In this document: positions 1-64,000 of the stretch, in pieces
How positions within the stretch are numbered: position 1 is the first letter of the stretch
Layout of the letters: each line of letters begins with the position of its first letter
Source of the DNA: Acidimicrobiia bacterium
GTDB lineage: Bacteria; Actinomycetota; Acidimicrobiia; Acidimicrobiales; JANYDT01
Direction of reading: 5' to 3'
Assembly: GCA_031381685.1 (NCBI GenBank)
Contig: JANMYF010000037.1
Span: forward strand, 11,247 to 75,246
Length of the DNA: 64,000 bases
Position numbers and translations under genes: made by a program
The notes under the pieces: generated by a model
What the model was told of the DNA's origin: nothing
Database searches by the model: none
What the model saw: the letters and a program-made list of their open reading frames with translations, nothing else

Positions 1-1
1 C

Positions 2-1348
2 AACCCGGCGTATCGAACCCACGAGCTCACGTATGCGCTGAACCAGTCCGGCTGTCGTCTCCTGGTCGCCGCGCCCTCGTTCAAGACGAGCGACTACCGC
101 GCCATGGTGGCGTCCGTCCAGCATGAACTCGACGTCCTCGAGGACACCGTCTTCCTGTTCTCCGACGACTGGACGGAGCTCATCGAACAGGGCGACTCGG
201 TGTCGGTCGAGCGCCTGCGCGAGCGAAGTGCGCTGCTCCAATTCGACGATCCGATCAACATCCAGTACACGAGCGGCACGACGGGCTTCCCGAAGGGGGC
301 AACCCTCAGCCACCACAACATCTTGAACAACGGCTTCTTCGTCGGTGAAGGCTGCCGCTACACCGAGGTCGACCGCATCTGCATCCCGGTCCCGCTGTAC
401 CACTGCTTCGGCATGGTCATGGGCAACCTCGGCGCCATCACCCACGGGGCATGCATGGTGTACCCGGAGGCCGCGTTCGATCCAGGTGCAACCCTCCGGG
501 CGATCGCCGCCGAGCGCTGCACGAGCCTCTACGGCGTGCCGACGATGTTCATCGCCCAACTCGGCCACCCCGACTTCGATTCCACCGTGTTCGATTCGCT
601 CCGCACCGGCCTCATGGCCGGCTCGCCGTGCCCGGTCGAGGTCATGAAGCAGGTGACGTCGCGTATGCACATGCCCGAAGTCGGCATCGCCTACGGCATG
701 ACCGAGACCTCCCCGGTGTCGACCCAGACGGCCAGCGATGACACCCTCGACCGGCGAACCGGCACGGTCGGGTCGGTCCACCCCCACGTCGAGGTGAAGA
801 TCGTCGACCCCGACACCGGCCGGGTCGTCCCCCGCGGAGCCACCGGCGAGTTCTGCACGCGCGGGTACTCGGTCATGCTCGGCTACTGGATGGAGCCCGG
901 TAAGACGGCCGACGCCATCGACCAGGCCGGCTGGATGCACACCGGCGACCTCGCCACCATGGACGACGACGGCTACGTGAACATCGTCGGCCGGATCAAG
1001 GACATGATCATTCGCGGTGGCGAGAACGTCTATCCCCGAGAGGTCGAGGAGTTCCTCTACTCCCATCCCGACATCAGCGACGTGCAGGTGATCGGCGTGC
1101 CCGATGCCAGGTACGGCGAAGAGATCATGGCGTGGGTGACCCTCCGGGAGGGCGCCGACCCGATGTCAGCGGACGATCTGCGCGCATACTGTCAGGGAAA
1201 CATCGCGCACTACAAGATTCCCCGCTACGTAAAGATCACCGAAGCGTTCCCGATGACGGTCACCGGCAAGGTCCGCAAGATCGAGATGCGCGAGATCTCC
1301 ATCGGCGAGCTCGGCCTCGAGGCGGCGGCGTCGGTCAAGAACGCCTGA
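2..1348 (+). CDS. AMP-dependent acyl-CoA synthetase/ligase, 5' end cut by the window edge
   Basis: The frame of ORF 104..1348 stays open back to nt 2 ([17 protein letters not shown]...). AMP-binding motifs are present: [58 protein letters not shown]. Stop is TGA 1346-1348. Confidence 0.9.
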
Positions 1349-1380
1349 CGACCGCGCCGGGGGTCAGGGTCGGTCTGAGC

Positions 1381-2529
1381 TCAGGAACCGATGGACGCAA
1401 GGAGCGGACTGAGGCGCTCGGAGGTGGCGACGTCGGGGATGCTCTGGCGGCGCCGCCACACCAACGCACCAACGGCACCGGTGAGGATCGGCAGGAAGAA
1501 GGTCAGGCCGCGGTAGATCGCCAGCGCGGCAATGGCCTCCGGACGCGAGGAGCCGGCAGTGGTCAGGGCGCCGACGAGACCGAGCTCCATCACGCCGATC
1601 CCGCCGGGAATCGGAACGAACGAACTGACGACACGGACCAGAGCGAATGCCCGGACGACTTCCCATCCGTCGAGTCCGGTGCCGGCGCCGACGGCGTGCA
1701 GGGATGCCAGCAGGATCAGCGCGAGGAGCACCTGCGACACGACGGCGCCACCGACGATCATCGCGCCTCGGCGCCGAATGACCGACCATGCGCTTGCCCG
1801 GAACTCCTCCGACACGGTCGGGATCGGCCAGCGGAAGAGCATGCGCCGAACGGCCGGGACCCGTTCTCCGAGGCGACCGGCCAGTCCGGCGAAGCGACCG
1901 GCGAGCCACGCGGTGCAGCTGGGTCGTGAGAGCGCGATACCCCAGAACACCAGGGGGGCTACGAGGAACCCGACGGCGCCGGCGCCGATGATCATGTCGG
2001 CCCGATCCGCCCGGCCGGCAAGCAGGTCGGGCCACGTGTGCGCTCCGGCAACGAGCCACATGGCGAACGACGGGCAGAGTGCGGTGACGAACAGCGCGAC
2101 GCTCGCCCGGAGCGGACCGACGCCCCAGGACCGCCACATTGCGACACGCAGCGCGGTGCCGATCGCCGAACCGCCCACGATCGCATTCGATGCGCCGAGG
2201 TTCGCCTCGGTCGAGACGGCCATCCGCCCGAATCCGACGGCACCGACAGCGGCCCACTGCTGCGCCACGAGCACGAGGCGGTGGGCGACGACCAGTGCAC
2301 CGAGCACGACCCACCACCGTGCCGAGATCGACTTCGCCTCATTCCACGCGTTCACCATCAGGCTCCGGTGCATGAACGCTCCCGCCGCACTCGCGGTCAG
2401 AAATGCGCCGGTCGCCCAGGACATCCAGCGTCGCGGGAGATGACGGGTGCGGACGTGCGCCTCCGGCATCATCAGTTCGACGGGGGCGGCGAGGGACATC
2501 GACAACCATCTTCGGCCCATCTGCGCCAC
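1381..2529 (-). CDS. Flippase-like / lysylphosphatidylglycerol-synthase TM-domain family (UPF0104) membrane protein
   Basis: 382-aa ORF with many hydrophobic segments and the family-typical C-terminal segment VSSFVPIPGGIGVMELGLVGAL. A paralog lies at 28442..29794. The start codon is uncertain. Confidence 0.65.
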   Translation of the reverse strand: MAQMGRRWLSMSLAAPVELMMPEAHVRTRHLPRRWMSWATGAFLTASAAGAFMHRSLMVNAWNEAKSISARWWVVLGALVVAHRLVLVAQQWAAVGAVGFGRMAVSTEANLGASNAIVGGSAIGTALRVAMWRSWGVGPLRASVALFVTALCPSFAMWLVAGAHTWPDLLAGRADRADMIIGAGAVGFLVAPLVFWGIALSRPSCTAWLAGRFAGLAGRLGERVPAVRRMLFRWPIPTVSEEFRASAWSVIRRRGAMIVGGAVVSQVLLALILLASLHAVGAGTGLDGWEVVRAFALVRVVSSFVPIPGGIGVMELGLVGALTTAGSSRPEAIAALAIYRGLTFFLPILTGAVGALVWRRRQSIPDVATSERLSPLLASIGS

Positions 2530-2620
2530 TACATGAGTGGCTCGCGTTCAGGTGCGCCGCAAATAGGCGTTGGACCCATCACGATGGGCCCGGACACCCA
2601 CACGCCACGCCGGGCCGACG

Positions 2621-3820
2621 TCAACCATCGAGGTGGGCGCCGATGATGGTGTTCATGGCCGCGTCCTCGATGAGAAACGCATCATGGCCGACGATCGAAT
2701 GGACGAGCGCCAGCTCCCGGGGTTTGGGCGAGAGGAACACCAGCTCACGCTGCAGACGGATCGGGTACAGGCGATCGTCGTCGAGACCCACGAACTGCAC
2801 ATCGGCGGTGATGCGCCGCATCGCCGCCGCCACGCCACCACGGTCACGGCCGATGTCGTGGTGGTTCATGGCCTCGTTGATCGCCAGGTACGTGTTGGCG
2901 TCGAACCGGCGCTCGAGTCGCTCGGCGGCGTAATCGAGGTACGACATCACCGCGTAGTGCCCGCGGTCGCGTTCCGCCGACAGGATGCGCTGGTCGCCCT
3001 GGGGCCGGTTCCCGAATCGGCGGTGGAGTTCGAGCTCCGTGCGGTAGGTCATGTGACCGAGGCGACGCGCCTGTGCCATCCCGGCGACCGGGCCATCACC
3101 CTCGCCGATGTCGTAGTAATCGCCACCATGGAAGTCGGGGTCACTGGTGATGCAGTTCATCTGGATCGTCTGCCAGGCGATCTGTTCGGCCGTGGCCGCG
3201 GCACCGCAGCCGATGATCACCGATCGCTGCTGGCGCTCGGGGAAACCGACGGCCCACTCGAGGGCGCGTTGGCCGCCGAGTGACACACCGACGACGCCGA
3301 ACCACACGTCGATGCCCAACACGTCGGCCAGCGCGGCCTCAGCGGCAACCATGTCGCGGGTGGTGATGACCGGCCAGCGCGATCCCCACGGCGCTCCGTC
3401 GGGGGCCAGCTGACCCGGGCCGGTCGTGCCCTGACATCCACCGAGGGTGTTCGGGATGACGACGAAGAACCGGTCGGTGTCGATGCCCAGCCCGGGCCCG
3501 ATGACGCCGTTCCACCAGCCGGCTTCCGGATGACCGGGGCCGGCTGGACCGACGGCGTGGCTGTCGGCGGTGAAGCCGTGCAGGACGAGCACGGCGTTGG
3601 ACCGATCAGCGTTGAGGGTGCCGGCGGTCTCGTAGCAGACGACCGTCTCGGGGAGGACTCCCCCGGCTTCGAGCTTCAGTTCGCCGATCGACGCGAACTG
3701 ACGCCGACCGGGGACGTCTCCGGTGCGCCACACCTTCCGCCATGGCCCGATCGGGTCGCCGTTCGCGTCCACACCGATCGGCGCGGCGCGGTTCGGTTGT
3801 CGAAGGGAGCTATCGGACAC
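2621..3820 (-). CDS. metX: Homoserine O-acetyltransferase
   Basis: 399 aa. MetX signatures present: NAVLVLHGFTADSHA, GWWNGVIGPG, FFVVIPNTLGGCQGTTGP, nucleophile elbow GVSLGGQRALEWA. Sits directly downstream of metY. Confidence 0.9.
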   Translation of the reverse strand: MSDSSLRQPNRAAPIGVDANGDPIGPWRKVWRTGDVPGRRQFASIGELKLEAGGVLPETVVCYETAGTLNADRSNAVLVLHGFTADSHAVGPAGPGHPEAGWWNGVIGPGLGIDTDRFFVVIPNTLGGCQGTTGPGQLAPDGAPWGSRWPVITTRDMVAAEAALADVLGIDVWFGVVGVSLGGQRALEWAVGFPERQQRSVIIGCGAAATAEQIAWQTIQMNCITSDPDFHGGDYYDIGEGDGPVAGMAQARRLGHMTYRTELELHRRFGNRPQGDQRILSAERDRGHYAVMSYLDYAAERLERRFDANTYLAINEAMNHHDIGRDRGGVAAAMRRITADVQFVGLDDDRLYPIRLQRELVFLSPKPRELALVHSIVGHDAFLIEDAAMNTIIGAHLDG

Positions 3821-3940
3821 GGGATGCTTTCGGATGCGGCGCGGCGCAAGCCGCCAAGGGGGCGGGGTGCGCGTGCAGCGGGGGTGATGAGCGGAGCGCC
3901 GAGGCCACCGGGCAGGTCGACCTCAGCGCTCGAACAGAGC

Positions 3941-5239
3941 TCAGGCCTTGGCGGCGGCGAACCCGGCGTTCAGGTCGGCCAGCAGATCGTCGATCGACTC
4001 CAGGCCGATGGACAGACGGATCAGGCTGGGGGTGACTCCGGTCGCCGCCTGCTCGGCGGGAGTGAGCTGGCTGTGGGTCGTCGCCGCCGGCTGGATGACC
4101 AGCGAACGAAGATCGCCGACGTTGGCCAGGTGGCTGAACAGCGACAGGGCGTCGACGAACTTCTTGCCCGCCTCGATGCCGCCCTTGAGCTCGAAGTTGA
4201 CGATGGCCCCGGCTCCGTTGGGCAGGTACTTCTTCGCCTTGTCGTTCCAGGGCGAGCTGGCGAGGCCGGGATAGCGGACCAGCTCGACGTCGGGGTGGGC
4301 CTCGAGGAACTTCGCGATCGCCAGCGCGTTGGCGCAATGACGATCCATGCGGACGCTCAGCGTCTCCACGCCTTGGATGAGCAGGAACGAGTTGAACGGA
4401 GCGATCGCCGCGCCGTAGTCACGCAAACCCTGCACGCGCGCCTTGATGATGTAGGCGGGCGCACCGAGCACCTCCCAGTATTTTAAACCGTGGTAGCTCG
4501 GGTCGGGCTCGGTCATCATCGGGAACCGCCCCGAAGCACCCCAGTCGAACTTGCCACCGTCCACGATGATGCCGCCGATCGACGTGCCGTGGCCGCCGAT
4601 GAACTTGGTCAGCGAATGCACGACGATGTCGGCGCCGTGCTCGAGCGGACGGCACAGGTACGGCGTGGCGAGCGTGGCGTCGACGATTAACGGGACGCCG
4701 GCCTCGTGGGCGACACCGGCGACGCCCGTGACGTCGAGGACATCACCCTTCGGGTTGCCGATCATCTCGCCGTAGAGCGCCTTGGTGTTGGGCTTGATGG
4801 CCTTGCGCCAGGCGTCGAGATCATCGGGGTCATCGATGAAGTCGACGGTGATGCCGAGCTTCGGCAGGTTGTAGTGGAACAGGTTGTAAGTGCCGCCGTA
4901 GAGGCTCGCCGAGGCCACGATGTGGTCACCGGCTTCGGCGATGTTCAAGATGGCGAGGGTTTCCGCTGCCTGGCCCGATGCAACCGCCAGGGCCGCGACG
5001 CCTCCTTCGAGCGACGCGATGCGCTGCTCGAGCACATCCTGCGTCGGGTTCATGATGCGTGTGTAGATGTTCCCCGCTTCCGCGAGTCCGAACAGCGCTG
5101 CGGCGTGGTCGGTGTCACGGAACGCGTAGCTGGTGGTCTGGTAGATCGGGGTGGCGCGGGCGCCGGTGGCGGGGTCGGGTGCGGCACCGGCATGGATCTG
5201 CCGTGTTTCGAAACCGAAGGACGAAGGGTCGAGGGCCAT
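3941..5239 (-). CDS. metY: O-acetylhomoserine sulfhydrylase (PLP-dependent, Cys/Met metabolism family)
   Basis: 432 aa. N-terminus FETRQIHAG...[14 protein letters not shown]-lysine region [18 protein letters not shown]-terminus [21 protein letters not shown]-like caggag sits upstream of the ATG at 5239. Confidence 0.9.
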
Positions 5240-5349
5240 GGGAACAACTCCTGGAGATTGGGTGCGTCGGCGAGCGCCGGAACGCGGAAGGGAAACAGGG
5301 TAGGGATGGGGATGACGAAAGACGGCGACACGATTTCGCTTTGCTTTGC

Positions 5350-5490
5350 CTTGCCGCGACCGTCGGATCAGTCAGGTGGTACAGCTCACCGGGATTCCTC
5401 CTTCATCGTACGGGCGTTGGCACCTGGCGGTTCTCGCTGGTTGCCGCGACGTCGACGGGCCCGTCCCTCGGTCGCTCTGGATGACGCGGA
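5350..5490 (-). promoter_or_regulatory. SAM riboswitch of the SAM-I clan (S-box core; P4 appears reduced, as in SAM-IV or SAM-I/IV variants) in the metY-metX leader
   Basis: The minus-strand read of 5488->5395 is CGUCAUCCAGAGCGACCGAGGGACGGGCCCGUCGACGUCGCGGCAACCAGCGAGAACCGCCAGGUGCCAACGCCCGUACGAUGAAGG. It matches the S-box conserved blocks UCAUC-AGAG, GAGGGA, GGCCC, GCAACC, GGUGCCAA and the closing GAUGA. It lies about 155 nt upstream of the metY ATG. Confidence 0.75.
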
Positions 5491-5603
5491 ACAGTCAAGC
5501 GAGCGAAACCCGACCTGTCAAGTCAGTTTTCCCGAGCGATGGCCGGGCGATACCCTGCGAGCGTGAGGAACGGGGTCCCTTCGGCGACGATCGCGAGCCG
5601 GCC

Positions 5604-6446
5604 ATGACGGGGAACCCCTGGCTGGCGCGCCGACCCCTGCACTACGCCCATCAGGGCGGTGCACTCGAGGCCCCTTCCACCACGCTCTACGCGATGCGGC
5701 GGGCCGTCCACGAGCACGGCGCCCATGCCCTCGAGCTCGATGTACACCGCACCGCCGACGGTGTCCTCGTGGTCTGCCACGACACGACCGTCGACCGGAC
5801 CACTCCGGCGACCGGCGCCATCCACGACTTCACCCTGGATGAGCTGCGCCGGCTCGACAATGCGCACTGGTGGTCCCCCGGGCACGACGCCGTCGTCGGC
5901 TTGATGGACGAGGCGTACCTGCTCCGGGGACGCTTTCCCGATGATCCGTCGCTCGGGATCGCCACGCTGGAGGACGTGCTGGTCGAGTTCCCGGACGTGT
6001 TCCTCAACTTCGACATCAAAGAAATCGGTCCGCACCGCTACGAGGCCGACCTCGCCGACCGGCTCCGGGCGCATGGCCGCACGACGGACGTGATCGTGGC
6101 GTCCTTCCACGATGACGCGCTCCGCGCGTTCAGCGCCTACGCGCCGGAGATCCATGTGTCGCTCGGCCCCGACGACACGTTCGCCTTCTACGACGCGGTG
6201 ACGAACGGTGCCCCCCACCGGGTGTTCGCGCCCTCGCAGGTCGCCCTGCAGGTCCCGGCGTCCTTCGAAGGCATCGAGGTCGTCACCCCGGCGTTCGTCG
6301 ACGCCGCCCATCGCCTCGGGCTGGCGGTCCACGTGTGGACGATCGATGACGAGCAGGAAATGCGTCACCTTCTCGCCATGGGTGTGGACGCCATCATGAC
6401 GGACCGCCCGAGCGTCCTGGCCGCCGTGCTCTCCGCCGGGGCCTGA
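5604..6446 (+). CDS. Glycerophosphodiester phosphodiesterase family protein
   Basis: The GDPD N-terminal motif HYAHQGGALEAPSTTLYAMRRAV..GAHALELDVHRTADGVLVVCHDTTVDRTT is present. I chose ATG 5604 because the upstream part of ORF 5346.. overlaps the riboswitch region and is not protein-like. Confidence 0.8.
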   Translation: MTGNPWLARRPLHYAHQGGALEAPSTTLYAMRRAVHEHGAHALELDVHRTADGVLVVCHDTTVDRTTPATGAIHDFTLDELRRLDNAHWWSPGHDAVVGLMDEAYLLRGRFPDDPSLGIATLEDVLVEFPDVFLNFDIKEIGPHRYEADLADRLRAHGRTTDVIVASFHDDALRAFSAYAPEIHVSLGPDDTFAFYDAVTNGAPHRVFAPSQVALQVPASFEGIEVVTPAFVDAAHRLGLAVHVWTIDDEQEMRHLLAMGVDAIMTDRPSVLAAVLSAGA

Positions 6447-6464
6447 GCGCAGCTCTCGGCTCGG

Positions 6465-7940
6465 CTACGCACCCACCGAGAACAGCTGGTCGACCGGGGC
6501 GAAGTCGTCCCGCAGCACCGGACTGTCGCCGACCCAGCGACGCAGTGCAGCGCCTGAACGGACGACGGCCTCATAACCGCGCTCGTCGATCATCGCCCGG
6601 TAGGTGTCGACGGGCAGCGGCCGGTCGGACGCGACGACGATGAAGTTGGACCCGAATGGCTCCCGGGAGAACGAGGACTCCGGAGCGAACACGGCAACGT
6701 GGTCGAACACGCTGGCGATCGTGGCCACCTCAGCACGCACGAAACGGTGCTGCTTGGCATCGATCACGTTCAGGGCGTAGATGCCATCCGGACGCATCGC
6801 CTCCCGGATCACGCGGGTGAACTCGACCGTGGTGAGGTGCCACGGCACCGCCTCGGCCCCGAACGCATCCCCGAACACCACGTCAGCCCGACCTTTCGGC
6901 TGGCGTCCCATCGTGACCCGGCCGTCACCGATCACCACGTCGACATCGGGTCCGGGCACCCAGCCGAGCTTGCGCTCGGCCAGATCGGGCAGCGCGGCGT
7001 CGACCTCGAGTACGACGCCCGTCGAGCCGGGCCGAACGGCGCGCACATAGCGGGGCATCGTGAGCGCGCCGCCGCCGAGGTGCACAGCATGAATCGGACC
7101 GGGCGCAAGGGCGTCGACCGCGACTCCGAAGAGCTGGGTGTAGGGGAAGCGAAGCGACGCCGGATCGTCGAGGTCGACCTCGGAGTGGTCGAGGTTGTCC
7201 AGGTGGAGGACGCGAATCGATGGTTCGCCCTCGATGCCGAGCACCGACGCGCAGTAGTACGCGCCCTCCATCTCGCACGGGCTGTCGACGGTGACCGCCG
7301 CCCCGGCCCCCAGTCCCCCGAAGGCCAGCAACCCGACGGCGGCAAGACGTTCCGTCCGAGGCCGCTTGCGAGTGGTCACCGTGAGAAGCGCGCCGACGGC
7401 GATCAATGCGGCCCCGACGCATAGGACCGTGACGGTGACCGGCACCTTGGCGACGAGCAGGAAGCCCGTGACGAAGGTGCCCACGATCGCCCCGGTGGTG
7501 CCGATGGCGCTCATCGATCCAACGGTCGCCCCACTCGACTCGAGCGAACGCAACTGCGTCTTGACGAGCATCGGCGACACGGCGCTGAGCACGATCGAGG
7601 GAAGCAGGAATCCCGCCACCGTGGCGATGAGCACGACGGCGACGCTGGTCCCGTCGAGGCGCTCCGCGGCAACGCGGACGATCGGCGGGGCGAGCAGTCC
7701 GAGCCCGCCGCCCAGCATCATCGTGGGTCCCACCATCGACCTCGGGTCGATCTCGTCGGAGACCCGCCCTCCGAGCCAGCTTCCGAACGCGATGCCGGCC
7801 AGCACCACCCCGATGATGGAGGTGTAGGTCTGCAGAGTCACGCCGACGTACGGGGCCAGCAAACGTCCGGCGAGGATCTCCAGGACCAGCACCGAAGCCG
7901 ACGTGAAGAACGCCAGGACGCGCGCGACAGTTTGGTTCAC
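6465..7940 (-). CDS. Fused polytopic-membrane / spermidine-synthase-like (class I methyltransferase fold) protein
   Basis: The N-terminal half has hydrophobic helices (LEILAGRLLAPYVGVTLQTYTSIIGVVLAGIAFGSWLGG). The C-terminal half has the aminopropyltransferase-like motif VHLGGGALTMPRY...VVIGDGR...DVVFGDAF. GTG 7940 was chosen because it lies just after the upstream gene's stop at 7954. An ORF-track start at 8015 is possible. Confidence 0.65.
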   Translation of the reverse strand: MNQTVARVLAFFTSASVLVLEILAGRLLAPYVGVTLQTYTSIIGVVLAGIAFGSWLGGRVSDEIDPRSMVGPTMMLGGGLGLLAPPIVRVAAERLDGTSVAVVLIATVAGFLLPSIVLSAVSPMLVKTQLRSLESSGATVGSMSAIGTTGAIVGTFVTGFLLVAKVPVTVTVLCVGAALIAVGALLTVTTRKRPRTERLAAVGLLAFGGLGAGAAVTVDSPCEMEGAYYCASVLGIEGEPSIRVLHLDNLDHSEVDLDDPASLRFPYTQLFGVAVDALAPGPIHAVHLGGGALTMPRYVRAVRPGSTGVVLEVDAALPDLAERKLGWVPGPDVDVVIGDGRVTMGRQPKGRADVVFGDAFGAEAVPWHLTTVEFTRVIREAMRPDGIYALNVIDAKQHRFVRAEVATIASVFDHVAVFAPESSFSREPFGSNFIVVASDRPLPVDTYRAMIDERGYEAVVRSGAALRRWVGDSPVLRDDFAPVDQLFSVGA

Positions 7941-7953
7941 AGGGGCGATGTCC

Positions 7954-8877
7954 TCATCGGGTGGTGTCGGTCTCGGGGGCGAACTCGCTTCGCAGCAGCA
8001 CGTTGCCGGTGGCATCGTCGATGACGACGACGATGTCGGAGAAGACGATACGGGCGATTGTCGTGACGGGAACGATCGTCGGCAGGTTCTGGCGGATCAC
8101 GACGGACGACTGGCGTCGGCCCTCCACACCGGCGAAGCGGACGACCCAGACCGTACGCAGATCGCGCTTGAGCTGACCGGTTCCGCCGGTGACCCGTTCG
8201 TTGGTCTCGAGGGCGTAGCGGGCGAAGAACACCTCGGGCGTCGGGGCAACCGTTCCCGTCGGCAACTCTCGTTTCGCGGTGCGCACCACTGACGCCTTCG
8301 ACCGGATCACCTTGGTCGACGGCTCAACCGGCTCGAAGCGCAGCGCACCGGCCGCCAACGTGCGGGTCGTGGTGATTCGCAGGCCGCTCTTCGCCGTTGT
8401 CGTCGGCGCCCGGACCGTCGTGGTGGGCAACGCCGTTGTCGTGGGCGGCCGGACCGTCGTGGTGGGCAACGTCGTCGTCGGCCGGACCGTCGTGGTGGGC
8501 AACGCCGTCGGGGGCCGGACCGTCGTCGCTGCGCCCGTGAGACCGGTGGTCGACGGAACAACGCTGCGTGGCGAACCGGACGCGACCACCGCGCCCGGAG
8601 TCGTCGTTCGAACACCGGTCGAAGGCGGCAGTCCCGGAGGACCGGCAACCGCCCGGAGTTGGGTGCCGGCGGCGGGCGTCGGCCCGGCCACCCGGCTCGC
8701 GGGAGGAGCGGAGGTGATGGGCGTCCGCGGCGAAACGGTCGAGGTCGTCTGGGCGCGAACCGGGCGAACGTGGTCAACGACAACGACGACGGCGGCCACA
8801 ACGACGACGGCGGCCACAACGGCGACGGGGGCGACGAACGCCGAGATCGACCGTCGCTTTCCCTGTCCAGATCGCAC
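7954..8877 (-). CDS. Membrane-anchored hypothetical protein with a Pro/Thr-rich tandem-repeat linker
   Basis: 307 aa. It has an N-terminal TM segment (FVAPVAVVAAVVVVAAVVVVV), then repeats ...LPTTTVRPTTTLPTTTVRPPTTTALPTTTVRAPTTT, then a roughly 130-aa C-terminal domain I do not recognise. Confidence 0.5.
   Translation of the reverse strand: MRSGQGKRRSISAFVAPVAVVAAVVVVAAVVVVVDHVRPVRAQTTSTVSPRTPITSAPPASRVAGPTPAAGTQLRAVAGPPGLPPSTGVRTTTPGAVVASGSPRSVVPSTTGLTGAATTVRPPTALPTTTVRPTTTLPTTTVRPPTTTALPTTTVRAPTTTAKSGLRITTTRTLAAGALRFEPVEPSTKVIRSKASVVRTAKRELPTGTVAPTPEVFFARYALETNERVTGGTGQLKRDLRTVWVVRFAGVEGRRQSSVVIRQNLPTIVPVTTIARIVFSDIVVVIDDATGNVLLRSEFAPETDTTR
8400..8525. repeat. In-frame coding tandem repeat (39/33/33-bp units) that encodes the PT-rich linker
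   Basis: CCGGACCGTCGTGGTGGGCAACG recurs at 8400, 8439 and 8472, with a partial copy at 8505. Confidence 0.8.
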
Positions 8878-8951
8878 GGCCGTCCAGGCTACGGCGACAG
8901 CGAGGGCTTGGTCGCCAGCATCGGTCCGGTCGATCGATCGGACAAAGCCCG

Positions 8952-9881
8952 GTGGTCGGTGGGAGCATCACTGCCGTGACCACATCGCCCTCCTTCACCG
9001 AGATCCGCTACGACGTCGCCGACCGGGTCGCCACCGTCACCCTCGATCGGCCGGACCGCCTCAACGCCTTCACCGGCCAGATGATGCGGGAGGTGATCCA
9101 GGCGATGGACCTCGCCGACGCCGACGACGGCGTCCGCGCGGTGGTCTTCACCGGCGCCGGTCGGGGGTTCTGTGCCGGCGCGGACCTCGCCGCCGGTGGG
9201 GCAACGTTCGATGGCGCCGCGTCCAAGGGCACCGTCGCCGAAGCGATCGCCGGGACCGTCGACGAACGGATCCGCGACGGGGGCGGCCGGATCTCCTTGC
9301 GACTGTTCGAATCGCGCAAGCCGCTCATCGCCGCGATCAACGGCCCGGCGGTCGGGGTTGGGGTCACCATGACGCTGCCCATGGACATACGCCTGGCGTC
9401 GACGAGTGCCAAGTTCGGTTTCGTCTTCGCCCGCCGTGGCATCGTCCCCGAAGCCTGCTCGAGCTGGTTCCTCCCCCGGCTCGTCGGTATCTCGAAGGCC
9501 ACCGAATGGTGCTTCACCGGCCGTGTCTTCGGTCCTGATGAGGCGCTTGCCGGTGGCCTGGTCCGCAGTGTCCACGCCCCCGACGATCTGCTTCCGGCGG
9601 CCTACGCCTTGGCCGGTGAGATCGCGTCGAACACGTCGGCGGTGAGCGTCGCCGTCACCCGCCAGATGCTGTGGCGCATGCTCGGTGCCGACCACCCGAT
9701 GGAAGCTCACGTGGTCGATTCCCGGGCGATCTGGGAGCTCGGCAAGGGCAAGGACGCCCGTGAGGGTGTCGAATCGTTCCTGGAGAAGCGCCCGGCCGTC
9801 TTCTCGGCCTCGCCTACGACCGACATGCCAGACTTCGTGCCGTGGTGGGAGAACCGACCGTTCCGCGGGTTGCCGCGCTGA
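8952..9881 (+). CDS. Enoyl-CoA hydratase/isomerase (crotonase) family protein
   Basis: Crotonase motifs are present: VATVTLDRPDRLNAF, VVFTGAGRGFCAGADL, PLIAAINGPAVGVGVTMTL. An alternative GTG start at 8976 follows gggag. Confidence 0.85.
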   Translation: MVGGSITAVTTSPSFTEIRYDVADRVATVTLDRPDRLNAFTGQMMREVIQAMDLADADDGVRAVVFTGAGRGFCAGADLAAGGATFDGAASKGTVAEAIAGTVDERIRDGGGRISLRLFESRKPLIAAINGPAVGVGVTMTLPMDIRLASTSAKFGFVFARRGIVPEACSSWFLPRLVGISKATEWCFTGRVFGPDEALAGGLVRSVHAPDDLLPAAYALAGEIASNTSAVSVAVTRQMLWRMLGADHPMEAHVVDSRAIWELGKGKDAREGVESFLEKRPAVFSASPTTDMPDFVPWWENRPFRGLPR

Positions 9882-9950
9882 CCGTCCGGCACCGGCACGC
9901 CGCCACCGAACGGGAATGGGTCGCGACCCTACGGCCCTCCGGGACGTTGC

Positions 9951-10556
9951 ATGGCCATGGGAACCCTGGTGCTTGAGCGCACACGCTCCGCCGCGGGCGG
10001 GATCGCCACCGATGCCGACCGAGAGGTCACGACGATCCACCTCATCGGTCCGGCCCCCAGCCCCGACGAGGTGCTGCGCATCCTCATCGCCGATCATGCC
10101 CCGGCGATGTACCGGCTCGCCCGGTCGATCATGGGTGACAACGCGCTCGCCGAGGACGTCGTCCAGGAGAGCCTGATGCGGGCGTGGCAGGCGGCCGCCT
10201 CACTCCACGACGACTCGGCGCTTCGATCGTGGATCCTGCGGATCACCCACAACACCGCCATCTCCACCCTGCGCAAGCGCCGCGAGGAGCTCCGCGATCC
10301 GGCGATGCTGCCGGAACGAAGTCAGGGAGCGGGAACGGACCGTCAAGTCGCCGGACGGCTCATGGTCGACGAGTTGATGACGGCCCTGGACACCCTCGAC
10401 CCGCTGACCCGGTCGATCGTGATCCTCCGAGAGCTCGAGGACATGCCCTATGAGGAGATCGCCGATGCGCTCGGAATCGCCCTGCCCACCGTGAAGACCC
10501 GTCTGTTCCGAGCCCGCAAGCTGCTCGCCCATCGGCTGTCGGGGTGGCAGCAATGA
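9951..10556 (+). CDS. ECF-type RNA polymerase sigma-70 family factor
   Basis: Region 2 reads YRLARSIMGDNALAEDVVQESLMRAW...SWILRITHNTAISTLRKR. Region 4 reads ILRELEDMPYEEIADALGIALPTVKTRLFRARKLL. The exact start is uncertain. Confidence 0.85.
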   Translation: MAMGTLVLERTRSAAGGIATDADREVTTIHLIGPAPSPDEVLRILIADHAPAMYRLARSIMGDNALAEDVVQESLMRAWQAAASLHDDSALRSWILRITHNTAISTLRKRREELRDPAMLPERSQGAGTDRQVAGRLMVDELMTALDTLDPLTRSIVILRELEDMPYEEIADALGIALPTVKTRLFRARKLLAHRLSGWQQ

Positions 10557-10867
10557 ACCCGATCCAGCGATTGCGTCTTTCGCAGGCGCGTCTCGAGCGG
10601 ATGCTCGAGAACGACCCTGACGGGTTCGAGCGGGCACTCCGCCGCCACCCGTCGATCGCCGACCAGTTCGAGCGCGGCGACCTTTTCCCGCCCGATGCGC
10701 GAGCCGCCTTGCGCGAAGCGTTCGCACCGCCCGATGACCTGACCGAACGGCTCAACGCCCGGCTCAGCGCCGCTCTGGACAGCCCGACGGCTCGATCGAC
10801 CGCCCTCGATCTCCTCGGTCTAGGGTTGGCGACGGTGCGCGAGCTGACCCGGGACGACCCTGCATGA
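10553..10867 (+). CDS. Small soluble hypothetical protein, possibly the cognate anti-sigma/adaptor
   Basis: 104 aa. Its ATG overlaps the sigma-factor stop (ATGA at 10553-10556), and its own stop overlaps the next start (ATGA at 10864-10867). It has no TM segment and no HxxxCxxC zinc motif. Confidence 0.4.
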   Translation: MNPIQRLRLSQARLERMLENDPDGFERALRRHPSIADQFERGDLFPPDARAALREAFAPPDDLTERLNARLSAALDSPTARSTALDLLGLGLATVRELTRDDPA

Positions 10868-11583
10868 AGTGGATCTTCGCCCTCGCCGCGCTCGTCGTCG
10901 GCGGGATTGCCGGCACCATCGCCTCCTCTGCCGTCCGAAGCCTACTGAGCCGACCTTCGCAACCGGAGCGCACCCGGAAGCTGGCCCCTGCGGGAGCGAG
11001 CGTGGTGTTCTCCGCGGTTCTCGCCGTCGCCGTTGTCGCGGCGCTGTCCTTCCTCGACAAGACGGCCGTCGACCGGCTCCCGGTCTCCCTCATGAACGCC
11101 GTGCCCCGCTTTCTCGTGGCGATGGTGTTCGTACTTCTCGGCAACGCGATTGCCTCGCTCGCCGCCACCGCAGCCGGTTCCGCCGCGCTGCGGGCCAGCG
11201 GACGCCCGCAGCCTCGCGTCGCCGGCCTGGCCAAGACCGTCGTGATGGCGGTGTTCGTGCTGCTGGCCATCGCCCAGATCGGGGTGAACACCAAGGTCGT
11301 CGACACCGCGGTCGCGGGCATCATCGGCTGTACCGCGCTCTCGTTGGCGTTGCTCACCGGGCTGGGCGGACGGGCGATGGCATCGGAGGTCGCCGCCGGA
11401 CGGTATCTGCACCGCATCGTTCGTCCCGGCGACGCCGTCAGCGGCGACGGGTTCGCCGGCGTCGTCAAGACCGTATGGGGCGCGACGGTGGAACTCGAGG
11501 TGGAAGGGGCCATCGTCCACGTGCCCAACTCGAAGCTCCTCGCCGGGAACCTCACCATCGAAAGGTCTCCCACGGCCGAGTAG
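10864..11583 (+). CDS. MscS-like (mechanosensitive channel family) small membrane protein
   Basis: 239 aa with 4-5 hydrophobic helices. The C-terminal beta-domain motif is IVRPGDAVSGDGFAGVVKTVWGATVELEVEGAIVHVPNSKLL (compare the MscS pattern GD.I...G..G.V..I....T.L....G....IPNS.L). Confidence 0.5.
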   Translation: MKWIFALAALVVGGIAGTIASSAVRSLLSRPSQPERTRKLAPAGASVVFSAVLAVAVVAALSFLDKTAVDRLPVSLMNAVPRFLVAMVFVLLGNAIASLAATAAGSAALRASGRPQPRVAGLAKTVVMAVFVLLAIAQIGVNTKVVDTAVAGIIGCTALSLALLTGLGGRAMASEVAAGRYLHRIVRPGDAVSGDGFAGVVKTVWGATVELEVEGAIVHVPNSKLLAGNLTIERSPTAE

Positions 11584-11608
11584 CCCGCCGCTCGACGCGG
11601 CGCCGCCC

Positions 11609-13135
11609 GTGCGCGAGCCTGATCGGATGGCCGAACCGGACGATGTCGTGAATGCGGATGTCGTTGTGGTCGGTGGCGGGTCGAGTGGCGCCGTTGTTGC
11701 GGCCCGCCTCGCCGAGGCTGGGGTGCAGGTGACGCTGCTCGAGGCCGGCCCCGACTATGGGCCCTTCACCGGACGGCCCAGCGGCGCATCTTCTACCGGA
11801 TGGCCGGCGGACCTCCTCAACGCCCACGCGATCGCGCTGTCGCACGACTGGGGCTACACATCGGGCCCGGTCGCAGGCCGGGCAGCATGGACGTTCGAGC
11901 GAGCCCGGGTCATCGGTGGATGCTCCGCCCACAACGGGGCGATCGCCGCGGTCGGACACGCCTCGGACTACGACGGGTGGGCGTTGCCGGAGTGGCGCAC
12001 CGACGTGTTGCGGCCGGTCTTCGCCACGGTCCTCGAGAAGATGCGCGTCCGGGCGTATCGGGCCGACGAAGCGGGTCCGTTCCACGCCCGCTGCCTCGAA
12101 GCAGCGGTCGGTACAGGGTGGCGGATCGCGTCGGATCTCTGCGATCTCGATGCCAACGATTCGTTCGGGCTCGAGACGGTCAACATCGTCGACGGGATCC
12201 GATGGAACACCGCATTCGCGTATCTCGACCCCGTGCGACATCGGGCGAACCTCACCATCGTCGACCGCGTCCTCGTCGACCGGTTCGTCGAGGACCCCTC
12301 GGGCGTCACCGTGCACGCGTGGCGCGACGGCGAGGCGTTCACCGCGCGCGCGGAGCGGGTCGTGCTCAGCGCCGGCGTCTACGCGACGCCGGCGATCCTG
12401 CAGCGCTCCGGCGTCGGTGATCCGCTCCGGCTCAAAGCGGCCGGGGTGGCGTGCGCGATCGACCACCCAGGCGTCGGGGCGAACCTGCACGACCACCCGA
12501 TGATCCATGCTGACCGGCGCATCGGGCCCCTCCTGCAGACCTGGCTCGACGATGCGGCGAGGAGCGGTGCCCTTCCGGAGGAACAGACGCTCGGAAAGGC
12601 CTGCTCCTCTGAGGCCACCGATGCCATCTTCGACCTGCACCTCTTCCCGGTCTGCGCATCGACCCAGACCACGCTCACCGGCGGCAACGCGCTGGTGGAG
12701 GTCGCGTGCGTGACCCCGCGAAGTCGTGGGCGCGTCGACATCGTGTCAGCGGATCCGTCGGCGGCACCGGCGATCGACCACGCCTACCTGTCCGACCCCG
12801 ACGGGCACGACATCGCCGTGCTACGTGAGGGGCTGGTCATGGCCGAGGACCTGCTCAACCACCCGGCCCTGGCGTCGGTGCTGGGGGCGTCGGTGACCGA
12901 CACGAGCACCGACGAAGCGATCCGCCGCGAGGTCGTGCACTACTACCACCCCGTCGGCACGTGCCCGATGGGCATCGGCGACGACGGCGTCTGCGATGGC
13001 CGAGGAAGCGTCCGCGGACTGGATCGCGTCACGGTGGCCGACGTGTCCTTGATGGCCCAGATTCCGCGGGCGAACACGAACATCCCCGCCGTGATGATCG
13101 GCGAACGCGTCGCATCGTTTCTGCTGCACCGCTGA
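11609..13135 (+). CDS. GMC-family FAD oxidoreductase (choline dehydrogenase-like)
   Basis: FAD-binding N-terminus DVVVVGGGSSGAVVAARLAEAGVQVTLLEAG. GMC signature regions GGCSAHNG and the C-terminal HPVGTCPMG...VADVSLMAQIPRANTN. An alternative ATG lies at 11627. Confidence 0.85.
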   Translation: MREPDRMAEPDDVVNADVVVVGGGSSGAVVAARLAEAGVQVTLLEAGPDYGPFTGRPSGASSTGWPADLLNAHAIALSHDWGYTSGPVAGRAAWTFERARVIGGCSAHNGAIAAVGHASDYDGWALPEWRTDVLRPVFATVLEKMRVRAYRADEAGPFHARCLEAAVGTGWRIASDLCDLDANDSFGLETVNIVDGIRWNTAFAYLDPVRHRANLTIVDRVLVDRFVEDPSGVTVHAWRDGEAFTARAERVVLSAGVYATPAILQRSGVGDPLRLKAAGVACAIDHPGVGANLHDHPMIHADRRIGPLLQTWLDDAARSGALPEEQTLGKACSSEATDAIFDLHLFPVCASTQTTLTGGNALVEVACVTPRSRGRVDIVSADPSAAPAIDHAYLSDPDGHDIAVLREGLVMAEDLLNHPALASVLGASVTDTSTDEAIRREVVHYYHPVGTCPMGIGDDGVCDGRGSVRGLDRVTVADVSLMAQIPRANTNIPAVMIGERVASFLLHR

Positions 13136-13168
13136 CACCGGCGAACGGACCGGTGGTTCGTTCCGACC

Positions 13169-14863
13169 TCAGCGACCCAGCTTCGTGCGGGCGTGGTCGG
13201 TGAGGCGTTTGTAGTCGACCTTGCCCGACGGCGAGCGTCCGATGGTGTCGACGACCACGACGAGCCGGGGGGTCTTGTACCGGGCCAGCCGGGCGGAAAC
13301 CGACGCGAGGACGGCGCCCTCGTCGAACTCGCCCCGGGTGAGCGAGAGCGGCGACGGTTGGATGACGGCACAGATCACCTGTCCGAAACGGTCGTCGGGA
13401 ATTCCGACACAGACCGCATCCTCGACGAGCTCGTGCACCTTGAGCACCTCCTCCACCTCCTCGGGGAACACCTTCTCCCCGCCGGTGTTGATGCACACCG
13501 ACCCGCGACCGAGCAGGAGCAGCGAGCCGTCGGACTGGACCGTGGCGAAGTCGCCCGGGATCGAGTAGCGGACCCCGTCGATGAGCCGGAAGGTTTTGGC
13601 CGACTTCTCCGGATCCTTGTAGTACCCGATCGGCACGTAGCCGCTGATGGCGACGAACCCCTGCTCCTCGGAACCCGGCTCGACGCGCCGGTTGTCGTCG
13701 GTGAAGACGTGGACCGTGGGGCCGAGCTGGAATTTCGCGGTGCCGGCCGACTTTCCCTTCGACGACGTGGATGCACCGAGCCCAACCGCTTCCGACGATC
13801 CGTAGGAATCGACCAGCAAGACGTGGCCGAGGTGTTCGAGCAGCCCGTCCTTGGTCTCCTGGCTCCACATCACGCCGGAACTGGTGATCAGGCGAAGGCT
13901 GCTCAGATCCCAGCGTCCGGGGTTGGCGTTCAATGCCTGGAGGAGCGGCTTGGCGAACGCATCGCCGACGATCACCGCCCAGTTGATCGACTCCCGTTCG
14001 ACGAGGTCGAAGAACTCCTCGGCGACGAACGACCGGCTCGGGTTGGTGACAACGCAACCGCCGAGAGCGAGCACGATCAGCGCCGTGAACTGCCCGGTGC
14101 CGTGCATGAGCGGGCACGCCGGGATCATCACGGGGCCGGGACCCACGGTGCGAGCGGCCAACTCGTCGATCGACGACACCGCCGAGAAACCGAACAGGGG
14201 TTGCCCGCCCTGACCGAGCACGTTGAACAGGTCGTCCTGACGCCACATGACGCCCTTGGGCATGCCGGTCGTTCCGCCGGTGTAGAGGAAAAGCAGGTGG
14301 TCGCCGCTGACGCCCCACGGACCACGGACGTTGGGACCGTCGGGCGTCCATCCGCTGACCAGGTCCTCGTAGGGCACGGCCCACGGTGCGGCCGCCGCTC
14401 CCGAACCGGCCGTGGTGCCCGGGTCGTCGACGACGTACCACCGCTTCACCTTCGGAAGCTCGGCACGAACCGTGTCGACCAACTCGGTATAAGCGGCATG
14501 GAACACGACGGCTTCCGCGTCGGAGTTGTCGAACAGGTAGCGGATCTCGTCGGCCCCGTAGCGGTAGTTCGTGTTCACCGGCACGAGACCCGCCTTGAAC
14601 GCGGCGAGATAGACCTCGAGGAATTCCGGACCGTTGGTGAGGTACGCGGCGACCTTCGACTGCTCGCCGAGCCCGGCGGCGAGCAGATCGTCGGCCAGCG
14701 CGTTGGCCCGGGCATTGAACGAGCCCCAGCTGAAGCGCCGAGAACCGGCGACCTGGGCTGGCGCATCCGGCACCCGTCCGGCTATGGCTTCGAGCGCTTC
14801 GGCAAAGTTCCAGCCGCTCACGAATGTCCTTTCGAGGCAGACGACGTCGTCGCATGGCGACAC
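13169..14863 (-). CDS. Acyl-CoA synthetase (AMP-forming), paralog 1 of 3
   Basis: 564 aa. Motifs LFLYTGGTTGMPKGVMWRQDD, GYYKDPEKSAKTF, PGDFATVQSDGSLLLLGRGSVCINTGGEKVFPEEVE. Clearly paralogous to 21607..23229 and 23226..24902. Confidence 0.85.
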   Translation of the reverse strand: MSPCDDVVCLERTFVSGWNFAEALEAIAGRVPDAPAQVAGSRRFSWGSFNARANALADDLLAAGLGEQSKVAAYLTNGPEFLEVYLAAFKAGLVPVNTNYRYGADEIRYLFDNSDAEAVVFHAAYTELVDTVRAELPKVKRWYVVDDPGTTAGSGAAAAPWAVPYEDLVSGWTPDGPNVRGPWGVSGDHLLFLYTGGTTGMPKGVMWRQDDLFNVLGQGGQPLFGFSAVSSIDELAARTVGPGPVMIPACPLMHGTGQFTALIVLALGGCVVTNPSRSFVAEEFFDLVERESINWAVIVGDAFAKPLLQALNANPGRWDLSSLRLITSSGVMWSQETKDGLLEHLGHVLLVDSYGSSEAVGLGASTSSKGKSAGTAKFQLGPTVHVFTDDNRRVEPGSEEQGFVAISGYVPIGYYKDPEKSAKTFRLIDGVRYSIPGDFATVQSDGSLLLLGRGSVCINTGGEKVFPEEVEEVLKVHELVEDAVCVGIPDDRFGQVICAVIQPSPLSLTRGEFDEGAVLASVSARLARYKTPRLVVVVDTIGRSPSGKVDYKRLTDHARTKLGR

Positions 14864-14891
14864 GACCGATAAGGGTCAAGAGGTAGGTGCA

Positions 14892-14922
14892 CCGGTGTTT
14901 CCGGAGGAACCGGAAACACCGG
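14892..14922 (-). terminator. Perfect 13-bp hairpin downstream of the SSB-like gene
   Basis: CCGGTGTTTCCGG-aggaa-CCGGAAACACCGG lies about 60 nt after the stop at 14985. There is no clear U-tract. Confidence 0.5.
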
Positions 14923-14984
14923 GTCGGCACTTTACGGGTACCCGTGGTGCTTCCCCCATTCGATGGCTCGGCCCGCGGTGGGCG

Positions 14985-15440
14985 TCAGGCCGGGACCTGG
15001 TCTCCGGCGCTCGTGGGATCCGCCACCCGCGGCCTCTCGGGGGGAAGCGGGGGAAGACCCACCAAGACCGGAGCGGTCGCGCCGGTCATCGTCTTGGTCA
15101 CGGTGCCCGAGGCCCACCGCAGGCTGGCGCCAATGTCGTCGGCTACGAGTTCGTAGGAGCTGCGCTTCTCCCCGCCGGCCGTTTCCCAGGTGCGCTGGTC
15201 CAGCCGACCCGTGACCACCACCCGCGACCCCCGCCGCAGCGTCTCACAGGCGTTGACCGCCAGTTGCTGATACGCGACCACCGAGAAGTACGACACCGAC
15301 TCGACGTATCCCGGCTGGTTCCGGGCCGGCACCTTGCGGTTGACCGCGACAGAGAGCGTGCAGGTGGGGGTGCCGGAGCCGGTCGTCCGCAGGACGGGTT
15401 CCTTCGTGATGTTTCCCTGTATCGTGATGGTCGTCGACAT
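14985..15440 (-). CDS. ssb: Single-stranded DNA-binding protein paralog (OB fold) without the canonical acidic C-terminal tip
   Basis: MSTTITIQGNITKEPVLRTTGSGTPTCTLSVAVNR...YFSVVAYQQLAVNACETLRRGSRVVVTGRLDQRTWETAGGEKRSSYELVADDIGASLRW. ATG 15440 is preceded by aaggagg. The C-terminus ...PTSAGDQVPA lacks a D-D-x-P-F tail. Confidence 0.8.
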   Translation of the reverse strand: MSTTITIQGNITKEPVLRTTGSGTPTCTLSVAVNRKVPARNQPGYVESVSYFSVVAYQQLAVNACETLRRGSRVVVTGRLDQRTWETAGGEKRSSYELVADDIGASLRWASGTVTKTMTGATAPVLVGLPPLPPERPRVADPTSAGDQVPA

Positions 15441-15586
15441 GGCGTCGACCTCCTTAGTGCTGCTGCAGTTCCTGCAGCGTTTGGTCACCCGGGGAAGCGT
15501 TCCTGGTCACCACGATGCCCAGGCCGGTGTGACAATCGACGGCCAGGTCGAAGGACTACTGCTGGCCGACGGCAAGACTGAGTCAC

Positions 15587-16399
15587 ATGCTGCACTCGCT
15601 CCTCCCCCTCCTGCGCTGCCCGTTCTGTACCGAGGGACCCGTGCGCGAGCACCGGATTGTCGACGGCGACGATGTGCGTATCGACAACGGCACCCTTGTC
15701 TGCGCGGCATGCGAGCGGACGACCGACGTGATCGACCGCGTCTGGCAGGCGATGGGGATCCACACGTGGTCGAAGACCCTCGCCCAGATGAGCAACGTCA
15801 CGCCGCCCACCCCGCAGCTCTACGAGCGGCTCTGGCGGGTCCGTTCGCTGTCGCTGCTGTCGGGTCGGAGTTTCCCGAACGACGAGGAGCTGCACGAGCT
15901 CACGGACGCGCTCCGCCCGGAGGCGGGAAAGGTGTTCGTCGACGTCGCCTGCTCCGAGGGTCTCTACGCGCGGGCCCTGGCCGCTCGGGGCGCCACCGTC
16001 ATCGCCATCGACCACAGCCGACCGTTCCTCAAACGGGTGATCCACCGGGCCGGCGACCTTCCGATCGTCGCTGTGCGGGCGATGGCCCAGCATCTGCCGA
16101 TCGGCTCCGGTGGTCTCGACGGCGCCGCCATGGGCGCGTCGCTGAACGAGATCGGCGACCAGGTCGCCGCAGTCGGCGAGATGGCGAGGGTTGTCCGGCC
16201 GGGCGGCGCGGTGTTCTCGATGAGCCTGACCACGGCGACGACGCGCTTCGGTCGAGTCGTGCAACGCGGCCTCGCTCCAGCCGGCATCTCCGTGCCGACG
16301 GCGGACGCCACCGTCGAGATGTTCGAGGCGACCGGACTCCGGGTCGACTCCCGACGACTCGATCGGATCGTGCTCCGGGTCGCCGCCACCCGCCCCTGA
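15587..16399 (+). CDS. Class I SAM-dependent methyltransferase with an N-terminal Trm112-like zinc ribbon
   Basis: The N-terminus has LLRCPFC...LVCAACE (4 Cys). The methyltransferase motif I is VFVDVACSEGLYARALA, followed by the post-I region and RPGGAVF. Confidence 0.75.
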   Translation: MLHSLLPLLRCPFCTEGPVREHRIVDGDDVRIDNGTLVCAACERTTDVIDRVWQAMGIHTWSKTLAQMSNVTPPTPQLYERLWRVRSLSLLSGRSFPNDEELHELTDALRPEAGKVFVDVACSEGLYARALAARGATVIAIDHSRPFLKRVIHRAGDLPIVAVRAMAQHLPIGSGGLDGAAMGASLNEIGDQVAAVGEMARVVRPGGAVFSMSLTTATTRFGRVVQRGLAPAGISVPTADATVEMFEATGLRVDSRRLDRIVLRVAATRP

Positions 16400-16405
16400 C
16401 GGCGC

Positions 16406-17230
16406 CTACGAAGGGTCGGTGTAGTTCGCCGGACGCTTCTCGAAGAATGCGGTGACGGCTTCGATCTGGTTCGGCGACCCGATAAGGGCGCGGATCTCGC
16501 GGCGCTCCGCCGCCAGTCCTTCGGCCGCCGTGACGTGCCCGGCGTTGTTCAGCAGGCGCTTCCCGGCCCGGATGGCGTGGGGGCTCCGTCCGGCGATCTC
16601 GGCCGCTGTCTCGAGAGCCAGCGCTCTCGGGTCATCGGCCATGCGGGTCGCCAGGCCGATGCGGACAGCCTCTTCGGCGCCGACCATACGACCGGTGAAG
16701 GTGAGCTCCTTGGCCTTGTCGAGGCCGACGAGTTCGCGCAGCAGCTGCGTCCCGGCCATGTCGGGGATCAGGCCCCAGCGGATCTCGAGGATCGACATCT
16801 GTACGTCGGGCGAGACGTAGCGCAGGTCGGCGCCAAGGGCGATCTGGCAGCCGCCGCCGAGGGCGGCTCCGTGCACCGCGGCGATGACCGGGACCGCCAG
16901 CTCGTGCCAGACCCACACGGCCTGCTGACCGGCGTGGGTGATGCGGCCGGGGAGCCGGGACGGGTCCTCGGGATCGCCGTCCTGGGGGAGCACGCTCGCG
17001 CCGCGCCCTCCGGCCATGGCCTGGAAGCTCCCGAAGTCGAGGCCGGCGCAGAAGCTCCGTCCTTCACCCGAAAGCACGACGGCGCGCACCGACGAGTCCG
17101 TCTTGAGCGCCTCCCCGACCTCGACCAGCGCCGAGAACATGGCGCCGTCGATGGCGTTCATCTTGTCGGCTCGGTTCATGCGGACGTCGGCGACGCCCCC
17201 GTCGATCACACACGTCACTCGGTCGCTCAT
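16406..17230 (-). CDS. Enoyl-CoA hydratase/isomerase (crotonase) family protein
   Basis: Motifs VADVRMNRADKMNAI, VVLSGEGRSFCAGLDF, PVIAAVHGAALGGGCQIAL. ATG 17230 was chosen because the upstream extension to 17362 is not protein-like. Confidence 0.85.
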   Translation of the reverse strand: MSDRVTCVIDGGVADVRMNRADKMNAIDGAMFSALVEVGEALKTDSSVRAVVLSGEGRSFCAGLDFGSFQAMAGGRGASVLPQDGDPEDPSRLPGRITHAGQQAVWVWHELAVPVIAAVHGAALGGGCQIALGADLRYVSPDVQMSILEIRWGLIPDMAGTQLLRELVGLDKAKELTFTGRMVGAEEAVRIGLATRMADDPRALALETAAEIAGRSPHAIRAGKRLLNNAGHVTAAEGLAAERREIRALIGSPNQIEAVTAFFEKRPANYTDPS

Positions 17231-17371
17231 GTTCCCATCCTCGCCGTCGGCGCCGGTCGGAGACAAAACGGCGTCGGCCGCGTCGCAGGGCTTGCGACCG
17301 TTCGAGGACGTCGGCCACGATGCCAATCGTCTCCGGACGGCCAGCACAGCCTCGTGCCTCAAGCCTCAGGC

Positions 17372-17493
17372 CACGCGCAGCTCAGCCCGACCCACGCGCA
17401 CCTCTCACCAAACTTGGGGTCGAACGGCTTGGACGACCCGACCTGCGCGTGACTCGGGCTGAGGTGCGCGCCAAACCCGCCGATCTGCGCGTG
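17372..17493. repeat. Intergenic inverted-repeat element built from CACGCGCA(G/C) 9-mers
   Basis: The left arm is CACGCGCAG-ctcagcccgacc-CACGCGCAC (17372-17401). The right arm is CTGCGCGTG-actcgggctgag-GTGCGCG (17443-17470). A further gatCTGCGCGTG lies at 17482-17493. The inner ctcagcccgaccca resembles the reverse complement of the 19-bp unit at 53105-53256. Confidence 0.7.
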
Positions 17494-17580
17494 GATCGAC
17501 GCACGCACGACTCCGGCCCCGATGGAAGTTCTCGTGCGTTGCGATCTCCGAGAGCGTGGGAGTCGGTAGCCTCGCCCCTC

Positions 17581-18660
17581 GTGATTGTGAATCGACTCGA
17601 CATTGATGCTGGCGCGTTCGAAGCGGCGACCGGCTGGCAGATCAAGCCCGAGGGTGCCTGCAAGGGTGACGTATGCGTGCCGCTCGACCGCTCCGGCGGC
17701 GCAGCGGACGGCTTCGACCTCATGGCGACCGCGGATCGGCTGGGCATGGCCATCGTCGCCGATGCCGACGCCGGCCTGTGGTCGATCGGTCCCGAGAGCC
17801 TCGGCGGTCGCTCGCTCACCACGGCCACCGCACCTGAGCTGTCACTGCCCGACGTGCTGACGGGCGCAGAGGTCAGGCTGTCGTCGTTTCGCGGGAAGAA
17901 GGTGGTGCTCGCCTCCTGGGCACCGTATTGAGGGTGCCGCTTCGACCTGCCCGGGTGGCAGGCACTGCGCAACGAGGTACACGGCAAAGGTGTCGAGATC
18001 ATCACTGTTGGCCTCGAGATGGGCGGCGCCGAGGTGCTCCGGCCCATCGTCGAAGCAGCCCGGCCCGAGCACCCGTCGCTGGTCGACGCCTCGCACCAGA
18101 TGGACGCGCTGTTCGGCGTCACCAACATCCCGCAGGTGCTGTGGATCGACGAGACCGGCACGATCGTGCGACCGGCCGAACGCGGTTCTCCTGCGCCGCA
18201 GCCGACCGAGGACCCGTTCGCGAAGTTCATCTTCGAGCTCATGGCCCGGGGCACGACGCATCCCGAGTGGTACGGCGATCGCGTCCGCGACTGGGCGGAG
18301 AAGGGATCCGACAGTGAATGGGTTCTCACGCCCGAGGCGGTGATCGCCGGGTCGCATCCCCGCACGCGCGACGTGTCCGAGGCTGCGGCGCACTTCGCAC
18401 TCGCGCAGCACTTCTGGTCCACGGACGGATTCTCCGCCCCGGCGTTGCATCACTTCGAGCGCGCCCACACGCTCCAGCCGGAGAACATCACCTACAAGCG
18501 GCAGGCCTACTCGGCATGGAGCTTCGCGAAAACGCACGACGACACCGCGCGATTCGCGCAGTCGCCGAATCCCGGTGAAGAAGACCAGTGGCCCTTCGTC
18601 TCGGAGTTCTTTGCCGATGCGAAGCAGTACCTGGGACTCGACCTGGTCGCACCGTCCTGA
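17581..18660 (+). CDS. ResA/TlpA-like thioredoxin-fold protein with an in-frame TGA (17929-17931) at the active-site Cys position; candidate selenoprotein, copy 1
   Basis: ORFs 17320..17931 and 18019..18660 share a frame and are split only by TGA. Read-through gives ...GKKVVLASWAPY-U-GCRFDLPGWQALRNEVHGKGVEIITVGLE...NIPQVLWIDETGTIVRP. It is homologous end to end with the gene at 37253..38347, which has TGA at the same column. The start (GTG 17581 or 17587) is uncertain. Confidence 0.65.
17946..17962 (+). promoter_or_regulatory. SECIS-like hairpin 14 nt downstream of the in-frame TGA (copy 1)
   Basis: CCTGCC-CGGGT-GGCAGG has a 6-bp stem and a 5-nt loop carrying G and U. The same stem occurs at the same offset in copy 2. 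Confidence 0.45.
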
Positions 18661-18689
18661 CCAGCAGATCCTGCAACCTGAGGATCGCG

Positions 18690-19775
18690 TTACGCGCCGG
18701 CGCCGTCGCCGTCGCCGACGTCGTCGGCAACGCTGTCGCGGGCGCCCGGAGGGTCGGTGGACCGGTGCACCGCGCATCCGGCCCGGGTCGGCCGTAGGGC
18801 GAGCAGCTCGCAGCCTGGTTGAGCGGCGATTGCGGCGATGAGCGCCGCTCGCTGATCGGGATCGGCGCCAGCGAGCACGGCGACCGTGCCGCCCTGTCCG
18901 CCGGCGCCGTTCGCCTTCCATCCGAGCGCGCCGAAGGCGCCGGCGATGGCGCCGACCTGGTCGGCAAGCGGCGACACAATCGGTTCGTGGAGACGACGGG
19001 TGGCGTCGTTGTGCATGCGCATGGCCCGCCCGAACGCCGGGAGGTCACGGCGCGAGAGTGCCGTGGCGGCATTCATGGCGGCGACGCGGAGGTCGTCGAG
19101 GGCGGCCCGATGGCCGCCCGCCTCCAGCGCGGCGATGACGTCACGGTGCACCTCTGAAGAGGAGTGCGGTTGGCCGAGGTAGACGGTGAGGAGCCGACCG
19201 TCGAACAGCTGCACGGGATCATCTACCAGCAGGTGCGCGGCCTTGAGGGTCGGGTAGCGGATGTCGTAGCGGCGGGTCCCGCCGAACGCCGCAGCGAGCT
19301 GATCCTGGACGCCGGATTGGAGTCCGAGCGACGTCTCGACGCCATGTGCCGCGGACGCGAGCGCCACCGGATCGATGATGCGCCCCTCGAACGCCCAGAC
19401 TGCGCCGATCACCGCGACGCTGACCGCTGCGGAGGTCCCGAGCCCGCTGCCGGGCGGAACGAAACACCGGAGCCGGATCTCTATCGGTCGAGACGGCGTG
19501 GCGGTGGCCACAGCCATGGCCAGGAACGGGTCGGCGGCCGCCTGCGGGTCGCGCAAATCCACGATCGAATCGACGGCGACGGCCTCGACGATGACGCGGG
19601 CGTGGTCGGCCGGGAGGTCGATGGCTCGGACCCCCACCTCCACCCCGGGCCCGACGGCGACGTTGGTGACGGTTCCTCGCACGGCGAACCAGGTGTCGGT
19701 CCATCCGCCCACGTCGGCGGTCCGTACAGGCGCGCTCACCGTGACGCAACGCTGCGTCGCAATCACCGACGACAC
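18690..19775 (-). CDS. GHMP-family sugar/small-molecule kinase
   Basis: 361 aa with GHMP motif II PPGSGLGTSAAVSVAVIGA. The N-terminus reads RTADVGGWTDTWF. Confidence 0.65.
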   Translation of the reverse strand: MSSVIATQRCVTVSAPVRTADVGGWTDTWFAVRGTVTNVAVGPGVEVGVRAIDLPADHARVIVEAVAVDSIVDLRDPQAAADPFLAMAVATATPSRPIEIRLRCFVPPGSGLGTSAAVSVAVIGAVWAFEGRIIDPVALASAAHGVETSLGLQSGVQDQLAAAFGGTRRYDIRYPTLKAAHLLVDDPVQLFDGRLLTVYLGQPHSSSEVHRDVIAALEAGGHRAALDDLRVAAMNAATALSRRDLPAFGRAMRMHNDATRRLHEPIVSPLADQVGAIAGAFGALGWKANGAGGQGGTVAVLAGADPDQRAALIAAIAAQPGCELLALRPTRAGCAVHRSTDPPGARDSVADDVGDGDGAGA

Positions 19776-19853
19776 GGGGGCAGGATGGCGGGTAGGACGG
19801 ACGACACGGCCGTGCAGTCTTACCGGAGGGGTCGGGAGCAGTAGCCTTTTCCC

Positions 19854-20387
19854 GTGCGTTTTCGACTTTCCCGCCGTATCCCCGTTGCCCTCGGCCTGGC
19901 GTTCGTCGCCGTGGGTGCAGCCTCCGTGCCGGTGTCCGCCCAGAAGCTTCCCAAGGATCTCGGAGAGTACATCGCCGAGGCCGACAAGCTCTGCGCTGCG
20001 TCGAACGTGAAGCTCCTGGATGAATCGAAGAAGATCGAGACGGAGAAGGCGCGCTCAACACGCGGCGGGCGACTCAAGAAGGTCGACATTGCCCTGCCCG
20101 ACGCTGTTGCGAAGTACACCGCCACGATCGCGGTACCGGAACTGGAGAAGCTCAGCGCCAGCCTTCGTGACATCCCGAGCCCCCGGGGTGACGAGAAGAC
20201 GATCGACACGCTCCTCGATCAGTTCGATGCCGGTATCGCGGCGGTGAAGAAGGACCCGAAGTCGGCGATTTTCAGCGACCCGCTGAAGGCTTCGTCGAAG
20301 GCGTTCAAGGCCGTCCGGTTTGGGGAGAACGCGAAGTTCAGCGCGTGCGGCATTCATATCGATCGCGTCGAAGACAAGAAGAAGTAG
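19854..20387 (+). CDS. Secreted hypothetical protein (Lys-rich)
   Basis: It has a signal-peptide-like N-terminus MRFRLSRRIPVALGLAFVAVGAASVPVSAQ. I recognise no family. Confidence 0.45.
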   Translation: MRFRLSRRIPVALGLAFVAVGAASVPVSAQKLPKDLGEYIAEADKLCAASNVKLLDESKKIETEKARSTRGGRLKKVDIALPDAVAKYTATIAVPELEKLSASLRDIPSPRGDEKTIDTLLDQFDAGIAAVKKDPKSAIFSDPLKASSKAFKAVRFGENAKFSACGIHIDRVEDKKK

Positions 20388-20391
20388 CCCC

Positions 20392-21540
20392 ATGAAGCGG
20401 GCGATCTTCAACGACGAACACGTCATGTTCCGCGATGCGTTCCGGCGCTTCGTGGAGAAAGAGATCACCCCCAATTTCCTCGCCTGGGAGCAGGCCGGGA
20501 TCGTCCCGCGCGAGCTGTTCGCCGCCGCCGGCGCAAACGGCTTCCTCGCCCTGCAGGCGCCCGAAGCCTTCGGTGGTGGCGGGACCCACGACTTCCGATT
20601 CAATGCCATCATCGGCGAGGAACTCATGTACGCCGGCACCGGCGGCGCCGGGCTCGGCATCACCCTGCACAACGACATCACCCTCCCCTATTTCTTGGAG
20701 CTGACCACCGACGAGCAGAAGCAGCGCTGGCTCCCGGGTATTTGCAACGGCTCGCTCATCACGGCGGTGGCCATGACCGAGCCGGGTATCGGCTCGGACC
20801 TCGCGTCAATGTCGACCACCGCTCTGCGCGACGGCGACCACTACGTCGTGAACGGTTCGAAGACCTTCATCACCAACGGCATCAACGCCGACCTCGTGAT
20901 CACGGCAGTGAAGACCGATCCGTCGCAGAAGCACAAGGGCATGACGCTGATGGTGCTCGAACGCGGCATGGACGGATTCACCCGCGGGCGCAACCTCGAC
21001 AAGATCGGCATGCACTCCCAGGACACGGCCGAGCTGTTCTTCACCGACGTGCGGGTGCCGGTCGCCAACCGTCTCGGCGACGAAGGTCAGGGCTTCGCAC
21101 TCCTTGTTCGCAACCTGGCCCAGGAGCGGCTGTCCATCGCTGTAGCCGGTGTCGCGGCGGCGCGGGCGGCGCTCGATTGGACGGTCGAATACACCAAGAA
21201 CCGCAAGGCGTTCGGGCAGCCCGTCGCGTCGTTCCAGAACTCGAAGTTCCGACTCGCCGAGATCGCCACGGAGGTCGAGATCGGGCAGGTTTTCGTCGAC
21301 CGTTGCATCGAGCAACTCAACGCCGGCGAGCTCACCGTCGAAGAGGCGGCCATGGCCAAGTGGTGGTGCACCGAACTGCAGAAGCGCACCGTCGACACCT
21401 GCGTGCAGCTCCACGGTGGCTACGGCTACATGCAGGAGTACCCGATCGGCCGCGCCTATGTCGATGCCCGCATCACCACGATCTATGGAGGCACGACCGA
21501 GATCATGAAAGAGATCATCGGCCGCAAGGTCGTTGGCTGA
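20392..21540 (+). CDS. Acyl-CoA dehydrogenase
   Basis: 382 aa from ATG 20392. Motifs AVAMTEPGIGSDLASM, NGSKTFITNG, QLHGGYGYMQEYPIGRAYVDARITTIYGGTTEIMKEIIG. Confidence 0.9.
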   Translation: MKRAIFNDEHVMFRDAFRRFVEKEITPNFLAWEQAGIVPRELFAAAGANGFLALQAPEAFGGGGTHDFRFNAIIGEELMYAGTGGAGLGITLHNDITLPYFLELTTDEQKQRWLPGICNGSLITAVAMTEPGIGSDLASMSTTALRDGDHYVVNGSKTFITNGINADLVITAVKTDPSQKHKGMTLMVLERGMDGFTRGRNLDKIGMHSQDTAELFFTDVRVPVANRLGDEGQGFALLVRNLAQERLSIAVAGVAAARAALDWTVEYTKNRKAFGQPVASFQNSKFRLAEIATEVEIGQVFVDRCIEQLNAGELTVEEAAMAKWWCTELQKRTVDTCVQLHGGYGYMQEYPIGRAYVDARITTIYGGTTEIMKEIIGRKVVG

Positions 21541-21606
21541 CCGAGGCCATCGGGCCCGAGCGGCGTTGCTCGTAGCGTCACGCGAGCGGGACTGCAAGCG
21601 CGCGTA

Positions 21607-23229
21607 CTACGCAGATTCGAGAGTCTGGCGAGCCCAGGCGTAGTCGGCCTTGCCGTTGGCGGCACGGCGCACTTCGCTCACGATGACCGAAGTGCGCGGG
21701 AGCTTGTAGCTGGCCAGCCACCGCTTCACCTCGTCCAGGACGACGTCCGGATCACCGACGGCCGCTCCCTCGTGAAGGGACAGCACGGCGGCGACGCGCT
21801 CGCCGAAGCGCTCGTCGGGAAGGCCGACAACGAGGCAGTCGGCCACGGCGGGGTGGCGCTTCATCGCCTCTTCGACCTCCTCGGGGAACACCTTCTCGCC
21901 TGCGGTGTTGATGCAGTGCGAGCCCCGGCCGAGGAGCACGAGGGTCCTGTCCTCCGCCCACACGGCCCAGTCGCCGGCCATGGTGTGGCGTACGCCGTCG
22001 ATCTCCACGAACGTCGCCGCGGATTTCGCCGGGTCGTTGAAGTAGCCGAGCGGCACCACCGCGCACGCGGCGATCCGGCCGCGTTCGCTGGAGCCGGGCG
22101 GGATGACGGAACCGTCCTCGCCGATGAGCTTCGTTCCGGCAAGCGGTTCGAACCGTGCGGTCTCGATGGGCGTTCCTCTCGTGACGATGCGACGGGCCAT
22201 GGCCCCTTCCGTCGACCCCATCGAATCGACGAGACGCACGTCGAGGTGGCGGAGCAGTCCGGTCTGGACCTCGGCACTCCACATCACACCGCTCGACTGG
22301 ATGATCCGCAGCGCGGAGAGATCGTAGCCACGGCCCTCGTCGACGGCCCGGTCGAGGGCGTCGAGCATCGGTCGCGCAAAGGCGTCGCCGACGATGGTCA
22401 CGGCATCGGCACGAACCTCGGATGCGGTCCGCCAAAGCTCGTCGGCGTCGAAGGAACGGCTCGCCAGAGTGACGACGCAGCCCCCCATGAGGTGCGCATA
22501 GAACGCTCCGAGCCACATGCCGGTGCCATGCATGAGCGGACAGGCCGGGATGCTCACCCGCCGATCTCCCGCGTCCCGGTGCGCAGTGATGTGCTCCAGC
22601 AACGTCTCCGCCGTCGGCACGTCCCATCCGCGGTAGAGGTACCCCGTGAGACTGCGCCGCACGAAGTCGCCAATGCGGAACATCACCCCCTTGGGCATGC
22701 CGGTCGTGCCGCCGGTGTACAGCATGTACATGTCGTCGTCGGACCCGCGCAACGTTTCTTCCGGATCATACGCGCGCAGACTGTCAGTCCACGTTGTTTC
22801 CACGAGCTGATCGACCGCGTTGTTCTCAGCCCCGGCGATCACCACCTGGCGCAGTGACGGAACACGTGGCCGGATCGTACGCACGCGCTCCGACAATCCG
22901 CTCTCGGTGACGAGCACCGTCATCGCACTGTCGTTGGCCAGGTATGCCAGTTCGTCGTCAAGGTAGCGATAGTTCACATTGACCGGCACGGCCCGGCGGA
23001 GAAAGGCTCCGTACTGCGCGATCAGGTACGTCGGCGAGTTGTGGAGAAGGAGTCCGACCCGGTCACCGGGACCGACGCCCACGGATGCGAGGAATGTGGC
23101 GAACCGTGCGGCTTCGTCATGGAATGCGGACCATGTCCACGTGGCTCCCACGTGCTGCAACGCAAGGTCGCCGCCGTACCGCCCGGCGATCTCGGTGAAG
23201 ATGTTGGCGAAGTGCAGTCGATCGGTCAC
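21607..23229 (-). CDS. Acyl-CoA synthetase (AMP-forming), paralog 2 of 3
   Basis: 540 aa. Motifs MYMLYTGGTTGMPKGVMFRIGD and GDWAVWAEDRTLVLLGRGSHCINTAGEKVFPEEVE. Confidence 0.85.
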   Translation of the reverse strand: MTDRLHFANIFTEIAGRYGGDLALQHVGATWTWSAFHDEAARFATFLASVGVGPGDRVGLLLHNSPTYLIAQYGAFLRRAVPVNVNYRYLDDELAYLANDSAMTVLVTESGLSERVRTIRPRVPSLRQVVIAGAENNAVDQLVETTWTDSLRAYDPEETLRGSDDDMYMLYTGGTTGMPKGVMFRIGDFVRRSLTGYLYRGWDVPTAETLLEHITAHRDAGDRRVSIPACPLMHGTGMWLGAFYAHLMGGCVVTLASRSFDADELWRTASEVRADAVTIVGDAFARPMLDALDRAVDEGRGYDLSALRIIQSSGVMWSAEVQTGLLRHLDVRLVDSMGSTEGAMARRIVTRGTPIETARFEPLAGTKLIGEDGSVIPPGSSERGRIAACAVVPLGYFNDPAKSAATFVEIDGVRHTMAGDWAVWAEDRTLVLLGRGSHCINTAGEKVFPEEVEEAMKRHPAVADCLVVGLPDERFGERVAAVLSLHEGAAVGDPDVVLDEVKRWLASYKLPRTSVIVSEVRRAANGKADYAWARQTLESA

Positions 23230-24902
23230 GACACGGAAAGGGCGGCGGTGGCCACTTCCTTGGCCCAGCCGTAGTCGGCCTTGCCGTTCGGAGCCCGCTT
23301 GACCTCGTCGACGATGAGCACGTGCTTCGGTGCCTTGTAGCCGGCGAGCTCGGACTTCACGTGGGCGATCAGCGTCGACGGATCGACGCCGGCGGCCGAC
23401 GAATGCACCGACGCAACGGCAACAACCCGTTCGCCGAACTTCTCGTCGGGCATGCCGACGACCAGGCAGTCGAACACGGCATCGTGACGCTTCACCGACT
23501 CCTCGACCTCCTCGGGAAAGACCTTCTCCCCTGCGGTGTTGATGCAGTTCGAACCGCGTCCGAGCAGCGTCAGGGATCCATCGACGTTGATCAGTGCCAT
23601 GTCACCCGGGAAGGAGTACCGAACCCCGTCGATCATCTTGAACGTGCGATCGGATTTTGCCTCGTCTTTGTAGTAACCCATCGGGATATTGCCGCCGGCG
23701 GCCACCATGCCGACCTCCCCTGAACCCGGCACAACGGGCCGCATCGCGCCGGTTTGCGGGTCTTCGATGAACACCTTCGTGGTCTCGTTGGCGGTGAACT
23801 TCGCCGTCTCGGTCGACATCTGGCGAGTCGTCATCGTCATGCCCATCGACGCTTCGGACGAGCCGAGCGCGTCGGCGAGGGCGAAGTCACCGTGGCGCAG
23901 GAGCTCGGCCTTGATCTCGCTCGACCACATCACGCCGGCCGACATGATCAGTTTGAGGCTCGACGTGTCGTAGGGACTACCGCGTTCGGCGGCGGCATCG
24001 AGGGCCCGGACCATCGGTTTGGCGAATGCGTCGCCGACGATGACGGCCATGGTGACGTTCTCGTCGCTGACGGCACGCCAGAGTTCGTCGGCATCGAAGT
24101 TCCGGCTCTCGAGCAGCACGCAGGCGGCGCCGAGGTGCGCCGGCAGGAACGCCCCGAGCCACACACCGGTTCCGTGCATGAGCGGGCACGCCGGTATGGC
24201 CTTGGGTAGTGTGCCCCCCATCTTCTCCCGGAACGCCTTGACGAACGGAGCGATGGACGCGGCATCGGCGGGCGGAGGTACCTGGGCGAGGATGGGGTAG
24301 CCGAGGAGCAGTCCGCCGCAGAAGCCGCCCATCTGGTACATGACGCCCTTGGGCATACCGGTCGTGCCGCCGGTGTAGAGCATGTAGAGATCGTCCTCGG
24401 AGCGGGTCATCCGCGACGCCGGCTCCGTGGCCATGACCTCGGACAAGGCGTGGGAACCGGGAAGCGGCACCTGACCGCCTTCGTCGTCGACCTCGATCCA
24501 CAGCTTGACCTGCGGCGCCTTCTCCTTGACCCGGGCCACGCGATCAGCAAGCGATGCGTGGTACACGAGCACTTCCATGTCGGCGTTGTCGATCAGGTAG
24601 GCAAGCTCGTTGTCGAGATAGCGATAGTTGACGTTGATCGGCACGAGGCGTTCCTTGAACGCTCCGTACTGCGCGATCAGGTACTCCGGCGAGTTGTAGA
24701 GATACATGCCGAGCTTGGCCTGCCCCTGGACCGGGGTGCTGTTCTCCCCGCCGATCCCGTGCGCCCGCACGAACCCGGCGAATCGCGCCGCCTGCTCGTC
24801 GTAGGCGGCCCAGCTGAGTCGCCGGGGCCCCTGGATGACGGCGTCGGCGTCGCCGATCGCGTCGGCGAGTGATTCCCAGATCGTGGCGAAGTGCATCTCC
24901 AT
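23226..24902 (-). CDS. Acyl-CoA synthetase (AMP-forming), paralog 3 of 3
   Basis: 558 aa. Motifs LYMLYTGGTTGMPKGVMYQMGG and GDMALINVDGSLTLLGRGSNCINTAGEKVFPEEVE. Its stop overlaps the downstream paralog's start by 4 bp. Confidence 0.85.
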   Translation of the reverse strand: MEMHFATIWESLADAIGDADAVIQGPRRLSWAAYDEQAARFAGFVRAHGIGGENSTPVQGQAKLGMYLYNSPEYLIAQYGAFKERLVPINVNYRYLDNELAYLIDNADMEVLVYHASLADRVARVKEKAPQVKLWIEVDDEGGQVPLPGSHALSEVMATEPASRMTRSEDDLYMLYTGGTTGMPKGVMYQMGGFCGGLLLGYPILAQVPPPADAASIAPFVKAFREKMGGTLPKAIPACPLMHGTGVWLGAFLPAHLGAACVLLESRNFDADELWRAVSDENVTMAVIVGDAFAKPMVRALDAAAERGSPYDTSSLKLIMSAGVMWSSEIKAELLRHGDFALADALGSSEASMGMTMTTRQMSTETAKFTANETTKVFIEDPQTGAMRPVVPGSGEVGMVAAGGNIPMGYYKDEAKSDRTFKMIDGVRYSFPGDMALINVDGSLTLLGRGSNCINTAGEKVFPEEVEESVKRHDAVFDCLVVGMPDEKFGERVVAVASVHSSAAGVDPSTLIAHVKSELAGYKAPKHVLIVDEVKRAPNGKADYGWAKEVATAALSVS

Positions 24903-25081
24903 AGGACCATCGTCGCATGCCCCGGAAGCTTGTGACCACCGTCACGGGGCCGCTCACGGCAGAGGCCACACCATGGGTGCGCCTGCCACGTCCGTCGATG
25001 AGCGGGAATCACCCTCATGAAGTTGTCACGGAGGGCGGTCTACATTCGAACAATGTCCCGCATTCTCTGGATTTTCCGGTA

Positions 25082-25249
25082 ATGGCCGCCCCCGTCGAAC
25101 AGGTCGGCGTGATCGTCGCCTGCCCTCTGTGTGGAACCGATGTCCTGCAGAAGACGATGATCCCCCTGGGTGTCGTCGATGGCGTCATCTCCTATGCGTG
25201 CGTGCCGTGTGCCCGCAAGCTCGTCACCACCGGGACCGCGTCGGGATGA
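25082..25249 (+). CDS. Small 4-Cys zinc-ribbon protein
   Basis: 55 aa: MAAPVEQVGVIVACPLCGTDVL...YACVPCARKL. Its stop overlaps the next gene's ATG (ATGA at 25246-25249), which argues that it is translated. Confidence 0.45.
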   Translation: MAAPVEQVGVIVACPLCGTDVLQKTMIPLGVVDGVISYACVPCARKLVTTGTASG

Positions 25250-25929
25250 GGCGCTTCGCCGCCATCGTCGGTCTCGCGCTGAGCGGCGTCGTTGTCTCGT
25301 CGTGCGCGTCGGAACAGACGGACAACGCGAACTGGTTGGTCAACAGCCAGGAACGGACCTACGTCGAGATCCCGAAGACCTTCAAGCGGTTCACCGCGAA
25401 CCCCTACCGGGTGGACAAGCTCGACCGGAGCGCCGAGCGCGTCGGCGGCATCGGCCGCAACCCGGCGAACTGGGTGGTCGTCTTCGACAGCGCGAAGAAG
25501 CCGAGGATCGAGAATTTCGATGCCGAACGCCCCAACTCGCTAGTCGGGATGGTGGCGGTCTACACCCTCAGCGACGACTGGACCCAGACGCCAAGCTTTC
25601 GCAACGGGGTGAACATCACCACGCTGCGGACCTATCCGTTCGGAAGCAGCGGCGGCCTCGACGCGGTGTCGGAGTTCAACGACGGCAATCCCGACGTGGA
25701 GTTGATCTCGTACTCCGAGGACGCTGGGAAGAATGGCATCCGTGGCGTCAAGATCCGGTTCAATCAGCGCATAGGCGAGTCCCAATGGGTCACCGTCGAT
25801 CAGCAGGCGTTCACCAACCGTGACACCACGAAGCTCTACGTCCTCACCATGAAATGCGCCTCCACGTGCTTCAAGGCGAACTACGACACCGCCCGCAAGA
25901 TCTCGTCTTCCTTCACCGTCCAGAAATGA
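25246..25929 (+). CDS. Putative lipoprotein, function unknown
   Basis: The N-terminus MRRFAAIVGLALSGVVVSSCASEQ is a signal peptide with a lipobox-like VSSC. It lies 10 nt upstream of the FtsH-like gene. Confidence 0.55.
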   Translation: MRRFAAIVGLALSGVVVSSCASEQTDNANWLVNSQERTYVEIPKTFKRFTANPYRVDKLDRSAERVGGIGRNPANWVVVFDSAKKPRIENFDAERPNSLVGMVAVYTLSDDWTQTPSFRNGVNITTLRTYPFGSSGGLDAVSEFNDGNPDVELISYSEDAGKNGIRGVKIRFNQRIGESQWVTVDQQAFTNRDTTKLYVLTMKCASTCFKANYDTARKISSSFTVQK

Positions 25930-25939
25930 GCGAACTCCG

Positions 25940-28330
25940 ATGACCTCCCCCACGTTTCCGACAGTGATCCCCTACACCCCGCCCCCGTCGGTCGTGCCGA
26001 AGGTGCGGCGCAAGCTGCTGTTCTTCGATCGCGCCAAGTTGATCGTCGGGCTCGTCGTGCTCTTCGGCTTCTTCGTCTCGAAGTACCACGCCGACGTTCC
26101 CTACGTCACCTGGAACGGAGCGTTCCAGCACGTGCTGCGCAACAGCTGGTTCCTGCTCGCCTTGGCGGGCGTCGAGGTGCTCCGCCAGATCCACTACCTG
26201 ATCTCGGAGAAGGCCGCTGGCTACAACCACTTCTGGTCCTACAAGGTGTTCGGCGGCTGGGACCGGTTCTGGTCGCGCCGCAACCCGTGGCTGCGGTTCC
26301 GCCTCCAGCGGATCGTCAAGACCCTCATGTTCATGGCCGTCATCTTCTGGATCCTGTCGGCCACCTGGAACGTGTCGTTCCTGCAGGCGATCAACGATGC
26401 ACCGTCTCGCATCGTCAGCATCATGTTCGGGTCCGAACAGCGGCTCCCGTTCATCTTCTCGATCCTCATGACGCTGGTGTTCTCGGTCGGCCAGTTCGCG
26501 GCGATCTTCTGGTTCATGAGCCGCGGCGGCACCGACATCCTCCTCCCCGAAGAGGTCGAGACCCGCTTCGCCGATGTGTGGGGCCAGGACAAGGTCCTCG
26601 ACAAGGTCAAGGAAAACATCGCGATGTTCGACAAGCCCGAGGAGATCGAGGCCAAGGGCGGCCACGTTCCCGGTGGCATCCTGCTGTGGGGCCCTCCAGG
26701 CACCGGCAAGACCCTCATTGCCAAGGCCATCGCCGGTGAGACCGGCAAGCCCTACGTCTTCGTCGACCCGGGCGCGTTCCAGAACATGTTCATGGGTGTC
26801 GGCATCTTGAAGGTCAAGGGGCTCTACCGCAAGCTCCGCAAACTGGCGCTGCGCCACGGTGGCGTCATCGTGTTCTTCGACGAAGCCGACGTGCTCGGCA
26901 ACCGTGGCTCTGCCGTCTCCGGACGGCAGTCCACGCCGCAGGTCGTCGAGGGCTATCAGTGCCTCGCCGCCCGCACCTACGGCTACGAGATGCACGATCA
27001 CCACCAGGCTGCGGCTATGGCCGCACCGGCGGAGGGCCGTCCCGGTCTGCTTCCAGACAGGGTTCGCGTTGTCATGGGGGGCATGGGGATGGGAGGCGGC
27101 ATGGGCACTCTGCAGTCATTGCTCACCGAGATGAGCGGTCTCGAGAAGCCCCGTGGCTTCCTGGCTCGTCGCATCCGCAAGTTCTTGACCATGCCGTCGA
27201 AGAAGCCGCCGAAATACCGGATCCTCACGATCATGGCCACCAACGCCCCCGACGTGCTCGATCCGGCGCTCCTCCGCCCTGGACGTCTCGACCGCATCTT
27301 CAAGGTCGACTACCCGACCATGGAAGGCCGTATCCGGACCTACGAGGGTTACTTCAGCAAGGTCAAGCACGTGGTGACCGCCGAGCAGGTGAAGCGCCTC
27401 GCGCTGATGTCGTCGGCGGCCAGCGGCGCCGTGATCAAGGACATCGTCAACGAGTCGTTGATCGTTGCGCTGCGCGAAGGGCGGGACACGGTGACCTGGC
27501 CCGACGTACTCGCCGCCCGGGCATTGAAGGTGCACGGCATGCCCGACGAGGTTCACCCGATGGCCCTCGAACGCCACGCCGTGGCCATCCACGAAGCCGG
27601 ACATGCCGTCGCCATGGTCCGTCTCTACAAGCGCTACATCATCGATGTCGCCACCATCGAGCCACGCGGCAACGTCGGCGGCTTCGTCAGCCCGGTGCCC
27701 ATGGAGGAGCCCGGTTTTCCGTGGCGGAAAGAGAACGAGAACCGCATCATCGTGTCGCTCGCTTCGCTGGCCGCCGAGCGCCACTTCTTCCGGGGCGACA
27801 ACTCCGTTGGTGTCGGCGGCGACCTCGGGAGCGCAACCGGCACTGCCCGGTGGATGGAAGGCCGCTCGGCCATGGGCGATTCGTTCACGAGCTTCACCGA
27901 GCTCGTCGCCGGCGAGTCGTCGAAGGGTGACTTCGACCAGCGCGTCGAGCGCCGTCTGCAAAACCTCTACGCCCAGGCGCTGTCACTGGTGCAGGAGAAC
28001 GAACTGTTCGTGCTGGCCATCGCCCATGCGTTGGAAGAGCACAAGACGATCTCGGGTGAAGACATCGAGGCGATCTTCTCCGGCGCCAAGGGCCCTGCGG
28101 TCGACGGTGGCTGGTACCACACGCCGGAGTTCCGCTTCGTCTACGACCGCTACCACGACGCCGCGATCAGTGCCCACGAGTCGCAGGGCAAGCTTGAGAT
28201 GCAGCTTCCCAAGCCGGGTTCGCTGGTCGTCGTGGGCGCCGACGGCACCCTGCACCAGTGGGGTGGCGCAGCCGCCCCCGACCATGCCCTGCCTCCGGCC
28301 CCGACCACCAACGAGCTGACCGTCGACTGA
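25940..28330 (+). CDS. Atypical FtsH-like AAA+ ATPase / M41 zinc metalloprotease with a 4-TM N-terminus and insertions in the AAA module
   Basis: Walker A is LLWGPPGTGKTLIAKAIAGE. Walker B is VIVFFDEADVLG. Sensor-1/second region of homology is IMATNAPDVLDPALLRPGRLDR. The zinc motif is AIHEAGHAVAMV. About 85 extra residues, including a GGMGMGGGMG stretch, sit between Walker B and sensor-1 relative to canonical FtsH. Confidence 0.8.
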   Translation: MTSPTFPTVIPYTPPPSVVPKVRRKLLFFDRAKLIVGLVVLFGFFVSKYHADVPYVTWNGAFQHVLRNSWFLLALAGVEVLRQIHYLISEKAAGYNHFWSYKVFGGWDRFWSRRNPWLRFRLQRIVKTLMFMAVIFWILSATWNVSFLQAINDAPSRIVSIMFGSEQRLPFIFSILMTLVFSVGQFAAIFWFMSRGGTDILLPEEVETRFADVWGQDKVLDKVKENIAMFDKPEEIEAKGGHVPGGILLWGPPGTGKTLIAKAIAGETGKPYVFVDPGAFQNMFMGVGILKVKGLYRKLRKLALRHGGVIVFFDEADVLGNRGSAVSGRQSTPQVVEGYQCLAARTYGYEMHDHHQAAAMAAPAEGRPGLLPDRVRVVMGGMGMGGGMGTLQSLLTEMSGLEKPRGFLARRIRKFLTMPSKKPPKYRILTIMATNAPDVLDPALLRPGRLDRIFKVDYPTMEGRIRTYEGYFSKVKHVVTAEQVKRLALMSSAASGAVIKDIVNESLIVALREGRDTVTWPDVLAARALKVHGMPDEVHPMALERHAVAIHEAGHAVAMVRLYKRYIIDVATIEPRGNVGGFVSPVPMEEPGFPWRKENENRIIVSLASLAAERHFFRGDNSVGVGGDLGSATGTARWMEGRSAMGDSFTSFTELVAGESSKGDFDQRVERRLQNLYAQALSLVQENELFVLAIAHALEEHKTISGEDIEAIFSGAKGPAVDGGWYHTPEFRFVYDRYHDAAISAHESQGKLEMQLPKPGSLVVVGADGTLHQWGGAAAPDHALPPAPTTNELTVD

Positions 28331-28346
28331 CCGATTGGGAGAGAGA

Positions 28347-28434
28347 TTGCCCCCATTTATGGGGGCAAAACACCTCCGAAACGCCTTGGGAGGTGTTCTC
28401 CCGCAAACCCCGCCCGGTCTCCGCTACCGGGCGG
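28347..28434. terminator. Three consecutive hairpins between convergent genes (candidate bidirectional terminator)
   Basis: The hairpins are TTGCCCCCAT-tt-ATGGGGGCAA (28347-28368), AACACCTCC-11 nt-GGAGGTGTT (28369-28397) and CCGCCCGG-9 nt-CCGGGCGG (28410-28434). The local GC content is lower than the surroundings. Confidence 0.55.
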
Positions 28435-28441
28435 TGCCGCG

Positions 28442-29794
28442 TCAGGACAGCTCTTCAGGCAGATCGTCGGGGACGACGAGCAATGGCGCCGCCGCCGGCG
28501 CGTTCGGCGGCGGCACCGCGGCAATCGGTTCGCCGGCGGGCGCCGCTCGGCGCGCGTTGATGACCACCGTGCCACCGGGAGTCGACACCAACCGGCTGTT
28601 GCTGTTCTGGGTGTTGCGTTCGATCCAGTCGTAGACGCTCTCCCCGGTATCGACCACGGGCCCCGCTTCGTCGCGCAAACGACGAAGTGAATCCTTCCGA
28701 TCGACGCGCCAACGCCCGACTCGCAGGCTCAGGTACGCCGCCGCGCCCAGCGGGATCGGGAGCCAGTAGGCGGCGAGTCGGTAGGAGTTCACGGCGATGG
28801 CGTTGGTGGCCGAGGGCACGCCGAAGAACGTGAGCATCGTGGTCAGGGTCACTTCGATGACGCCGAGCCCGCCCGGCGTGATGGGAATTGCGGCGAGCAC
28901 ATTCGCGATGCAGAACGCCACGATGAGGGAGTCCGGGCGGACGCTCGCGCCGAAGGCGCGGAGGAAGACCCACAGTGCGCTTGCGTCGAGCAGCCAGTTC
29001 GCCACCGACCATCCGACGAGGCGCAGAAGTGTTCGGCGGTTCGTCGCCAGGAGGCGGATCCGCCCGCCGAGACGTCGGATGACCCCGCTGACGACGGCCG
29101 GATCGACGAAAGAGAACCGCCGGGCGAGACCCTGGACGATGCGATCGGCCCGCTCGGCTCCTCGCACCAAAAACACCACGACGACGCCGAAGGCCCCGAG
29201 AACGAACACGCCGACGAGCGCGACCGAGACGTACAGGGGGTTCACCCCGCTGATGGGGATCGAGATGAGTAGCGTCGACCAGAGCAGCAGGTTGAGCACG
29301 ACGGCCGACCCGAGGCCGGCGGTGGCGAGCGCGAAGCCGGCCGCCGATGGTTCGACCCCGGCGAGCGTCAGGAGCCGGTACCCCAGCGCGGTGCCGGCGG
29401 CACTTCCGCCGGGCACGACGTTCGTGACCGCTTTGGTGGCGAGCTGGATGCGGGTCAGTGTCGGGGTGGTGATGTGGGAGGGGGTCAGCGCGGCCTGGGT
29501 AAGTTTCGAGTACGCGAAGAAGGCGGCCAACTCGAGGCCGAGCCCGAGGACAAGGAGCGCAGCGTTCACCGTGCGGAGTTGGCTGACGGCCCGTCCGAAG
29601 CCGGCGATCTGGGGAAGGACGATGTAGTTGAGCAGGAAGACGGCGACGATGACCTGCACTGTCCGGGTCATCCGGCGGCGCAGCGGCGATTTCGGGGCGC
29701 GACGGCGGCGTGGACGCGAGCCGACCGAATCGCCCGCGGTGGGGTCGGTGAGCTGATCGGCCGACGCCGGGTCGGTGAGGTTCGTCGAAGCCAC
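28442..29794 (-). CDS. Flippase-like / lysylphosphatidylglycerol-synthase TM-domain family (UPF0104) membrane protein, second copy
   Basis: 450 aa and polytopic, with the signature AAIPITPGGLGVIEVTLTTML. It has a soluble C-terminal tail of about 100 aa. Confidence 0.65.
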   Translation of the reverse strand: MASTNLTDPASADQLTDPTAGDSVGSRPRRRRAPKSPLRRRMTRTVQVIVAVFLLNYIVLPQIAGFGRAVSQLRTVNAALLVLGLGLELAAFFAYSKLTQAALTPSHITTPTLTRIQLATKAVTNVVPGGSAAGTALGYRLLTLAGVEPSAAGFALATAGLGSAVVLNLLLWSTLLISIPISGVNPLYVSVALVGVFVLGAFGVVVVFLVRGAERADRIVQGLARRFSFVDPAVVSGVIRRLGGRIRLLATNRRTLLRLVGWSVANWLLDASALWVFLRAFGASVRPDSLIVAFCIANVLAAIPITPGGLGVIEVTLTTMLTFFGVPSATNAIAVNSYRLAAYWLPIPLGAAAYLSLRVGRWRVDRKDSLRRLRDEAGPVVDTGESVYDWIERNTQNSNSRLVSTPGGTVVINARRAAPAGEPIAAVPPPNAPAAAPLLVVPDDLPEELS

Positions 29795-29950
29795 TACCGC
29801 TCATGCTTGTCGAAAACGGGACTCGCCCGACGCACGCTGCCCGATCGACACGCGCCGGGCCAAGGAGCAGGGGAACGCGCGGTGGCCTCGAGCCGCCAGC
29901 GACCGTTGGATCAGTGGCCCGGACGGGGGCGCAGAGCCTGGAACGGGCGG

Positions 29951-30592
29951 TCAGGCTTTGGGCTTCACGGCGATGGCGTCGACGATGAAGACAAGGGTTT
30001 CGTTCGGACCGATCTTGGCACCCTGCCCGGCAGCCCCGTAGGCCTTGTCCGGCGGGATGACGAGTTGGCGGCGGCCGCCCTGCTTCATGCCGACCAGGCC
30101 CTCGTTCCATCCGGGGATGACGCCGGCCTGGCCGACGTTCTCGACGGTGAACGGGGCCCGACCCCACGAGGTGTCGAACTCTTCCTTCGTGGACCACGAC
30201 ACCCCGACGTAGTTCACGGTGACGTTCGAACCGGCCGTGACCTCGGGCCCGGTGCCGACGATGAGATCCTTGGTCTGGAGCGCTTTGGGCGGCGGGCCGG
30301 CGGGCACGCTGACGGTCGGCTTGGTGGCGATTGCCGCGGGGAGGCTCAGTGCCACCGTGGTGGTCGGGGCCGCCGTGGTGGTGGTCGGCGTCGCAATCGT
30401 CGTGTCGGCGCCGCCGTCGCTGTTGCCGCGGGTGAGGAGGGCGAAGATCACCAGCAGGACGACGAGCGTCCCGATCACGTAGACGATCTTCTTCTGCGTT
30501 GCGCGTGCACGCTGCTTTCCCTCGATGACCTTCGCCTCGGCGAGCTTCTGTGCTCGCAGGGCGTCTTGACGCTGTCGCTTCTCGTTTGCCAC
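29951..30592 (-). CDS. Membrane-anchored FKBP-type peptidyl-prolyl cis-trans isomerase
   Basis: The C-terminal FKBP domain reads GSNVTVNYVGVSWSTKEEFDTSWGRAPFTVENVGQAGVIPGWNEGLVGMKQGGRRQLVIPPDKAYG. It has an N-terminal TM segment IGTLVVLLVIFALL and a T-rich linker. GTG 30592 was chosen; the ORF-track start at 30760 is less likely. Confidence 0.8.
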   Translation of the reverse strand: MANEKRQRQDALRAQKLAEAKVIEGKQRARATQKKIVYVIGTLVVLLVIFALLTRGNSDGGADTTIATPTTTTAAPTTTVALSLPAAIATKPTVSVPAGPPPKALQTKDLIVGTGPEVTAGSNVTVNYVGVSWSTKEEFDTSWGRAPFTVENVGQAGVIPGWNEGLVGMKQGGRRQLVIPPDKAYGAAGQGAKIGPNETLVFIVDAIAVKPKA

Positions 30593-30728
30593 GGCCGACA
30601 ACGCTACGCCACGCACCAGCCCAGCGAGGGCCGATCCGGCCGCCAACCCACCGGGCTGGGCGCGAAAGTGACACGGAAGGGTGCCGATCGCTCCCGACGG
30701 TGGCGTGAGCCGGGACGGACCGACGGTC

Positions 30729-32060
30729 ATGATGAGTGCCATGCCCCTGGAGATCGTCAAACGCGATGGCCATCCCGATTTCCTGGACCTCCCCTGGGGC
30801 GTGTCGCTGCGCCGATGGAGAACACCCCGTCTGGTCGACGTTGCCCGGGGGCTTTCGCGCCATGTGGTGCGCTTCGTGGACTACGGCGGCGTCGTGTACG
30901 CGGTGAAGGAGACCGAGGACCGTGTGGCACTGGCCGAGTACGACCTCTTGCGCGATCTCGAGGGACGTGGGCTTCCGGTCGTCGAGGCCGTCGGCGTCGT
31001 CCGCAATCGCGTGGCCGACGGAAGCGATCCCGACGCGCCCAACGACCGTCGATATCCGGCCGACGACACCGAGGTGGGGGCTCCGCTCGGTGCCGCGCTG
31101 ATCACGAGACATCTCAGCTTCTCGATGCCGTACCGGTACCTGTTCCAGGGTCGTCCGATCACCGATCTGCGCGATCAGCTGGAGAACGCGATGGCGGTGC
31201 TCCTCGTGAGGCTCCATCTCGAAGGCTTCTTCTGGGGTGACTGCTCGCTCTCCAATACGTTGTTCCGACGCGATGCCGGTTCGTTGAGCTCGTGGCTGGT
31301 GGACGCGGAGACGGGACGAATCCAGGAAGGCCGACTGAGCGATGGTCAGCGCGCTCATGATCTCGAGATCGCCGTCGAGAACATCGCCGGGGAGCTACTC
31401 GACCTCGATGCCGCCGGTCGTCTGCACGACGGCCTGGATCCGATGGAGCTCGCCGAGGACTTCCGCAATCGCTATGAGCGCTTATGGAATGAGATCGTGT
31501 ACGAGGAGATCATCCGGCCGAGCGACCGTCACCGCATGGTCGCGAGAACACGGCGCCTCAATGAGCTCGGTTTCGATGTCGAGGAGTACCGCCTCCGTAC
31601 GACCGACGATGGTCGCATCCGGTTCGTGCCCCGCGTCGTCGAGGTCGGGCATCACCGCCGGAGGCTGCAGCAGCTGACCGGACTCGATGTCGACGAGAAC
31701 CAGGCCCGCCGTTTGTTGAGCGACCTCGATGGCCACCGGGCCTTCCTCGACGAGCAGCGGGGGCAGCGTGTCCCGGATGCGCTCGCGGCTTACGACTGGC
31801 TGACGAATGTGTATCAGCCGACGATCGAAGCGATCCCGGCTGAACTTCGCCACCGACTCGCCGACGCCGAGTCGTACCACCAGATCCTCGAGCACCGGTG
31901 GTACCTGTCGGAGGAGGCAGGGCATGATGTCGGCATGGAAGCAGCGATTGACCGCTACGTGGCCGACGTGCTGCCGCTCGCTCCCGTCGAGGAAGCGATC
32001 CTTCCCGCTCCGGGCGACGAGACACTGGACCTCGCCGGGACTGGTCCTACGGAGGACTGA
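30729..32060 (+). CDS. DUF4032-family protein (kinase-like N-terminus)
   Basis: The N-terminus reads PDFLDLPWGVSLRRW...GLSRHVVRFVDYGGVVYAVKETEDRVALAEYDLLRDLEGRGLPVVEAVGVV. That pattern is the one I associate with actinobacterial DUF4032 proteins. The start is ATG 30729 or 30741. Confidence 0.55.
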   Translation: MMSAMPLEIVKRDGHPDFLDLPWGVSLRRWRTPRLVDVARGLSRHVVRFVDYGGVVYAVKETEDRVALAEYDLLRDLEGRGLPVVEAVGVVRNRVADGSDPDAPNDRRYPADDTEVGAPLGAALITRHLSFSMPYRYLFQGRPITDLRDQLENAMAVLLVRLHLEGFFWGDCSLSNTLFRRDAGSLSSWLVDAETGRIQEGRLSDGQRAHDLEIAVENIAGELLDLDAAGRLHDGLDPMELAEDFRNRYERLWNEIVYEEIIRPSDRHRMVARTRRLNELGFDVEEYRLRTTDDGRIRFVPRVVEVGHHRRRLQQLTGLDVDENQARRLLSDLDGHRAFLDEQRGQRVPDALAAYDWLTNVYQPTIEAIPAELRHRLADAESYHQILEHRWYLSEEAGHDVGMEAAIDRYVADVLPLAPVEEAILPAPGDETLDLAGTGPTED

Positions 32061-33159
32061 CGTCCGCCAGGCCCGATACGGCGGGCCCGGCGACACGTTG
32101 CTGGGCGCGGCCCGGATTCCCGGTGAGCAACACGCCGGTGATGACCGTGGCGATGCCGAGTCCGAGAGTGAGAGCGATCGACGCGCGGGCGACACCGTTC
32201 GAGAACGCGAACGGGAGGCTGCTCGACGAGAGGATCGAGAGGTCGGAGAGCCCACCGACCAGCGTCACGATGCCGGCGGCGAACACGCCGACGTACAGCG
32301 CGTCCACACGTTGCCTTCGCAAGGCAACGATCGTGAGAAGGACGATGGCCCACGCGGCCACCGAGACCCAGCCGATCGACACGACGCGGCCCACACCCGA
32401 GCCCCCCCTGACCCCGAACGCGATGCCGAAAAGGTGGACTGCGTCGACGACGACGAGGGAGCCGAGCATCCCGCTGAAGATCCTCAGCGCGCGTGAAGAG
32501 TGTCCACGGCTCGCGGAGCTGGCGACTACACCCACCAACAGCATTCCGAGTGCCCCGGCGGCCGCCAACGGCGGGATTGGTGACGGCCCCGGGACCCAGC
32601 GGAGGTCTCCGGAGACGACGAACGTGTCCGCTCCCCTGGTGATCGGCACTTCCCAGGTCTGGATCATGTGCTCGCGGCCGCGCGCCGCCTCGACCTGCGG
32701 TGGCGGGGACGTTCCCATCCAATGGACCCGGTGGTCGTGGAATCGAACCACGGGCGACGACGACAACTTTCGCCACTCGGGTGGTCCATCGGGACGTAGG
32801 CCTGACGGAATCGCTGTCGCGCCGCGTCGATCCGCGTTCAGGTAGACGGCGTTCGACTGGCGGTTCTCAAACGCGCCGATCGGGCCGATGCGGAGGTACG
32901 GATGATCGTCATAGTCGTTGATCACGATCTCCGCTCCGCTTCGCCATCTGACTTCGAGGCGGTTTCCGGCCTCGACCACCTTCACCGAGAAACCGTCGGC
33001 CGCAGGGGTCACGGCGAGCACCCGTGAGACGTAGTTCGAAGCAGGCGTGTTCGTTGCGGCGTGTGCTTCGGCGCGGGCCGAAGAGAGGACGGGCAAGGCG
33101 AGTGACAGCGCGAGGACTCCGGCAACACGCGTGGCGGTGGAGCGGACGGGTCGGCTCAT
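32047..33159 (-). CDS. Hypothetical membrane protein: signal peptide, extracytoplasmic domain of about 190 aa, and a 4-5 TM C-terminus
   Basis: The sequence begins MSRPVRSTATRVAGVLALSLALPVLSSARAEAHA... and has hydrophobic C-terminal helices. ATG 33159 overlaps the upstream gene's stop (ATGA). Confidence 0.5.
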   Translation of the reverse strand: MSRPVRSTATRVAGVLALSLALPVLSSARAEAHAATNTPASNYVSRVLAVTPAADGFSVKVVEAGNRLEVRWRSGAEIVINDYDDHPYLRIGPIGAFENRQSNAVYLNADRRGATAIPSGLRPDGPPEWRKLSSSPVVRFHDHRVHWMGTSPPPQVEAARGREHMIQTWEVPITRGADTFVVSGDLRWVPGPSPIPPLAAAGALGMLLVGVVASSASRGHSSRALRIFSGMLGSLVVVDAVHLFGIAFGVRGGSGVGRVVSIGWVSVAAWAIVLLTIVALRRQRVDALYVGVFAAGIVTLVGGLSDLSILSSSSLPFAFSNGVARASIALTLGLGIATVITGVLLTGNPGRAQQRVAGPAVSGLADVSPP

Positions 33160-33578
33160 GCACACGGCGCAGCTTCCGGTCGTCCGACGGTCACGAGCGC
33201 CGTGCGGGCGACCTTCTCGAACGAGGTGACCGATTGGATGAGGCTGGGAGCGAGCGTTGCAAGATCGGTCTCCACGGCAAGTTTCGCGCGCTGGAACACG
33301 GCAGATTCCGTGCGATCGACCTCGACAAGCTCGGCGGCGAGGGCGTGCGCGGAAAGGTGCACGTCGTTCCAGAAGGTGTTGGACGCCTCGCCTCGCTGGC
33401 CGCTGGCCAGTTGCGCTTCCATGGCGCACAGGCCTGGGACGACGCCGTCAAGGAATGCGACCGGAACGTTTGACGTCGATGAATCGGTCGTGCTCCTCGC
33501 TCGCAAAAACCCGAAGACCCCTCCGGCGAGCAGCCCGACAACGGCGAGTATGACCAGACGACGCACTCCGAACGGCAC
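33156..33578 (-). CDS. Hypothetical N-terminally anchored small protein
   Basis: 140 aa with TM segment LVILAVVGLLAGGVFGFL. It is joined by a start-stop overlap to 32047..33159. Confidence 0.4.
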   Translation of the reverse strand: MPFGVRRLVILAVVGLLAGGVFGFLRARSTTDSSTSNVPVAFLDGVVPGLCAMEAQLASGQRGEASNTFWNDVHLSAHALAAELVEVDRTESAVFQRAKLAVETDLATLAPSLIQSVTSFEKVARTALVTVGRPEAAPCA

Positions 33579-33660
33579 GTCTTCATCCTCGCACGGGTCG
33601 ACGGCAGACCAGATCCCTCTTCAGACTTAGGCGTCCCGCGCGGGGACCTAGCCTCGGCTC

Positions 33661-34572
33661 GTGCTGCGCATCCATCCTCTCGTCCGGGCCGCCCTCGCCG
33701 ACGGGCGTCCGGTCGTCGCCCTTGAGTCCACCATTTCGTCGACGCTCGGTCTACCGGTGCCGTTCAACGCCGAGGTCCTGAGCCGCTGTGTCCGCGCCAT
33801 CGAAGCGGGCGGCGGCGTTGCTGCCATCACGGCCGTGCTCGACGGCGAGGCCCACGTGGGGGTCGACCCATCGGACTACGAGCGGCTGCTCGGCGCCACG
33901 AAGAAGTGCGCCGAACGCGACCTCTCGGTTGCCGTGGCCGAGCGCTGGGATGTCGGCGTGACGACCGTGTCGGCCACCGTGGCGTTGTGCGCAGCAGCGG
34001 GTGTGCGTGTGTTTGCCACCGGCGGGATCGGGGGTGTGCACCGCGATGATCATCTGAGCGGAGACGTGAGTGCCGATCTCGGGGCGATCGCACGCCATCC
34101 GGTGATCGTCGTCACCGCTGGGGCGAAAGCCTTCCTCGACTTGGCCAAGACCGCGGAGCTTTTCGACACGCTGAGTGTGCCGGTGCTCGGGTTCCGCACC
34201 GACGAGTTCCCGGCGTTCTACAGCCGCACGAGCGGGATCGCCGTGCATCGACGCATCGAAACCCCGGCGGTTGCGGCCGCAGTCCTGCGGGCCCGCCTCG
34301 GGCTCGGCCTACCGGGCGGTGTCGTCGTCGCCAATCCCATTCCCGTCGACGCCGAGATTCCGGCCGCCGACATCTCCGCTGCGATCACCGACGCATTGGC
34401 GACAGCCGCGGCCGCAGGCGTCCGCGGCGCGGCCCTGACGCCGTTCGTGCTCGGTCGCATCGCGGTGGTCACCGAGGGACGATCGATCCCGGCCAACCTG
34501 GCGCTCGCCGAGAACAACGCGGTGGTCGCGGTGCAGATCGCCCGGGCCCTGCTCGAGGAACCCGGGCGCTGA
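33661..34572 (+). CDS. psuG: Pseudouridine-5'-phosphate glycosidase
   Basis: 303 aa. VRAALADGRPVVALESTISS..., ...FATGGIGGVHR, ...VVTAGAKAFLDL... match the PsuG/IndA family layout. Confidence 0.8.
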   Translation: MLRIHPLVRAALADGRPVVALESTISSTLGLPVPFNAEVLSRCVRAIEAGGGVAAITAVLDGEAHVGVDPSDYERLLGATKKCAERDLSVAVAERWDVGVTTVSATVALCAAAGVRVFATGGIGGVHRDDHLSGDVSADLGAIARHPVIVVTAGAKAFLDLAKTAELFDTLSVPVLGFRTDEFPAFYSRTSGIAVHRRIETPAVAAAVLRARLGLGLPGGVVVANPIPVDAEIPAADISAAITDALATAAAAGVRGAALTPFVLGRIAVVTEGRSIPANLALAENNAVVAVQIARALLEEPGR

Positions 34573-34576
34573 TCGC

Positions 34577-35317
34577 TCAGAAGATGTGGACCGGGGTCCC
34601 GTTGGGGACCACCGACGGAAGCCACCGTGCATTGGCGACTGAAACCCGGACGCATCCGTGCGAGGCCGGATACCGCGGCACCGACCCGGATCCGTGGATC
34701 GCGAAACCGCCCTTGAAGTACAGCGGGTTGTAGAGCCTTCCGAGCGCCGCGGTCCTCCAACCGGAAACCCGGCCGTAGATCCGGTAGCGCCCGCGCGGGG
34801 TCACCGCCACGCCGCACTTGCCCTTCTCGCAGTAGCGGCGCCCGGAGCCGGTCGAGACGTTGATCGTCTTCCACACGGTTCCGCCCTTGCGGATGGTCAT
34901 CACCTGACGGGCGAGGCTCACCTCGATGCTCACCGCACCCGTCGCCCGAGGGTTCGCCAGCTCAACGCGGGCGGCACTCGACTTCGCCTTCCGCTTCTTG
35001 GTCGTCTTCGGAGCGGTGGTCGTCGGTAGTGTTTCGACGGGAGGGGTGGTCACCACCGGAGCGACCGTTGTGGGAGGAGCGGCGGGTTGCTCCGTCGCCA
35101 CCGGTGCCGGGGCCTGCGTCGTCGGAGGTGACGTGGTCGGAACCGTAGTTGGGGGCGCTTCCGTTGTCGGCGGCACGATGAGCGGAGGTAGCTCGACTGT
35201 CTGGGCGGACGCCGGCAGCCCGAGCCCCGCCGCCATGGCCAGGCCGACCAGAGCCACGCCTCCGAAGCGGATTCGAGACCTCGTTCTGCTCGCCGCCGGC
35301 AGAGAACGGAGTTGCAT
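34577..35317 (-). CDS. L,D-transpeptidase (YkuD domain) with a PT-rich linker
   Basis: The catalytic motif reads GFAIHGSGSVPRYPASHGCVRVS. The signal-like N-terminus is MQLRSLPAASRTRSRIRFGGVALVGLAMAAGLGLPASA. ATG 35317 was chosen. Confidence 0.8.
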   Translation of the reverse strand: MQLRSLPAASRTRSRIRFGGVALVGLAMAAGLGLPASAQTVELPPLIVPPTTEAPPTTVPTTSPPTTQAPAPVATEQPAAPPTTVAPVVTTPPVETLPTTTAPKTTKKRKAKSSAARVELANPRATGAVSIEVSLARQVMTIRKGGTVWKTINVSTGSGRRYCEKGKCGVAVTPRGRYRIYGRVSGWRTAALGRLYNPLYFKGGFAIHGSGSVPRYPASHGCVRVSVANARWLPSVVPNGTPVHIF

Positions 35318-35518
35318 GGTGGATGGGACGACCTCAGGGTGCGTTGTTCCGTCGGGAACCGCCGTTCGAGAGGTGCGGAGTTCGGGAAGAGTACGCACAG
35401 CCAAGATCGTATGCGCGCGGACTGCTCCTCGCCAAGCATCGCATGACGAAATCCTCTGGAAACATCGCGTGTGATCGTCGTGTTCTCACGATGAACGAGT
35501 GTCGAATTCTGAGCCCGC

Positions 35519-36370
35519 GTGCAGGTAGCGGAGCCTGCGACACTTGAGGCGATGACGGGACCAGAGAGCGTCGTGCATGTGGTGTCAGCGGAGGACGATC
35601 CGGCGTTGGCCCCCTTTCGCCGACTCAAGGATGCGACGCAGCGATCCCTCGGGAACTTCATCATCGAGAGCGAACGGGTCCTCGAACGGATGATCGAACT
35701 GGGCACGCCGATCGAATCCGTGCTCGTGACACCGTCCAGACGGGAGCGCGTCGCGGCGGCGGTTGCGACGACCCGCGGGGTCGACGGACATCCGCTCGTC
35801 ATCGTCGCTGATCCCGAGATGGTCGAGAGGGCCATCGGTTTCGCATTGCACCGGGGCGTCGTCGCGATCGCCCGCCGACCGTCAACGCTCGATCCGGCCG
35901 CGGCCCTCGCATCGGCCCGTCGCGTTGTGGTGCTCGAGGACGTCGTCGACCCCGACAATGTCGGATCGGTGTTTCGTCATGCAGCCGCGTTCGGCGCGGG
36001 GCTCGTCGTGCTGTCCGAGCACGCCGGGGACCCTCTCTACCGGAAGGCGGTCCGAACGTCGATGGGCTGGGTGCTCGACGTCCCGTGGATGCGCGTCGCT
36101 GCGGCGAGCGAACTGGTGCCGACCCTTCACCGCGCCGGCTTCACGACCATCGCCCTGACACCGAGCGGTGACGTGGGAATCGATGACGCCCGTCTGCCGA
36201 GATCCGCGGAGGCACGGGTCGCCGTGCTGCTGGGATCCGAGCACGACGGCCTCCGGGAAGCGACCCTCGCGTGCGCGTCCCACCGCGTGCGGATCCCGAT
36301 CGCCGGTCACGTCGATTCGCTCAATGTCGCGACTGCCGCAGCTATCGCCATGTTCTCGCTGTTCCGCTGA
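35519..36370 (+). CDS. TrmH/SpoU-family RNA 2'-O-methyltransferase
   Basis: Motifs VVLEDVVDPDNVGSVFRHAAAFG, LLGSEHDGL, RVRIPIAGHVDSLNVATAAAIAMF. An alternative ATG start lies at 35552. Confidence 0.8.
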   Translation: MQVAEPATLEAMTGPESVVHVVSAEDDPALAPFRRLKDATQRSLGNFIIESERVLERMIELGTPIESVLVTPSRRERVAAAVATTRGVDGHPLVIVADPEMVERAIGFALHRGVVAIARRPSTLDPAAALASARRVVVLEDVVDPDNVGSVFRHAAAFGAGLVVLSEHAGDPLYRKAVRTSMGWVLDVPWMRVAAASELVPTLHRAGFTTIALTPSGDVGIDDARLPRSAEARVAVLLGSEHDGLREATLACASHRVRIPIAGHVDSLNVATAAAIAMFSLFR

Positions 36371-36423
36371 CGAAGCGCGGGGCGCCAAAGGCACGCGCGC
36401 TTACCTCTTCGGCACCATGACGG

Positions 36424-37191
36424 TCAGCGGGCGTCGCGAAGGTCAGCGGCCATCGCCTGACGCATCGCCACGATATCGCTCGACACCGTGAGGAGCCGGA
36501 AACCCTGCTCGGCCCGCCGGGGAGCGACACCACCGACGCAGTGGGCGCCTGCCACCACCCCCCGATTGCGACAGGCCGCCACGATGCGCTCCAGCGCTTC
36601 GGTGAACTGCGGGCTGTCGTCGTTGTTCCGCGGGGGAAGGCCAAGGGTGAGTGAGAGGTCGGCCGGCCCGACGTAGATGGCGTCGATACCGGGAACCGCA
36701 AGGATGTCGTCGATGTTGCGCACCGCTTCGACCGTTTCGATCATCGGGATCACGGCGACGTTCTCTGCGGCCCACGCCACATAGTCGTCGTGTCGGAGAC
36801 CGACGACCGTCGGGCCGTAGCTTCGTGCACCGAGCGGCGCGTAGCGACACGCTCGGACGACGGCCTCCGCATCGGCGACGGTGTTGACCATCGGCACGAT
36901 CACGCCCTGCGCGCCCGCGTCGAGCATCTTGCCGATCACTCCGGGCTCGTTCCACGGCACCCGGACAACCGGGTTGGAACCGCCGAGCGCGATGCCCTGG
37001 AGCAGTGAGACCGTGGTCTGGTAGTCGACCGCGCCGTGCTGCGCGTCGATGCAGACGTAGTCGAATCCTTCGCCGGCCACCGCTTCGGCGACCACGCTCG
37101 AGGACATGGTCAACCAGGCTCCAAGGGTCGAGGCGCCGGCCGACCAGCGGCTGCGGAGCGAGGTGATCGCGGGTACAAGGGGCGGTGTCAT
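36424..37191 (-). CDS. HpcH/HpaI-family aldolase
   Basis: 255 aa. GFDYVCIDAQHG, VVRVPWNEPG..KMLDAGAQGVIVPMVNT, IETVEAVRNIDDILAVPGIDAIYVGPADLS. Confidence 0.8.
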   Translation of the reverse strand: MTPPLVPAITSLRSRWSAGASTLGAWLTMSSSVVAEAVAGEGFDYVCIDAQHGAVDYQTTVSLLQGIALGGSNPVVRVPWNEPGVIGKMLDAGAQGVIVPMVNTVADAEAVVRACRYAPLGARSYGPTVVGLRHDDYVAWAAENVAVIPMIETVEAVRNIDDILAVPGIDAIYVGPADLSLTLGLPPRNNDDSPQFTEALERIVAACRNRGVVAGAHCVGGVAPRRAEQGFRLLTVSSDIVAMRQAMAADLRDAR

Positions 37192-37252
37192 GGGTATCGG
37201 TCTAGCCGTCGTGGGATGCGCCTATCTCCCTCCCGGCCGCTACGGTCGTTCA

Positions 37253-38347
37253 GTGCTCCTGACGACGCTGTCGCCCTCTCCCGAAGAACTCTTCGAGCAG
37301 ACCGGTTGGGAGGCGAAACCGGAGGGGCTCTGTCGCGGTGCGGTGTGCGTGCCCTCCCCCGGAGCCCGGCGGGCCGACGGGACGATCGATGTGTCGATCG
37401 TCGCCGAGCGGCTCTCGATGCCAATGCTCCGTGATGAAGCGTCGGGCACCTGGGTGCTCGGCCCGTCCGCCCTGAGCGGCCGAGCGCTCGACACGGCCGT
37501 GGTCCCGCCGCTGTCGATCACGACATTCGACGGCACACCGTTCGACCTCTCGTCGCTGCTCGGGCGGAGGATCATCCTCGCCGCCTGGGCGAGTTGGTGA
37601 GGCTGCCGCGCTGACCTGCCCGTGTGGCAGGCACTGCACGAAGAACTCTCCCCGCTCGGCATCACCGTCGTGACGGTGGCCATGGATGCCGAGGTGGCGA
37701 TGGCCGAGCCCTGGGTGTCGGCGGCATCGCCGACGCATCCGTCGCTGATCGACCGCACGCACAGCCTCGGCGGCGCCCTCGGATTCGTCAACGTGCCGAT
37801 GGCGGCGTGGATCGACGAGAACGGCGTGCTCGTCCGCCCCGCCGAGTCCGCTCGGGTCGTCCCGAGCAGCACGGCCGGGCGGGAGGTCCCGCCCGGCCTC
37901 CCGCCACGCATCGCCGCACGCTTCGAGCTGCTGCGCCATGCCGAGCCGAACCCCCACAAGCCGTACCTGGCGGCGTTGCGCGACTGGGCACATCGCGGTG
38001 TCGACAGCCCATTCGCCCTCACCCCGGACGAAGTGGTCGAACGGTCAAAGCCTCGCGACGCCGACGAGGCCCGGGCCGCCGCCTGCTTCGAGATGGGCGA
38101 ACACCTGAGAGAAACCGTCGGCATCGACGCGGCAGCCCCGTGGTGGCGGGAAGCCCATCGCCTTCAGCCGTCGAATTGGACCTACAAACGTCAGGCCTGG
38201 ACCTTGGAGACGACGGCTCCCGGTCAGCCTTCGGATCTCGTCCAGGAACCGACCGACCGCTACGAGGGCAACTGGCTCGACGATCTCGTGGCCCAGGGTG
38301 GCCTGAAGAACCAGACACCGGCGTTCTCCGGTCCGTCAACCCGCTGA
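37253..38347 (+). CDS. ResA/TlpA-like thioredoxin-fold protein with an in-frame TGA (37598-37600) at the active-site Cys position; candidate selenoprotein, copy 2
   Basis: ORFs 37106..37600 and 37622..38347 share a frame and are split only by TGA. Read-through gives ...GRRIILAAWASW-U-GCRADLPVWQALHEELSPLGITVVTVAMD...NVPMAAWIDENGVLVRP. It is colinear with copy 1 over the N-domain, Trx fold and C-domain. The start (GTG 37253 or ATG 37190) is uncertain. Confidence 0.65.
37615..37631 (+). promoter_or_regulatory. SECIS-like hairpin 14 nt downstream of the in-frame TGA (copy 2)
   Basis: CCTGCC-CGTGT-GGCAGG has the same stem and offset as copy 1. The single difference lies in the loop. Confidence 0.45.
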
Positions 38348-38365
38348 CGGACCCGTTGGAAGACG

Positions 38366-38920
38366 TCAGGCCAGACCGCGCAGCCACGGGACCAGCGAGT
38401 CGGTGATCGACTCAGTCCATTCGTGCCCGCCGTGGTGAAGCGTCACTTCGCTGACGACACCGTGCCGTGCCGCGACCCGTCCGAGCGATTCGGCGTGGAA
38501 CACGTCGACGACATCGTCGGCGACGCCGTGGCCAACGAAGAGGGCGACGTCGCTCCCCCCGATCACCACGTCGTCGGGTAGGAAGCCGCCGATGCAGGCG
38601 ACCCCACGGACGTTGGCACGCACCGGGGCGCCCTGTGCGCCGCCGAACCCGCAGGCGAGCGCGAGCGCGCCTCCCTGGGAGAAGCCGGCGATCACGACCG
38701 GTGCCCTGCCGATCTGTTCGCTGATCCACGCCAAGGCGTGACGGGCATCGGGAAACGAGTCATCGCCGTCGTTCCACCAGGCGCGCCGCCCGTCGCCGAC
38801 CGCGAGCGGCCCGGCAATCGACCGGACCGTCCACCCGCTCAATGCCCAACGAAGCGACTCGGCCACCGCCGACAGGTCCGCCGGCGTCGCATCGAAACCG
38901 TGCAGCAGGATCAGTTCCAC
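38366..38920 (-). CDS. Alpha/beta hydrolase (phospholipase/carboxylesterase-type)
   Basis: 184 aa. MELILLHGFDATPADL, nucleophile elbow GFSQGGALA, C-terminal HGVADDVV...HHGGHEW. Confidence 0.7.
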   Translation of the reverse strand: MELILLHGFDATPADLSAVAESLRWALSGWTVRSIAGPLAVGDGRRAWWNDGDDSFPDARHALAWISEQIGRAPVVIAGFSQGGALALACGFGGAQGAPVRANVRGVACIGGFLPDDVVIGGSDVALFVGHGVADDVVDVFHAESLGRVAARHGVVSEVTLHHGGHEWTESITDSLVPWLRGLA

Positions 38921-38987
38921 GCCTTCCAGCGTGGCAGGCGATCCGGGTCAGCGGCGCCACGGCGCCGGTCAACTAGCCTTGACTGCC

Positions 38988-40175
38988 GTGTCTGAGGGGG
39001 AATCCGCCGAGTCGTCGATCGGCCGCGCCGCTCAGACCGTTGCGGTGACCGCCGGCCGAAGTCGTGCCGACGGCGCCCTCGCCCCCACGATCTGGCCGTC
39101 CACGACGTTCGAGATCGGCACCCCGCTCGAAGCCGGCCGCATCGCCAGCCGGCCGCGGGAACCCAGGTTCTATGCGAGACACGGGAACCCCAGCGTGCGG
39201 GCGTTCGAAGACGCCATGGCAGAACTGGAGGGCACGGAGGCAGCACTCGCGTTCGGATCGGGCATGGCCGCGATCAGCGCCGCCGTCCTGGGGTTCTGTC
39301 CCACCGGCTCACACGTGATCGCGCAACGTCAGATGTATGGCGGAACGCTGCAGTATCTGGGCCTCGTGGCCACCCGCCTCGGCATTTCGTACTCCCTCGT
39401 CGATGTCCACGAGCCCGGCGGGTTCGCCGCTGCGCTCGCCGCCCATCCGAACACCACGCTGATCCTCGCCGAGACCCCGGCCAACCCGAACCTCGATCTC
39501 GTCGATCTTGACGAGCTCGCCGCGCTGACCGGGCCGATCAAGCTCGTCGACGCCACCTTCGCCACGCCCATCGGTCAGCGCACCTACCGTCCGGGCATCG
39601 ACATGGTGATGCATTCGGCGACCAAGGCCATCGCCGGGCACAATGACGCGTGCCTGGGCGTGATCAGCGGTGAACGCGAAGTGGTCGACTGGTTGTGGAG
39701 TTACAACATCATGCTCGGTGCGGTCGCCTCCCCCTACGACGCCAGCAACGCGTTGCGCGGCCTTCGTTCTCTCGGCGTCCGCTTCCGTCATCAGTCCGAA
39801 ACCGCGCTCAGGATCGCTGCTGCGCTCGAGTCCCGACCCGAGGTCAACTGGGTTCGCTACCCCGGCCTTCCGTCGCACCCGCAGCACCGTCTGGCGAAAA
39901 GCCAGATGAGCCTTCACGGTGGTCTGCTCACGTTCGATCTCGCCGGTGGACGCGGCGATGCTGCGGCGTTCATGAACCGCTCGACCCTGGCCGTCGTCGC
40001 CACGTCGCTGGGAGGCCCCGAGACCCTCCTCACCCATCCGGCCACCACATCGCACGCTGGACTCGACGAGGACGAACTCGCGGCAGTCGGGATCTCCCAA
40101 GGCACGCTGCGCGTCTCGTGCGGTCTCGAGGACACCGACGATCTCCTGCGTGATCTCCTCGCTGCGCTCGGCTGA
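38988..40175 (+). CDS. Cys/Met-metabolism PLP-dependent enzyme (cystathionine gamma-synthase/lyase family)
   Basis: Y.RHGNPSVRAFEDAMAELEG, AFGSGMAAISA, PLP lysine in MHSATKAIAGHND, C-terminal LRVSCGLEDTDDLLRDL. GTG 38988 was chosen; 38931 is possible. Confidence 0.8.
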   Translation: MSEGESAESSIGRAAQTVAVTAGRSRADGALAPTIWPSTTFEIGTPLEAGRIASRPREPRFYARHGNPSVRAFEDAMAELEGTEAALAFGSGMAAISAAVLGFCPTGSHVIAQRQMYGGTLQYLGLVATRLGISYSLVDVHEPGGFAAALAAHPNTTLILAETPANPNLDLVDLDELAALTGPIKLVDATFATPIGQRTYRPGIDMVMHSATKAIAGHNDACLGVISGEREVVDWLWSYNIMLGAVASPYDASNALRGLRSLGVRFRHQSETALRIAAALESRPEVNWVRYPGLPSHPQHRLAKSQMSLHGGLLTFDLAGGRGDAAAFMNRSTLAVVATSLGGPETLLTHPATTSHAGLDEDELAAVGISQGTLRVSCGLEDTDDLLRDLLAALG

Positions 40176-40212
40176 GCAACGCTCGCGACAGGCCCGCCCT
40201 CCGGCCGACGAT

Positions 40213-40578
40213 CTACGAGGGACTTGCCTCCGCGCTTTGCGCCGTGCCGTCATGGAGTCGACGGGCCAGCGCGAGGGTTTCGGCAACGGTCATGCCGATC
40301 CACCACTGCGGCGGACCCGTGTTGGGGTAGGCAGCGACAGTAGGGCCTTCGCCGCACGCACCAAGACAGCCTGTGGCCGTGCACCGGACTGACCCCGTTG
40401 ACTTGTAGTACGCCAAGCCGTCGCGTTCGAGACCGGCCCAGATCTTCGAGAACATCTCGCCGGCACCTCGTGCGCTGCAGTTCGGGCCGATGCAGACCAG
40501 CAGATGCGGTGTCGTGGCGACGACGTCGTGGGGGCGGGGGGTAGAAGTCATGATGCCGAACTCGAAGTTACCGACCAC
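40213..40578 (-). CDS. Thioredoxin-like [2Fe-2S] ferredoxin-domain protein
   Basis: 121 aa. The Cys pattern is LVCIGPNCSARGA...VRCTATGCLGACGEGPTV. Confidence 0.65.
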   Translation of the reverse strand: MVGNFEFGIMTSTPRPHDVVATTPHLLVCIGPNCSARGAGEMFSKIWAGLERDGLAYYKSTGSVRCTATGCLGACGEGPTVAAYPNTGPPQWWIGMTVAETLALARRLHDGTAQSAEASPS

Positions 40579-40611
40579 CGTATCCGGGTCTTGCGCCTAC
40601 GCTCGCCGACC

Positions 40612-41541
40612 GTGATCGTCGTGTGTGGAGAGGCCCTCATCGATCTGACGTCGTCTCGAACGGAGCCAGGGCGTTTCGACGCCCACCCGGGGGGCGGTCC
40701 GTGCAACACCGCCGTCGGCCTAGGGCGGCTCGGCATCCCGACGGGATTTCTCGGGCGGCTCTCGAGTGATCGGTTCGGTGAGAGCCTGCGCCACCACCTC
40801 GCGGACGCCACGGTTGACCTCGGGATGGTTGTCGACACCGACGACCTGTCGACGCTCGCAGTCGCGAACATCGACCCGTCCGGTGGCGCGGCGTACACGT
40901 TCTATGCCACCGGCACCGCCGATCCCGGGCTCACCGCCGCGATGCTCCCGGTGCTCGGCGAAACCGTACGCGCGCTGCACATGGGTACCTGTGCGTTGGT
41001 TTTCGAGCCATCTGGCTCGACCCTGGAGGCGCTCTTCCTCCGCGAGCGCTCGATCGGCAGTCGGTTTCTCGCACTTGACCCCAACGTGCGCCTCGGACTG
41101 GTGAACGACGTGGCCGCGTATCGCGGGCGCATCGGGCGGATGATTGCCGCCGCCGATCTCGTCAAGGTGTCCGACGCCGACATCGAGGCGCTCTGGCCGG
41201 GCGAGGACATCATCGATCGCGTGGCTGTCCTGGCCCGAACCGGCCCCGGCATCATCGTCTTGACCCGGGGCGGCGACGCTCTGCTCGCCTTTCGCGGCGG
41301 TGGCGAAACCGTGTCGGTCCCCGCGGAACGGGTCGAGGTCATCGACACCATCGGAGCGGGCGATACCGCGAACGCAGCGATGCTGGCATGGCTGAGCAAT
41401 CATGATGCGCTCTCCCGAACGGCCCTCGCCAACCTCACCGACGATCGGGTCGCCGAGATGCTGCGCTTCGCCGCCCGCGCTGCGGCGATCACCTGCGGGC
41501 GCGCAGGGGCCAATCCACCGTGGGCATCCGAACTCGCCTGA
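40612..41541 (+). CDS. PfkB-family carbohydrate kinase (fructokinase/ribokinase-like)
   Basis: The N-terminus is VIVVCGEALIDL...GGGPCNTAVGLGRLG. The C-terminal motif is DTIGAGDTANAAMLAWL. GTG 40612 was chosen. Confidence 0.8.
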   Translation: MIVVCGEALIDLTSSRTEPGRFDAHPGGGPCNTAVGLGRLGIPTGFLGRLSSDRFGESLRHHLADATVDLGMVVDTDDLSTLAVANIDPSGGAAYTFYATGTADPGLTAAMLPVLGETVRALHMGTCALVFEPSGSTLEALFLRERSIGSRFLALDPNVRLGLVNDVAAYRGRIGRMIAAADLVKVSDADIEALWPGEDIIDRVAVLARTGPGIIVLTRGGDALLAFRGGGETVSVPAERVEVIDTIGAGDTANAAMLAWLSNHDALSRTALANLTDDRVAEMLRFAARAAAITCGRAGANPPWASELA

Positions 41542-41566
41542 CCGGCCCGCACGAGCCCGGCAGGAG

Positions 41567-42487
41567 TCAGCTCGGGACGTTCAGCTTCTCGCGGATGTAG
41601 GAACCGATCAGGGTGATCGCGGCATCCGCCTCGGGAAGCTGGCCGAGGCCGGTCTGGAACACGTGCTGCATCTCCGGGAACACGTGGAGGCGAACCTCGA
41701 CCCCGGCATGAGCAGCGAGCGTCGCGAGACGGATGGAATCGTCAAGCAGCACCTCGTGGCCGCCGACCTGGATGAAGAGCGGGGTCAGCCCATGGAGGTC
41801 GGCGTAGATCGGACTGGCCAGCGGTGATCGCACGTCGGCGCCGTTGAGGTAGATCGAACCGATGGCGAACATCGTCTCGCGCTGCACCATCAGGTCGACG
41901 CCGGAGTTGGTCACCATGGTCTCACCGACGCCTTCCAGGTCGGTCCACGGCGAGAGCAGCACGGCCCCAGCCGGTTGGGGCAACCCGGCATCGCGGATCG
42001 ACACCAGCAGCGCGACGCTCAGCCCTCCCCCGGCGGAGTCGCCCGACACGATGATCGACGATGCCGCCATTCCTTCGTCGAGCAGGGCACGGTACGCCGA
42101 GAGCGCATCGTCCACCGCAGTCGGGAAGGGACACTCCGGAGCCATCCGGTAGTCGAAGACCACAGCTCCGACGCCCGACGCGCTGACGATCCCTGATGCG
42201 AGCTTCTGGTGACTCTCGATGCTGTTCAGCACGTAGGCACCGCCGTGCAGATACAGAACGACTCCTGGGGCGCTCCCCCCGACGTGATCGATGCGCAGCG
42301 CGCGGCGGCCGGCGAGTTGGCGCTCGGTCACGACCACATCCGTGGGGGCCAGACCGACCATGGCCATGGTCATCTCGGCTCCAGCTCGCATCTCCTCGAC
42401 ACTCGGCAGTGTCGCCGAGACCCCGACAGTCGCGTCTCGGAACTGGCGGACGAGTTCGTGAAAGGCGTCGGCTTCGGGACTGGCCAT
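41567..42487 (-). CDS. Alpha/beta-hydrolase fold-3 esterase/lipase (HSL-like)
   Basis: It has the oxyanion motif VVLYLHGGAYV and the nucleophile elbow VSGDSAGGGLSVAL. ATG 42487 follows aggag. The long ORF-track N-terminal extension is Arg/Gly-rich and not credible. Confidence 0.8.
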   Translation of the reverse strand: MASPEADAFHELVRQFRDATVGVSATLPSVEEMRAGAEMTMAMVGLAPTDVVVTERQLAGRRALRIDHVGGSAPGVVLYLHGGAYVLNSIESHQKLASGIVSASGVGAVVFDYRMAPECPFPTAVDDALSAYRALLDEGMAASSIIVSGDSAGGGLSVALLVSIRDAGLPQPAGAVLLSPWTDLEGVGETMVTNSGVDLMVQRETMFAIGSIYLNGADVRSPLASPIYADLHGLTPLFIQVGGHEVLLDDSIRLATLAAHAGVEVRLHVFPEMQHVFQTGLGQLPEADAAITLIGSYIREKLNVPS

Positions 42488-42552
42488 GCTGGACTCCTGC
42501 TTTCGGGCGGACCGGCGAGGATTACGAAGAATCGGGGGGAACCGTAACCGTT

Positions 42553-43392
42553 CTATCGGCCGACCGCCGACCGGGCTGCCACCGCCCACACGATCACCTC
42601 GGCGACCTGGTTGACGGCGCCCAGACCGTCGCCGGTCACGCCGCCCGAGAATCGTCGGAAGAACGCGCCGGAGGCTTCGATCACAACGATCACGACGCCC
42701 CCGACCAATGCTGCATCCCAGCGCAACGCCGCAATCGCGATCGGAATCGTCGGCACCACCAGAACGAACCCGACCGTCGCCCACGTGGCCTGATACGGCC
42801 GCGTCTTCGAGGTCGGATCCAACACCGCCGGCACAACTCGGATTGCCAGAACTGTCGCCGCCCGGGCAATCGTATGTGCACAGATGGAGACGCCGACGAC
42901 GTGCCACCCCGACTCCATCGACGCGACGGTCGCGAGGGTGCTGACTTTCGCTGCGAACAGCACAACGAGGCCCAGCGCCCCGAACGTTCCGACCCGGCTA
43001 TCACGCATGATCTCCCGCCGACGCTCGATCGAGTACCCACCGAACGCGTCGCACGTGTCGGCGAACCCGTCTTCATGAAATGCGCCGGTCAGTGCGGCGC
43101 CGACGGCGACGGCGACGACGGCGGCAAAGGTCGGCGTGACAAGTTCGCGCAGTGCCACTGCGACAGCGCCGACGCTTCCTCCGATGAGCACGCCGACAAC
43201 GGCGAACCATTTCAGGCTCGCCGCGAGTTCGGCGCTCTCGTGAGGGGTCCACGATGGCGTCGGCAGACGCGTGAGGAATTGCTGGGCGGCGAAGTATCGG
43301 CCGACTTCTCGGCGGGCGAAGGATGGGCCGGACACGGGAGCAGAGTCTTGCCGCTGATACCAAGGTGGCGGACGCGGCAGCGCCTCCATCAT
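42553..43392 (-). CDS. cobS: Adenosylcobinamide-GDP ribazoletransferase (cobalamin synthase)
   Basis: It is polytopic, has QFLTRLPTP near the N-terminus, and carries the conserved GAFHEDGFADTCDAFGG. The start is uncertain. Confidence 0.8.
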   Translation of the reverse strand: MMEALPRPPPWYQRQDSAPVSGPSFARREVGRYFAAQQFLTRLPTPSWTPHESAELAASLKWFAVVGVLIGGSVGAVAVALRELVTPTFAAVVAVAVGAALTGAFHEDGFADTCDAFGGYSIERRREIMRDSRVGTFGALGLVVLFAAKVSTLATVASMESGWHVVGVSICAHTIARAATVLAIRVVPAVLDPTSKTRPYQATWATVGFVLVVPTIPIAIAALRWDAALVGGVVIVVIEASGAFFRRFSGGVTGDGLGAVNQVAEVIVWAVAARSAVGR

Positions 43393-43499
43393 CGACGAGC
43401 AGGGAAGCGGAGCAGCGCGGTCCCGGGCGAGCCAGTCTCGTCGCTCGGGTGAGGGGACCATGCTCGGGCAGCGCACCGCCGGGCACCTGCTTCACTGGG

Positions 43500-44078
43500 G
43501 TGGTGACAGACAGCGACGACGCACCGCCGACCGAGTCTCCGATCCGCAGCGAACTCCGGCGCGTCCCGTCGCTTGTTGTGGTGAACACCGGCGACGGCAA
43601 GGGCAAGTCCACTGCGGCATTCGGCATCGCGTTGCGAGCCCTCGGAAGGGAATGGAGGGTCCGGGTTATCCAGTTCCTGAAGTCCGGCGACTGGAAGACG
43701 GGCGAGGAGGAGATGCTCACCCGTCTGGGCGCCGAATGGTGGTCCGCCGGCGATGGCTTCACGTGGGACTCGACCGACATGGAGTCGTCGAAGCAGCTCG
43801 CCATCGTGGCGTGGCGGTCCGCGGCGGAGACCCTTCGCACCGGCTCGCACGAACTCCTCGTGCTCGACGAGATCACTTATGCCATGACATGGGGTTGGAT
43901 CAGCACCGACGAGGTCGTCGACGCCATCTCGAATCGCGCACCGACCGTCAGCGTCGTGCTGACCGGGCGGAACGCCCCGGGCGCGATCGTCGATATCGCC
44001 GACACCGTGACCACCATGGTCGATACAAAGCACGCTTACCATGCCGGAATAGCCGCAAAACGGGGTATCGACTACTGA
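43500..44078 (+). CDS. cobO: Cob(I)yrinic acid a,c-diamide adenosyltransferase (CobO/BtuR type)
   Basis: P-loop VVVNTGDGKGKSTAAFGIALRALG, VIQFLKSGDWKTGEE, LLVLDEITYAM, VVLTGRNAP, KHAYHAGIAAKRGIDY. The start (GTG 43500 or 43503) is uncertain. Confidence 0.85.
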   Translation: MVTDSDDAPPTESPIRSELRRVPSLVVVNTGDGKGKSTAAFGIALRALGREWRVRVIQFLKSGDWKTGEEEMLTRLGAEWWSAGDGFTWDSTDMESSKQLAIVAWRSAAETLRTGSHELLVLDEITYAMTWGWISTDEVVDAISNRAPTVSVVLTGRNAPGAIVDIADTVTTMVDTKHAYHAGIAAKRGIDY

Positions 44079-44177
44079 ACGCGTCGTAGACGAACCGGAA
44101 ACCGATGGGCCAAAGGTCACGTTTCCGCTGGCCGGACGCTGTCCATGTAGCCGGATGACCCCGGTAGCGTCGTTGGT

Positions 44178-45911
44178 ATGGCAGTTTCCCCCACCACCGT
44201 GCTGCGATCAGCGCCGGGATCCCTCTCCGACGACGCCGTCACGCTTCCCGCGGCAGACGACGACGCCGACTCGATCGCTCCCGCAGCCGACACCGTGGAG
44301 TTCGCCTTCACTGCGAACGGTCCGTGGGTGGTCGTCGAGGCCGACATGCCGTGGCGGGCCGGGCTCGACGCGGTTCGGGCCGCGACGAGGGCTCAGGTCC
44401 CGGAGCTCACGACGCCGGGCACGATCCCGCCCGGCCGCCGCCTCCTCCGGACCGCTCGCATCCTCGGCACCGCGCTGGGCATGTGGCGACTGAAGGAGAA
44501 ACCCAAGGGTGGCGAGATCAGCCGGGCCGGCGTTTCGCGGCGTCTGCGGATCGCGTTCGGCGAGCTCGGTCCGACGTACATCAAGATGGGTCAGATCATC
44601 AGCTCGGGCGAGGGGATCTTCCCCGGTGAACTCGTCACCGAGTTCCGCCAGCTCCGCGATCGCGTGCCACCGGAGCCGTTCGGCGTCGTGCGCCGGACCA
44701 TCGAAGAAGACCTCGGCGCGCCCCTCGAAGCGGTGTTTGCCGAGTTCTCCGAGACCGCGCTCGCCGCCGCTTCGATCGCCCAGGTCCACGTTGCGCGACT
44801 CCACACGGGCGAAGAGGTCGTCGTCAAGGTGCAGCGACCTTCGGTGCGTTCACTCGTCCACCGAGACCTCAAAGCCATGAGCTGGTTCGCCCCCCATCTG
44901 ATCGGCCGCATTCCGATCGCCGCGCTCGCCAACCCCCCTGCGCTCGTCGAGTTGTTCGCCGAGACGATCGTGGAGGAACTCGACTTCCGGCTCGAAGCCC
45001 AGAACATGCTCGACATCGGGCGAGTCCTCGCCAGCTCCGGTCAGAGGGCCATGGTCGTCCCTCGTCCCCATCCGACGCTTGTCACGCCGCGAGTACTCGT
45101 CATGGAGCGTCTGCAGGGCTTTGCATGGGACGACGCCGAAGGTATGCGCGCTGGTGGTATCGACACCGAGGCCGTGATCAAGGCTGGAATGGTGGCCTTC
45201 CTTGAAGGGGCGATGCTCTACGGCATCTTCCACGGCGATCTGCACGGCGGCAACCTCATGGTTCTTCCCGATGGCACCACCGCGCTGCTCGATCACGGGA
45301 TCACCGGCCGTCTCGACGCCGTCAAGCGCCAAGCGTTCCTGCGTTTGATGCTCGCCGGCACGATGAATGACGTTCGGATGCAGGTGCAGGCGCTTTGCGA
45401 GCTCGGTGCCTTGCCGATGGACACGGACATCGACGAGGTGATCCGGACGCTCAATCTGGACGGTCCGGTGAAGGACCCGACGAAGATGACGCCCGATGAG
45501 CTGATCATGGAGATCCGCAACATCACCAAGGCCCTTCTCGGTTACGGCGCCCGCATGCCGAAAGAGCTGATGCTCTACGTCAAAGACCTGTTGTTCCTAG
45601 ACGGAGCGATGGCCACCTTGGCCCCGAATCTCGATCTGTTCGGCACGCTGACCGAGATCGCCATGCACTTCGCCACCCAGCACGGGGCGCGGATCGCGAG
45701 CGATGTCGGCATCGACATGTCGACGCAGATGATCGACATCACGGCATTCAAGGCCTCGATCGGTGTCGAGGCCGACGTCGACACGCTCACCTATGCCGAG
45801 TTACAAGAGCGCCGCGCCCTCATTGCCAAGCGCATGGACGGACGGCAGAAGGACACCGCTGAAGCGCTCGGCGTCAAGCGGGTCGGCTGGCGCGGTCGGC
45901 GCAAGCGCTGA
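44178..45911 (+). CDS. ABC1/UbiB-family atypical kinase
   Basis: FGELGPTYIKMGQIISSGEGIFP, AAASIAQVHVARL..GEEVVVKVQRP, GIFHGDLHGGNLMVLPDG. Confidence 0.85.
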   Translation: MAVSPTTVLRSAPGSLSDDAVTLPAADDDADSIAPAADTVEFAFTANGPWVVVEADMPWRAGLDAVRAATRAQVPELTTPGTIPPGRRLLRTARILGTALGMWRLKEKPKGGEISRAGVSRRLRIAFGELGPTYIKMGQIISSGEGIFPGELVTEFRQLRDRVPPEPFGVVRRTIEEDLGAPLEAVFAEFSETALAAASIAQVHVARLHTGEEVVVKVQRPSVRSLVHRDLKAMSWFAPHLIGRIPIAALANPPALVELFAETIVEELDFRLEAQNMLDIGRVLASSGQRAMVVPRPHPTLVTPRVLVMERLQGFAWDDAEGMRAGGIDTEAVIKAGMVAFLEGAMLYGIFHGDLHGGNLMVLPDGTTALLDHGITGRLDAVKRQAFLRLMLAGTMNDVRMQVQALCELGALPMDTDIDEVIRTLNLDGPVKDPTKMTPDELIMEIRNITKALLGYGARMPKELMLYVKDLLFLDGAMATLAPNLDLFGTLTEIAMHFATQHGARIASDVGIDMSTQMIDITAFKASIGVEADVDTLTYAELQERRALIAKRMDGRQKDTAEALGVKRVGWRGRRKR

Positions 45912-45953
45912 GAAGAGGGCTGGTTGGGCGGGAGACGGGCCCGCACGTCCGGC

Positions 45954-46415
45954 TCACGCCGCCATGAGCACCGTTCCCGACACGATCACCGGGCACGAAA
46001 CGGAGTTCCCGACGAAGCAGCCGGCCGAAGCGGCGGCATGGAGATCGTTCGCCGCGGTCGGATCACCAGCGGAGATGGTCACGACGGGCTGGAGATGGAC
46101 GGAAGCGAAGCCCCCACCGGCACCCTCGACGGCGAGCGTGCCGATCGCCTCGTCCGAGTAGGACTCGACGACGATTCCTGCTCGAAAGCACAGGAACAGA
46201 TAGGTGAGCATGTGGCACTGACTGATCGAGCCGACGAACAGATCCTCCGGCGCCCAGTTGACGCCGTCGCCGCCGAACTCGGGCGGAGCCGAACCGACGA
46301 TGGTCGGCTTGTTCGGCGTCGCGATCTCGTTGTCGCGGCCAAAGCCCTTGACCGAGGTGCCGGCACCGTCGTTGCCCGTCCACCCAACCGTCGTCCGGTA
46401 CTGGAACTCCTTCAC
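45954..46415 (-). CDS. OsmC-family peroxiredoxin-like protein
   Basis: YRTTVGWTGNDGAGTS...APEDLFVGSISQCHMLTYLFLCFRAG...AAASAGCFVGNSV shows the two conserved Cys. GTG 46415 follows ggagcggagg. The ORF-track start at 46490 is less likely. Confidence 0.75.
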   Translation of the reverse strand: MKEFQYRTTVGWTGNDGAGTSVKGFGRDNEIATPNKPTIVGSAPPEFGGDGVNWAPEDLFVGSISQCHMLTYLFLCFRAGIVVESYSDEAIGTLAVEGAGGGFASVHLQPVVTISAGDPTAANDLHAAASAGCFVGNSVSCPVIVSGTVLMAA

Positions 46416-46512
46416 CGCATCCTCCGCTCCCACCGCGGACGGTTCGTCCGTTCGGTTCCTACTGCTGATCGTATACCCCTGGGGGTACAAAGTGAGGAAG
46501 AATCATCGCGGA

Positions 46513-47949
46513 ATGAATCTGCGCGATGAAGCAGGCGAAAAAAGCGATAGGAGTGCCCCGAGGGCGGACCGACGAACGGTTGTCACGGGCCTCGCCGCGA
46601 CGACGGCCTCGCTCTGGGCCTCGTCGCTGCTTCGCGCCGCGCCGGTCGGCGCAGCGACCACCACGGCGCCCGGACCCTTCCGTTTTCCCGACGGCGGATA
46701 CGGCCCACTCGTCGCCGACCCGGCTGGCGTGATGGACCTCCCCGCCGGATTTCGCTACGTCGAGCTGAGCGCCGCAGGCCGAACCCAACTCGACGACGCC
46801 TCTCCCTGCCCCACCCGGCCGGACGGCATGGGCTCGTTTGTTTCCGGGCGCGCGACCGTCGTGGCATGCAACCATGAGCTCGGCCGCGACGAAGGTGCAC
46901 GAGTGCCGATGCGCGACGGCGAACGTCCGGTGGCGACCTACGACCCGAACGGGAACGGCGGGGTGAGTCTGATCGCGATGACGACGTCGGGCAGGCCGAC
47001 CTCGCATCGGCCCGTGCTTGCCGGGACCGTGCGGAACTGCGCCGGCGGGGTCACGCCGTGGGGTACGTGGCTGACCTGCGAAGAGACCGACGCGACGATC
47101 GACGGCGTTCCCCACGGGTACGTCTTCGAAGTGGATCCGATCGGCTCGCGTACCCGGGCCGTCCCCTGCGCGGGTATGGGTCGCTTCGCCCACGAAGCTG
47201 CCGCCGTCGACCCCCGGACGAGTGAGGTGTATCTCACCGAGGACAGCGGCGGCAACGCGTTGCTCTATCGCTTCGAGCCGGCCGATCGCTCCCGCCGCTA
47301 CGGCTCTCTCGGGCGCGGTGGAAGCCTTTCGGCGATGCGGGTGCCCGCAGTTGGCAACTTCGGAGAGATCACCACCGTCGGCACGACCATAAGAGGAGTG
47401 GGTTGGGCACCTACACCGGCTGCGGCTGGAGAAGCCGTGCCCCAGGACTCCGTCGGCCTTCGAGAGCGGTTTCCCGACGACACCGTCACCCGCGGCCAGA
47501 AACTCGAAGGCGCATGGTGGTTCGACGGCGCGCTTACCTTCGTGTCGTCGTTCAACGATTCCGTCTCCCGTCCGGAGCTCCGCCACGAAGGACAGGTGTT
47601 CCGCTACGACCCGCGAGCCGCGTCGCTGACCCTGCTCGCGTACCTCCCCGTCGGTGGCCGTGACACCGTGCTCCGGGAGAACCTGTCGAGCCCGGACAAC
47701 ATCTCGGTCTCGCGATTCGGCGGCGTGGTGTGGTGTGAAGACGGCACCGACCCGAACCGCATCGCCGCCATCGGCGCGGACGGCGAACCGTTCTGCCTCG
47801 CCCGAAATCGCGAAAACGGAGAACTGTGCGGCGTTCATTTCTCCCCGGATGGGCGCTGGTTGTTCGTCAATCAGCAGGTTGTCGGACGGACGCTCGCCAT
47901 CACGGGCCCGTGGACGCGGCGACGTTCGAAGGTCTCGAAGCGCACCTGA
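46513..47949 (+). CDS. Tat-exported PhoX-like / DUF839 beta-propeller family protein
   Basis: ATG 46513. The twin-arginine signal reads DRRTVVTGLAATTASLWASSLLRAAPVGA. The body (NCAGGVTPWGTWLTCEE..., GRFAHEAAAVDP, LYRFEP) resembles PhoX/DUF839 proteins. Confidence 0.55.
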   Translation: MNLRDEAGEKSDRSAPRADRRTVVTGLAATTASLWASSLLRAAPVGAATTTAPGPFRFPDGGYGPLVADPAGVMDLPAGFRYVELSAAGRTQLDDASPCPTRPDGMGSFVSGRATVVACNHELGRDEGARVPMRDGERPVATYDPNGNGGVSLIAMTTSGRPTSHRPVLAGTVRNCAGGVTPWGTWLTCEETDATIDGVPHGYVFEVDPIGSRTRAVPCAGMGRFAHEAAAVDPRTSEVYLTEDSGGNALLYRFEPADRSRRYGSLGRGGSLSAMRVPAVGNFGEITTVGTTIRGVGWAPTPAAAGEAVPQDSVGLRERFPDDTVTRGQKLEGAWWFDGALTFVSSFNDSVSRPELRHEGQVFRYDPRAASLTLLAYLPVGGRDTVLRENLSSPDNISVSRFGGVVWCEDGTDPNRIAAIGADGEPFCLARNRENGELCGVHFSPDGRWLFVNQQVVGRTLAITGPWTRRRSKVSKRT

Positions 47950-48118
47950 GCGACGCTTCCGGCCGCCGCAGAACGCCCGCTGCGCCTACTTCGCAGACGT
48001 TCGGCGTTGCGGCGCGTCGGCCACTTGGCGGCCGACCCTCTGTTCCCTACGGTGATCGCCGTCCTGTTGCATCCGCACCAGACGAAGGCCGAAAACGGCA
48101 GAAAGCAGAGGAGCGAAC

Positions 48119-48403
48119 GTGAGTGTTCGAGTTCTTTCCAGCGAGCAGGGGCGAACCGCAATCTCGCGCATGCAGTCCATCCTGATGGGTGGACTGGCGG
48201 AGCAGATCGCCGCACTCAATGCCGAAGGTCAGGTCCTCTCCGACCCAGAGGTGTGGGACGGCGTGCTGGCCTCGCAGTTCCGCTCCTCGACCTGGCCTGA
48301 CACCGCACGCACGCTGCAGCAGACCGCTGAGGCACTCGAGGAACTGCGTCAGCGGGTGCAGGGCATCACGACCGACATCATGGCGGCCGGCGGTAACGGC
48401 TGA
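48119..48403 (+). CDS. WXG100-like small helical protein
   Basis: 94 aa. The GTG start follows gaggagcgaac. A central W-x-G (EVWDGVLASQF, residues 46-48) sits between two predicted helices. No type VII secretion genes are present in the window. Confidence 0.45.
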   Translation: MSVRVLSSEQGRTAISRMQSILMGGLAEQIAALNAEGQVLSDPEVWDGVLASQFRSSTWPDTARTLQQTAEALEELRQRVQGITTDIMAAGGNG

Positions 48404-48456
48404 GCTCTGGTGATCGAAGCTGTTCCGAGGGTGCACCCTCGGGACAGCGAGGGTCT

Positions 48457-49917
48457 TCAACCCTCGAGGGCGCGACGCAGCGAGAGCGCGAGCCGGCGCT
48501 TCTCCGGCTCGATCGAGAGGATCTGGGTCCAGACGCCCTCGCCGACGGCGACGACGTCGGAGGCCTGCTCGACCCGGTAGCGGCTCAGCTCAGAGATGTG
48601 GATGAGCCCTTCGATCGGCTCGAAGCCCTCGCCCTCGACCTGTACGAACGCCCCGAACTCGGCAGTGCCGGTGACCGTGCCGTAGACCAGGTCACCGACC
48701 TTGTGCACGTTCTGGAACGCCTTCCACGGACTCGGAAGCGCAGCCTTGCGTGAGAGGCTGATCTTGCCCTTGTCCCCGCGGATCTCCTTGACGATCACGT
48801 CGATGATGTCGCCCACCTTGACCACGTCGGACGGCTTGCGGACCTGGCGGTGGGCGAGCTCGCTCACATGCACCAGACCTTCAGCTCCGCCGATGTCGAC
48901 GAATGCGCCGAAGTCGGTCACGGCGGTGACCGGACCGGTGAACTTCTGCCCGACCGAGATCGACGCCAGCATCTCGGCGCGCTGCGCGTCGCGCACCTTG
49001 CCCATCAACATCTTGCGGTTGACAACGACCTTCTCGCCCCGGCGCTCCACGGCGGCACGTTCGCCCGACAGCAGCTCGGCTTCGATGATGACAACTTCCA
49101 CCTCCTGGCCGACCAGCGACGAGAGGTTGGTCCCGCGGCGAACATCGACGAGCGACTCCGGCAGGAACGCACGGATACCGAGGTCGACGATCAGCCCACC
49201 TTTGGTCGTCGATGTGACGGTCCCCGTCACCGGCTCGCCGGATTCGTGCGCGGCGGTGATCCGAGCCCAGGCCCGCGTCTTCGCGGCGCGTTTCGGTGAG
49301 ATCACGTATCGACCGGTGCCGGTCTGCAACTTCGTGACGGTGCCCTCGACAGCATCACCGACTGCCGGCTCGTCGGTGCCGACCAGTTCGGCTCGCGGAA
49401 TCACGGCGACGGCCCCGTCACCGAGGTCGGCCTCGATGCCGTTCGCTCCAACCACCGAGATCACGCCGGGCACGATGTCACCCGGCTGGTAGACGAAGAC
49501 CGGGACGGCCGTCTCGGCCGCGACGGGTTCCGCGACGGGCACGCCAGACTCCGTGTCCGCCGTGCTCGACTCCGCGGCCGCTTCGGTGGTGGCGGCGACG
49601 GCGTCGGTCGTCTCGGACGACGCGGTTTCGGCCAACGGCGCATCGTTCACCGGCGCAGCAGCGACGGGAGCATCGGCGACCGGTTCCGGCGACTGATCGA
49701 CGGCCTTCTCCTCGGCGGACTCGGACGCAACCGGCGCGTCGGCAAGGGCGACTTCCGGCGAGGACGCTTCGTCGGCCGCGGCCACGTCGATGGCTACGGG
49801 AACCTCGATGTGGTCGGCATCGGAGTGGGCAGGAGCGGGAGCTTCGGCAACCGGAGCGGCCGCAGCGTCGACGCCCGAAGCTTCTTCGGGAGTCGTGTTG
49901 TCGTCAGTCATGTGCAT
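48457..49917 (-). CDS. rpsA: 30S ribosomal protein S1 with an Ala/Glu/Pro-rich N-terminal extension
   Basis: It has four S1 domains (e.g. GQKFTGPVTAVTDFGAFVDIGGAEGLVHVSEL, GDLVYGTVTGTAEFGAFVQVE...GLIHISEL). They are preceded by about 140 aa of low-complexity acidic sequence. Confidence 0.85.
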   Translation of the reverse strand: MHMTDDNTTPEEASGVDAAAAPVAEAPAPAHSDADHIEVPVAIDVAAADEASSPEVALADAPVASESAEEKAVDQSPEPVADAPVAAAPVNDAPLAETASSETTDAVAATTEAAAESSTADTESGVPVAEPVAAETAVPVFVYQPGDIVPGVISVVGANGIEADLGDGAVAVIPRAELVGTDEPAVGDAVEGTVTKLQTGTGRYVISPKRAAKTRAWARITAAHESGEPVTGTVTSTTKGGLIVDLGIRAFLPESLVDVRRGTNLSSLVGQEVEVVIIEAELLSGERAAVERRGEKVVVNRKMLMGKVRDAQRAEMLASISVGQKFTGPVTAVTDFGAFVDIGGAEGLVHVSELAHRQVRKPSDVVKVGDIIDVIVKEIRGDKGKISLSRKAALPSPWKAFQNVHKVGDLVYGTVTGTAEFGAFVQVEGEGFEPIEGLIHISELSRYRVEQASDVVAVGEGVWTQILSIEPEKRRLALSLRRALEG

Positions 49918-50069
49918 TCCTCAACGCGCCGACCGGCGTCGGACTTTGGCAAGGTTAGTGCCCGAGCAGGGCGTTCCGACGATCAACACCAAATCGGCCG
50001 CGGACAACCGTCGATGGCGCGCCGAGCGCCAGCCAAATACTCCTGCGCCGAGCGCCGGTGAACGCCGCT

Positions 50070-50882
50070 TCAGAGGTTGTCGATGGCGTCGCGGAGTTCG
50101 GTGATGAACCCGGCAACACCCTCGGGACCGCGCCCTTCGAGGATGCGTCGCACCAATGCCGCTCCGACGATCACCCCGTCGGCGATTGCCGCAACCTGCG
50201 CGGCCTGCTCACCGTTCGAGACGCCGATGCCGATGAGTACCGGGCGGTCGGTCGCGGCCTTCAGGCGGGTGGCGATCACGGATGCCGACGCGGCCAGCGA
50301 TACCCGCTCGCCCGTCACGCCCATCGTGCCGATGCCGTAGACAAAGCCACGCGACGCCGCGCATATGCGGGCGAGGCGATCGTCCGGAGTGGTCGGAGCG
50401 GCGAGCAGGATGTTCTCGATGTTGTGCGCGGCGGCGACGCCCATCCAGTTGTCGGCTTCATCGAGCTGGAGATCGGGAAGGATCGTCCCGGAGAATCCAT
50501 TGTCGGCGAGCATGGTGGCATAGCGCTCGTGACCCATGCGGAAGGCAATGTTGTACGACGTCATCGCCACAAGAGGGACGCCGACATCCGCCTTGGACGC
50601 CTCGGACAGAACGGACAGAGGCGTCGCTCCACGCGCGAGTGCGCGCACCGAGGCGTCCTGGATCACTGGACCATCCATCACCGGGTCGGAGAACGGGATC
50701 CCGATTTCGATCGCGTCCGCGCCAGCCGCGGCACAGGCACGCACCATGTCGACCCAATCGTCGGTGACGCCACCGGTGACGAACGGAACGAGCAGTTTGC
50801 GACCGGCGTCTCTTGACGCCCGGAACCCCGTTTCGATGCGGCCGGTGCCGATCAGGTCTTCGAATGTGGCAGCACCGCTCAT
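50070..50882 (-). CDS. trpA: Tryptophan synthase alpha chain
   Basis: LVPFVTGG...[22 protein letters not shown]...[16 protein letters not shown] 50882 overlaps the trpB stop (ATGA). An alternative ATG lies at 50894. Confidence 0.9.
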
Positions 50883-52144
50883 CGCCGCGGGCATCCTTCG
50901 CAGACCGGCACACAGGGACGGGTACGGCAGAGAGCAAGTTTGTTCATCACCTGGTCGGCGTCCTTGTCGCCACGGCCGGAAAGGTTCACGAGCACGGTCG
51001 CCCCTTCCTCGATCTCGCCGGTCCCGGCGGCCCGGATCAGTTCGGCGATCGCATGAGAAGATTCGAGCGCGGCGATGATGCCTTCGGTCTCGGCGAGCAC
51101 GCCGAGGGCCGCGAGCACGGCGTCGTCGCCGGCCGGCACGTAACGAGCGCGGCCGGTGGTCGCCAGGTGCGCATGCTCCGGACCGACCCCGGGATAATCG
51201 AGACCGGCCGAGATCGAGTGGGCTTCGAGCACCTGGCCGAACTCGTCTTGCAGAAGGAAAGACTTCATTCCGTGAACGATCCCCTGCACGCCGTGGCCGA
51301 CCGCGGCGCCGCCCTCGGGTTCGACACCGATGAGTTTCGCGGTCGTGTCGACGAAGCCGCCGAAGATGCCCGCCGCGTTCGAGCCACCACCCACGCACGC
51401 CATCACGTAGTCAGGGTCCTTCCCACCGAGGATGGCGCGAATCTGCACGCGGGCTTCGTCGCCGAGGATTCGCTGGAACTCGCGCACCATCCAGGGGTAC
51501 GGATGCGGGCCCATGACCGACCCGAGGAGGTAATACGTGTCCTCAACTTCTGCGAGCCACGCCCGCATGGCGTCGTTCACGGCGTCCTTCAGGGTTCTCG
51601 AGCCGGAGTGGACCGGCCTGACCTCGGCGCCGAGCAGCTTCATCCGAAACACGTTGAGTGCCTGGCGTTCCACGTCGACCGCGCCCATGTAGACGACACA
51701 TTCGAGACCCAGCAGCGCACACGCGGTGGCCGCCGCGACACCGTGCTGTCCGGCGCCGGTCTCTGCGATGATCCGGCGTTTGCCCATCCGCTTCGCCAGG
51801 AGTGCCTGGCCGATGACGTTGTTAATCTTGTGCGAGCCGGTGTGGGCCAGATCCTCGCGCTTGAGAAAGACCCGAACCCCAAGGCGTTCCGACAGCCGGA
51901 AGCACTCGGAGACCGGAGTGGGTCGACCGGCGTATTCCTTCAGGATCGTCTCGTACTCGGACCGGAATGCCGGGTCGGTCCAGGCTGCACGGAAGGCGAT
52001 CTCGAGCTCCTCGCAGGCGGGAACGAGCGTCTCGGGGACGAAACGGCCGCCGAACTCGCCGAAGCGGCCGTCGTCGGTTGGGTCGCCCATCAGTGACGGC
52101 GCGCCCCCGGCGGAGATCGATCGCTTCTGGGCTAGGTCAGTCAT
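50879..52144 (-). CDS. trpB: Tryptophan synthase beta chain
   Basis: [52 protein letters not shown] 52144 was chosen. Confidence 0.92.
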
Positions 52145-52381
52145 GGGTGCGGCTCCGAGAACAGGTGTCAGCGACGGACCACGGGGCCGTGCGCGTGTGC
52201 CCTGCCAGTCAAGCGCAGTTCGCCGCAGGAACGTCAACGGGTGAAGGAGGTCGCTCGCGAGGAGCGGTCACCCGTGGAATCGACATCGGCCGCGTTCGAG
52301 AATCCAGCGGGGACCCGTCGGTCCCGATACCGGACGGGAAACGTCCCGCACGGAGGGACGCTCACCAGGCAAACTACGTAG

Positions 52382-53086
52382 GTGACTGGACATCTGCGCG
52401 CTGAGGAACTGGCGCCGAACGGGCTCTTCGTGAAGATCTGCGGGATCACCAACGAAGAGGACGCGCTGCTGTGCGTCGCCCTGGGGGCCGATGCGCTCGG
52501 TTTCATCTTCGCCGCCGGCTCCAAACGCCAGGTAGCTCCGACGGTCGTGGCCGACATCGTCAAGCGTCTGCCGCCCGAAGTCATCACCTTCGGGGTGTTC
52601 CGAGACGACCTGCCCGACCGTGTCGTCGACATCGTCCTGCGCTGCGGCCTCTCCGGGGCACAACTCCACGGGCGTGAGTCCGCCGCCGAAACCGCCGACG
52701 TCGCCGGGCGAGTGGGCGTGACCATCAAGGTCTTCGCCGCCGGCGACCCGGAAATCGGCAAAGCCAAGCGGTACCCGGTCGAGCTGATCATGCTCGACAA
52801 CGCCAACCCGGGGTCCGGGGAGGTCTTCGACTGGTCACTGGCCGACGGGCTCCCGGAGGGCCGGAAGTTGATCCTGGCCGGTGGGCTCGGTCCGCTCAAC
52901 GTGGCTGACGCAGTGCGCCGGGTTCGGCCGTGGGGCGTCGATGGCGCGTCCGGGACCGAGGCATCCGCCGGCCGCAAAGACCCGCGCAAGGTCGCATCGT
53001 TCATCCGCAACGCCCGCGCCGCCGCAGCCGCGCTCCCCGGCTACCTCGTCGAGGACAACGCCCCCTACGACTGGCAGAACGAGTAA
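52382..53086 (+). CDS. trpF: Phosphoribosylanthranilate isomerase (stand-alone)
   Basis: FVKICGITNEEDALLCVALGADALGFIF, AQLHGRES, LILAGGLGPLNV, GVDGASGTE...GRKD. GTG start at 52382. It is on the opposite strand to trpC and trpBA. Confidence 0.85.
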   Translation: MTGHLRAEELAPNGLFVKICGITNEEDALLCVALGADALGFIFAAGSKRQVAPTVVADIVKRLPPEVITFGVFRDDLPDRVVDIVLRCGLSGAQLHGRESAAETADVAGRVGVTIKVFAAGDPEIGKAKRYPVELIMLDNANPGSGEVFDWSLADGLPEGRKLILAGGLGPLNVADAVRRVRPWGVDGASGTEASAGRKDPRKVASFIRNARAAAAALPGYLVEDNAPYDWQNE

Positions 53087-53297
53087 CCACTGGCCCTGGC
53101 GATCCTGGGTCGGCTGAGCTTCACTGGGTCGGCTGAGCTCCACTGGGTCGGCTGAGGTTCACTGGGTCGGCGGACGTTCACTGGGTCGGCTGAGCGATCC
53201 TGGGTCGGCTGAGCTTCACTGGGTCGGCTGAGCTCCACTGGGTCGGCGGACGTTCACCAGTGCGCAGATCCCGACCCAGCGACGTGAGCCGACCCAG
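53087..53297. repeat. 19-bp tandem array (8 full units plus one degenerate unit), followed by two inverted half-copies
   Basis: CTGGGTCGG(C/G)... starts at 53105, 53124, 53143, 53162, 53181, 53200, 53219 and 53238, an exact 19-bp period. The unit variants follow a higher-order pattern: (gcgatc)-A-B-C-D / E(gcgatc)-A-B-D. Inverted CCGACCCAG copies lie at 53271-53279 and 53289-53297. Confidence 0.9.
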
Positions 53298-53333
53298 AAC
53301 GGTCACGCGTGTCCCGCTCGTCGTCACCGAATG

Positions 53334-54125
53334 TCAGCGAACCCCTCGGAGGGCGCGGACTCCTTCGGCGGGATCGGCCATGGTGACGAGGCTTTCGCCG
53401 ACCAGCACGGCGTCGAAGCCCGCTTCGGCGAGTGACTCGGCGTCGGCGGGTCCCCGCACGCCCGACTCGGCGACGCGGACGACCGACGACGGCATCGCGC
53501 GGCCGACACGCCGGGCACGATCGTGGTCGACGGAGAACGTCCGCAGGTCCCGCTGGTTCACTCCGACGAGCGTTGCCCCGACGGCGAGGGCTCGGGCGAG
53601 CTCGTCCTCGTCGTGGATCTCAACGAGAGCGTCCAGGCCGACGCTCGCCGCCGCCTGATGGAACCGAAGGAGCTCGTCGTCGTCGAGCGCGGCGGCGATG
53701 AGCAGCACACAATCGGCCCCCATCAGGCGGGCGTCGTAGACATCGATTTCTCCGACCGTGAAGTCCTTGCGGATCACCGGAAGGCCCGACGCCGCCCGGG
53801 CAACCTGGAGGTCCTCGACGGAGCCGCCGAAGTGATCGACGTCGGTGAGTACCGACAGGCATGCTGCGCCACCGTCTCGGTACGCCCCGGCCAGGACCGC
53901 GGCGTCGAGGTCGGGGGCAAGAGGTCCCTTCGACGGCGATTTCCGCTTGATCTCGGCGATCACGCTCAATCCCGGGGCACGGAGCGCGGTGGCGAAGCCC
54001 CTGGCCGGAGACGCGACCGCGAGGGCGGCCTCCCGAACGGCAGCGAGGTCACGACGGTCGGCCGCGACACGTTCCCGGTGCGCGTGCACGATCCGTTCGA
54101 GATAGGTACCAGCGACCGCGCTCAC
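53334..54125 (-). CDS. trpC: Indole-3-glycerol-phosphate synthase
   Basis: YLERIV...VIAEIKRKSPSKG, AACLSVLTD..FGGS, PVIRKDF, LVEIHDE, VGVNQRDL. GTG 54125 was chosen. Confidence 0.9.
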   Translation of the reverse strand: MSAVAGTYLERIVHAHRERVAADRRDLAAVREAALAVASPARGFATALRAPGLSVIAEIKRKSPSKGPLAPDLDAAVLAGAYRDGGAACLSVLTDVDHFGGSVEDLQVARAASGLPVIRKDFTVGEIDVYDARLMGADCVLLIAAALDDDELLRFHQAAASVGLDALVEIHDEDELARALAVGATLVGVNQRDLRTFSVDHDRARRVGRAMPSSVVRVAESGVRGPADAESLAEAGFDAVLVGESLVTMADPAEGVRALRGVR

Positions 54126-54286
54126 CCCAACGACGGTACCGCCCGGCAATCCGGTCGGGAGACGGGTTCTCGCTCGGGCCGGGAAATACCCGGAGGAGCG
54201 ACGTGAGCCGGCCCGAGCGGGCCAGCCGGCCCGCGGTGATCGACAGGTACCCCCTCCCCTGGCGGGGACGTGCCAGCATGTTCGCC

Positions 54287-54976
54287 ATGGCAACGAACGA
54301 CCACGGGACCATCGTCGTCGTCGAAGACGACGCTCACATCGCCGATCTGCTCGACATGTCGCTCCGCCAGGCGGGGTACCGGGTCATCCAGGCCACCACC
54401 GGTGAGGCCGGGCTTGCCGCAGTCGACCGGGAACGTCCGCGTGCGGTGATCCTCGACGTCGGCCTCCCCGGCGATCTCGACGGACTCGACGTCTGCATGC
54501 GACTCCGGGCCAAGAGCACCGTGCCCGTCCTGTTCCTCACCGCCCGCGACAGCGAGGTCGACCGCATCCTCGGTCTCGAACTCGGTGCCGACGACTACAT
54601 CACCAAGCCGTTCTCGCCCCGTGAGCTCGTCGCCCGCGTCAAGGCGATCCTGCGGCGCCTCGACGCCACCCCGTCCAAGGAGGAACGCCCGGAGAGCATC
54701 ACCATCGGGGACATCGAGGTCGACATCGCCCGCCGCGAGGTCCGGGTCGGGACGTCGTCGGTATCGCTCGCCACCCGCGAGTTCGATCTCCTCGCCTTCT
54801 TCGCCTCCAATCAGGGCCTCGTGCTCTCCCGCCAGCAACTCCTCGACGGCGTGTGGGGTGCGGGCTGGTTCGGCGACGAGCGCACCGTCGACGTGCACGT
54901 GCGCCAGCTCCGCAAGAAGCTCGGCGACGGATTCGAGCTGAAGACCGTCTTCGGTGTCGGCTACCGGCTGAACTGA
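54287..54976 (+). CDS. OmpR/PhoB-family response regulator
   Basis: The receiver domain reads IVVVEDDAHIADLL...AVILDVGLPGDLDG...LFLTARDSEVDRILGLELGADDYITKPFSPRELVARV. The winged-helix domain reads LATREFDLLAFFASNQGLVLSRQQLL...VDVHVRQLRKKL. The start is ATG 54287 or 54278. Confidence 0.9.
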   Translation: MATNDHGTIVVVEDDAHIADLLDMSLRQAGYRVIQATTGEAGLAAVDRERPRAVILDVGLPGDLDGLDVCMRLRAKSTVPVLFLTARDSEVDRILGLELGADDYITKPFSPRELVARVKAILRRLDATPSKEERPESITIGDIEVDIARREVRVGTSSVSLATREFDLLAFFASNQGLVLSRQQLLDGVWGAGWFGDERTVDVHVRQLRKKLGDGFELKTVFGVGYRLN

Positions 54977-55011
54977 CGCGGCTACGGCCGCCAGCACGAA
55001 CCTTCACGTAG

Positions 55012-56457
55012 ATGAGACGCCGACTCATCTTCGTCATCGTCGGCACCGTCGCCATCGCGCTCGGTGTCGCCGCTGCGGCGTCGTTCCTCGGGATCACCCG
55101 TTCGGATCGGACGACCACGGTTCGCAACCTCACACTGTCGGCGGAGCGGCTCGTCCGCAGCGGCCAGGCGACCAGCTTCGACGGCCTCCAATCGGTCAAG
55201 GAGGCCCTCGGGTTGGAGACGGCATCCGTGTGGCGCTTCGTCGACCCGAAGACCGATCCCGACCGCAAGGAGAACACCACACGCTTCGGTCTTGTTGCCG
55301 CGCCCCCGGTGCTTCTTCCGGACGGAACCCCGTTGCAGGCGGGTGGCGCGCCTCTCAAGATCACCGAGGACATCACGCCGACGGACCTTCTCGCCATCGC
55401 CGAGGGACGGGCGATCAACGGCATCCTCGGCCGCCAGGCGTACTCCGCCGTGCGTATCCGACGCGACTCGAAAGGAGTGGTCGACACGCTCCTGCTGAGT
55501 CGTCCCCTGCCCGACACGCCGCGCCAGGCGCTCGTCGCCATCGGCTCGGCGTCGGCGTTGGCGCTGGCGCTCGCCGCGTTAGCCGCGTTAGCCGTCGCCC
55601 GTCGCATCAGCCGTCCGCTGACCGAGGCCACGCTCGCCCAGAAGAGGATCGCTTCCGGGGATCTGTCCGTTCGCGTGACCGAGGCGGGCTCCCCGACGGA
55701 AAAAGCGGCGCGGCGTCAGGACGAGATCGGCGGGCTCCTGCGCGACCTCGATCGCATGGCCGAGGCACTCGGCCGGGCCCGTAACCAGGAGCGCCAGTTT
55801 CTCCTGTCGGTGTCGCACGACCTGCGAACGCCGCTCACCTCCATTCAGGGCTTCGCCGAGGCAATGGCCGACGGCTCGGCGCCCGACCCACAGCGAGCCG
55901 CCCAGGTGATCGCGTCGGAGTCCCGACGGCTCGAACGTCTCGTGCGTGACCTGCTGGAACTGGCCAAGCTGGAGTCGAAGAACTTCACGCTGAACCCGAA
56001 GCCAATCGATCTGACCGACCTGGTCGCCGACACCGCCGACGGCTTCCTGCCGAGGGCCGCCCAGGACGACCTCGACCTGACCCTTGACGCCCAAGAAGGT
56101 GTCCGTGCATTCGCCGACCCGGACCGCCTCCAGCAAGTGCTCGCGAACCTGCTCGAGAACGCGTGCAAGTTCGCCCGACAGAGCGTGCATGTCTCCCTCG
56201 TCTCCAAGGGCCCTGGTGCGTCCGAGATCCGAATCAGCGACGACGGACCGGGCATCGCGCCTGAAGACCTCCCCCACGTATTCGATCGTATGTACACATC
56301 TGATCGACGTCCGACCCGTCAGATCGGATCGGGGCTGGGACTGGCGATCGTGCGCGAGCTTGTCGAGGCCATGGGCGCAACGGCCGAAGCCGAGACCTCG
56401 CCGGAGGGCACCACCTTCGTCGTCCGCGTGCCGAAGACCGATCCGACCGGTCGTTGA
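55012..56457 (+). CDS. Sensor histidine kinase (two TM segments, HAMP, HisKA, HATPase_c)
   Basis: The H-box is FLLSVSHDLRTPLTSIQGFAE. The N/G boxes are LANLLENACKFA, ISDDGPGIAPEDLPHVFDRMY and GSGLGLAIVRELVEAMG. Confidence 0.9.
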   Translation: MRRRLIFVIVGTVAIALGVAAAASFLGITRSDRTTTVRNLTLSAERLVRSGQATSFDGLQSVKEALGLETASVWRFVDPKTDPDRKENTTRFGLVAAPPVLLPDGTPLQAGGAPLKITEDITPTDLLAIAEGRAINGILGRQAYSAVRIRRDSKGVVDTLLLSRPLPDTPRQALVAIGSASALALALAALAALAVARRISRPLTEATLAQKRIASGDLSVRVTEAGSPTEKAARRQDEIGGLLRDLDRMAEALGRARNQERQFLLSVSHDLRTPLTSIQGFAEAMADGSAPDPQRAAQVIASESRRLERLVRDLLELAKLESKNFTLNPKPIDLTDLVADTADGFLPRAAQDDLDLTLDAQEGVRAFADPDRLQQVLANLLENACKFARQSVHVSLVSKGPGASEIRISDDGPGIAPEDLPHVFDRMYTSDRRPTRQIGSGLGLAIVRELVEAMGATAEAETSPEGTTFVVRVPKTDPTGR

Positions 56458-56508
56458 GCGTCGGTTCGTCGCGTAACGGGCGCGTAAGCCCGCGCTCGCA
56501 GCGATCGA

Positions 56509-57573
56509 TCAATCGCGGGCGAAGGCACCAGTGGCCGCAAGCACGCGATCGCAGAGTTCGGACGGACCCTCGACCTCGACCGCCAGAGCGCCGGGAGCGA
56601 GGCGTCGCGACGCGACGCGGCAGAAGTCGACAATGTCAGCGGTGATGGTCACGTCCGGAAACCCGACCTCGGACTGAAGCGCCATGGGTCGGCGATACGT
56701 TGCGCCACCCGTCCCGGTGAGGACGATCTCCATCGTCTTCCCGGGAACGGCTGTGCCCGTCACCGTGAGCGCGGCGGGAAGCGCGTCCATCAGCTCCGAC
56801 GACATCAGCTGGAGGCGGGCTCGATCGATGATCGGCAGCGGTCGTCTCGTCGCACGGCACACATCTTCGTGATGCGTCCACACCTCGAACATCCGCAGGA
56901 CGAACATCCCGCGAACGGTCGTCGGCACATCGTTGACGAGAATGGGCCGGTCCGGCGATCCGATCGACGCCACCACCCGCAAACGGCGTGCTCCTCCCAC
57001 CCAACGTTCGAGGAGCGCTTCGGTAGTCATTTCCCGACACGCCTGCACGTGGTCCGCCGTCGCCTGCACGTGGTCGGCCCAGCGGGACGGGTCCGGGGGC
57101 GACCCCTCGCCGAGGACCCCGAGGAGGTTCTCCTCCACGCCGACGAGATGCGCGATCAGATCACGGACTCGCCCGTATTGCCCCAGGGCGGGCGCAGTCC
57201 ACTCATCGGGTCGGAGATCGGCGAGAAGGCGGTGGAGCGCATCGACCGTCGCAAGAAACGCCTCGGATGGACTGATGGGTTCCGACCCAACCAGCGGTGT
57301 GCCCGGTGCTCGCCGTGACCTGGCTTCCGAGAGCACCCGCTCGCGAAGGTCGGCGGGCGGCTCCTCCTCCGTGAGCTCTGCCAGTGCGATCGCGACCCGA
57401 CGAGCATCATCCACGTCGATCGGGGCAACGGACATCGCTGCAGCGCGGCGATCGTCACCCTCGATAGCGTCAAGTGCAAGAGCGGCAACCAAATCCATTT
57501 CGTCGGGCGCAACGATCTCCTCGGCCAGGACTTCGGGTCCCTTCACTCGTTTCGGAGAGTTCGCGCTGCTCAT
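56509..57573 (-). CDS. Putative cytoplasmic anti-sigma partner with a DinB/mycothiol-maleylpyruvate-isomerase-N-like domain
   Basis: ATG 57573 overlaps the ECF sigma stop (ATGA). The middle region WTAPALGQYGRVRDLIAHLVGVE...WADHV resembles the MDMPI_N/DinB fold. It has no TM segment and no HxxxCxxC motif. Confidence 0.5.
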   Translation of the reverse strand: MSSANSPKRVKGPEVLAEEIVAPDEMDLVAALALDAIEGDDRRAAAMSVAPIDVDDARRVAIALAELTEEEPPADLRERVLSEARSRRAPGTPLVGSEPISPSEAFLATVDALHRLLADLRPDEWTAPALGQYGRVRDLIAHLVGVEENLLGVLGEGSPPDPSRWADHVQATADHVQACREMTTEALLERWVGGARRLRVVASIGSPDRPILVNDVPTTVRGMFVLRMFEVWTHHEDVCRATRRPLPIIDRARLQLMSSELMDALPAALTVTGTAVPGKTMEIVLTGTGGATYRRPMALQSEVGFPDVTITADIVDFCRVASRRLAPGALAVEVEGPSELCDRVLAATGAFARD

Positions 57574-58208
57574 GTCCACGCCCATCGATCGTCCTTGTCG
57601 AGTTGTTCGCGAAGTCGGGCCAACGCCAGACGAAGACGCGATTTGGCCGTTCCTTCGGGTATCCCGAGTTCATCCGCGACCTGTCGGTAGGTGCGACCCT
57701 CGAAATACGCCAAGCGAAGCGCGTCACGCTGCTCGACGGGGAGCGCATTGACCAGGCCGAGGAGCCGCTCCTTGCGCCAACGAAGCGCCGAATGGTGCAG
57801 CGCCTCGGTCTCACCGGATGGAGACGACTGTTCGGAAGTGGCCCGGAACCGATCCTCCGCCATCCGACGGCGTTCGGATCGACGGACGGCGTCGACTGCT
57901 CGTCGATGGGCGATCATACCGAGATAGGCCTTCAATGAACCGCGCGACAGATCGACCCGGTCCGGGAACTCCCAGAGATACGTGAACACTTCGCTGGTCA
58001 CCTCCCGAGCGGTCAGGTCGTCGCCGCTCACCGACTTCGCAAGTCCGTACACGAGCGGCGAGTACTGGTCGTAGATCACGCCGAGCGCGCCGTCGTCGCC
58101 AGCGACCAAACGGTTGAGCAGCGAGGCGCTCGTTCCGAATTCCGCAACAGCGTCGGACCCCGGCGAAGGTTCCACCGGGCGAAGCCTAGGGAGTTCGAGT
58201 GTGGTCAC
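57570..58208 (-). CDS. ECF-type RNA polymerase sigma-70 family factor
   Basis: Region 2 reads YDQYSPLVYGLAKSVSGD...EVTSEVFTYLW...YLGMIAHRRAVDAVR. Region 4 reads LRLAYFEGRTYRQVADELGIPEGTAKSRLRLALARLR. Confidence 0.85.
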   Translation of the reverse strand: MTTLELPRLRPVEPSPGSDAVAEFGTSASLLNRLVAGDDGALGVIYDQYSPLVYGLAKSVSGDDLTAREVTSEVFTYLWEFPDRVDLSRGSLKAYLGMIAHRRAVDAVRRSERRRMAEDRFRATSEQSSPSGETEALHHSALRWRKERLLGLVNALPVEQRDALRLAYFEGRTYRQVADELGIPEGTAKSRLRLALARLREQLDKDDRWAWT

Positions 58209-58273
58209 GCCAGCCTCCGAGTCGCAGCCTTCGTTTCCATGTCAGCGGGGCAGATGTCGTGACCGCGCTTCGG

Positions 58274-58662
58274 TCAGACGAGTGCTTCGTCGAGGTCGGT
58301 GTATTCGTCGAAGCGACTTATCCGCCCATCGACGACCGAGAAGACATGCACCGCGCCGTAGCTGGCGGGCTCGCCGTTGCAGACGCCCGAGCCGCGCACA
58401 ACGCCGGCGACGAGGCCCTCGGCAACCTCCCCGATTCCGCGCATGTCGGGCTCAGAGAATCCCGCGCCTCCGACACCTTCCCGAAGAACGACATGACGCC
58501 AGTCCTCCCCGAGAATTCTCCCCCCACCGGGAGGGTGCGCGGACTGGTCCAAACGACGTCGTCGGAAACAAGCCCGATGATCGCGGCGATGTCACCCCGA
58601 GCGAACGCGTCGTAAGCCGTCCGAACTGTCGTGACGGCGGGGCTCAGGACGGTGGTGCTCAT
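58274..58662 (-). pseudogene. SnoaL/NTF2-like protein gene with a frame disruption near 58461-58463
   Basis: The N-terminal half (MSTTVLSPAVTTVRTAYDAFARGDIAAIIGLVSDDVVW...GVMSFFGKV) is in the frame of ORF 58318..58662. The C-terminal half (GFSEPDMRGIGEVAEG...AVHVFSVVDGRISRFDEYTDLDEAL) is in the frame of ORF 58274..58552. Adding one G to the GGG run would restore ...EARGFSEPDM... Confidence 0.65.
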
Positions 58663-58818
58663 GATGGTTCCTTCCGTTCCGACGGGCCGGCTTACCCGAA
58701 GCTGTAAGACATTCGACGATCGGCGCGGCCCGGATCACCGACAGGCCGAAGAAGTTTCGGAACCGGCGTGCGCGTCAGCCCGCGGTCGATCGGCGAACAT
58801 TTCGAGCGGGCTCCGTCG

Positions 58819-59742
58819 TCAGACCGGAGACCCCACGGGGACTCCGGTGGTCGTCGTCTCCTCCCCGTTGGCCGGGGGAACGATGATCGGCGGAAGGGTC
58901 GACTCCGGCGGAGCGATCGTCGTCGTGGTGGTGGTCGGAACCGGTGCGCACGACGGGAGTTCGAGAGTCGCGTCCTCTCCGGATGCGAGTTGGGCGCGAA
59001 TCGTGGCCGCCCCGACCGCGTTGCAACGCATCGGGAATGACGCTCGGCCGGTGTCGTCGGTCAGCCGTTCGTTGGCACCTTCCGGCTGGAGCGCGCCGAG
59101 CGGCACGAGACGAACGGCCATGCCGGTGATCTGTTCGAACCCTATAACGCCTTCGTCGTCGACCAGCCGACGGCTCACCTGCACGACGAGGTTGACCGGT
59201 TGGCCTTCGATCGGGCTCGCCGGCGCCGCCGCCCAACGGACATCGGTGGTGGCGAATCGCTCGACTTTCAGGGTGAGCTTGGTCGTCTCCGACGCGAACA
59301 CCACGATGTTGCGGGCCATGGCGACGTCTGGGACCTTCCATGCCCGCACTCTCATCCGCCCTCCGGGGACGTTTGCCAATTTGAAGCGCCCGGAGTTGTT
59401 TGTGATCACGGACCGCTCGGCCGACTGCTCCCCCACGACACGTTCGAACCGGACGGTCGCCCCGGGCACCGGCCCGTCGGGGCCCTCTACCGTGCCCTCC
59501 AACGTGACCGTGCCCTCGCCGAAGGCAACGGTGGTGGTCGTGACCGGTGGGGCGGAGTCGAGCGGAGGAAGCAGGGTCTCGTTCGAACGGTCGGGCCCGA
59601 TGGTGGTGCTCGTCGATGGTCGCAGGGCCAGGGTGGTCGGGACCTCCGGGTAGCGGATCTCCACCTTGCGCGTGCATCCAGCGCCTGCCGACATCACCAG
59701 CGCGCCTATCACTGCACCAGTGCCCCACCCACGCAGGGTCAC
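58819..59742 (-). CDS. Putative lipoprotein with a carboxypeptidase-regulatory-like beta-sandwich domain
   Basis: The signal/lipobox is GAVIGALVMSAGAGC. GTVEGPDGPVPGATVRFERV...TNNSGRFKLANVPGGRMRVRA is typical of CarboxypepD_reg-like domains. It has a T-rich C-terminus. Confidence 0.55.
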   Translation of the reverse strand: MTLRGWGTGAVIGALVMSAGAGCTRKVEIRYPEVPTTLALRPSTSTTIGPDRSNETLLPPLDSAPPVTTTTVAFGEGTVTLEGTVEGPDGPVPGATVRFERVVGEQSAERSVITNNSGRFKLANVPGGRMRVRAWKVPDVAMARNIVVFASETTKLTLKVERFATTDVRWAAAPASPIEGQPVNLVVQVSRRLVDDEGVIGFEQITGMAVRLVPLGALQPEGANERLTDDTGRASFPMRCNAVGAATIRAQLASGEDATLELPSCAPVPTTTTTTIAPPESTLPPIIVPPANGEETTTTGVPVGSPV

Positions 59743-60536
59743 GACAGGACGACGACCCGGGCTACGTGTCCAGTCGCAGTGGCAAGGGACGACGACTCGT
59801 CGACACTGCGGCTCACGTAGGCAAGCGCGACCGTGGCCCCCGTGCGCGGATCGGTGCTCATCGACGTGAGATCACCGGCCGGCGAACCATCGAGCAGCAG
59901 CACGGTGTCGTCGCCGACTTCGTCGGGCGCGGCAGCAAGGACGAGCCCGACGAGCCGTCGGGGAACGTTCCCGCCACGCGAATCGATCCGCTCGACGAGC
60001 TCCTGGCCCGTGTAGCAGCCTTTCGTGAAACTGGCCGCCCGGTCGACCAGACCGGTGGCGTTGGGGATCGTCGAATCGTTGAGCTCCGCACCCCAGCGGG
60101 GGAATCCGCGAACAACGGCGCACACCTCCGAAACCGCTTCATCGAAGGTGCCCTCGCCCTCGACGAGCGCCGGAAGTCTTTCGGACCACGACGCCGCGAA
60201 CGTGATGTCCGGACGAAGCGTGAGCTCGCATTTCGTCCGGATCTTGAACCGGGCGAGCGCCTCGATCACCGGTGGTCCGTGTCCGGCGTCGGTGTCGAGT
60301 TCGATGGTGTTCTCCGCCGTACGCACGAGGCGGAGCAGGGCAACGAGCTTGCCGGTCGGTTGGAGGAGGAACGACCACCTCGTCTCGCCGACGGCCGTGG
60401 AGACCACATCCTGCGACAGCTGCGAGTGCAGGAACTTCACGGTGTCGACGCCCTCGGCCACGATCACGTCGCGGATGAACGTCGCCGTCGCCGTTCCATC
60501 AAGCACCGATGCCAGTTGCTCCGGGGAAACACTCAC
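59739..60536 (-). CDS. ygfZ: YgfZ/GcvT-family folate-binding protein
   Basis: The signature is FTKGCYTGQELVERIDSRGGNVPRRLVGL. GTG start at 60536. It overlaps the downstream lipoprotein start by 4 bp. Confidence 0.8.
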   Translation of the reverse strand: MSVSPEQLASVLDGTATATFIRDVIVAEGVDTVKFLHSQLSQDVVSTAVGETRWSFLLQPTGKLVALLRLVRTAENTIELDTDAGHGPPVIEALARFKIRTKCELTLRPDITFAASWSERLPALVEGEGTFDEAVSEVCAVVRGFPRWGAELNDSTIPNATGLVDRAASFTKGCYTGQELVERIDSRGGNVPRRLVGLVLAAAPDEVGDDTVLLLDGSPAGDLTSMSTDPRTGATVALAYVSRSVDESSSLATATGHVARVVVLS

Positions 60537-60645
60537 GACCGCTCCTTCACTCTGCTCATTGGCGCTGCGCCTCTACGCTGCGCTCCGACTGCTCGCAACA
60601 CCATCCACTCCACAACACTCACGACCGCTCCTTCACTCTGCTCAT
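60528..60645. repeat. Perfect 32-bp direct repeat (two copies, 86 bp apart) spanning the trpE stop and the ygfZ start
   Basis: AACACTCACGACCGCTCCTTCACTCTGCTCAT occurs at 60528-60559 and 60614-60645. Confidence 0.9.
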
Positions 60646-62148
60646 CCGTCGCGCCGCGGGCACCGCGGCGAGGAGCGCGGCGGACTTGAAGACGCACTCG
60701 TCGTGCTCGGCCTGCGGGTCGGAGTCGGCGACGATGCCTGCTCCCGCCTGCACCGACGCGCGCCCATCGGGAGTCACGAACATCGTGCGAATGGCGATGG
60801 CGGTGTCGAGGTTGCCGGCGAAGTCGAAGTAGCCGACCACGCCCGCATAGGGTCCGCGTCGCGAGGGTTCGAGCTCGTCGATGATCTCCATCGCCCGCAC
60901 CTTCGGCGCGCCGCTGACGGTGCCGGCCGGAAACGTGGCCCGCAGCACGTCGATCGGACCGAGTCCCTCTCGCAGGCGGCCGGTGACCTGCGACGTGAGG
61001 TGCATGACGTGGGAGTAGTACTCGAGCGTCATCAGCTCTTCCACCGTGCAGGTGCCGAAGTCGACGACACGCCCGACATCGTTGCGGGCGAGGTCGACGA
61101 GCATCACGTGCTCGGCCACCTCCTTCGGATGCTCCTTCAGTTCGCCGGCCAGACGCCGATCGTCTTCCTCGGTCTTGCCCCGACGACGGGTGCCGGCGAT
61201 CGGTCGGGAGATCACCTTGCCGTCGAGCAACTGCACCATCGGCTCGGGCGATGATCCGATGACCGTGACCTCTTCGTTGCGAAGTAAGTACATATACGGA
61301 CTCGGGTTGACGAGACGCAACACGCGGTACACGTCGTAGGGATCGGCATCGAGGTCGAGATCGAATCGTTGTGCCAGCACGACCTGGAAGATGTCGCCCG
61401 CGACGATGTACTCCTTGGCCACTTCGACGGCGCGCTTGTACTGGTCAGGCGAGACGCTCGGCCTGGTGTCGGGCCGGGGATCGTTCGAGTCGGGCGGGGG
61501 CACAAGGGTGTAGGACAGCGGCTTGCCGAGATCCGCCGCCATCACGTCGATCCGAGCACGGGCCGCTTCGTAGGCCCTCGCATCAGCATCGGGATTGCCG
61601 GTCGTGAGCACGTTGTCGATCAGATACACCCGGCTTCGCCAGTGGTCGAAGGCGGCGACCGATCCGACGACCGAGAACACGGCATCGGGGAGTCCCGTGT
61701 GATCCTGCGGAGGGTTCGGGAGACGCTCGATCTCCCGGATGGTGTCGTAACCGAAGTACCCGACGATACCGCCCGTCAGCGGCGGGATGTCGGGGTGTTG
61801 CGGCCCGCGGTAGTGGGCGAGAAGACCCTCGAGACAAGCGAGAACGCCCCTGTCGGTCGGCACCGCAATCGGCAGGGCGCCGTTCGTCACCGAGAGCGTG
61901 GCCACGCCGTTCGCGTCGCGGCGGGAGACCACCGTGGCCGCGGCATTCCGGCCGACGAAGGAGAACCGACCCCACCGTCCACCGTGCTCCACCGACTCGA
62001 GCAGAAACCCCGGGCGATCACCGACGAGTTTCGCGAACGCGGCAACGGGGGTTTCGAGGTCGCCCATCATCTCGCGCCACACCGGGACGACCGTGTGAGT
62101 TGCCGCGAGCGCGAGGAATTCCGGCAGCGGAGGATTCAGCTTGTCCAC
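60619..62148 (-). CDS. trpE: Anthranilate synthase component I
   Basis: 509 aa. LESVEHGGRWGRFSF, GDIFQVVLAQRF, SPEPMV, the GTRRRG region, HVMLVDLARND, GAPKVRAMEIIDELE, GYFDFAGNLDTAIAIRT. GTG start at 62148. Confidence 0.92.
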   Translation of the reverse strand: MDKLNPPLPEFLALAATHTVVPVWREMMGDLETPVAAFAKLVGDRPGFLLESVEHGGRWGRFSFVGRNAAATVVSRRDANGVATLSVTNGALPIAVPTDRGVLACLEGLLAHYRGPQHPDIPPLTGGIVGYFGYDTIREIERLPNPPQDHTGLPDAVFSVVGSVAAFDHWRSRVYLIDNVLTTGNPDADARAYEAARARIDVMAADLGKPLSYTLVPPPDSNDPRPDTRPSVSPDQYKRAVEVAKEYIVAGDIFQVVLAQRFDLDLDADPYDVYRVLRLVNPSPYMYLLRNEEVTVIGSSPEPMVQLLDGKVISRPIAGTRRRGKTEEDDRRLAGELKEHPKEVAEHVMLVDLARNDVGRVVDFGTCTVEELMTLEYYSHVMHLTSQVTGRLREGLGPIDVLRATFPAGTVSGAPKVRAMEIIDELEPSRRGPYAGVVGYFDFAGNLDTAIAIRTMFVTPDGRASVQAGAGIVADSDPQAEHDECVFKSAALLAAVPAARRMSRVKERS

Positions 62149-62156
62149 GGGTGTCG

Positions 62157-62555
62157 TCAGCCCGCCCAGGAGTCGGCCTGGCAGGATGCCGCAGCCGCGT
62201 CGCCGAATCCCCGGTAGAAGCAGGTGCGTTGACCGGTATGGCAGGCACCCCGGCCTTCCTGGTCAACGACGAAGAGGAGGGTGTCACCATCGCAGTCGTA
62301 AAACGCACGTCGGACGAACTGCCGGTCGCCAGAGGTGTCACCTTTGCGCCACACCTCGGAGCGTGACCTCGACCAGAACACCGTCCGGCCCTCGTCCATC
62401 GTATGGCGAAGCGTTTCCGCATTCATCCACGCCATCATGAGCACCTGGCCGTTGGCGGCATCCTGCACAATGGCGGCCACCAGCCCATGCTCGTTGTATC
62501 GCACCGCGCCAAGTTGCTCGTCGGTCGCACGAAGGGGAACAGCGGTGAAGGTCAT
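62157..62555 (-). CDS. hisI: Phosphoribosyl-AMP cyclohydrolase
   Basis: [25 protein letters not shown]...[22 protein letters not shown]...[31 protein letters not shown] 62555 follows ggaggc. Confidence 0.88.
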
Positions 62556-62686
62556 TGCCTCCAACCCTACCGGCGGGGTATGGCGTGACCCGTGCGTTTC
62601 CCGGGTGCCCTTTCGAGGCGCCCAAGGCCGCAATGTTGATCGAAATCAACCTTGTGGACCGTGCGGCATTCGCCGAACATGGGTGC

Positions 62687-63754
62687 ATGACCACCCCGGA
62701 ACTGCGTCGGAAGCTCGCCGAGGAGTTCACCTTTCAGGCCGGTGGCTGCGAGGCGATCGGCTCCGCTCTCTACGGCGAGGTCTGCCGTTACGGTGCCGAT
62801 GATGTCGCGACCGGTGGCCCGGTGTGGGAGGCGATGACCCACCACGCCCACCTGCGGTTCGGGCTGGCCTCACCGTTGAGGTTCCTCGCCGCCCTCCATC
62901 GCTCGGCGCTGCGCGGCGATTCCCCGACATTGGCCCGCCACTATCCGTCGTGTGGCGGCACGCCGGGAACGACCTTGCGGGAGGACTTCCTGGCGGCAAC
63001 CGCTCAGCACACTGAACGCATCGGCGCGGAGCTCGACTGGGGCGTGCAGACGAACGAAGTGGTCCGCTCCTCGGCGCTGTACCCGGGTCTCGCCCACATC
63101 TCCAAGCTCGCCGAGCTCCCGGTCTCGCTGCGCGAGATCGGTTCCAGCGCCGGGCTGAACCTTCGTCTCGACCGCTTCCGCTTCGCCCAGGACGGCTGGA
63201 CGATCGGCGATTCGTCCAGCGCCGTCGAGATCGTCGACCGTTGGGGCGATCGCACCCCGCCCGCGTCGGAGGCGACCATCGTCGACCGCGCCGGATGCGA
63301 CCCCGAGCCCATCGATCCGACGACCGACGACGGCGCCCTGCACCTACTCGGCTTCCTGTGGCCCGATCAGCTCGACCGTCGCACACGGACGCTCGCGGGC
63401 ATCGAGATCGCCAACCGGTTCCCGGCACGCCTCGAGCGAGCCAAGGCCGAGGGCTGGCTCGCCCGAGAGCTCGGGCAACGGGCCGAGGGGGCCGTCACGG
63501 TGATCATGCATTCCATCGTGTGGCAGTACATCGACAAAGACGAACGGGCCCGCATCACCGACCTCATCGAAACCGCGGGAGAAACGGCGACACCCGACGC
63601 ACCCCTGGCATGGATGTCCTTCGAGCCACATGAACCCGATCCTGCCCATGCCGCCCTCAGGCTCCGCTACTGGGACGGCCGATCGGCCGAAGGAGCGCCC
63701 ACCCTTCTGGCCGAGTGCGGCTACCACGGCCAGTGGGTCCGCTGGCTCGCCTGA
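62687..63754 (+). CDS. DUF2332-family protein
   Basis: 355 aa from ATG 62687. LRFGLASPLRFLAALHRSALRG..LARHYPS and IMHSIVWQYI resemble what I recall of DUF2332. Function is unknown. Confidence 0.5.
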   Translation: MTTPELRRKLAEEFTFQAGGCEAIGSALYGEVCRYGADDVATGGPVWEAMTHHAHLRFGLASPLRFLAALHRSALRGDSPTLARHYPSCGGTPGTTLREDFLAATAQHTERIGAELDWGVQTNEVVRSSALYPGLAHISKLAELPVSLREIGSSAGLNLRLDRFRFAQDGWTIGDSSSAVEIVDRWGDRTPPASEATIVDRAGCDPEPIDPTTDDGALHLLGFLWPDQLDRRTRTLAGIEIANRFPARLERAKAEGWLARELGQRAEGAVTVIMHSIVWQYIDKDERARITDLIETAGETATPDAPLAWMSFEPHEPDPAHAALRLRYWDGRSAEGAPTLLAECGYHGQWVRWLA

Positions 63755-63767
63755 CCGGACCGTGACC

Positions 63768-63960
63768 CGGCCAATCCGGCCAATCCGGCCAATCCGGCCG
63801 ACGGCAACGCCTCGTCTCAGCCGCTCGCCTGGCGCAGACCGCACGATCTCACGCGCACATCGCCAAGTTCCACGCGCAGATGGGGGAATCCGGGCCCTTT
63901 CGAGGCGACTTCTCGTCGATCTGCGCGTGAATCCGCCGGACCTGCGCGTGGAACGGGCCG
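63768..63960. repeat. Short tandem repeat plus a CACGCGCA(C/G) inverted-repeat element
   Basis: (CCGGCCAAT)x3 lies at about 63770-63797. Next come CACGCGCAC-N12-CACGCGCAG (63851-63880), a spacer of about 39 bp, and CTGCGCGTG-N12-CTGCGCGTG (63920-63949). The architecture matches 17372-17470. The window ends soon after. Confidence 0.7.
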
Positions 63961-64000
63961 GGGCCGACGGGGCCAGCGAGCTGCGTTCGACTGAGGGTAC

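Follow-up and report, generated by a model that had tools for sequence, protein, structure and literature searches.

Two paralogous genes in a 64-kb stretch of Acidimicrobiia DNA (64,000 nucleotides, hereafter the window) each contain an in-frame TGA followed by a small hairpin. Comparison with homologs suggests that each hairpin is very probably a compact bacterial SECIS element (bSECIS), embedded in the coding sequence of a TlpA/ResA-like selenoprotein gene whose product has a thioredoxin fold and a UGC motif. A sequence-only reading had proposed that both TGAs are followed by a 14-nt spacer and a CCTGCC/GGCAGG hairpin, and the coordinates and letters are exactly as it claimed (Table 1). The 6-bp stem, the 5-nt loop and the distance of 20 nt between UGA and loop likewise hold for both copies, and the sole difference within the hairpin is at loop position 3, which is G in one copy and T in the other (Gly vs Val).

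Table 1. Positions in the window of the two read-through genes, their in-frame TGA codons, spacers and hairpins.
Feature	Positions	Strand	Description
Paralog 1, read-through CDS	17581-18660	+	359 aa, U at residue 117, motif WAPY-U-GC; GTG start inferred
In-frame TGA, copy 1	17929-17931	+	presumably read as selenocysteine; aligns with Cys of WASWCGC / WAPYCGC homologs
Spacer, copy 1: gggtgccgcttcga	17932-17945	+	14 nt; codons G-C-R-F and first two bases of D
Candidate SECIS hairpin, copy 1	17946-17962	+	CCUGCC 17946-17951, loop CGGGU 17952-17956, GGCAGG 17957-17962
Paralog 2, read-through CDS	37253-38347	+	364 aa, U at residue 116, motif WASW-U-GC; GTG start inferred
In-frame TGA, copy 2	37598-37600	+	presumably read as selenocysteine
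Spacer, copy 2: ggctgccgcgctga	between TGA 37598-37600 and 5' arm 37615	+	14 nt
Candidate SECIS hairpin, copy 2	37615-37631	+	CCUGCC 37615-37620, loop CGUGU 37621-37625, GGCAGG 37626-37631

The reading frame of paralog 1 is unbroken across the TGA and ends at a stop codon at 18658-18660; its start was placed by aligning full-length Cys homologs, which begin MILxxL. Its product is 56% identical to the Cys-form protein P0090 and 39% identical to paralog 2, which in turn shares 86-91% identity with loci L001-L003 from Acidimicrobiia MAGs. Both products match NCBIfam NF041054, named 'ResA-like WAxxUGC motif-containing protein' (WAxxUGC_long), with 352.9 bits (E = 2e-105) for paralog 1 and 427.2 bits (E = 6e-128) for paralog 2, where the curated cut-off is 300 bits and both alignments span the TGA. 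Pfam AhpC-TSA and Redoxin matches cover the WAPY-U-GC and WASW-U-GC sites, as fits a thioredoxin fold. Like other members of the family, the two proteins have the WAxxUGC motif, a length of ~360 aa, an N-terminal CxxxxC region and a C-terminal tail of the NWTYKRQAW type. Paralog 1 belongs to a WAPY-UGC sub-branch with the tail NITYKRQAY instead, and otherwise shows no difference of substance. The terms 'WAxxUGC' and 'NF041054' do not occur in the literature searched, and the family is found there under other names, as a 'Prx-like (UGC-containing)' or 'UGC-containing TlpA' selenoprotein; under the former, 46 Sec and 855 Cys sequences were catalogued in GOS (PMC2398784). The finding is thus correct and its biology is already known, as that of a catalogued selenoprotein family.

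Full-length homologs carry Cys at the column of the TGA (WASWCGC). The TGA is retained in 76/76 motif-matching sequences (74 of 80 genome-collection loci and the two window copies), including the paralog 1-type relatives L169, L170 and L171, and of 80 metagenome sequences 73 show TGA here and seven show Cys. By the usual criteria, applied here to aligned sequences, the TGA qualifies as a Sec codon. If the TGAs were instead true stops, the genes would be either split or pseudogenes, and the hairpin would have no relevance or would serve as transcription or translation punctuation between two ORFs. Automatic gene callers do split these genes, and databases hold many C-terminal 'hypothetical protein' entries of 207-253 aa. 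Yet TGA stands at the identical codon in ~150 distinct relatives from several lineages, the flanks on both sides of it are conserved in one frame, and a single HMM spans both. A pseudogene would not keep one active-site stop across 50-90% protein divergence. There is also no T-run 3' of the hairpin, and neither a start codon nor an SD context is needed downstream. We therefore give true stops a vanishingly small probability. The main value of reading the TGA as Sec lies in annotation: callers cut the genes at the TGA, and the 207-253-aa fragments would represent the C-terminal two-thirds of a selenoprotein.

Seen within the window alone, the hairpins are unimpressive. The sequence-only reading had advised folding the sequence downstream of each TGA. 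Taken by itself, the 17-nt hairpin has a dG of -9.3 kcal/mol in each copy, but 62-nt segments compared with shuffles gave z = +1.07 and +0.25, an unremarkable single-sequence stability. When 30 nt of upstream sequence were included, the minimum free energy (MFE) structure took other pairings and the predicted pairing probability of the hairpin was low (copy 1, 0.0; copy 2, 0.19). Folding of single sequences is uninformative for a co-translational element. Each strand of the window contains 46 perfect hairpins with a 6-bp stem and 5-nt loop, and the + strand has 697 TGA triplets, so ~0.5 coincidences of TGA, 14-nt gap and hairpin are expected in it; the two observed hairpins are not independent, because the genes are paralogs. 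On window evidence alone the hairpin is within chance, and it is the comparative data that carry it far beyond chance. A scan of the window for further in-frame TGAs with coding-like flanks returned one more candidate, at 57316 (+), which we rejected because it lies antisense to a real gene on the minus strand (56509-57585).

TGA-form homologs lacking a stem-loop had been named as the case that would speak against a SECIS, and we found none: the hairpin stands at an unchanged offset in ~150 distinct TGA homologs. RNAalifold, run from -45 to +105 on 144-152 distinct sequences, returned this 6-bp, 5-nt-loop hairpin as the only shared structure. Stem pairs are intact in 856/864 cells of the alignment, the spacer is invariant in length (no indels among 144 aligned sequences), and the UGA-to-loop distance is 20 nt in every homolog. 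In the loop, 144/144 sequences have G at position 2 (alignment column 31), and every sequence has G or U at position 3. A longer or lower helix, or a pairing partner for the conserved AGU-UAU preceding the UGA, was not found by RNAalifold between -45 and +105, whether all sequences, the Y-type or the W-type were folded. The W-type alone gave a few weak helices of 2-3 bp, which we disregarded.

The stem also shows the compensatory changes that the sequence-only reading had proposed to look for. At two stem pairs, C-G is replaced by U-A through double changes, and U-G intermediates are seen. Pair 25:39 is C-G in 130 sequences, U-A in 9, U-G in 3 and C-A in 2, and pair 24:40 is C-G in 129, U-G in 6, U-A in 3 and broken in 6. 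On a neighbor-joining tree, the C-G to U-A change has at least four independent origins. L044 and L064 share 87.8% DNA identity, and between the UGA and +52 their sole differences are at +18 and +32, which pair with each other. TTG co-occurs with CAA in the stem.

The stem encodes part of the conserved peptide [D/S]-L-P-x-W-Q-A, and the hairpin could in principle be a by-product of this peptide and of high-GC codons (CTG, CCC, TGG, CAG, GCN), having no RNA function. The arms encode L-P and W-Q, and CTG/CAG and CC/GG are reverse complements. Moreover, L-P-x-W-Q is common in Cys forms too, and some of these (L161, L162 and L168) have a complete stem. Codon choice, however, argues against such an origin. 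The stem Leu codon is CTG in 133 and TTG in 12 of 145 sequences and never another codon, whereas elsewhere in the same genes CTC accounts for 45% and CTG for 38% of Leu codons; G-ending codons thus make up 145/145 at the stem against a background of 47.5%. Elsewhere in this alignment, at +12, only 90/137 Leu codons end in G (Fisher p = 1e-17 versus the stem Leu, with related sequences counted as independent). Likewise, the stem Pro is CCC in 136/143, against a background of 39% CCC and 47% CCG.

The same holds for the loop and for the codon preceding the stem. The loop codon is mostly GGG (71) or GTG (66): GGG is used for 71/77 loop Gly residues against 16% in the background, and GTG for 66/68 Val residues (background 40%). 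At +5, 62/62 Ser codons are AGC or AGT, TCN being absent; AGY adds a G-C pair, and an AGC codon before the stem extends it to 7 bp instead of 6. In the spacer, Gly at +1 is GGC in 96, GGG in 24, GGA in 16 and GGT in 9 sequences, Cys at +2 is TGC in 104 and TGT in 41, and Arg at +3 uses six codons. Synonymous sites of the spacer are free to vary, and those of the hairpin are nearly frozen. An alternative hairpin starting at the first CUGCC (codons +1 to +3), which appears in the MFE structure of copy 2, was rejected since the synonymous sites there vary freely.

Homologs with Cys in place of the TGA serve as controls. Among nine Cys forms with Leu at the stem position, four use CTC or CTT and five have CCG or CCA for Pro; two have CAA without TTG. 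L172 encodes the same amino acids (DLPGWQ) with CTT...GGT, which breaks the stem, and in L164, also with the same peptide, CTC breaks it. TGA forms have Gly or Val as the loop residue; most Cys forms have Leu or Ile there, usually Leu. Of the 14 Cys forms, most show a relaxed constraint or a broken stem, and 3-4 retain the hairpin. L161 and L162 keep the full hairpin sequence with Cys, so the presence of the hairpin alone is not diagnostic of Sec. Across these alignments, the SECIS constraints appear lost in most but not all Cys forms. Together, the codon bias, the compensatory changes and the relaxation in Cys forms reject the caveat, raised by the sequence-only reading, that the conservation is purely at the protein level, and indicate that the hairpin is under nucleotide-level constraint beyond the protein code. 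A by-product of the peptide is already largely refuted, and we regard it as highly unlikely.

As judged from these comparisons, the SECIS would dictate which amino acid the loop codon specifies (Gly or Val where Sec is used, Leu in Cys forms) and freeze synonymous sites, while 'fossil' hairpins would remain in recently converted Cys forms. The comparative set is an unusually clean natural experiment on an RNA signal within a coding region.

The proposed bSECIS geometry agrees with published limits on all four counts (loop and stem size, loop G, distance, MFE). The bSECIS model of Zhang & Gladyshev used in bSECISearch calls for a loop of 3-9 nt, an upper stem of 4-16 bp, a G in the first two loop positions that is usually followed by G or U, a UGA-to-loop distance of 16-37 nt and an MFE of at most -7.5 kcal/mol (PMC13188914). 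The hairpins here have a 5-nt loop, a 6-bp stem, G at loop position 2, 20 nt and -9.3 kcal/mol. As in the model, the stem-loop lies within coding sequence directly 3' of the Sec-UGA; it falls at the compact end of the range, with 6 bp, and neither a lower stem nor an internal loop is conserved. The optional N1-N2 closing pair of the model would be C.U in the majority loop C-G-G/U-G-U, whereas here it is loop positions 1 and 4 that covary. At gathering thresholds, the Rfam SECIS families (RF00031 and RF01988-RF01991; SECIS_1 to SECIS_5) had no match anywhere in the window, and a search of 17880-18030 (151 nt) at E <= 10 returned no SECIS family, only noise. This miss is expected, since bacterial SECIS elements are poorly modelled in Rfam, whose SECIS models are alike in nominal function but cover eukaryotic elements and a few lineage-specific bacterial ones.

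The SECIS of E. coli fdhF starts 11 nt after the UGA, and its exposed loop G and U are the presumed SelB contacts. Liu et al. reportedly described, in 1998, a minimal 17-nt upper stem-loop of this element. The hairpins here resemble it in having an upper stem-loop of ~17 nt, a fixed short distance from the UGA (14 nt) and exposed loop G and U bases as presumed SelB contacts. In contrast, the sequences are unrelated, no bulged U is evident on the 5' side of the stem, and the host is a high-GC actinobacterium.

By analogy, with the UGA in the A site the upstream mRNA would be held inside the ribosome, and the 17-nt stem-loop, starting 14 nt downstream, would lie immediately outside the channel through which mRNA enters. 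The apical loop of this hairpin, C-G-[G/U]-G-U, could offer the G and G/U bases to the C-terminal winged-helix domain of SelB. SelB.GTP.Sec-tRNA(Sec), tethered beside the A site, would then outcompete RF2, so that Sec is inserted and translation goes on. The predicted product carries a U-G-C redox centre in place of the C-G-C of its homologs. We infer SelB binding, the position of the hairpin on the ribosome, the competition with RF2 and Sec as the inserted residue from the E. coli/Moorella paradigm (see also the review PMC13188914). The accepted picture of bacterial Sec insertion is unchanged by these findings.

A recoding signal of another kind could also explain a hairpin whose constraint is tied to the TGA, as any such signal needs: UGA might be read through by a near-cognate tRNA (e.g. 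tRNA-Trp or tRNA-Cys), or termination might be regulated to give a short and a long product. In line with this, ARAGORN and Pfam searches of the window (Pfam on 40 window ORFs) found no selA, selB, selD or tRNA-Sec, and ARAGORN found no tRNA-Sec in 1.17 Mb of related loci. A tblastn search of the same 1.17 Mb with an E. coli SelD query gave no match, a weak negative. The sequence searched amounts to only ~2% of a genome, and sel genes need not be linked. Against non-Sec recoding, the codon lies at the redox-active Cys of a thioredoxin-fold CxC centre, a classic site of Sec/Cys exchange, and the loop G[G/U] and the spacing fit the SelB-dependent bSECIS model. The family is also curated as a selenoprotein by NCBI and in the Zhang/Gladyshev catalogues, and Sec machinery is reported in Actinomarinales, another order of Acidimicrobiia (preprint 10.64898/2026.04.03.716425). 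Non-Sec recoding is thus highly improbable in our view, and Sec insertion remains the preferred reading. It is therefore probable that UGA is decoded as Sec in this uncultured lineage of Acidimicrobiia, in at least two such genes per genome.

Two further regularities fall outside the bSECIS model, and we consider it a doubtful though conceivable idea that they are additional determinants of a minimal actinobacterial SECIS class, namely a Watson-Crick apex between loop positions 1 and 4 and U-ending codons before the UGA. If true, both rules would sharpen the prediction of selenoprotein genes in high-GC Actinomycetota. Loop positions 1 and 4 are C..G in 144 sequences, A..U in 5, G..C in 2 and A..A in 1, with A..G in L171; a pair between them would leave the G-[G/U] dinucleotide as the sole exposed part, with a U bulged out on the 3' side. 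The U-ending codons might act via P-site codon:anticodon geometry or via competition with RF2. In the AGU-UAU-UGA context, 61/62 Tyr-type genes use TAT, compared with 12-13% TAT at other sites of these genes.

Reading through each of the two in-frame TGAs gives a single continuous protein, and in both proteins the Pfam AhpC/TSA and Redoxin domains span the TGA site. Both match over their full length the NCBIfam family NF041054 ('ResA-like WAxxUGC motif-containing protein'), with 352.9 bits for copy 1 and 427.2 bits for copy 2 against a curated cut-off of 300 bits, and they carry the selenocysteine (Sec, U) motifs WAPY-U-GC and WASW-U-GC, respectively. The paralogous proteins are only 39% identical; their genes lie 19.7 kb apart. 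Full-length homologs from Frankia, Albidiferax, Verrucomicrobia, Porticoccaceae and some Acidimicrobiia read WASWCGC, thus aligning Cys with the TGA column. The selenoprotein family of both copies is already known from the literature, where the GOS survey lists a 'Prx-like (UGC-containing)' family of 46 Sec and 855 Cys sequences (PMC2398784). In the protein database, hundreds of 'hypothetical protein' entries (P0001-P0004, P0122-P0134 and others; 207-253 aa, no Pfam match) are the C-terminal two-thirds of the selenoprotein, because gene callers cut at the Sec-UGA; the finding is of use for annotation.

Features of the window discussed in the text
Feature	Position	Strand	Basis or detail
Copy 1, likely CDS	17581-18660	+	GTG start set by homolog alignment
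Copy 1, hairpin	TGA 17929-17931; 14-nt spacer; CCTGCC 17946-17951; loop CGGGT 17952-17956; GGCAGG 17957-17962	+	sequence
Copy 2, likely CDS	37253-38347	+	GTG start set by homolog alignment
Copy 2, hairpin	TGA 37598-37600; 14-nt spacer; CCTGCC 37615-37620; loop CGTGT 37621-37625; GGCAGG 37626-37631	+	sequence
Acyl-CoA metabolism genes near copy 1	104-1348, 13169-14863, 21607-23229, 23226-24902, 8952-9881, 16406-17362, 20320-21540		
SAM riboswitch	5400-5487	-	RF00162, 62.4 bits
Cys/Met-metabolism PLP enzyme gene	3941-5239	-	
Second Cys_Met_Meta_PP gene	38931-40175	+	
Rejected in-frame TGA	57316	+	
Gene opposite the rejected TGA	56509-57585	-	
ECF sigma factor gene	57570-58208		

The hairpins have exactly the sequence, coordinates and 14-nt offset after both TGAs that the sequence-only reading gave, and the single G/T change between the copies, at loop position 3, leaves the stem intact. 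Judged from the window alone, the hairpin is not statistically striking. Each strand of the window (67% GC) has 46 perfect hairpins with a 6-bp stem and a 5-nt loop, and the + strand has 697 TGA triplets, so that about 0.5 occurrences of 'TGA + 14 nt + hairpin' are expected by chance, and the two copies are non-independent because they are paralogs. Folding the 62 nt 3' of each TGA, the check proposed by that reading, gave energies no better than those of shuffled versions, which were equally or more stable (z = +1.07 for copy 1, +0.25 for copy 2).

Scanning a single genome per species yielded 80 loci, which belong without exception to Acidimicrobiia or to unclassified Actinomycetota MAGs, and TGA occupies the site in 76/76 of the sequences in which the motif was found (window included). 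Three homologous loci (L001-L003) share 86-91% identity with copy 2, and the window is assigned to Acidimicrobiia on that basis. Metagenomes scanned with Cys-type proteins as seeds gave 80 loci, with TGA at the Sec codon in 73/80 and Cys in 7/80. Altogether 145-152 distinct TGA-form sequences were available, depending on the flank length used. Searching with copy 1 led to a sub-branch of its own, WAPY-U-GC, whose matches include many C-terminal fragments (55-92% identity) and Cys forms (49-61%); DNA from three of its loci (L169, L170, L171) has the TGA and hairpin as in the window. L170 carries tandem TGA-form paralogs back to back, at 1168-2232 (WAPY-U-GC) and 2232-3329 (WASY-U-GC), with a hairpin in each, and in this lineage genomes seem usually to carry more than one Sec paralog.

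RNAalifold predicted the hairpin as the only structure in 152 sequences spanning -45 to +105, and returned the identical six pairs from a 144-sequence alignment (A3). Where the codon before the stem is Ser (58 sequences), AGC supplies a seventh G-C pair. Compensatory U-A for C-G occurs at pair 25:39 in nine sequences and at 24:40 in three, with at least four independent origins at 25:39 (L044, the L060 clade, L126 and L138) in an NJ tree built from the downstream proteins. The DNAs of L044 and L064 are 87.8% identical, and from the UGA to +52 they differ only at +18 (C/U) and +32 (G/A), the two partners of pair 25:39.

Base pairs (A3 columns, n=144) and codon use in TGA-form sequences
Site	Counts	Background, same genes
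Pair 24:40	C-G 129, U-G 6, U-A 3, broken 6	
Pair 25:39	C-G 130, U-A 9, U-G 3, C-A 2	
Pair 26:38	U-A 143, U-G 1	
Pair 27:37	G-C 144	
Pair 28:36	C-G 142, U-G 2	
Pair 29:35	C-G 144	
Stem Leu	CTG 133, TTG 12, other 0	CTC 45%, CTG 38%
Leu six codons past stem Leu (internal control)	CTG 80, CTC 30, CTT 12, TTG 10, TTA 3, CTA 2	
Stem Pro	CCC 136/143	39%
Loop codon	GGG 71, GTG 66, GGT 5, GTC 2, GGA 1	GGG 16% of Gly, GTG 40% of Val

The direction of codon bias at the hairpin sites is unambiguous; the nominal P-values (1e-17 to 1e-50) are inflated by the relatedness of the sequences and therefore overstate the case. In the spacer, unlike the stem, every synonym is in use for Gly +1, Cys +2 and Arg +3. 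Fourteen distinct Cys-form DNAs served as controls. Among those with the stem Leu, 4/9 use CTC or CTT, thereby breaking the central G-C pair; the stem Pro is CCG or CCA in 5/9, and two have CAA without TTG. Their loop residue is mostly Leu (CTG, CTC, CTA) or Ile, not Gly/Val. The Cys form L172 keeps copy 1's D-L-P-G-W-Q, but as GAC CTT CCC GGT TGG CAG C, a broken stem. An intact stem is found in L161, L162 and L168, of which the first two also keep the exact SECIS loop codon (CTG CCC G[G/T]G TGG CAG). By sequence, L161 and L162 look like recent Sec-to-Cys conversions with a fossil SECIS, and so does L168. In L161 (at 3340; TGC at the Sec position) the TAT before the codon is also kept. Together the consensus fold, the pair changes, the synonymous sites and the Cys-form controls counter the earlier caveat that the conservation could be purely at the protein level. 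The hairpin shows cleanly how an RNA signal can shape coding sequence.

The homologs have G at loop position 2 without exception (144/144). Positions 1 and 4, the third bases of Pro and of Gly/Val (A3 columns 30-34), co-vary (C..G 144, A..U 5, G..C 2, A..A 1, plus A..G in L171), and these changes have several independent origins. This suggests either a pair between position 1 and the fixed U5 (A-U or G.U) with a triloop of GGU or GUC, or a pair between positions 1 and 4 that leaves the G-[G/U] dinucleotide alone exposed.

The minimal E. coli fdhF SECIS is a 17-nt upper stem-loop 11 nt past the UGA, and the window hairpins resemble it in size and placement. The geometry claimed from sequence (6-bp stem, 5-nt loop, G at loop position 2, 20 nt from the UGA) falls within the bSECISearch constraints (PMC13188914): in both copies the apical loop is 5 nt (allowed 3-9), the upper stem 6 bp (4-16), the UGA-to-loop distance 20 nt (16-37) and the folding energy of the 17-mer -9.3 kcal/mol (MFE <= -7.5 kcal/mol). 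Rfam SECIS models did not match the window hairpins, a result likewise found by others for Acidimicrobiia (preprint 10.64898/2026.04.03.716425). Comparative sequence evidence supports the SECIS candidate, and both paralogs, members of a selenoprotein family that is already catalogued, very probably carry a compact bacterial SECIS of the canonical type. As a kind of element it is not new.

While the UGA occupies the A site, mRNA 5' of it would be held within the ribosome, and this occupancy would remove competing upstream pairings; RNAfold assigns the hairpin a probability of 0-0.19 with upstream sequence versus ~0.6 without it. The hairpin would then stand at the mRNA entrance and offer G-[G/U] to the Sec elongation factor SelB, which would bring Sec-tRNA(Sec) in competition with RF2. 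The 64-kb window contains no tRNA genes at all, and selA, selB and selD are absent among the 40 window ORFs scanned, which include acyl-CoA ligases, enoyl-CoA hydratases, acyl-CoA dehydrogenase, FtsH, Trp-synthesis genes and a two-component system. Related loci totalling 1.17 Mb gave no tRNA-Sec and no SelD match; sel genes need not be linked. The one support for Sec machinery comes from the related genus Actinomarina (also Acidimicrobiia), all 84 complete genomes of which are reported to have selA, selC, selD and a divergent selB (preprint 10.64898/2026.04.03.716425).

Family members with a Tyr codon just before the UGA almost always read AGT TAT at codons -2 and -1. TAT fills codon -1 in 58/58 of the first set and 61/62 overall, the TAC exception being the second L170 copy; in the same genes Tyr is encoded by TAT in 12-13% of cases and Ser by AGT in 6-8.5%. 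RNAalifold found no pairing partner for AGT TAT, and the bias may mean that the 5' context influences either Sec insertion or termination. In the window these codons are CCG TAT in copy 1 (17923-17928) and AGT TGG in copy 2.

Another in-frame TGA, with coding-like GC3 on both sides, lies antisense to a real gene and is no selenoprotein candidate; an ECF sigma factor gene adjoins that minus-strand gene. Genes for acyl-CoA metabolism are dense around copy 1 (four AMP-binding ligases, two enoyl-CoA hydratases and one acyl-CoA dehydrogenase). Homologs elsewhere have different neighbours (hydrolases, P450, CoA-transferases), and therefore no conserved operon partner is evident. The SAM riboswitch lies upstream of the Cys/Met-metabolism PLP enzyme gene, and a second Cys_Met_Meta_PP gene lies ~0.6 kb downstream of copy 2, past an intervening minus-strand gene.

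Follow-up and report, generated by a model that had tools for sequence, protein, structure and literature searches.

Two paralogous genes with an in-frame TGA

The window, i.e. the whole 64-kb stretch of DNA that was analyzed, harbors two genes with an in-frame TGA codon, referred to as copy 1 and copy 2.

17581 to 18660, + strand: copy 1 coding sequence, ResA-like WAxxUGC selenoprotein; GTG start, 359 codons plus stop, TGA as selenocysteine (Sec) codon 117
17929 to 17931, + strand: in-frame TGA of copy 1, codon 117
37253 to 38347, + strand: copy 2 coding sequence; GTG start, 364 codons plus stop, motif W-A-S-W-U-G-C-R
37598 to 37600, + strand: in-frame TGA of copy 2, Sec at codon 116

The two proteins are paralogues with 38% identity over 346 aa, and their alignment runs uninterrupted across the TGA. 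Public gene calls cut the locus at the UGA into 'hypothetical proteins' of ~115 aa and ~238 aa. Likewise, metagenomic relatives of copy 2, which have the TGA and the flanking genes in common with it, were reported by gene callers over the post-TGA two-thirds, where identity is 89%. The proper gene call is one ~360-aa selenoprotein per locus.

Both proteins match NF041054, the NCBIfam equivalog 'ResA-like WAxxUGC motif-containing protein' (WAxxUGC_long), well above its curated cut-off of 300 bits. Copy 1 scored 398.4 bits, with residues 1-324 aligned to positions 1-323 of the 354-position profile, and copy 2 scored 460.9 bits, with residues 1-357 aligned to positions 1-351. The two loci belong to a family that had already been catalogued, and the observation as such is not new; the family name is also borne by homologues from a Porticoccaceae MAG and from Frankia sp. 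QA3. A UGC selenoprotein family has been included in literature lists since 2008 (PMC2398784; PMC13188914) and, judging from motif and fold, we infer that it is identical to NF041054. The literature search returned no experimental characterisation of any member.

Among the fetched loci the family is widespread, mainly in uncultured Actinomycetota and Chloroflexota, with some members in Pseudomonadota and other phyla. Clustering of the gene neighborhoods of 87 loci yielded no conserved partner gene, and the window protein is encoded by a stand-alone gene. The commonest neighbors were an SDR-like ORF (18/87 loci), a crotonase (14/87) and an ABC-ATPase-like ORF (13/87). Acyl-CoA-dehydrogenase-like ORFs were another recurring neighbor type. 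As these recurring neighbors belong to abundant families in the respective genomes, their association with the gene may be due to chance and is uninterpretable. A Sec-type selD ('SHGAG*ACK') lies near the family gene in the related Sec-form loci L086 and L087. A general linkage to selD was rejected; selD lies within 5 kb in L086, L087 and L088 only, and it is close by in just 2 distinct loci of ~85.

The TGA codon is conserved and followed by a SECIS-like hairpin

The earlier note had proposed both genes as candidate selenoprotein genes, which was borne out by the homologous TGA, the Cys homologues and a conserved hairpin. The closest relatives are mostly of the Sec form: counting the fetched loci and the window, 94 family occurrences comprise 86 with TGA at the homologous codon and 8 Cys forms, which is more than expected by chance. 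The TGA column extends over 83 distinct sequences from several phyla, and the Cys forms carry TGC or TGT at this position. An in-frame UGA thus stands where homologues have Cys, with conservation on both sides, the pattern of a selenoprotein gene. In copy 1, 29 codons separate the TGA from the next start codon, and the residues they encode are conserved in the family.

17946 to 17962, + strand: SECIS-like hairpin of copy 1, CCUGCC / loop CGGGU / GGCAGG, within the codons for D-L-P-G-W-Q
37615 to 37631, + strand: SECIS-like hairpin of copy 2, CCUGCC / loop CGUGU / GGCAGG, from comparative pairing and RNAalifold

The hairpin consists of a 6-bp stem and a 5-nt loop C-G-[U/G]-G-U and is located 15-31 nt 3' of the TGA. 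In the 83 Sec forms, 99.4% of the cells are paired, with compensatory double changes in 9 cells at two pairs, and RNAalifold predicted the identical helix with a folding term of -9.88 kcal/mol. Synonymous positions within the hairpin are frozen in the Sec forms (G21 never varies, C24 is kept in at least 90%), while in the Cys forms the hairpin is mostly disrupted, the arms being fully complementary in 1/8 (L005, read by eye). Bacterial SECIS elements are described by an apical loop of 3-9 nt, a stem of 4-16 bp, a G among the first two nucleotides of the loop, a distance of 16-37 nt from the UGA and an MFE of at most -7.5 kcal/mol (PMC13188914). With 20 nt from UGA to loop and the consensus folding term given above, the hairpin falls within these limits. 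No Rfam family was above threshold for the hairpin. Since single-sequence folding of the SECIS region was not significant compared to shuffles (the sequence is GC-rich), the evidence for the hairpin is the cross-sequence comparison.

Alternatively, the TGA could be a genuine stop, leaving a pseudogene or two small genes whose continuity is a readthrough artefact. This would agree with the split made by the public gene callers and with the window itself, in which no tRNA or tRNA-Sec was found and no sel genes were present among the ~20 ORFs scanned. However, a pseudogene is hardly reconcilable with a single TGA column in several phyla that is replaced by Cys codons, with protein conservation that crosses the TGA and the start-less stretch of copy 1, with the hairpin, or with an NCBI-curated family name that contains U, and the stop reading is effectively refuted. 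The in-frame UGA is most probably read as selenocysteine, aided by the conserved downstream hairpin.

No export signal is detectable in the two proteins

ResA and TlpA proteins are recognized by a signal peptide, lipobox or membrane anchor. For both copies, export was assessed by Kyte-Doolittle means over 19 residues and by start-codon conservation, and neither hydropathy nor the conserved N-terminus pointed to such an element. The highest 19-residue means were 0.99 (copy 1) and 1.42 (copy 2), and the conserved N-terminus of the family has no leader, in line with the suggestion of the earlier note that a signal peptide or TM segment is absent. In 73/75 full-length homologues a GW motif follows the 'MIL/VIL' start at the same offset as in both copies (~17 residues).

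A classical exported or membrane-anchored ResA/TlpA protein would require that the true start and the signal peptide had been missed. Inspection of alternative upstream starts gave one candidate, an ATG at 37190 upstream of copy 2 that adds a weakly hydrophobic 'MGIGLAVVGC...' (19-residue mean 1.58). Yet this extension overlaps a divergent HpcH/HpaI aldolase gene that starts at 37191, and the in-frame extensions of the two genes have GC3 values of 0.60 and 0.71 compared to 0.81-0.85 in the genes themselves, i.e. they look non-coding. The extension of copy 1 is Arg-rich and non-hydrophobic. Together with the leaderless start at constant GW offset and with the NF041054 profile, which begins at residue 1 in both proteins, this effectively refutes an exported form. 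As no export signal is detectable, both proteins are probably cytoplasmic.

ArchitECTURE of the proteins

17581 to 17829, + strand: copy 1 N-terminal domain, ~residues 1-83, family-specific, contains the Cys pair in PEGACKGDVCVP
17836 to 18180, + strand: copy 1 thioredoxin-fold (ResA/TlpA-like) domain, ~residues 86-200, from Pfam, Foldseek and phmmer
18190 to 18657, + strand: copy 1 C-terminal domain, entirely helical, ~residues 204-359, including a single TPR-like repeat

To describe the architecture, structures were modelled for P0018, a Cys homologue with 49% identity to copy 1, and for the N-terminal 90 residues exactly as encoded in the window. The AF2 model of the homologue (pLDDT 93.7, pTM 0.90) displays the three parts proposed earlier, an N-domain, a ResA-like thioredoxin (Trx) domain and a helical C-domain. 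Their borders differ from the previous proposal in one respect, as the N-domain comprises ~75-85 aa and not ~115 aa; its core spans ~residues 1-75 and is followed by a linker, and the N-terminal β-hairpin that belongs to the Trx fold begins at ~residue 88 in the model.

The central domain was assigned by several approaches. In Pfam, AhpC-TSA (39.7 bits for copy 1 and 38 bits for copy 2, cut-off 26) and Redoxin (31.9 bits for copy 1) were above their cut-offs. phmmer against the PDB found 3kcm with E=1.3e-11, and Foldseek with the homologue model found ResA (2f9s, E=9.5e-11, TMt 0.76). The best 50 Foldseek matches were all ResA/TlpA/StoA-type chains, as expected for a TlpA-like fold. The N-I-P loop of copy 1 is conserved and aligns with G-V-P of TlpA-like structures.

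In the C-domain, predicted as helical by the earlier note, the homologue model shows helices from ~208 to 345. The last ~35 residues of copy 1 deviate from the family consensus, and its NF041054 alignment ends at residue 324. A profile of this domain (A6) matched consensus TPR proteins at positions ~72-115, e.g. 2fo7 with E=3.6e-16. At profile level there is one recognisable 34-residue repeat; the window proteins themselves are below the Pfam TPR thresholds, and some homologues have precomputed Pfam TPR_2 matches.

The flanking domains had been described as unrecognised. When the three segments were searched separately against Pfam and NCBIfam, as had been suggested, NF041054 was the sole NCBIfam model matched by each of the three, and neither flanking domain matched a Pfam family. 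The description therefore holds for the N-domain insofar as it has no Pfam family and no solved structure, but not for the whole, as NF041054 covers the architecture and the C-domain contains a TPR repeat.

The redox motif lacks one residue compared with CxxC

17929 to 17937, + strand: copy 1 active-site codons TGA-GGG-TGC (DNA sequence), Sec117-Gly118-Cys119, followed by CGC

In copy 2 the corresponding DNA is TGA-GGC-TGC-CGC. The protein motifs are W-A-P-Y-U-G-C-R in copy 1 and W-A-S-W-U-G-C-R in copy 2; copy 1 is part of a subgroup with 'WAPY-U-G-C', and WAPY is also found in three Acidimicrobiia loci (L001-L003). The C-x-x-C that characterizes classical ResA/TlpA proteins is thus lacking in the window copies. 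When the motifs were compared by phmmer with TlpA/ResA-like structures, with C in place of U, every alignment contained a one-residue gap within the motif ('WAPYC.GCR' to 'WATWCpPCR', 'WAPYCG.CR' to 'WASWCGpCR'). All 75 full-length Cys homologues retrieved have C-G-C (75/75) in the pattern WxxW-C-G-C, e.g. WASWCGC. The shortened motif noticed earlier is therefore real and does not result from a misplaced residue in a normal UxxC, and the active site corresponds to a canonical W-C-G-P-C from which, at the sequence level, one residue has been removed. In the alignment, U takes the place of the first Cys of WCxxC, while ResA Glu80 is matched by D122, three residues past the second Cys.

As the central domain exceeds the Pfam cut-offs of AhpC-TSA and Redoxin, a thiol or selenol peroxidase of the GPx or Prx type was considered, in which Sec117 would be peroxidatic and form a selenenic acid that is resolved by Cys119. 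The UGC family was originally filed as 'Prx-like' in the literature, and weak GSHPx matches (E 0.0026-0.052) cover the active-site region. The active-site string of GPx is NVASxUG, which the local A-S-x-U-G resembles. On the other hand, the GSHPx scores of 13.6 and 17.7 bits are well under the 27-bit cut-off, the Prx motif PxxxTxxC is absent, with Ala at -3 and Trp at -4 relative to Sec, and the best matches in both sequence and structure are ResA/TlpA/StoA/DsbE reductases, so that a peroxidase appears rather improbable.

A conserved Cys pair in the N-terminal domain

17659 to 17661 and 17674 to 17676, + strand: copy 1 Cys pair, C27 and C32, in a β-hairpin
37331 to 37333 and 37346 to 37348, + strand: copy 2 Cys pair, C-x4-C

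The conserved N-terminal Cys pair on which the earlier note had remarked is a constant of the family: C27 and C32 are invariant in 59 sequences, and a strict regular expression detected the pair in 138/150 cluster representatives, most of the 12 failures being truncated fragments or spacing variants. AF2 placed strands 25-28 and 31-33 around the pair. For the N-domain, neither a Pfam match nor a PDB profile match was found, and Foldseek against the PDB gave no match with E<1. A phmmer search of 1.84 billion cluster representatives matched almost only the N-terminus of NF041054-family proteins. Matches in two large repeat proteins (P0237 and P0266) look compositional and were discounted.

The Cys27/Cys32 hairpin might pack on Sec117-Gly-Cys119, forming either a two-step selenol/dithiol relay or a four-chalcogen Sec-ligand carrier site for metal, metalloid, selenium or sulfur. 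We regard this putative arrangement as a long shot; if true, it would make the family a novel type of cytoplasmic carrier or enzyme with a Trx fold and not another disulfide reductase. A related explanation takes the Trx fold as a scaffold instead of a dithiol catalyst, in which Sec117, Cys119, Cys27 and Cys32 would provide three or four ligands to As(III), Hg, Cu, Zn, an Fe-S cluster, or selenide/persulfide. None of the four residues varies, and they fit a metal site equally well as a redox relay; the pTM of the homologue model points to domains that are fixed relative to each other. Metal and metalloid sites typically have a C-x-C with a single intervening residue (ArsR ELCVCDL, CCS CXC), and the selenide-handling loop of SelD is spaced alike ('GAG-U-A-C-K' in a related locus). 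Nevertheless, a metal site is unlikely: in UxxC selenoproteins, exchange of Sec and Cys at the N-terminal position of the Trx motif usually marks redox catalysis, the family has kept the acidic residue that corresponds to ResA Glu80, its neighbors do not repeatedly include metal-handling, ars, mer or cop genes, and selD is near in just the two distinct loci mentioned above.

Proposed mechanism

Taken together, both copies are Sec-decoded members of the catalogued NF041054 family, probably cytoplasmic, that consist of three modules. Their most likely role, which we consider fairly probable, is that of selenol/thiol oxidoreductases. Because no experimentally characterised member was found in the literature searched, reaction, substrate and reductant are inferred. 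Sec117 would be the counterpart of the attacking N-terminal Cys of CxxC and would attack an oxidised substrate, i.e. a disulfide, or perhaps a peroxide or sulfenate. The adduct would then be resolved by Cys119, giving a strained 11-membered Se-S ring whose re-reduction would be brought about by a cellular reductant, or perhaps by the Cys pair of the N-domain. Besides the active site, H164, D169, H172, D190, R197 and the NWTYKRQAW block are invariant. So many invariant polar residues, along with the TPR-like domain, suggest that the protein serves a particular client or substrate rather than reducing disulfides in general.

A Cys-Gly-Cys peptide has an E0' of -0.167 V, which is PDI-like (bioRxiv 10.64898/2026.01.27.701630). 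The published CxC/CxU precedents diverge, the CGC peptide being oxidising or isomerase-like and SELENOF reducing.

Comparison with known systems

NF041054 and the window copies have W-A-x-x-U-G-C, the three-part architecture and the Sec/Cys alternation in common, without essential difference apart from the diverging C-terminus of copy 1.

The fold of the central domain is that of ResA/TlpA/StoA/CcmG (DsbE) (Foldseek E ~1e-10, TMt 0.72-0.78, rmsd ~1.8 Å). Further shared features are W-x-x-W preceding the first redox residue, a basic residue following the second one, an acidic residue in the place of ResA Glu80 and the conserved Pro loop. In contrast to these extracytoplasmic proteins, the window copies have C/U-G-C, no anchor and extra N- and C-terminal domains, and the window protein scored 46.8 against the ResA family model, which has a cut-off of 170.

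SelD alternates Sec and Cys at the first position of its loop G-x-G-[U/C]-x-C-K, and the U-x-C spacing is identical. It differs in its AIR-synthase-like fold and in presenting the motif on a flexible Gly-rich loop rather than at a helix N-terminus, and it handles selenide. CnoX/YbbN and plant TDX, as the proteins described here, combine a cytoplasmic Trx-fold domain with a following helical, TPR-type client-binding domain. However, their Trx domain is classical and not TlpA-like, they have several TPR repeats, and they possess neither the N-domain nor Sec or CxC.

SELENOF (Sep15) is an ER protein with C-G-U in a Trx-like domain and an N-terminal Cys-rich partner-binding domain (PMC9304195). 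The likeness lies in the one-residue Cys/Sec spacing within a Trx-like fold and in the additional Cys-containing N-terminal domain, whereas the order is C-G-U instead of U-G-C, the location is the ER, and the two N-domains show no relationship in size or Cys pattern.

The CGC peptide and the CXC catalysts carry, as here, the thioredoxin W-C-G-P-C minus its Pro, but they are synthetic, contain Cys only and lack accessory domains. One such engineered CXC catalyst is a thioredoxin from which the active-site Pro was deleted. A natural Trx fold with W-U-G-C is the natural counterpart of these engineered catalysts and would provide a useful case for how selenium and ring size tune redox potential.

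Two genes with an in-frame TGA codon

The interval at 17581-17928, which had been flagged in the earlier note, was found to be the 5' portion of a longer gene (copy 1), ahead of an in-frame TGA. A paralogue (copy 2) was located by a six-frame motif scan.

17581-18660, plus strand: copy 1, 359 codons; GTG start at 17581, TGA at 17929-17931 read through, stop at 18658-18660; active site TGA-GGG-TGC-CGC (W-A-P-Y-U-G-C-R, U for selenocysteine, Sec)
37253-38347, plus strand: copy 2; GTG start, TGA at 37598-37600; active site TGA-GGC-TGC-CGC (W-A-S-W-U-G-C-R)

Aligned over 346 residues with U written as C, the products share 38% identity, and the alignment is unbroken across the TGA, which occupies the identical column in both. 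Across the window and 88 related loci the active-site codon was TGA in 86 family occurrences (Sec forms) and TGC or TGT in 8 (Cys forms). In copy 1, family conservation extends through the 29 codons that separate the TGA from the next possible start. Furthermore, a hairpin with the arms CCUGCC and GGCAGG and the loop CG[U/G]GU was detected 15-31 nt 3' of the TGA. In 83 distinct Sec-form sequences 99.4% of its cells were paired, with compensatory C-G to U-A changes at two pairs (9 cells); the observed pairing and covariation score were not equalled by any shuffle, and RNAalifold independently predicted the identical helix. Synonymous sites inside the helix are frozen in Sec forms, the third base of a Leu codon being invariant and that of a Pro codon at least 90% conserved, while in the 8 Cys forms the corresponding peptide uses other codons or residues and the stem arms are fully complementary in one (L005). 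A published model of bacterial SECIS elements specifies a loop of 3-9 nt, a stem of 4-16 bp, a G within the first two loop positions, a distance of 16-37 nt from the UGA and an MFE <= -7.5 kcal/mol (PMC13188914), and the hairpin agreed with every one of these constraints. Folding of the SECIS region as a single sequence was not significant in this 67% GC sequence; support for the putative element is comparative. That the TGA is a true stop codon is regarded as refuted by the homologous TGA column, the conservation past it and the conserved SECIS-like hairpin. No tRNA-Sec was found in the window and no sel gene among the window ORFs scanned; a Sec-type selD lies 4 kb from the family gene in one related Sec-form locus.

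The U-G-C motif defines a curated family

The earlier note had described U-G-C as a departure from classical ResA/TlpA proteins, while allowing for a misplaced residue in an ordinary UxxC. In phmmer alignments to TlpA/ResA-like structures a one-residue gap fell inside the motif (for the copy 1 thioredoxin (Trx) domain, 'WAPYC.GCR' against 'WATWCpPCR'), and W-x-x-[WY]-C-G-C was present in 75 of 75 full-length homologues retrieved. Given this gap and the constant C-G-C, the family-wide motif is, as aligned, the canonical W-C-G-P-C minus one residue, and the departure had been correctly described.

Both proteins matched the NCBIfam equivalog NF041054, 'ResA-like WAxxUGC motif-containing protein' (WAxxUGC_long), with 398 bits for copy 1 and 461 bits for copy 2 (cut-off 300 bits), end to end except for the last ~35 residues of copy 1. 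Separate profile-HMM searches of the three segments, as the note had suggested, gave the identity but no further NCBIfam model, NF041054 being the sole model matched by each. The name is already on homologues in public records. A 'Prx-like (UGC-containing)' group with the motif UGC, comprising 46 Sec sequences and 855 Cys homologues, was described in GOS data and is commoner in non-marine samples (PMC2398784), and a lone 'UXC' Prx-like sequence was noted in 2005 (PMC1088965). From motif and fold we infer that these entries and NF041054 represent one family. Novelty cannot be claimed for the finding, since the family that this U-G-C departure defines has a curated model and features in existing lists of bacterial selenoproteins.

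In public annotations Sec forms are systematically split in two (gene calls in L081-L088; proteins P0001-P0010 and P0121-P0270): W-A-x-x closes an N-terminal ORF of ~115 aa, and the C-terminal remainder, ~238 aa long and without Pfam match, is called a 'hypothetical protein'.

Domain architecture

The absence of an export signal was confirmed, as the hydrophobic segments of both copies were all below TM level. In-frame upstream extensions had non-coding third-position GC, and that of copy 2 runs into the divergent neighbouring gene. In 73 of 75 full-length homologues a 'MIL/VIL...' start lies ~17 residues before a conserved GW, an offset identical to that of both window GTG starts. A missed signal peptide is regarded as refuted by these observations.

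AlphaFold2 modeling of P0018, a Cys homologue that shares 49% identity with copy 1, from a 57-sequence alignment yielded a compact, confident structure (pLDDT 93.7, pTM 0.90).

Residues ~1-75: alpha/beta N-domain; strands 25-28 and 31-33 form a beta-hairpin that bears the Cys pair
Residues ~88-201: Trx domain; Foldseek matches to ResA, StoA, TlpA and relatives (E about 1e-10, rmsd about 1.8 Å)
Residues ~208-345: all-helical C-domain; profile match to one canonical TPR repeat of consensus TPR proteins

The helical C-terminal domain was thus borne out, whereas the proposed 115-aa N-terminal domain proved to be a ~75-residue domain plus linker, the Trx N-terminal hairpin starting near residue 88. 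In Foldseek no solved structure matched more than the Trx domain (TMq about 0.3), and the N-domain had no match in Pfam, a PDB profile search or Foldseek PDB. When 1.84 billion cluster representatives were scanned with HMMER, the N-domain was almost confined to the N-terminus of the WAxxUGC family (520 clusters at E <= 0.001), many matches being ~115-residue fragments, 40 of which stop exactly at W-A-x-x, immediately before the TGA. Two large repeat proteins among the matches look spurious. The conserved Cys pair of the N-domain is real: C27 and C32 (copy 1 numbering) are invariant within P-E-G-x-C-[KR]-G-x-x-C-V-P, and a strict regex matched 138 of 150 cluster representatives, the 12 failures being mostly truncated fragments or spacing variants.

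Genomic context and distribution

Both genes stand alone. Copy 1 is flanked by a divergent crotonase gene upstream and a convergent GHMP-kinase-like gene downstream, copy 2 by a divergent HpcH/HpaI aldolase gene and a convergent alpha/beta hydrolase gene, which are retained in its close relatives. No conserved partner gene was found across 87 loci, in which the commonest neighbours were an SDR-like ORF (18), crotonase (14) and an ABC-ATPase-like ORF (13). Copy 1 lies in a stretch dense with ORFs resembling acyl-CoA metabolism genes.

16406-17233, minus strand: crotonase (NCBIfam-confirmed)
20392-21540, plus strand: acyl-CoA dehydrogenase (NCBIfam-confirmed)
13169-14863, 21607-23229 and 23226-24902, minus strand: acyl-CoA-synthetase-like ORFs (by eye)

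Acyl-CoA-dehydrogenase-like genes occurred in 8 of the 87 loci; as these families are so common, their recurrence and that of crotonase might be due to chance. Two genes downstream of copy 2, a Cys/Met-metabolism PLP enzyme (38931-40175, plus strand; methionine gamma-lyase or O-succinylhomoserine sulfhydrylase-like, below equivalog cut-offs) keeps its position in the close relatives L081, L082 and L084, not in more distant ones. In L086 (10445-11593), as in L087 and L088, a distance of 4-5 kb separates selD from the WAxxUGC gene; selD adjoins CobS/CobO-type genes and is a Sec form with an in-frame TGA in 'SHGAG*ACK', truncated by the gene caller.

The fetched loci came mostly from uncultured Actinomycetota (Acidimicrobiia, Solirubrobacterales, Frankia) and Chloroflexota, with a minority from Burkholderiales, Myxococcota, Dormiibacterota and others. 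The best match of copy 1 was in an Acidimicrobiaceae MAG (59% identity), and the window probably derives from a related actinobacterium. Tandem or near-tandem paralogues were found in Acidimicrobiia (L001, 6001-8100; L002 and L003, 4900-7083), where WAPY-U-G-C stands beside WASY-U-G-C, and in Frankia (L053 and L075, 6001-9650), where ~2.4 kb separates two Cys forms, of which the second has WASWCGC-A instead of -R.

Between the crotonase gene and the start of copy 1, an intergenic region of 347 nt harbors a long imperfect palindrome (17374-17470; 27-nt arms, 89% complementary, 43 nt apart), of which no second occurrence was found in the window. RNA of 17360-17510 folded with -73 kcal/mol (z = -4.8, 0 of 200 shuffles as stable). 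The palindrome may be a structural element of a 5' UTR, serve as an operator or represent a small mobile element. A SAM riboswitch (5400-5487, minus strand; Rfam RF00162, 62.4 bits, gathering score 44.4) lies a short distance upstream of ORF 3941-5239, which is on the minus strand too.

Proposed function and comparison with known systems

At the start of helix alpha-1, Sec stands where WCxxC has its attacking N-terminal Cys, and is followed two residues later by Cys and then by a basic residue; an acidic residue at the ResA Glu80 position and the conserved Pro loop are present. By analogy, the product is most likely a cytoplasmic selenol/thiol oxidoreductase. Sec117 would attack an oxidised substrate and Cys119 would resolve the adduct, forming an 11-membered Se-S ring for which either a cellular system or the N-domain dithiol could be the reductant, and specificity may come from the TPR-like domain and many invariant polar residues. 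A maleylpyruvate-isomerase-family mycothiol-dependent enzyme domain (56509-57585, minus strand; TIGR03083, 71 bits against 50) suggests a mycothiol-using actinobacterial host, which bears on the possible reductant.

Precedents for one-residue spacing disagree on the redox direction of such an oxidoreductase: a Cys-Gly-Cys peptide is PDI-like (-0.167 V; bioRxiv 10.64898/2026.01.27.701630), whereas in SELENOF the Trx-like domain, which has C-G-U, is a reductase (-256 mV; PMC9304195). Peroxidase chemistry seems rather improbable. The four invariant chalcogen residues (C27, C32, U117, C119) might instead form a metal, metalloid or selenium site, an unlikely option, though slightly less so, in favor of which the U-x-C spacing of the WAxxUGC family is the same as that of SelD, which handles selenide.
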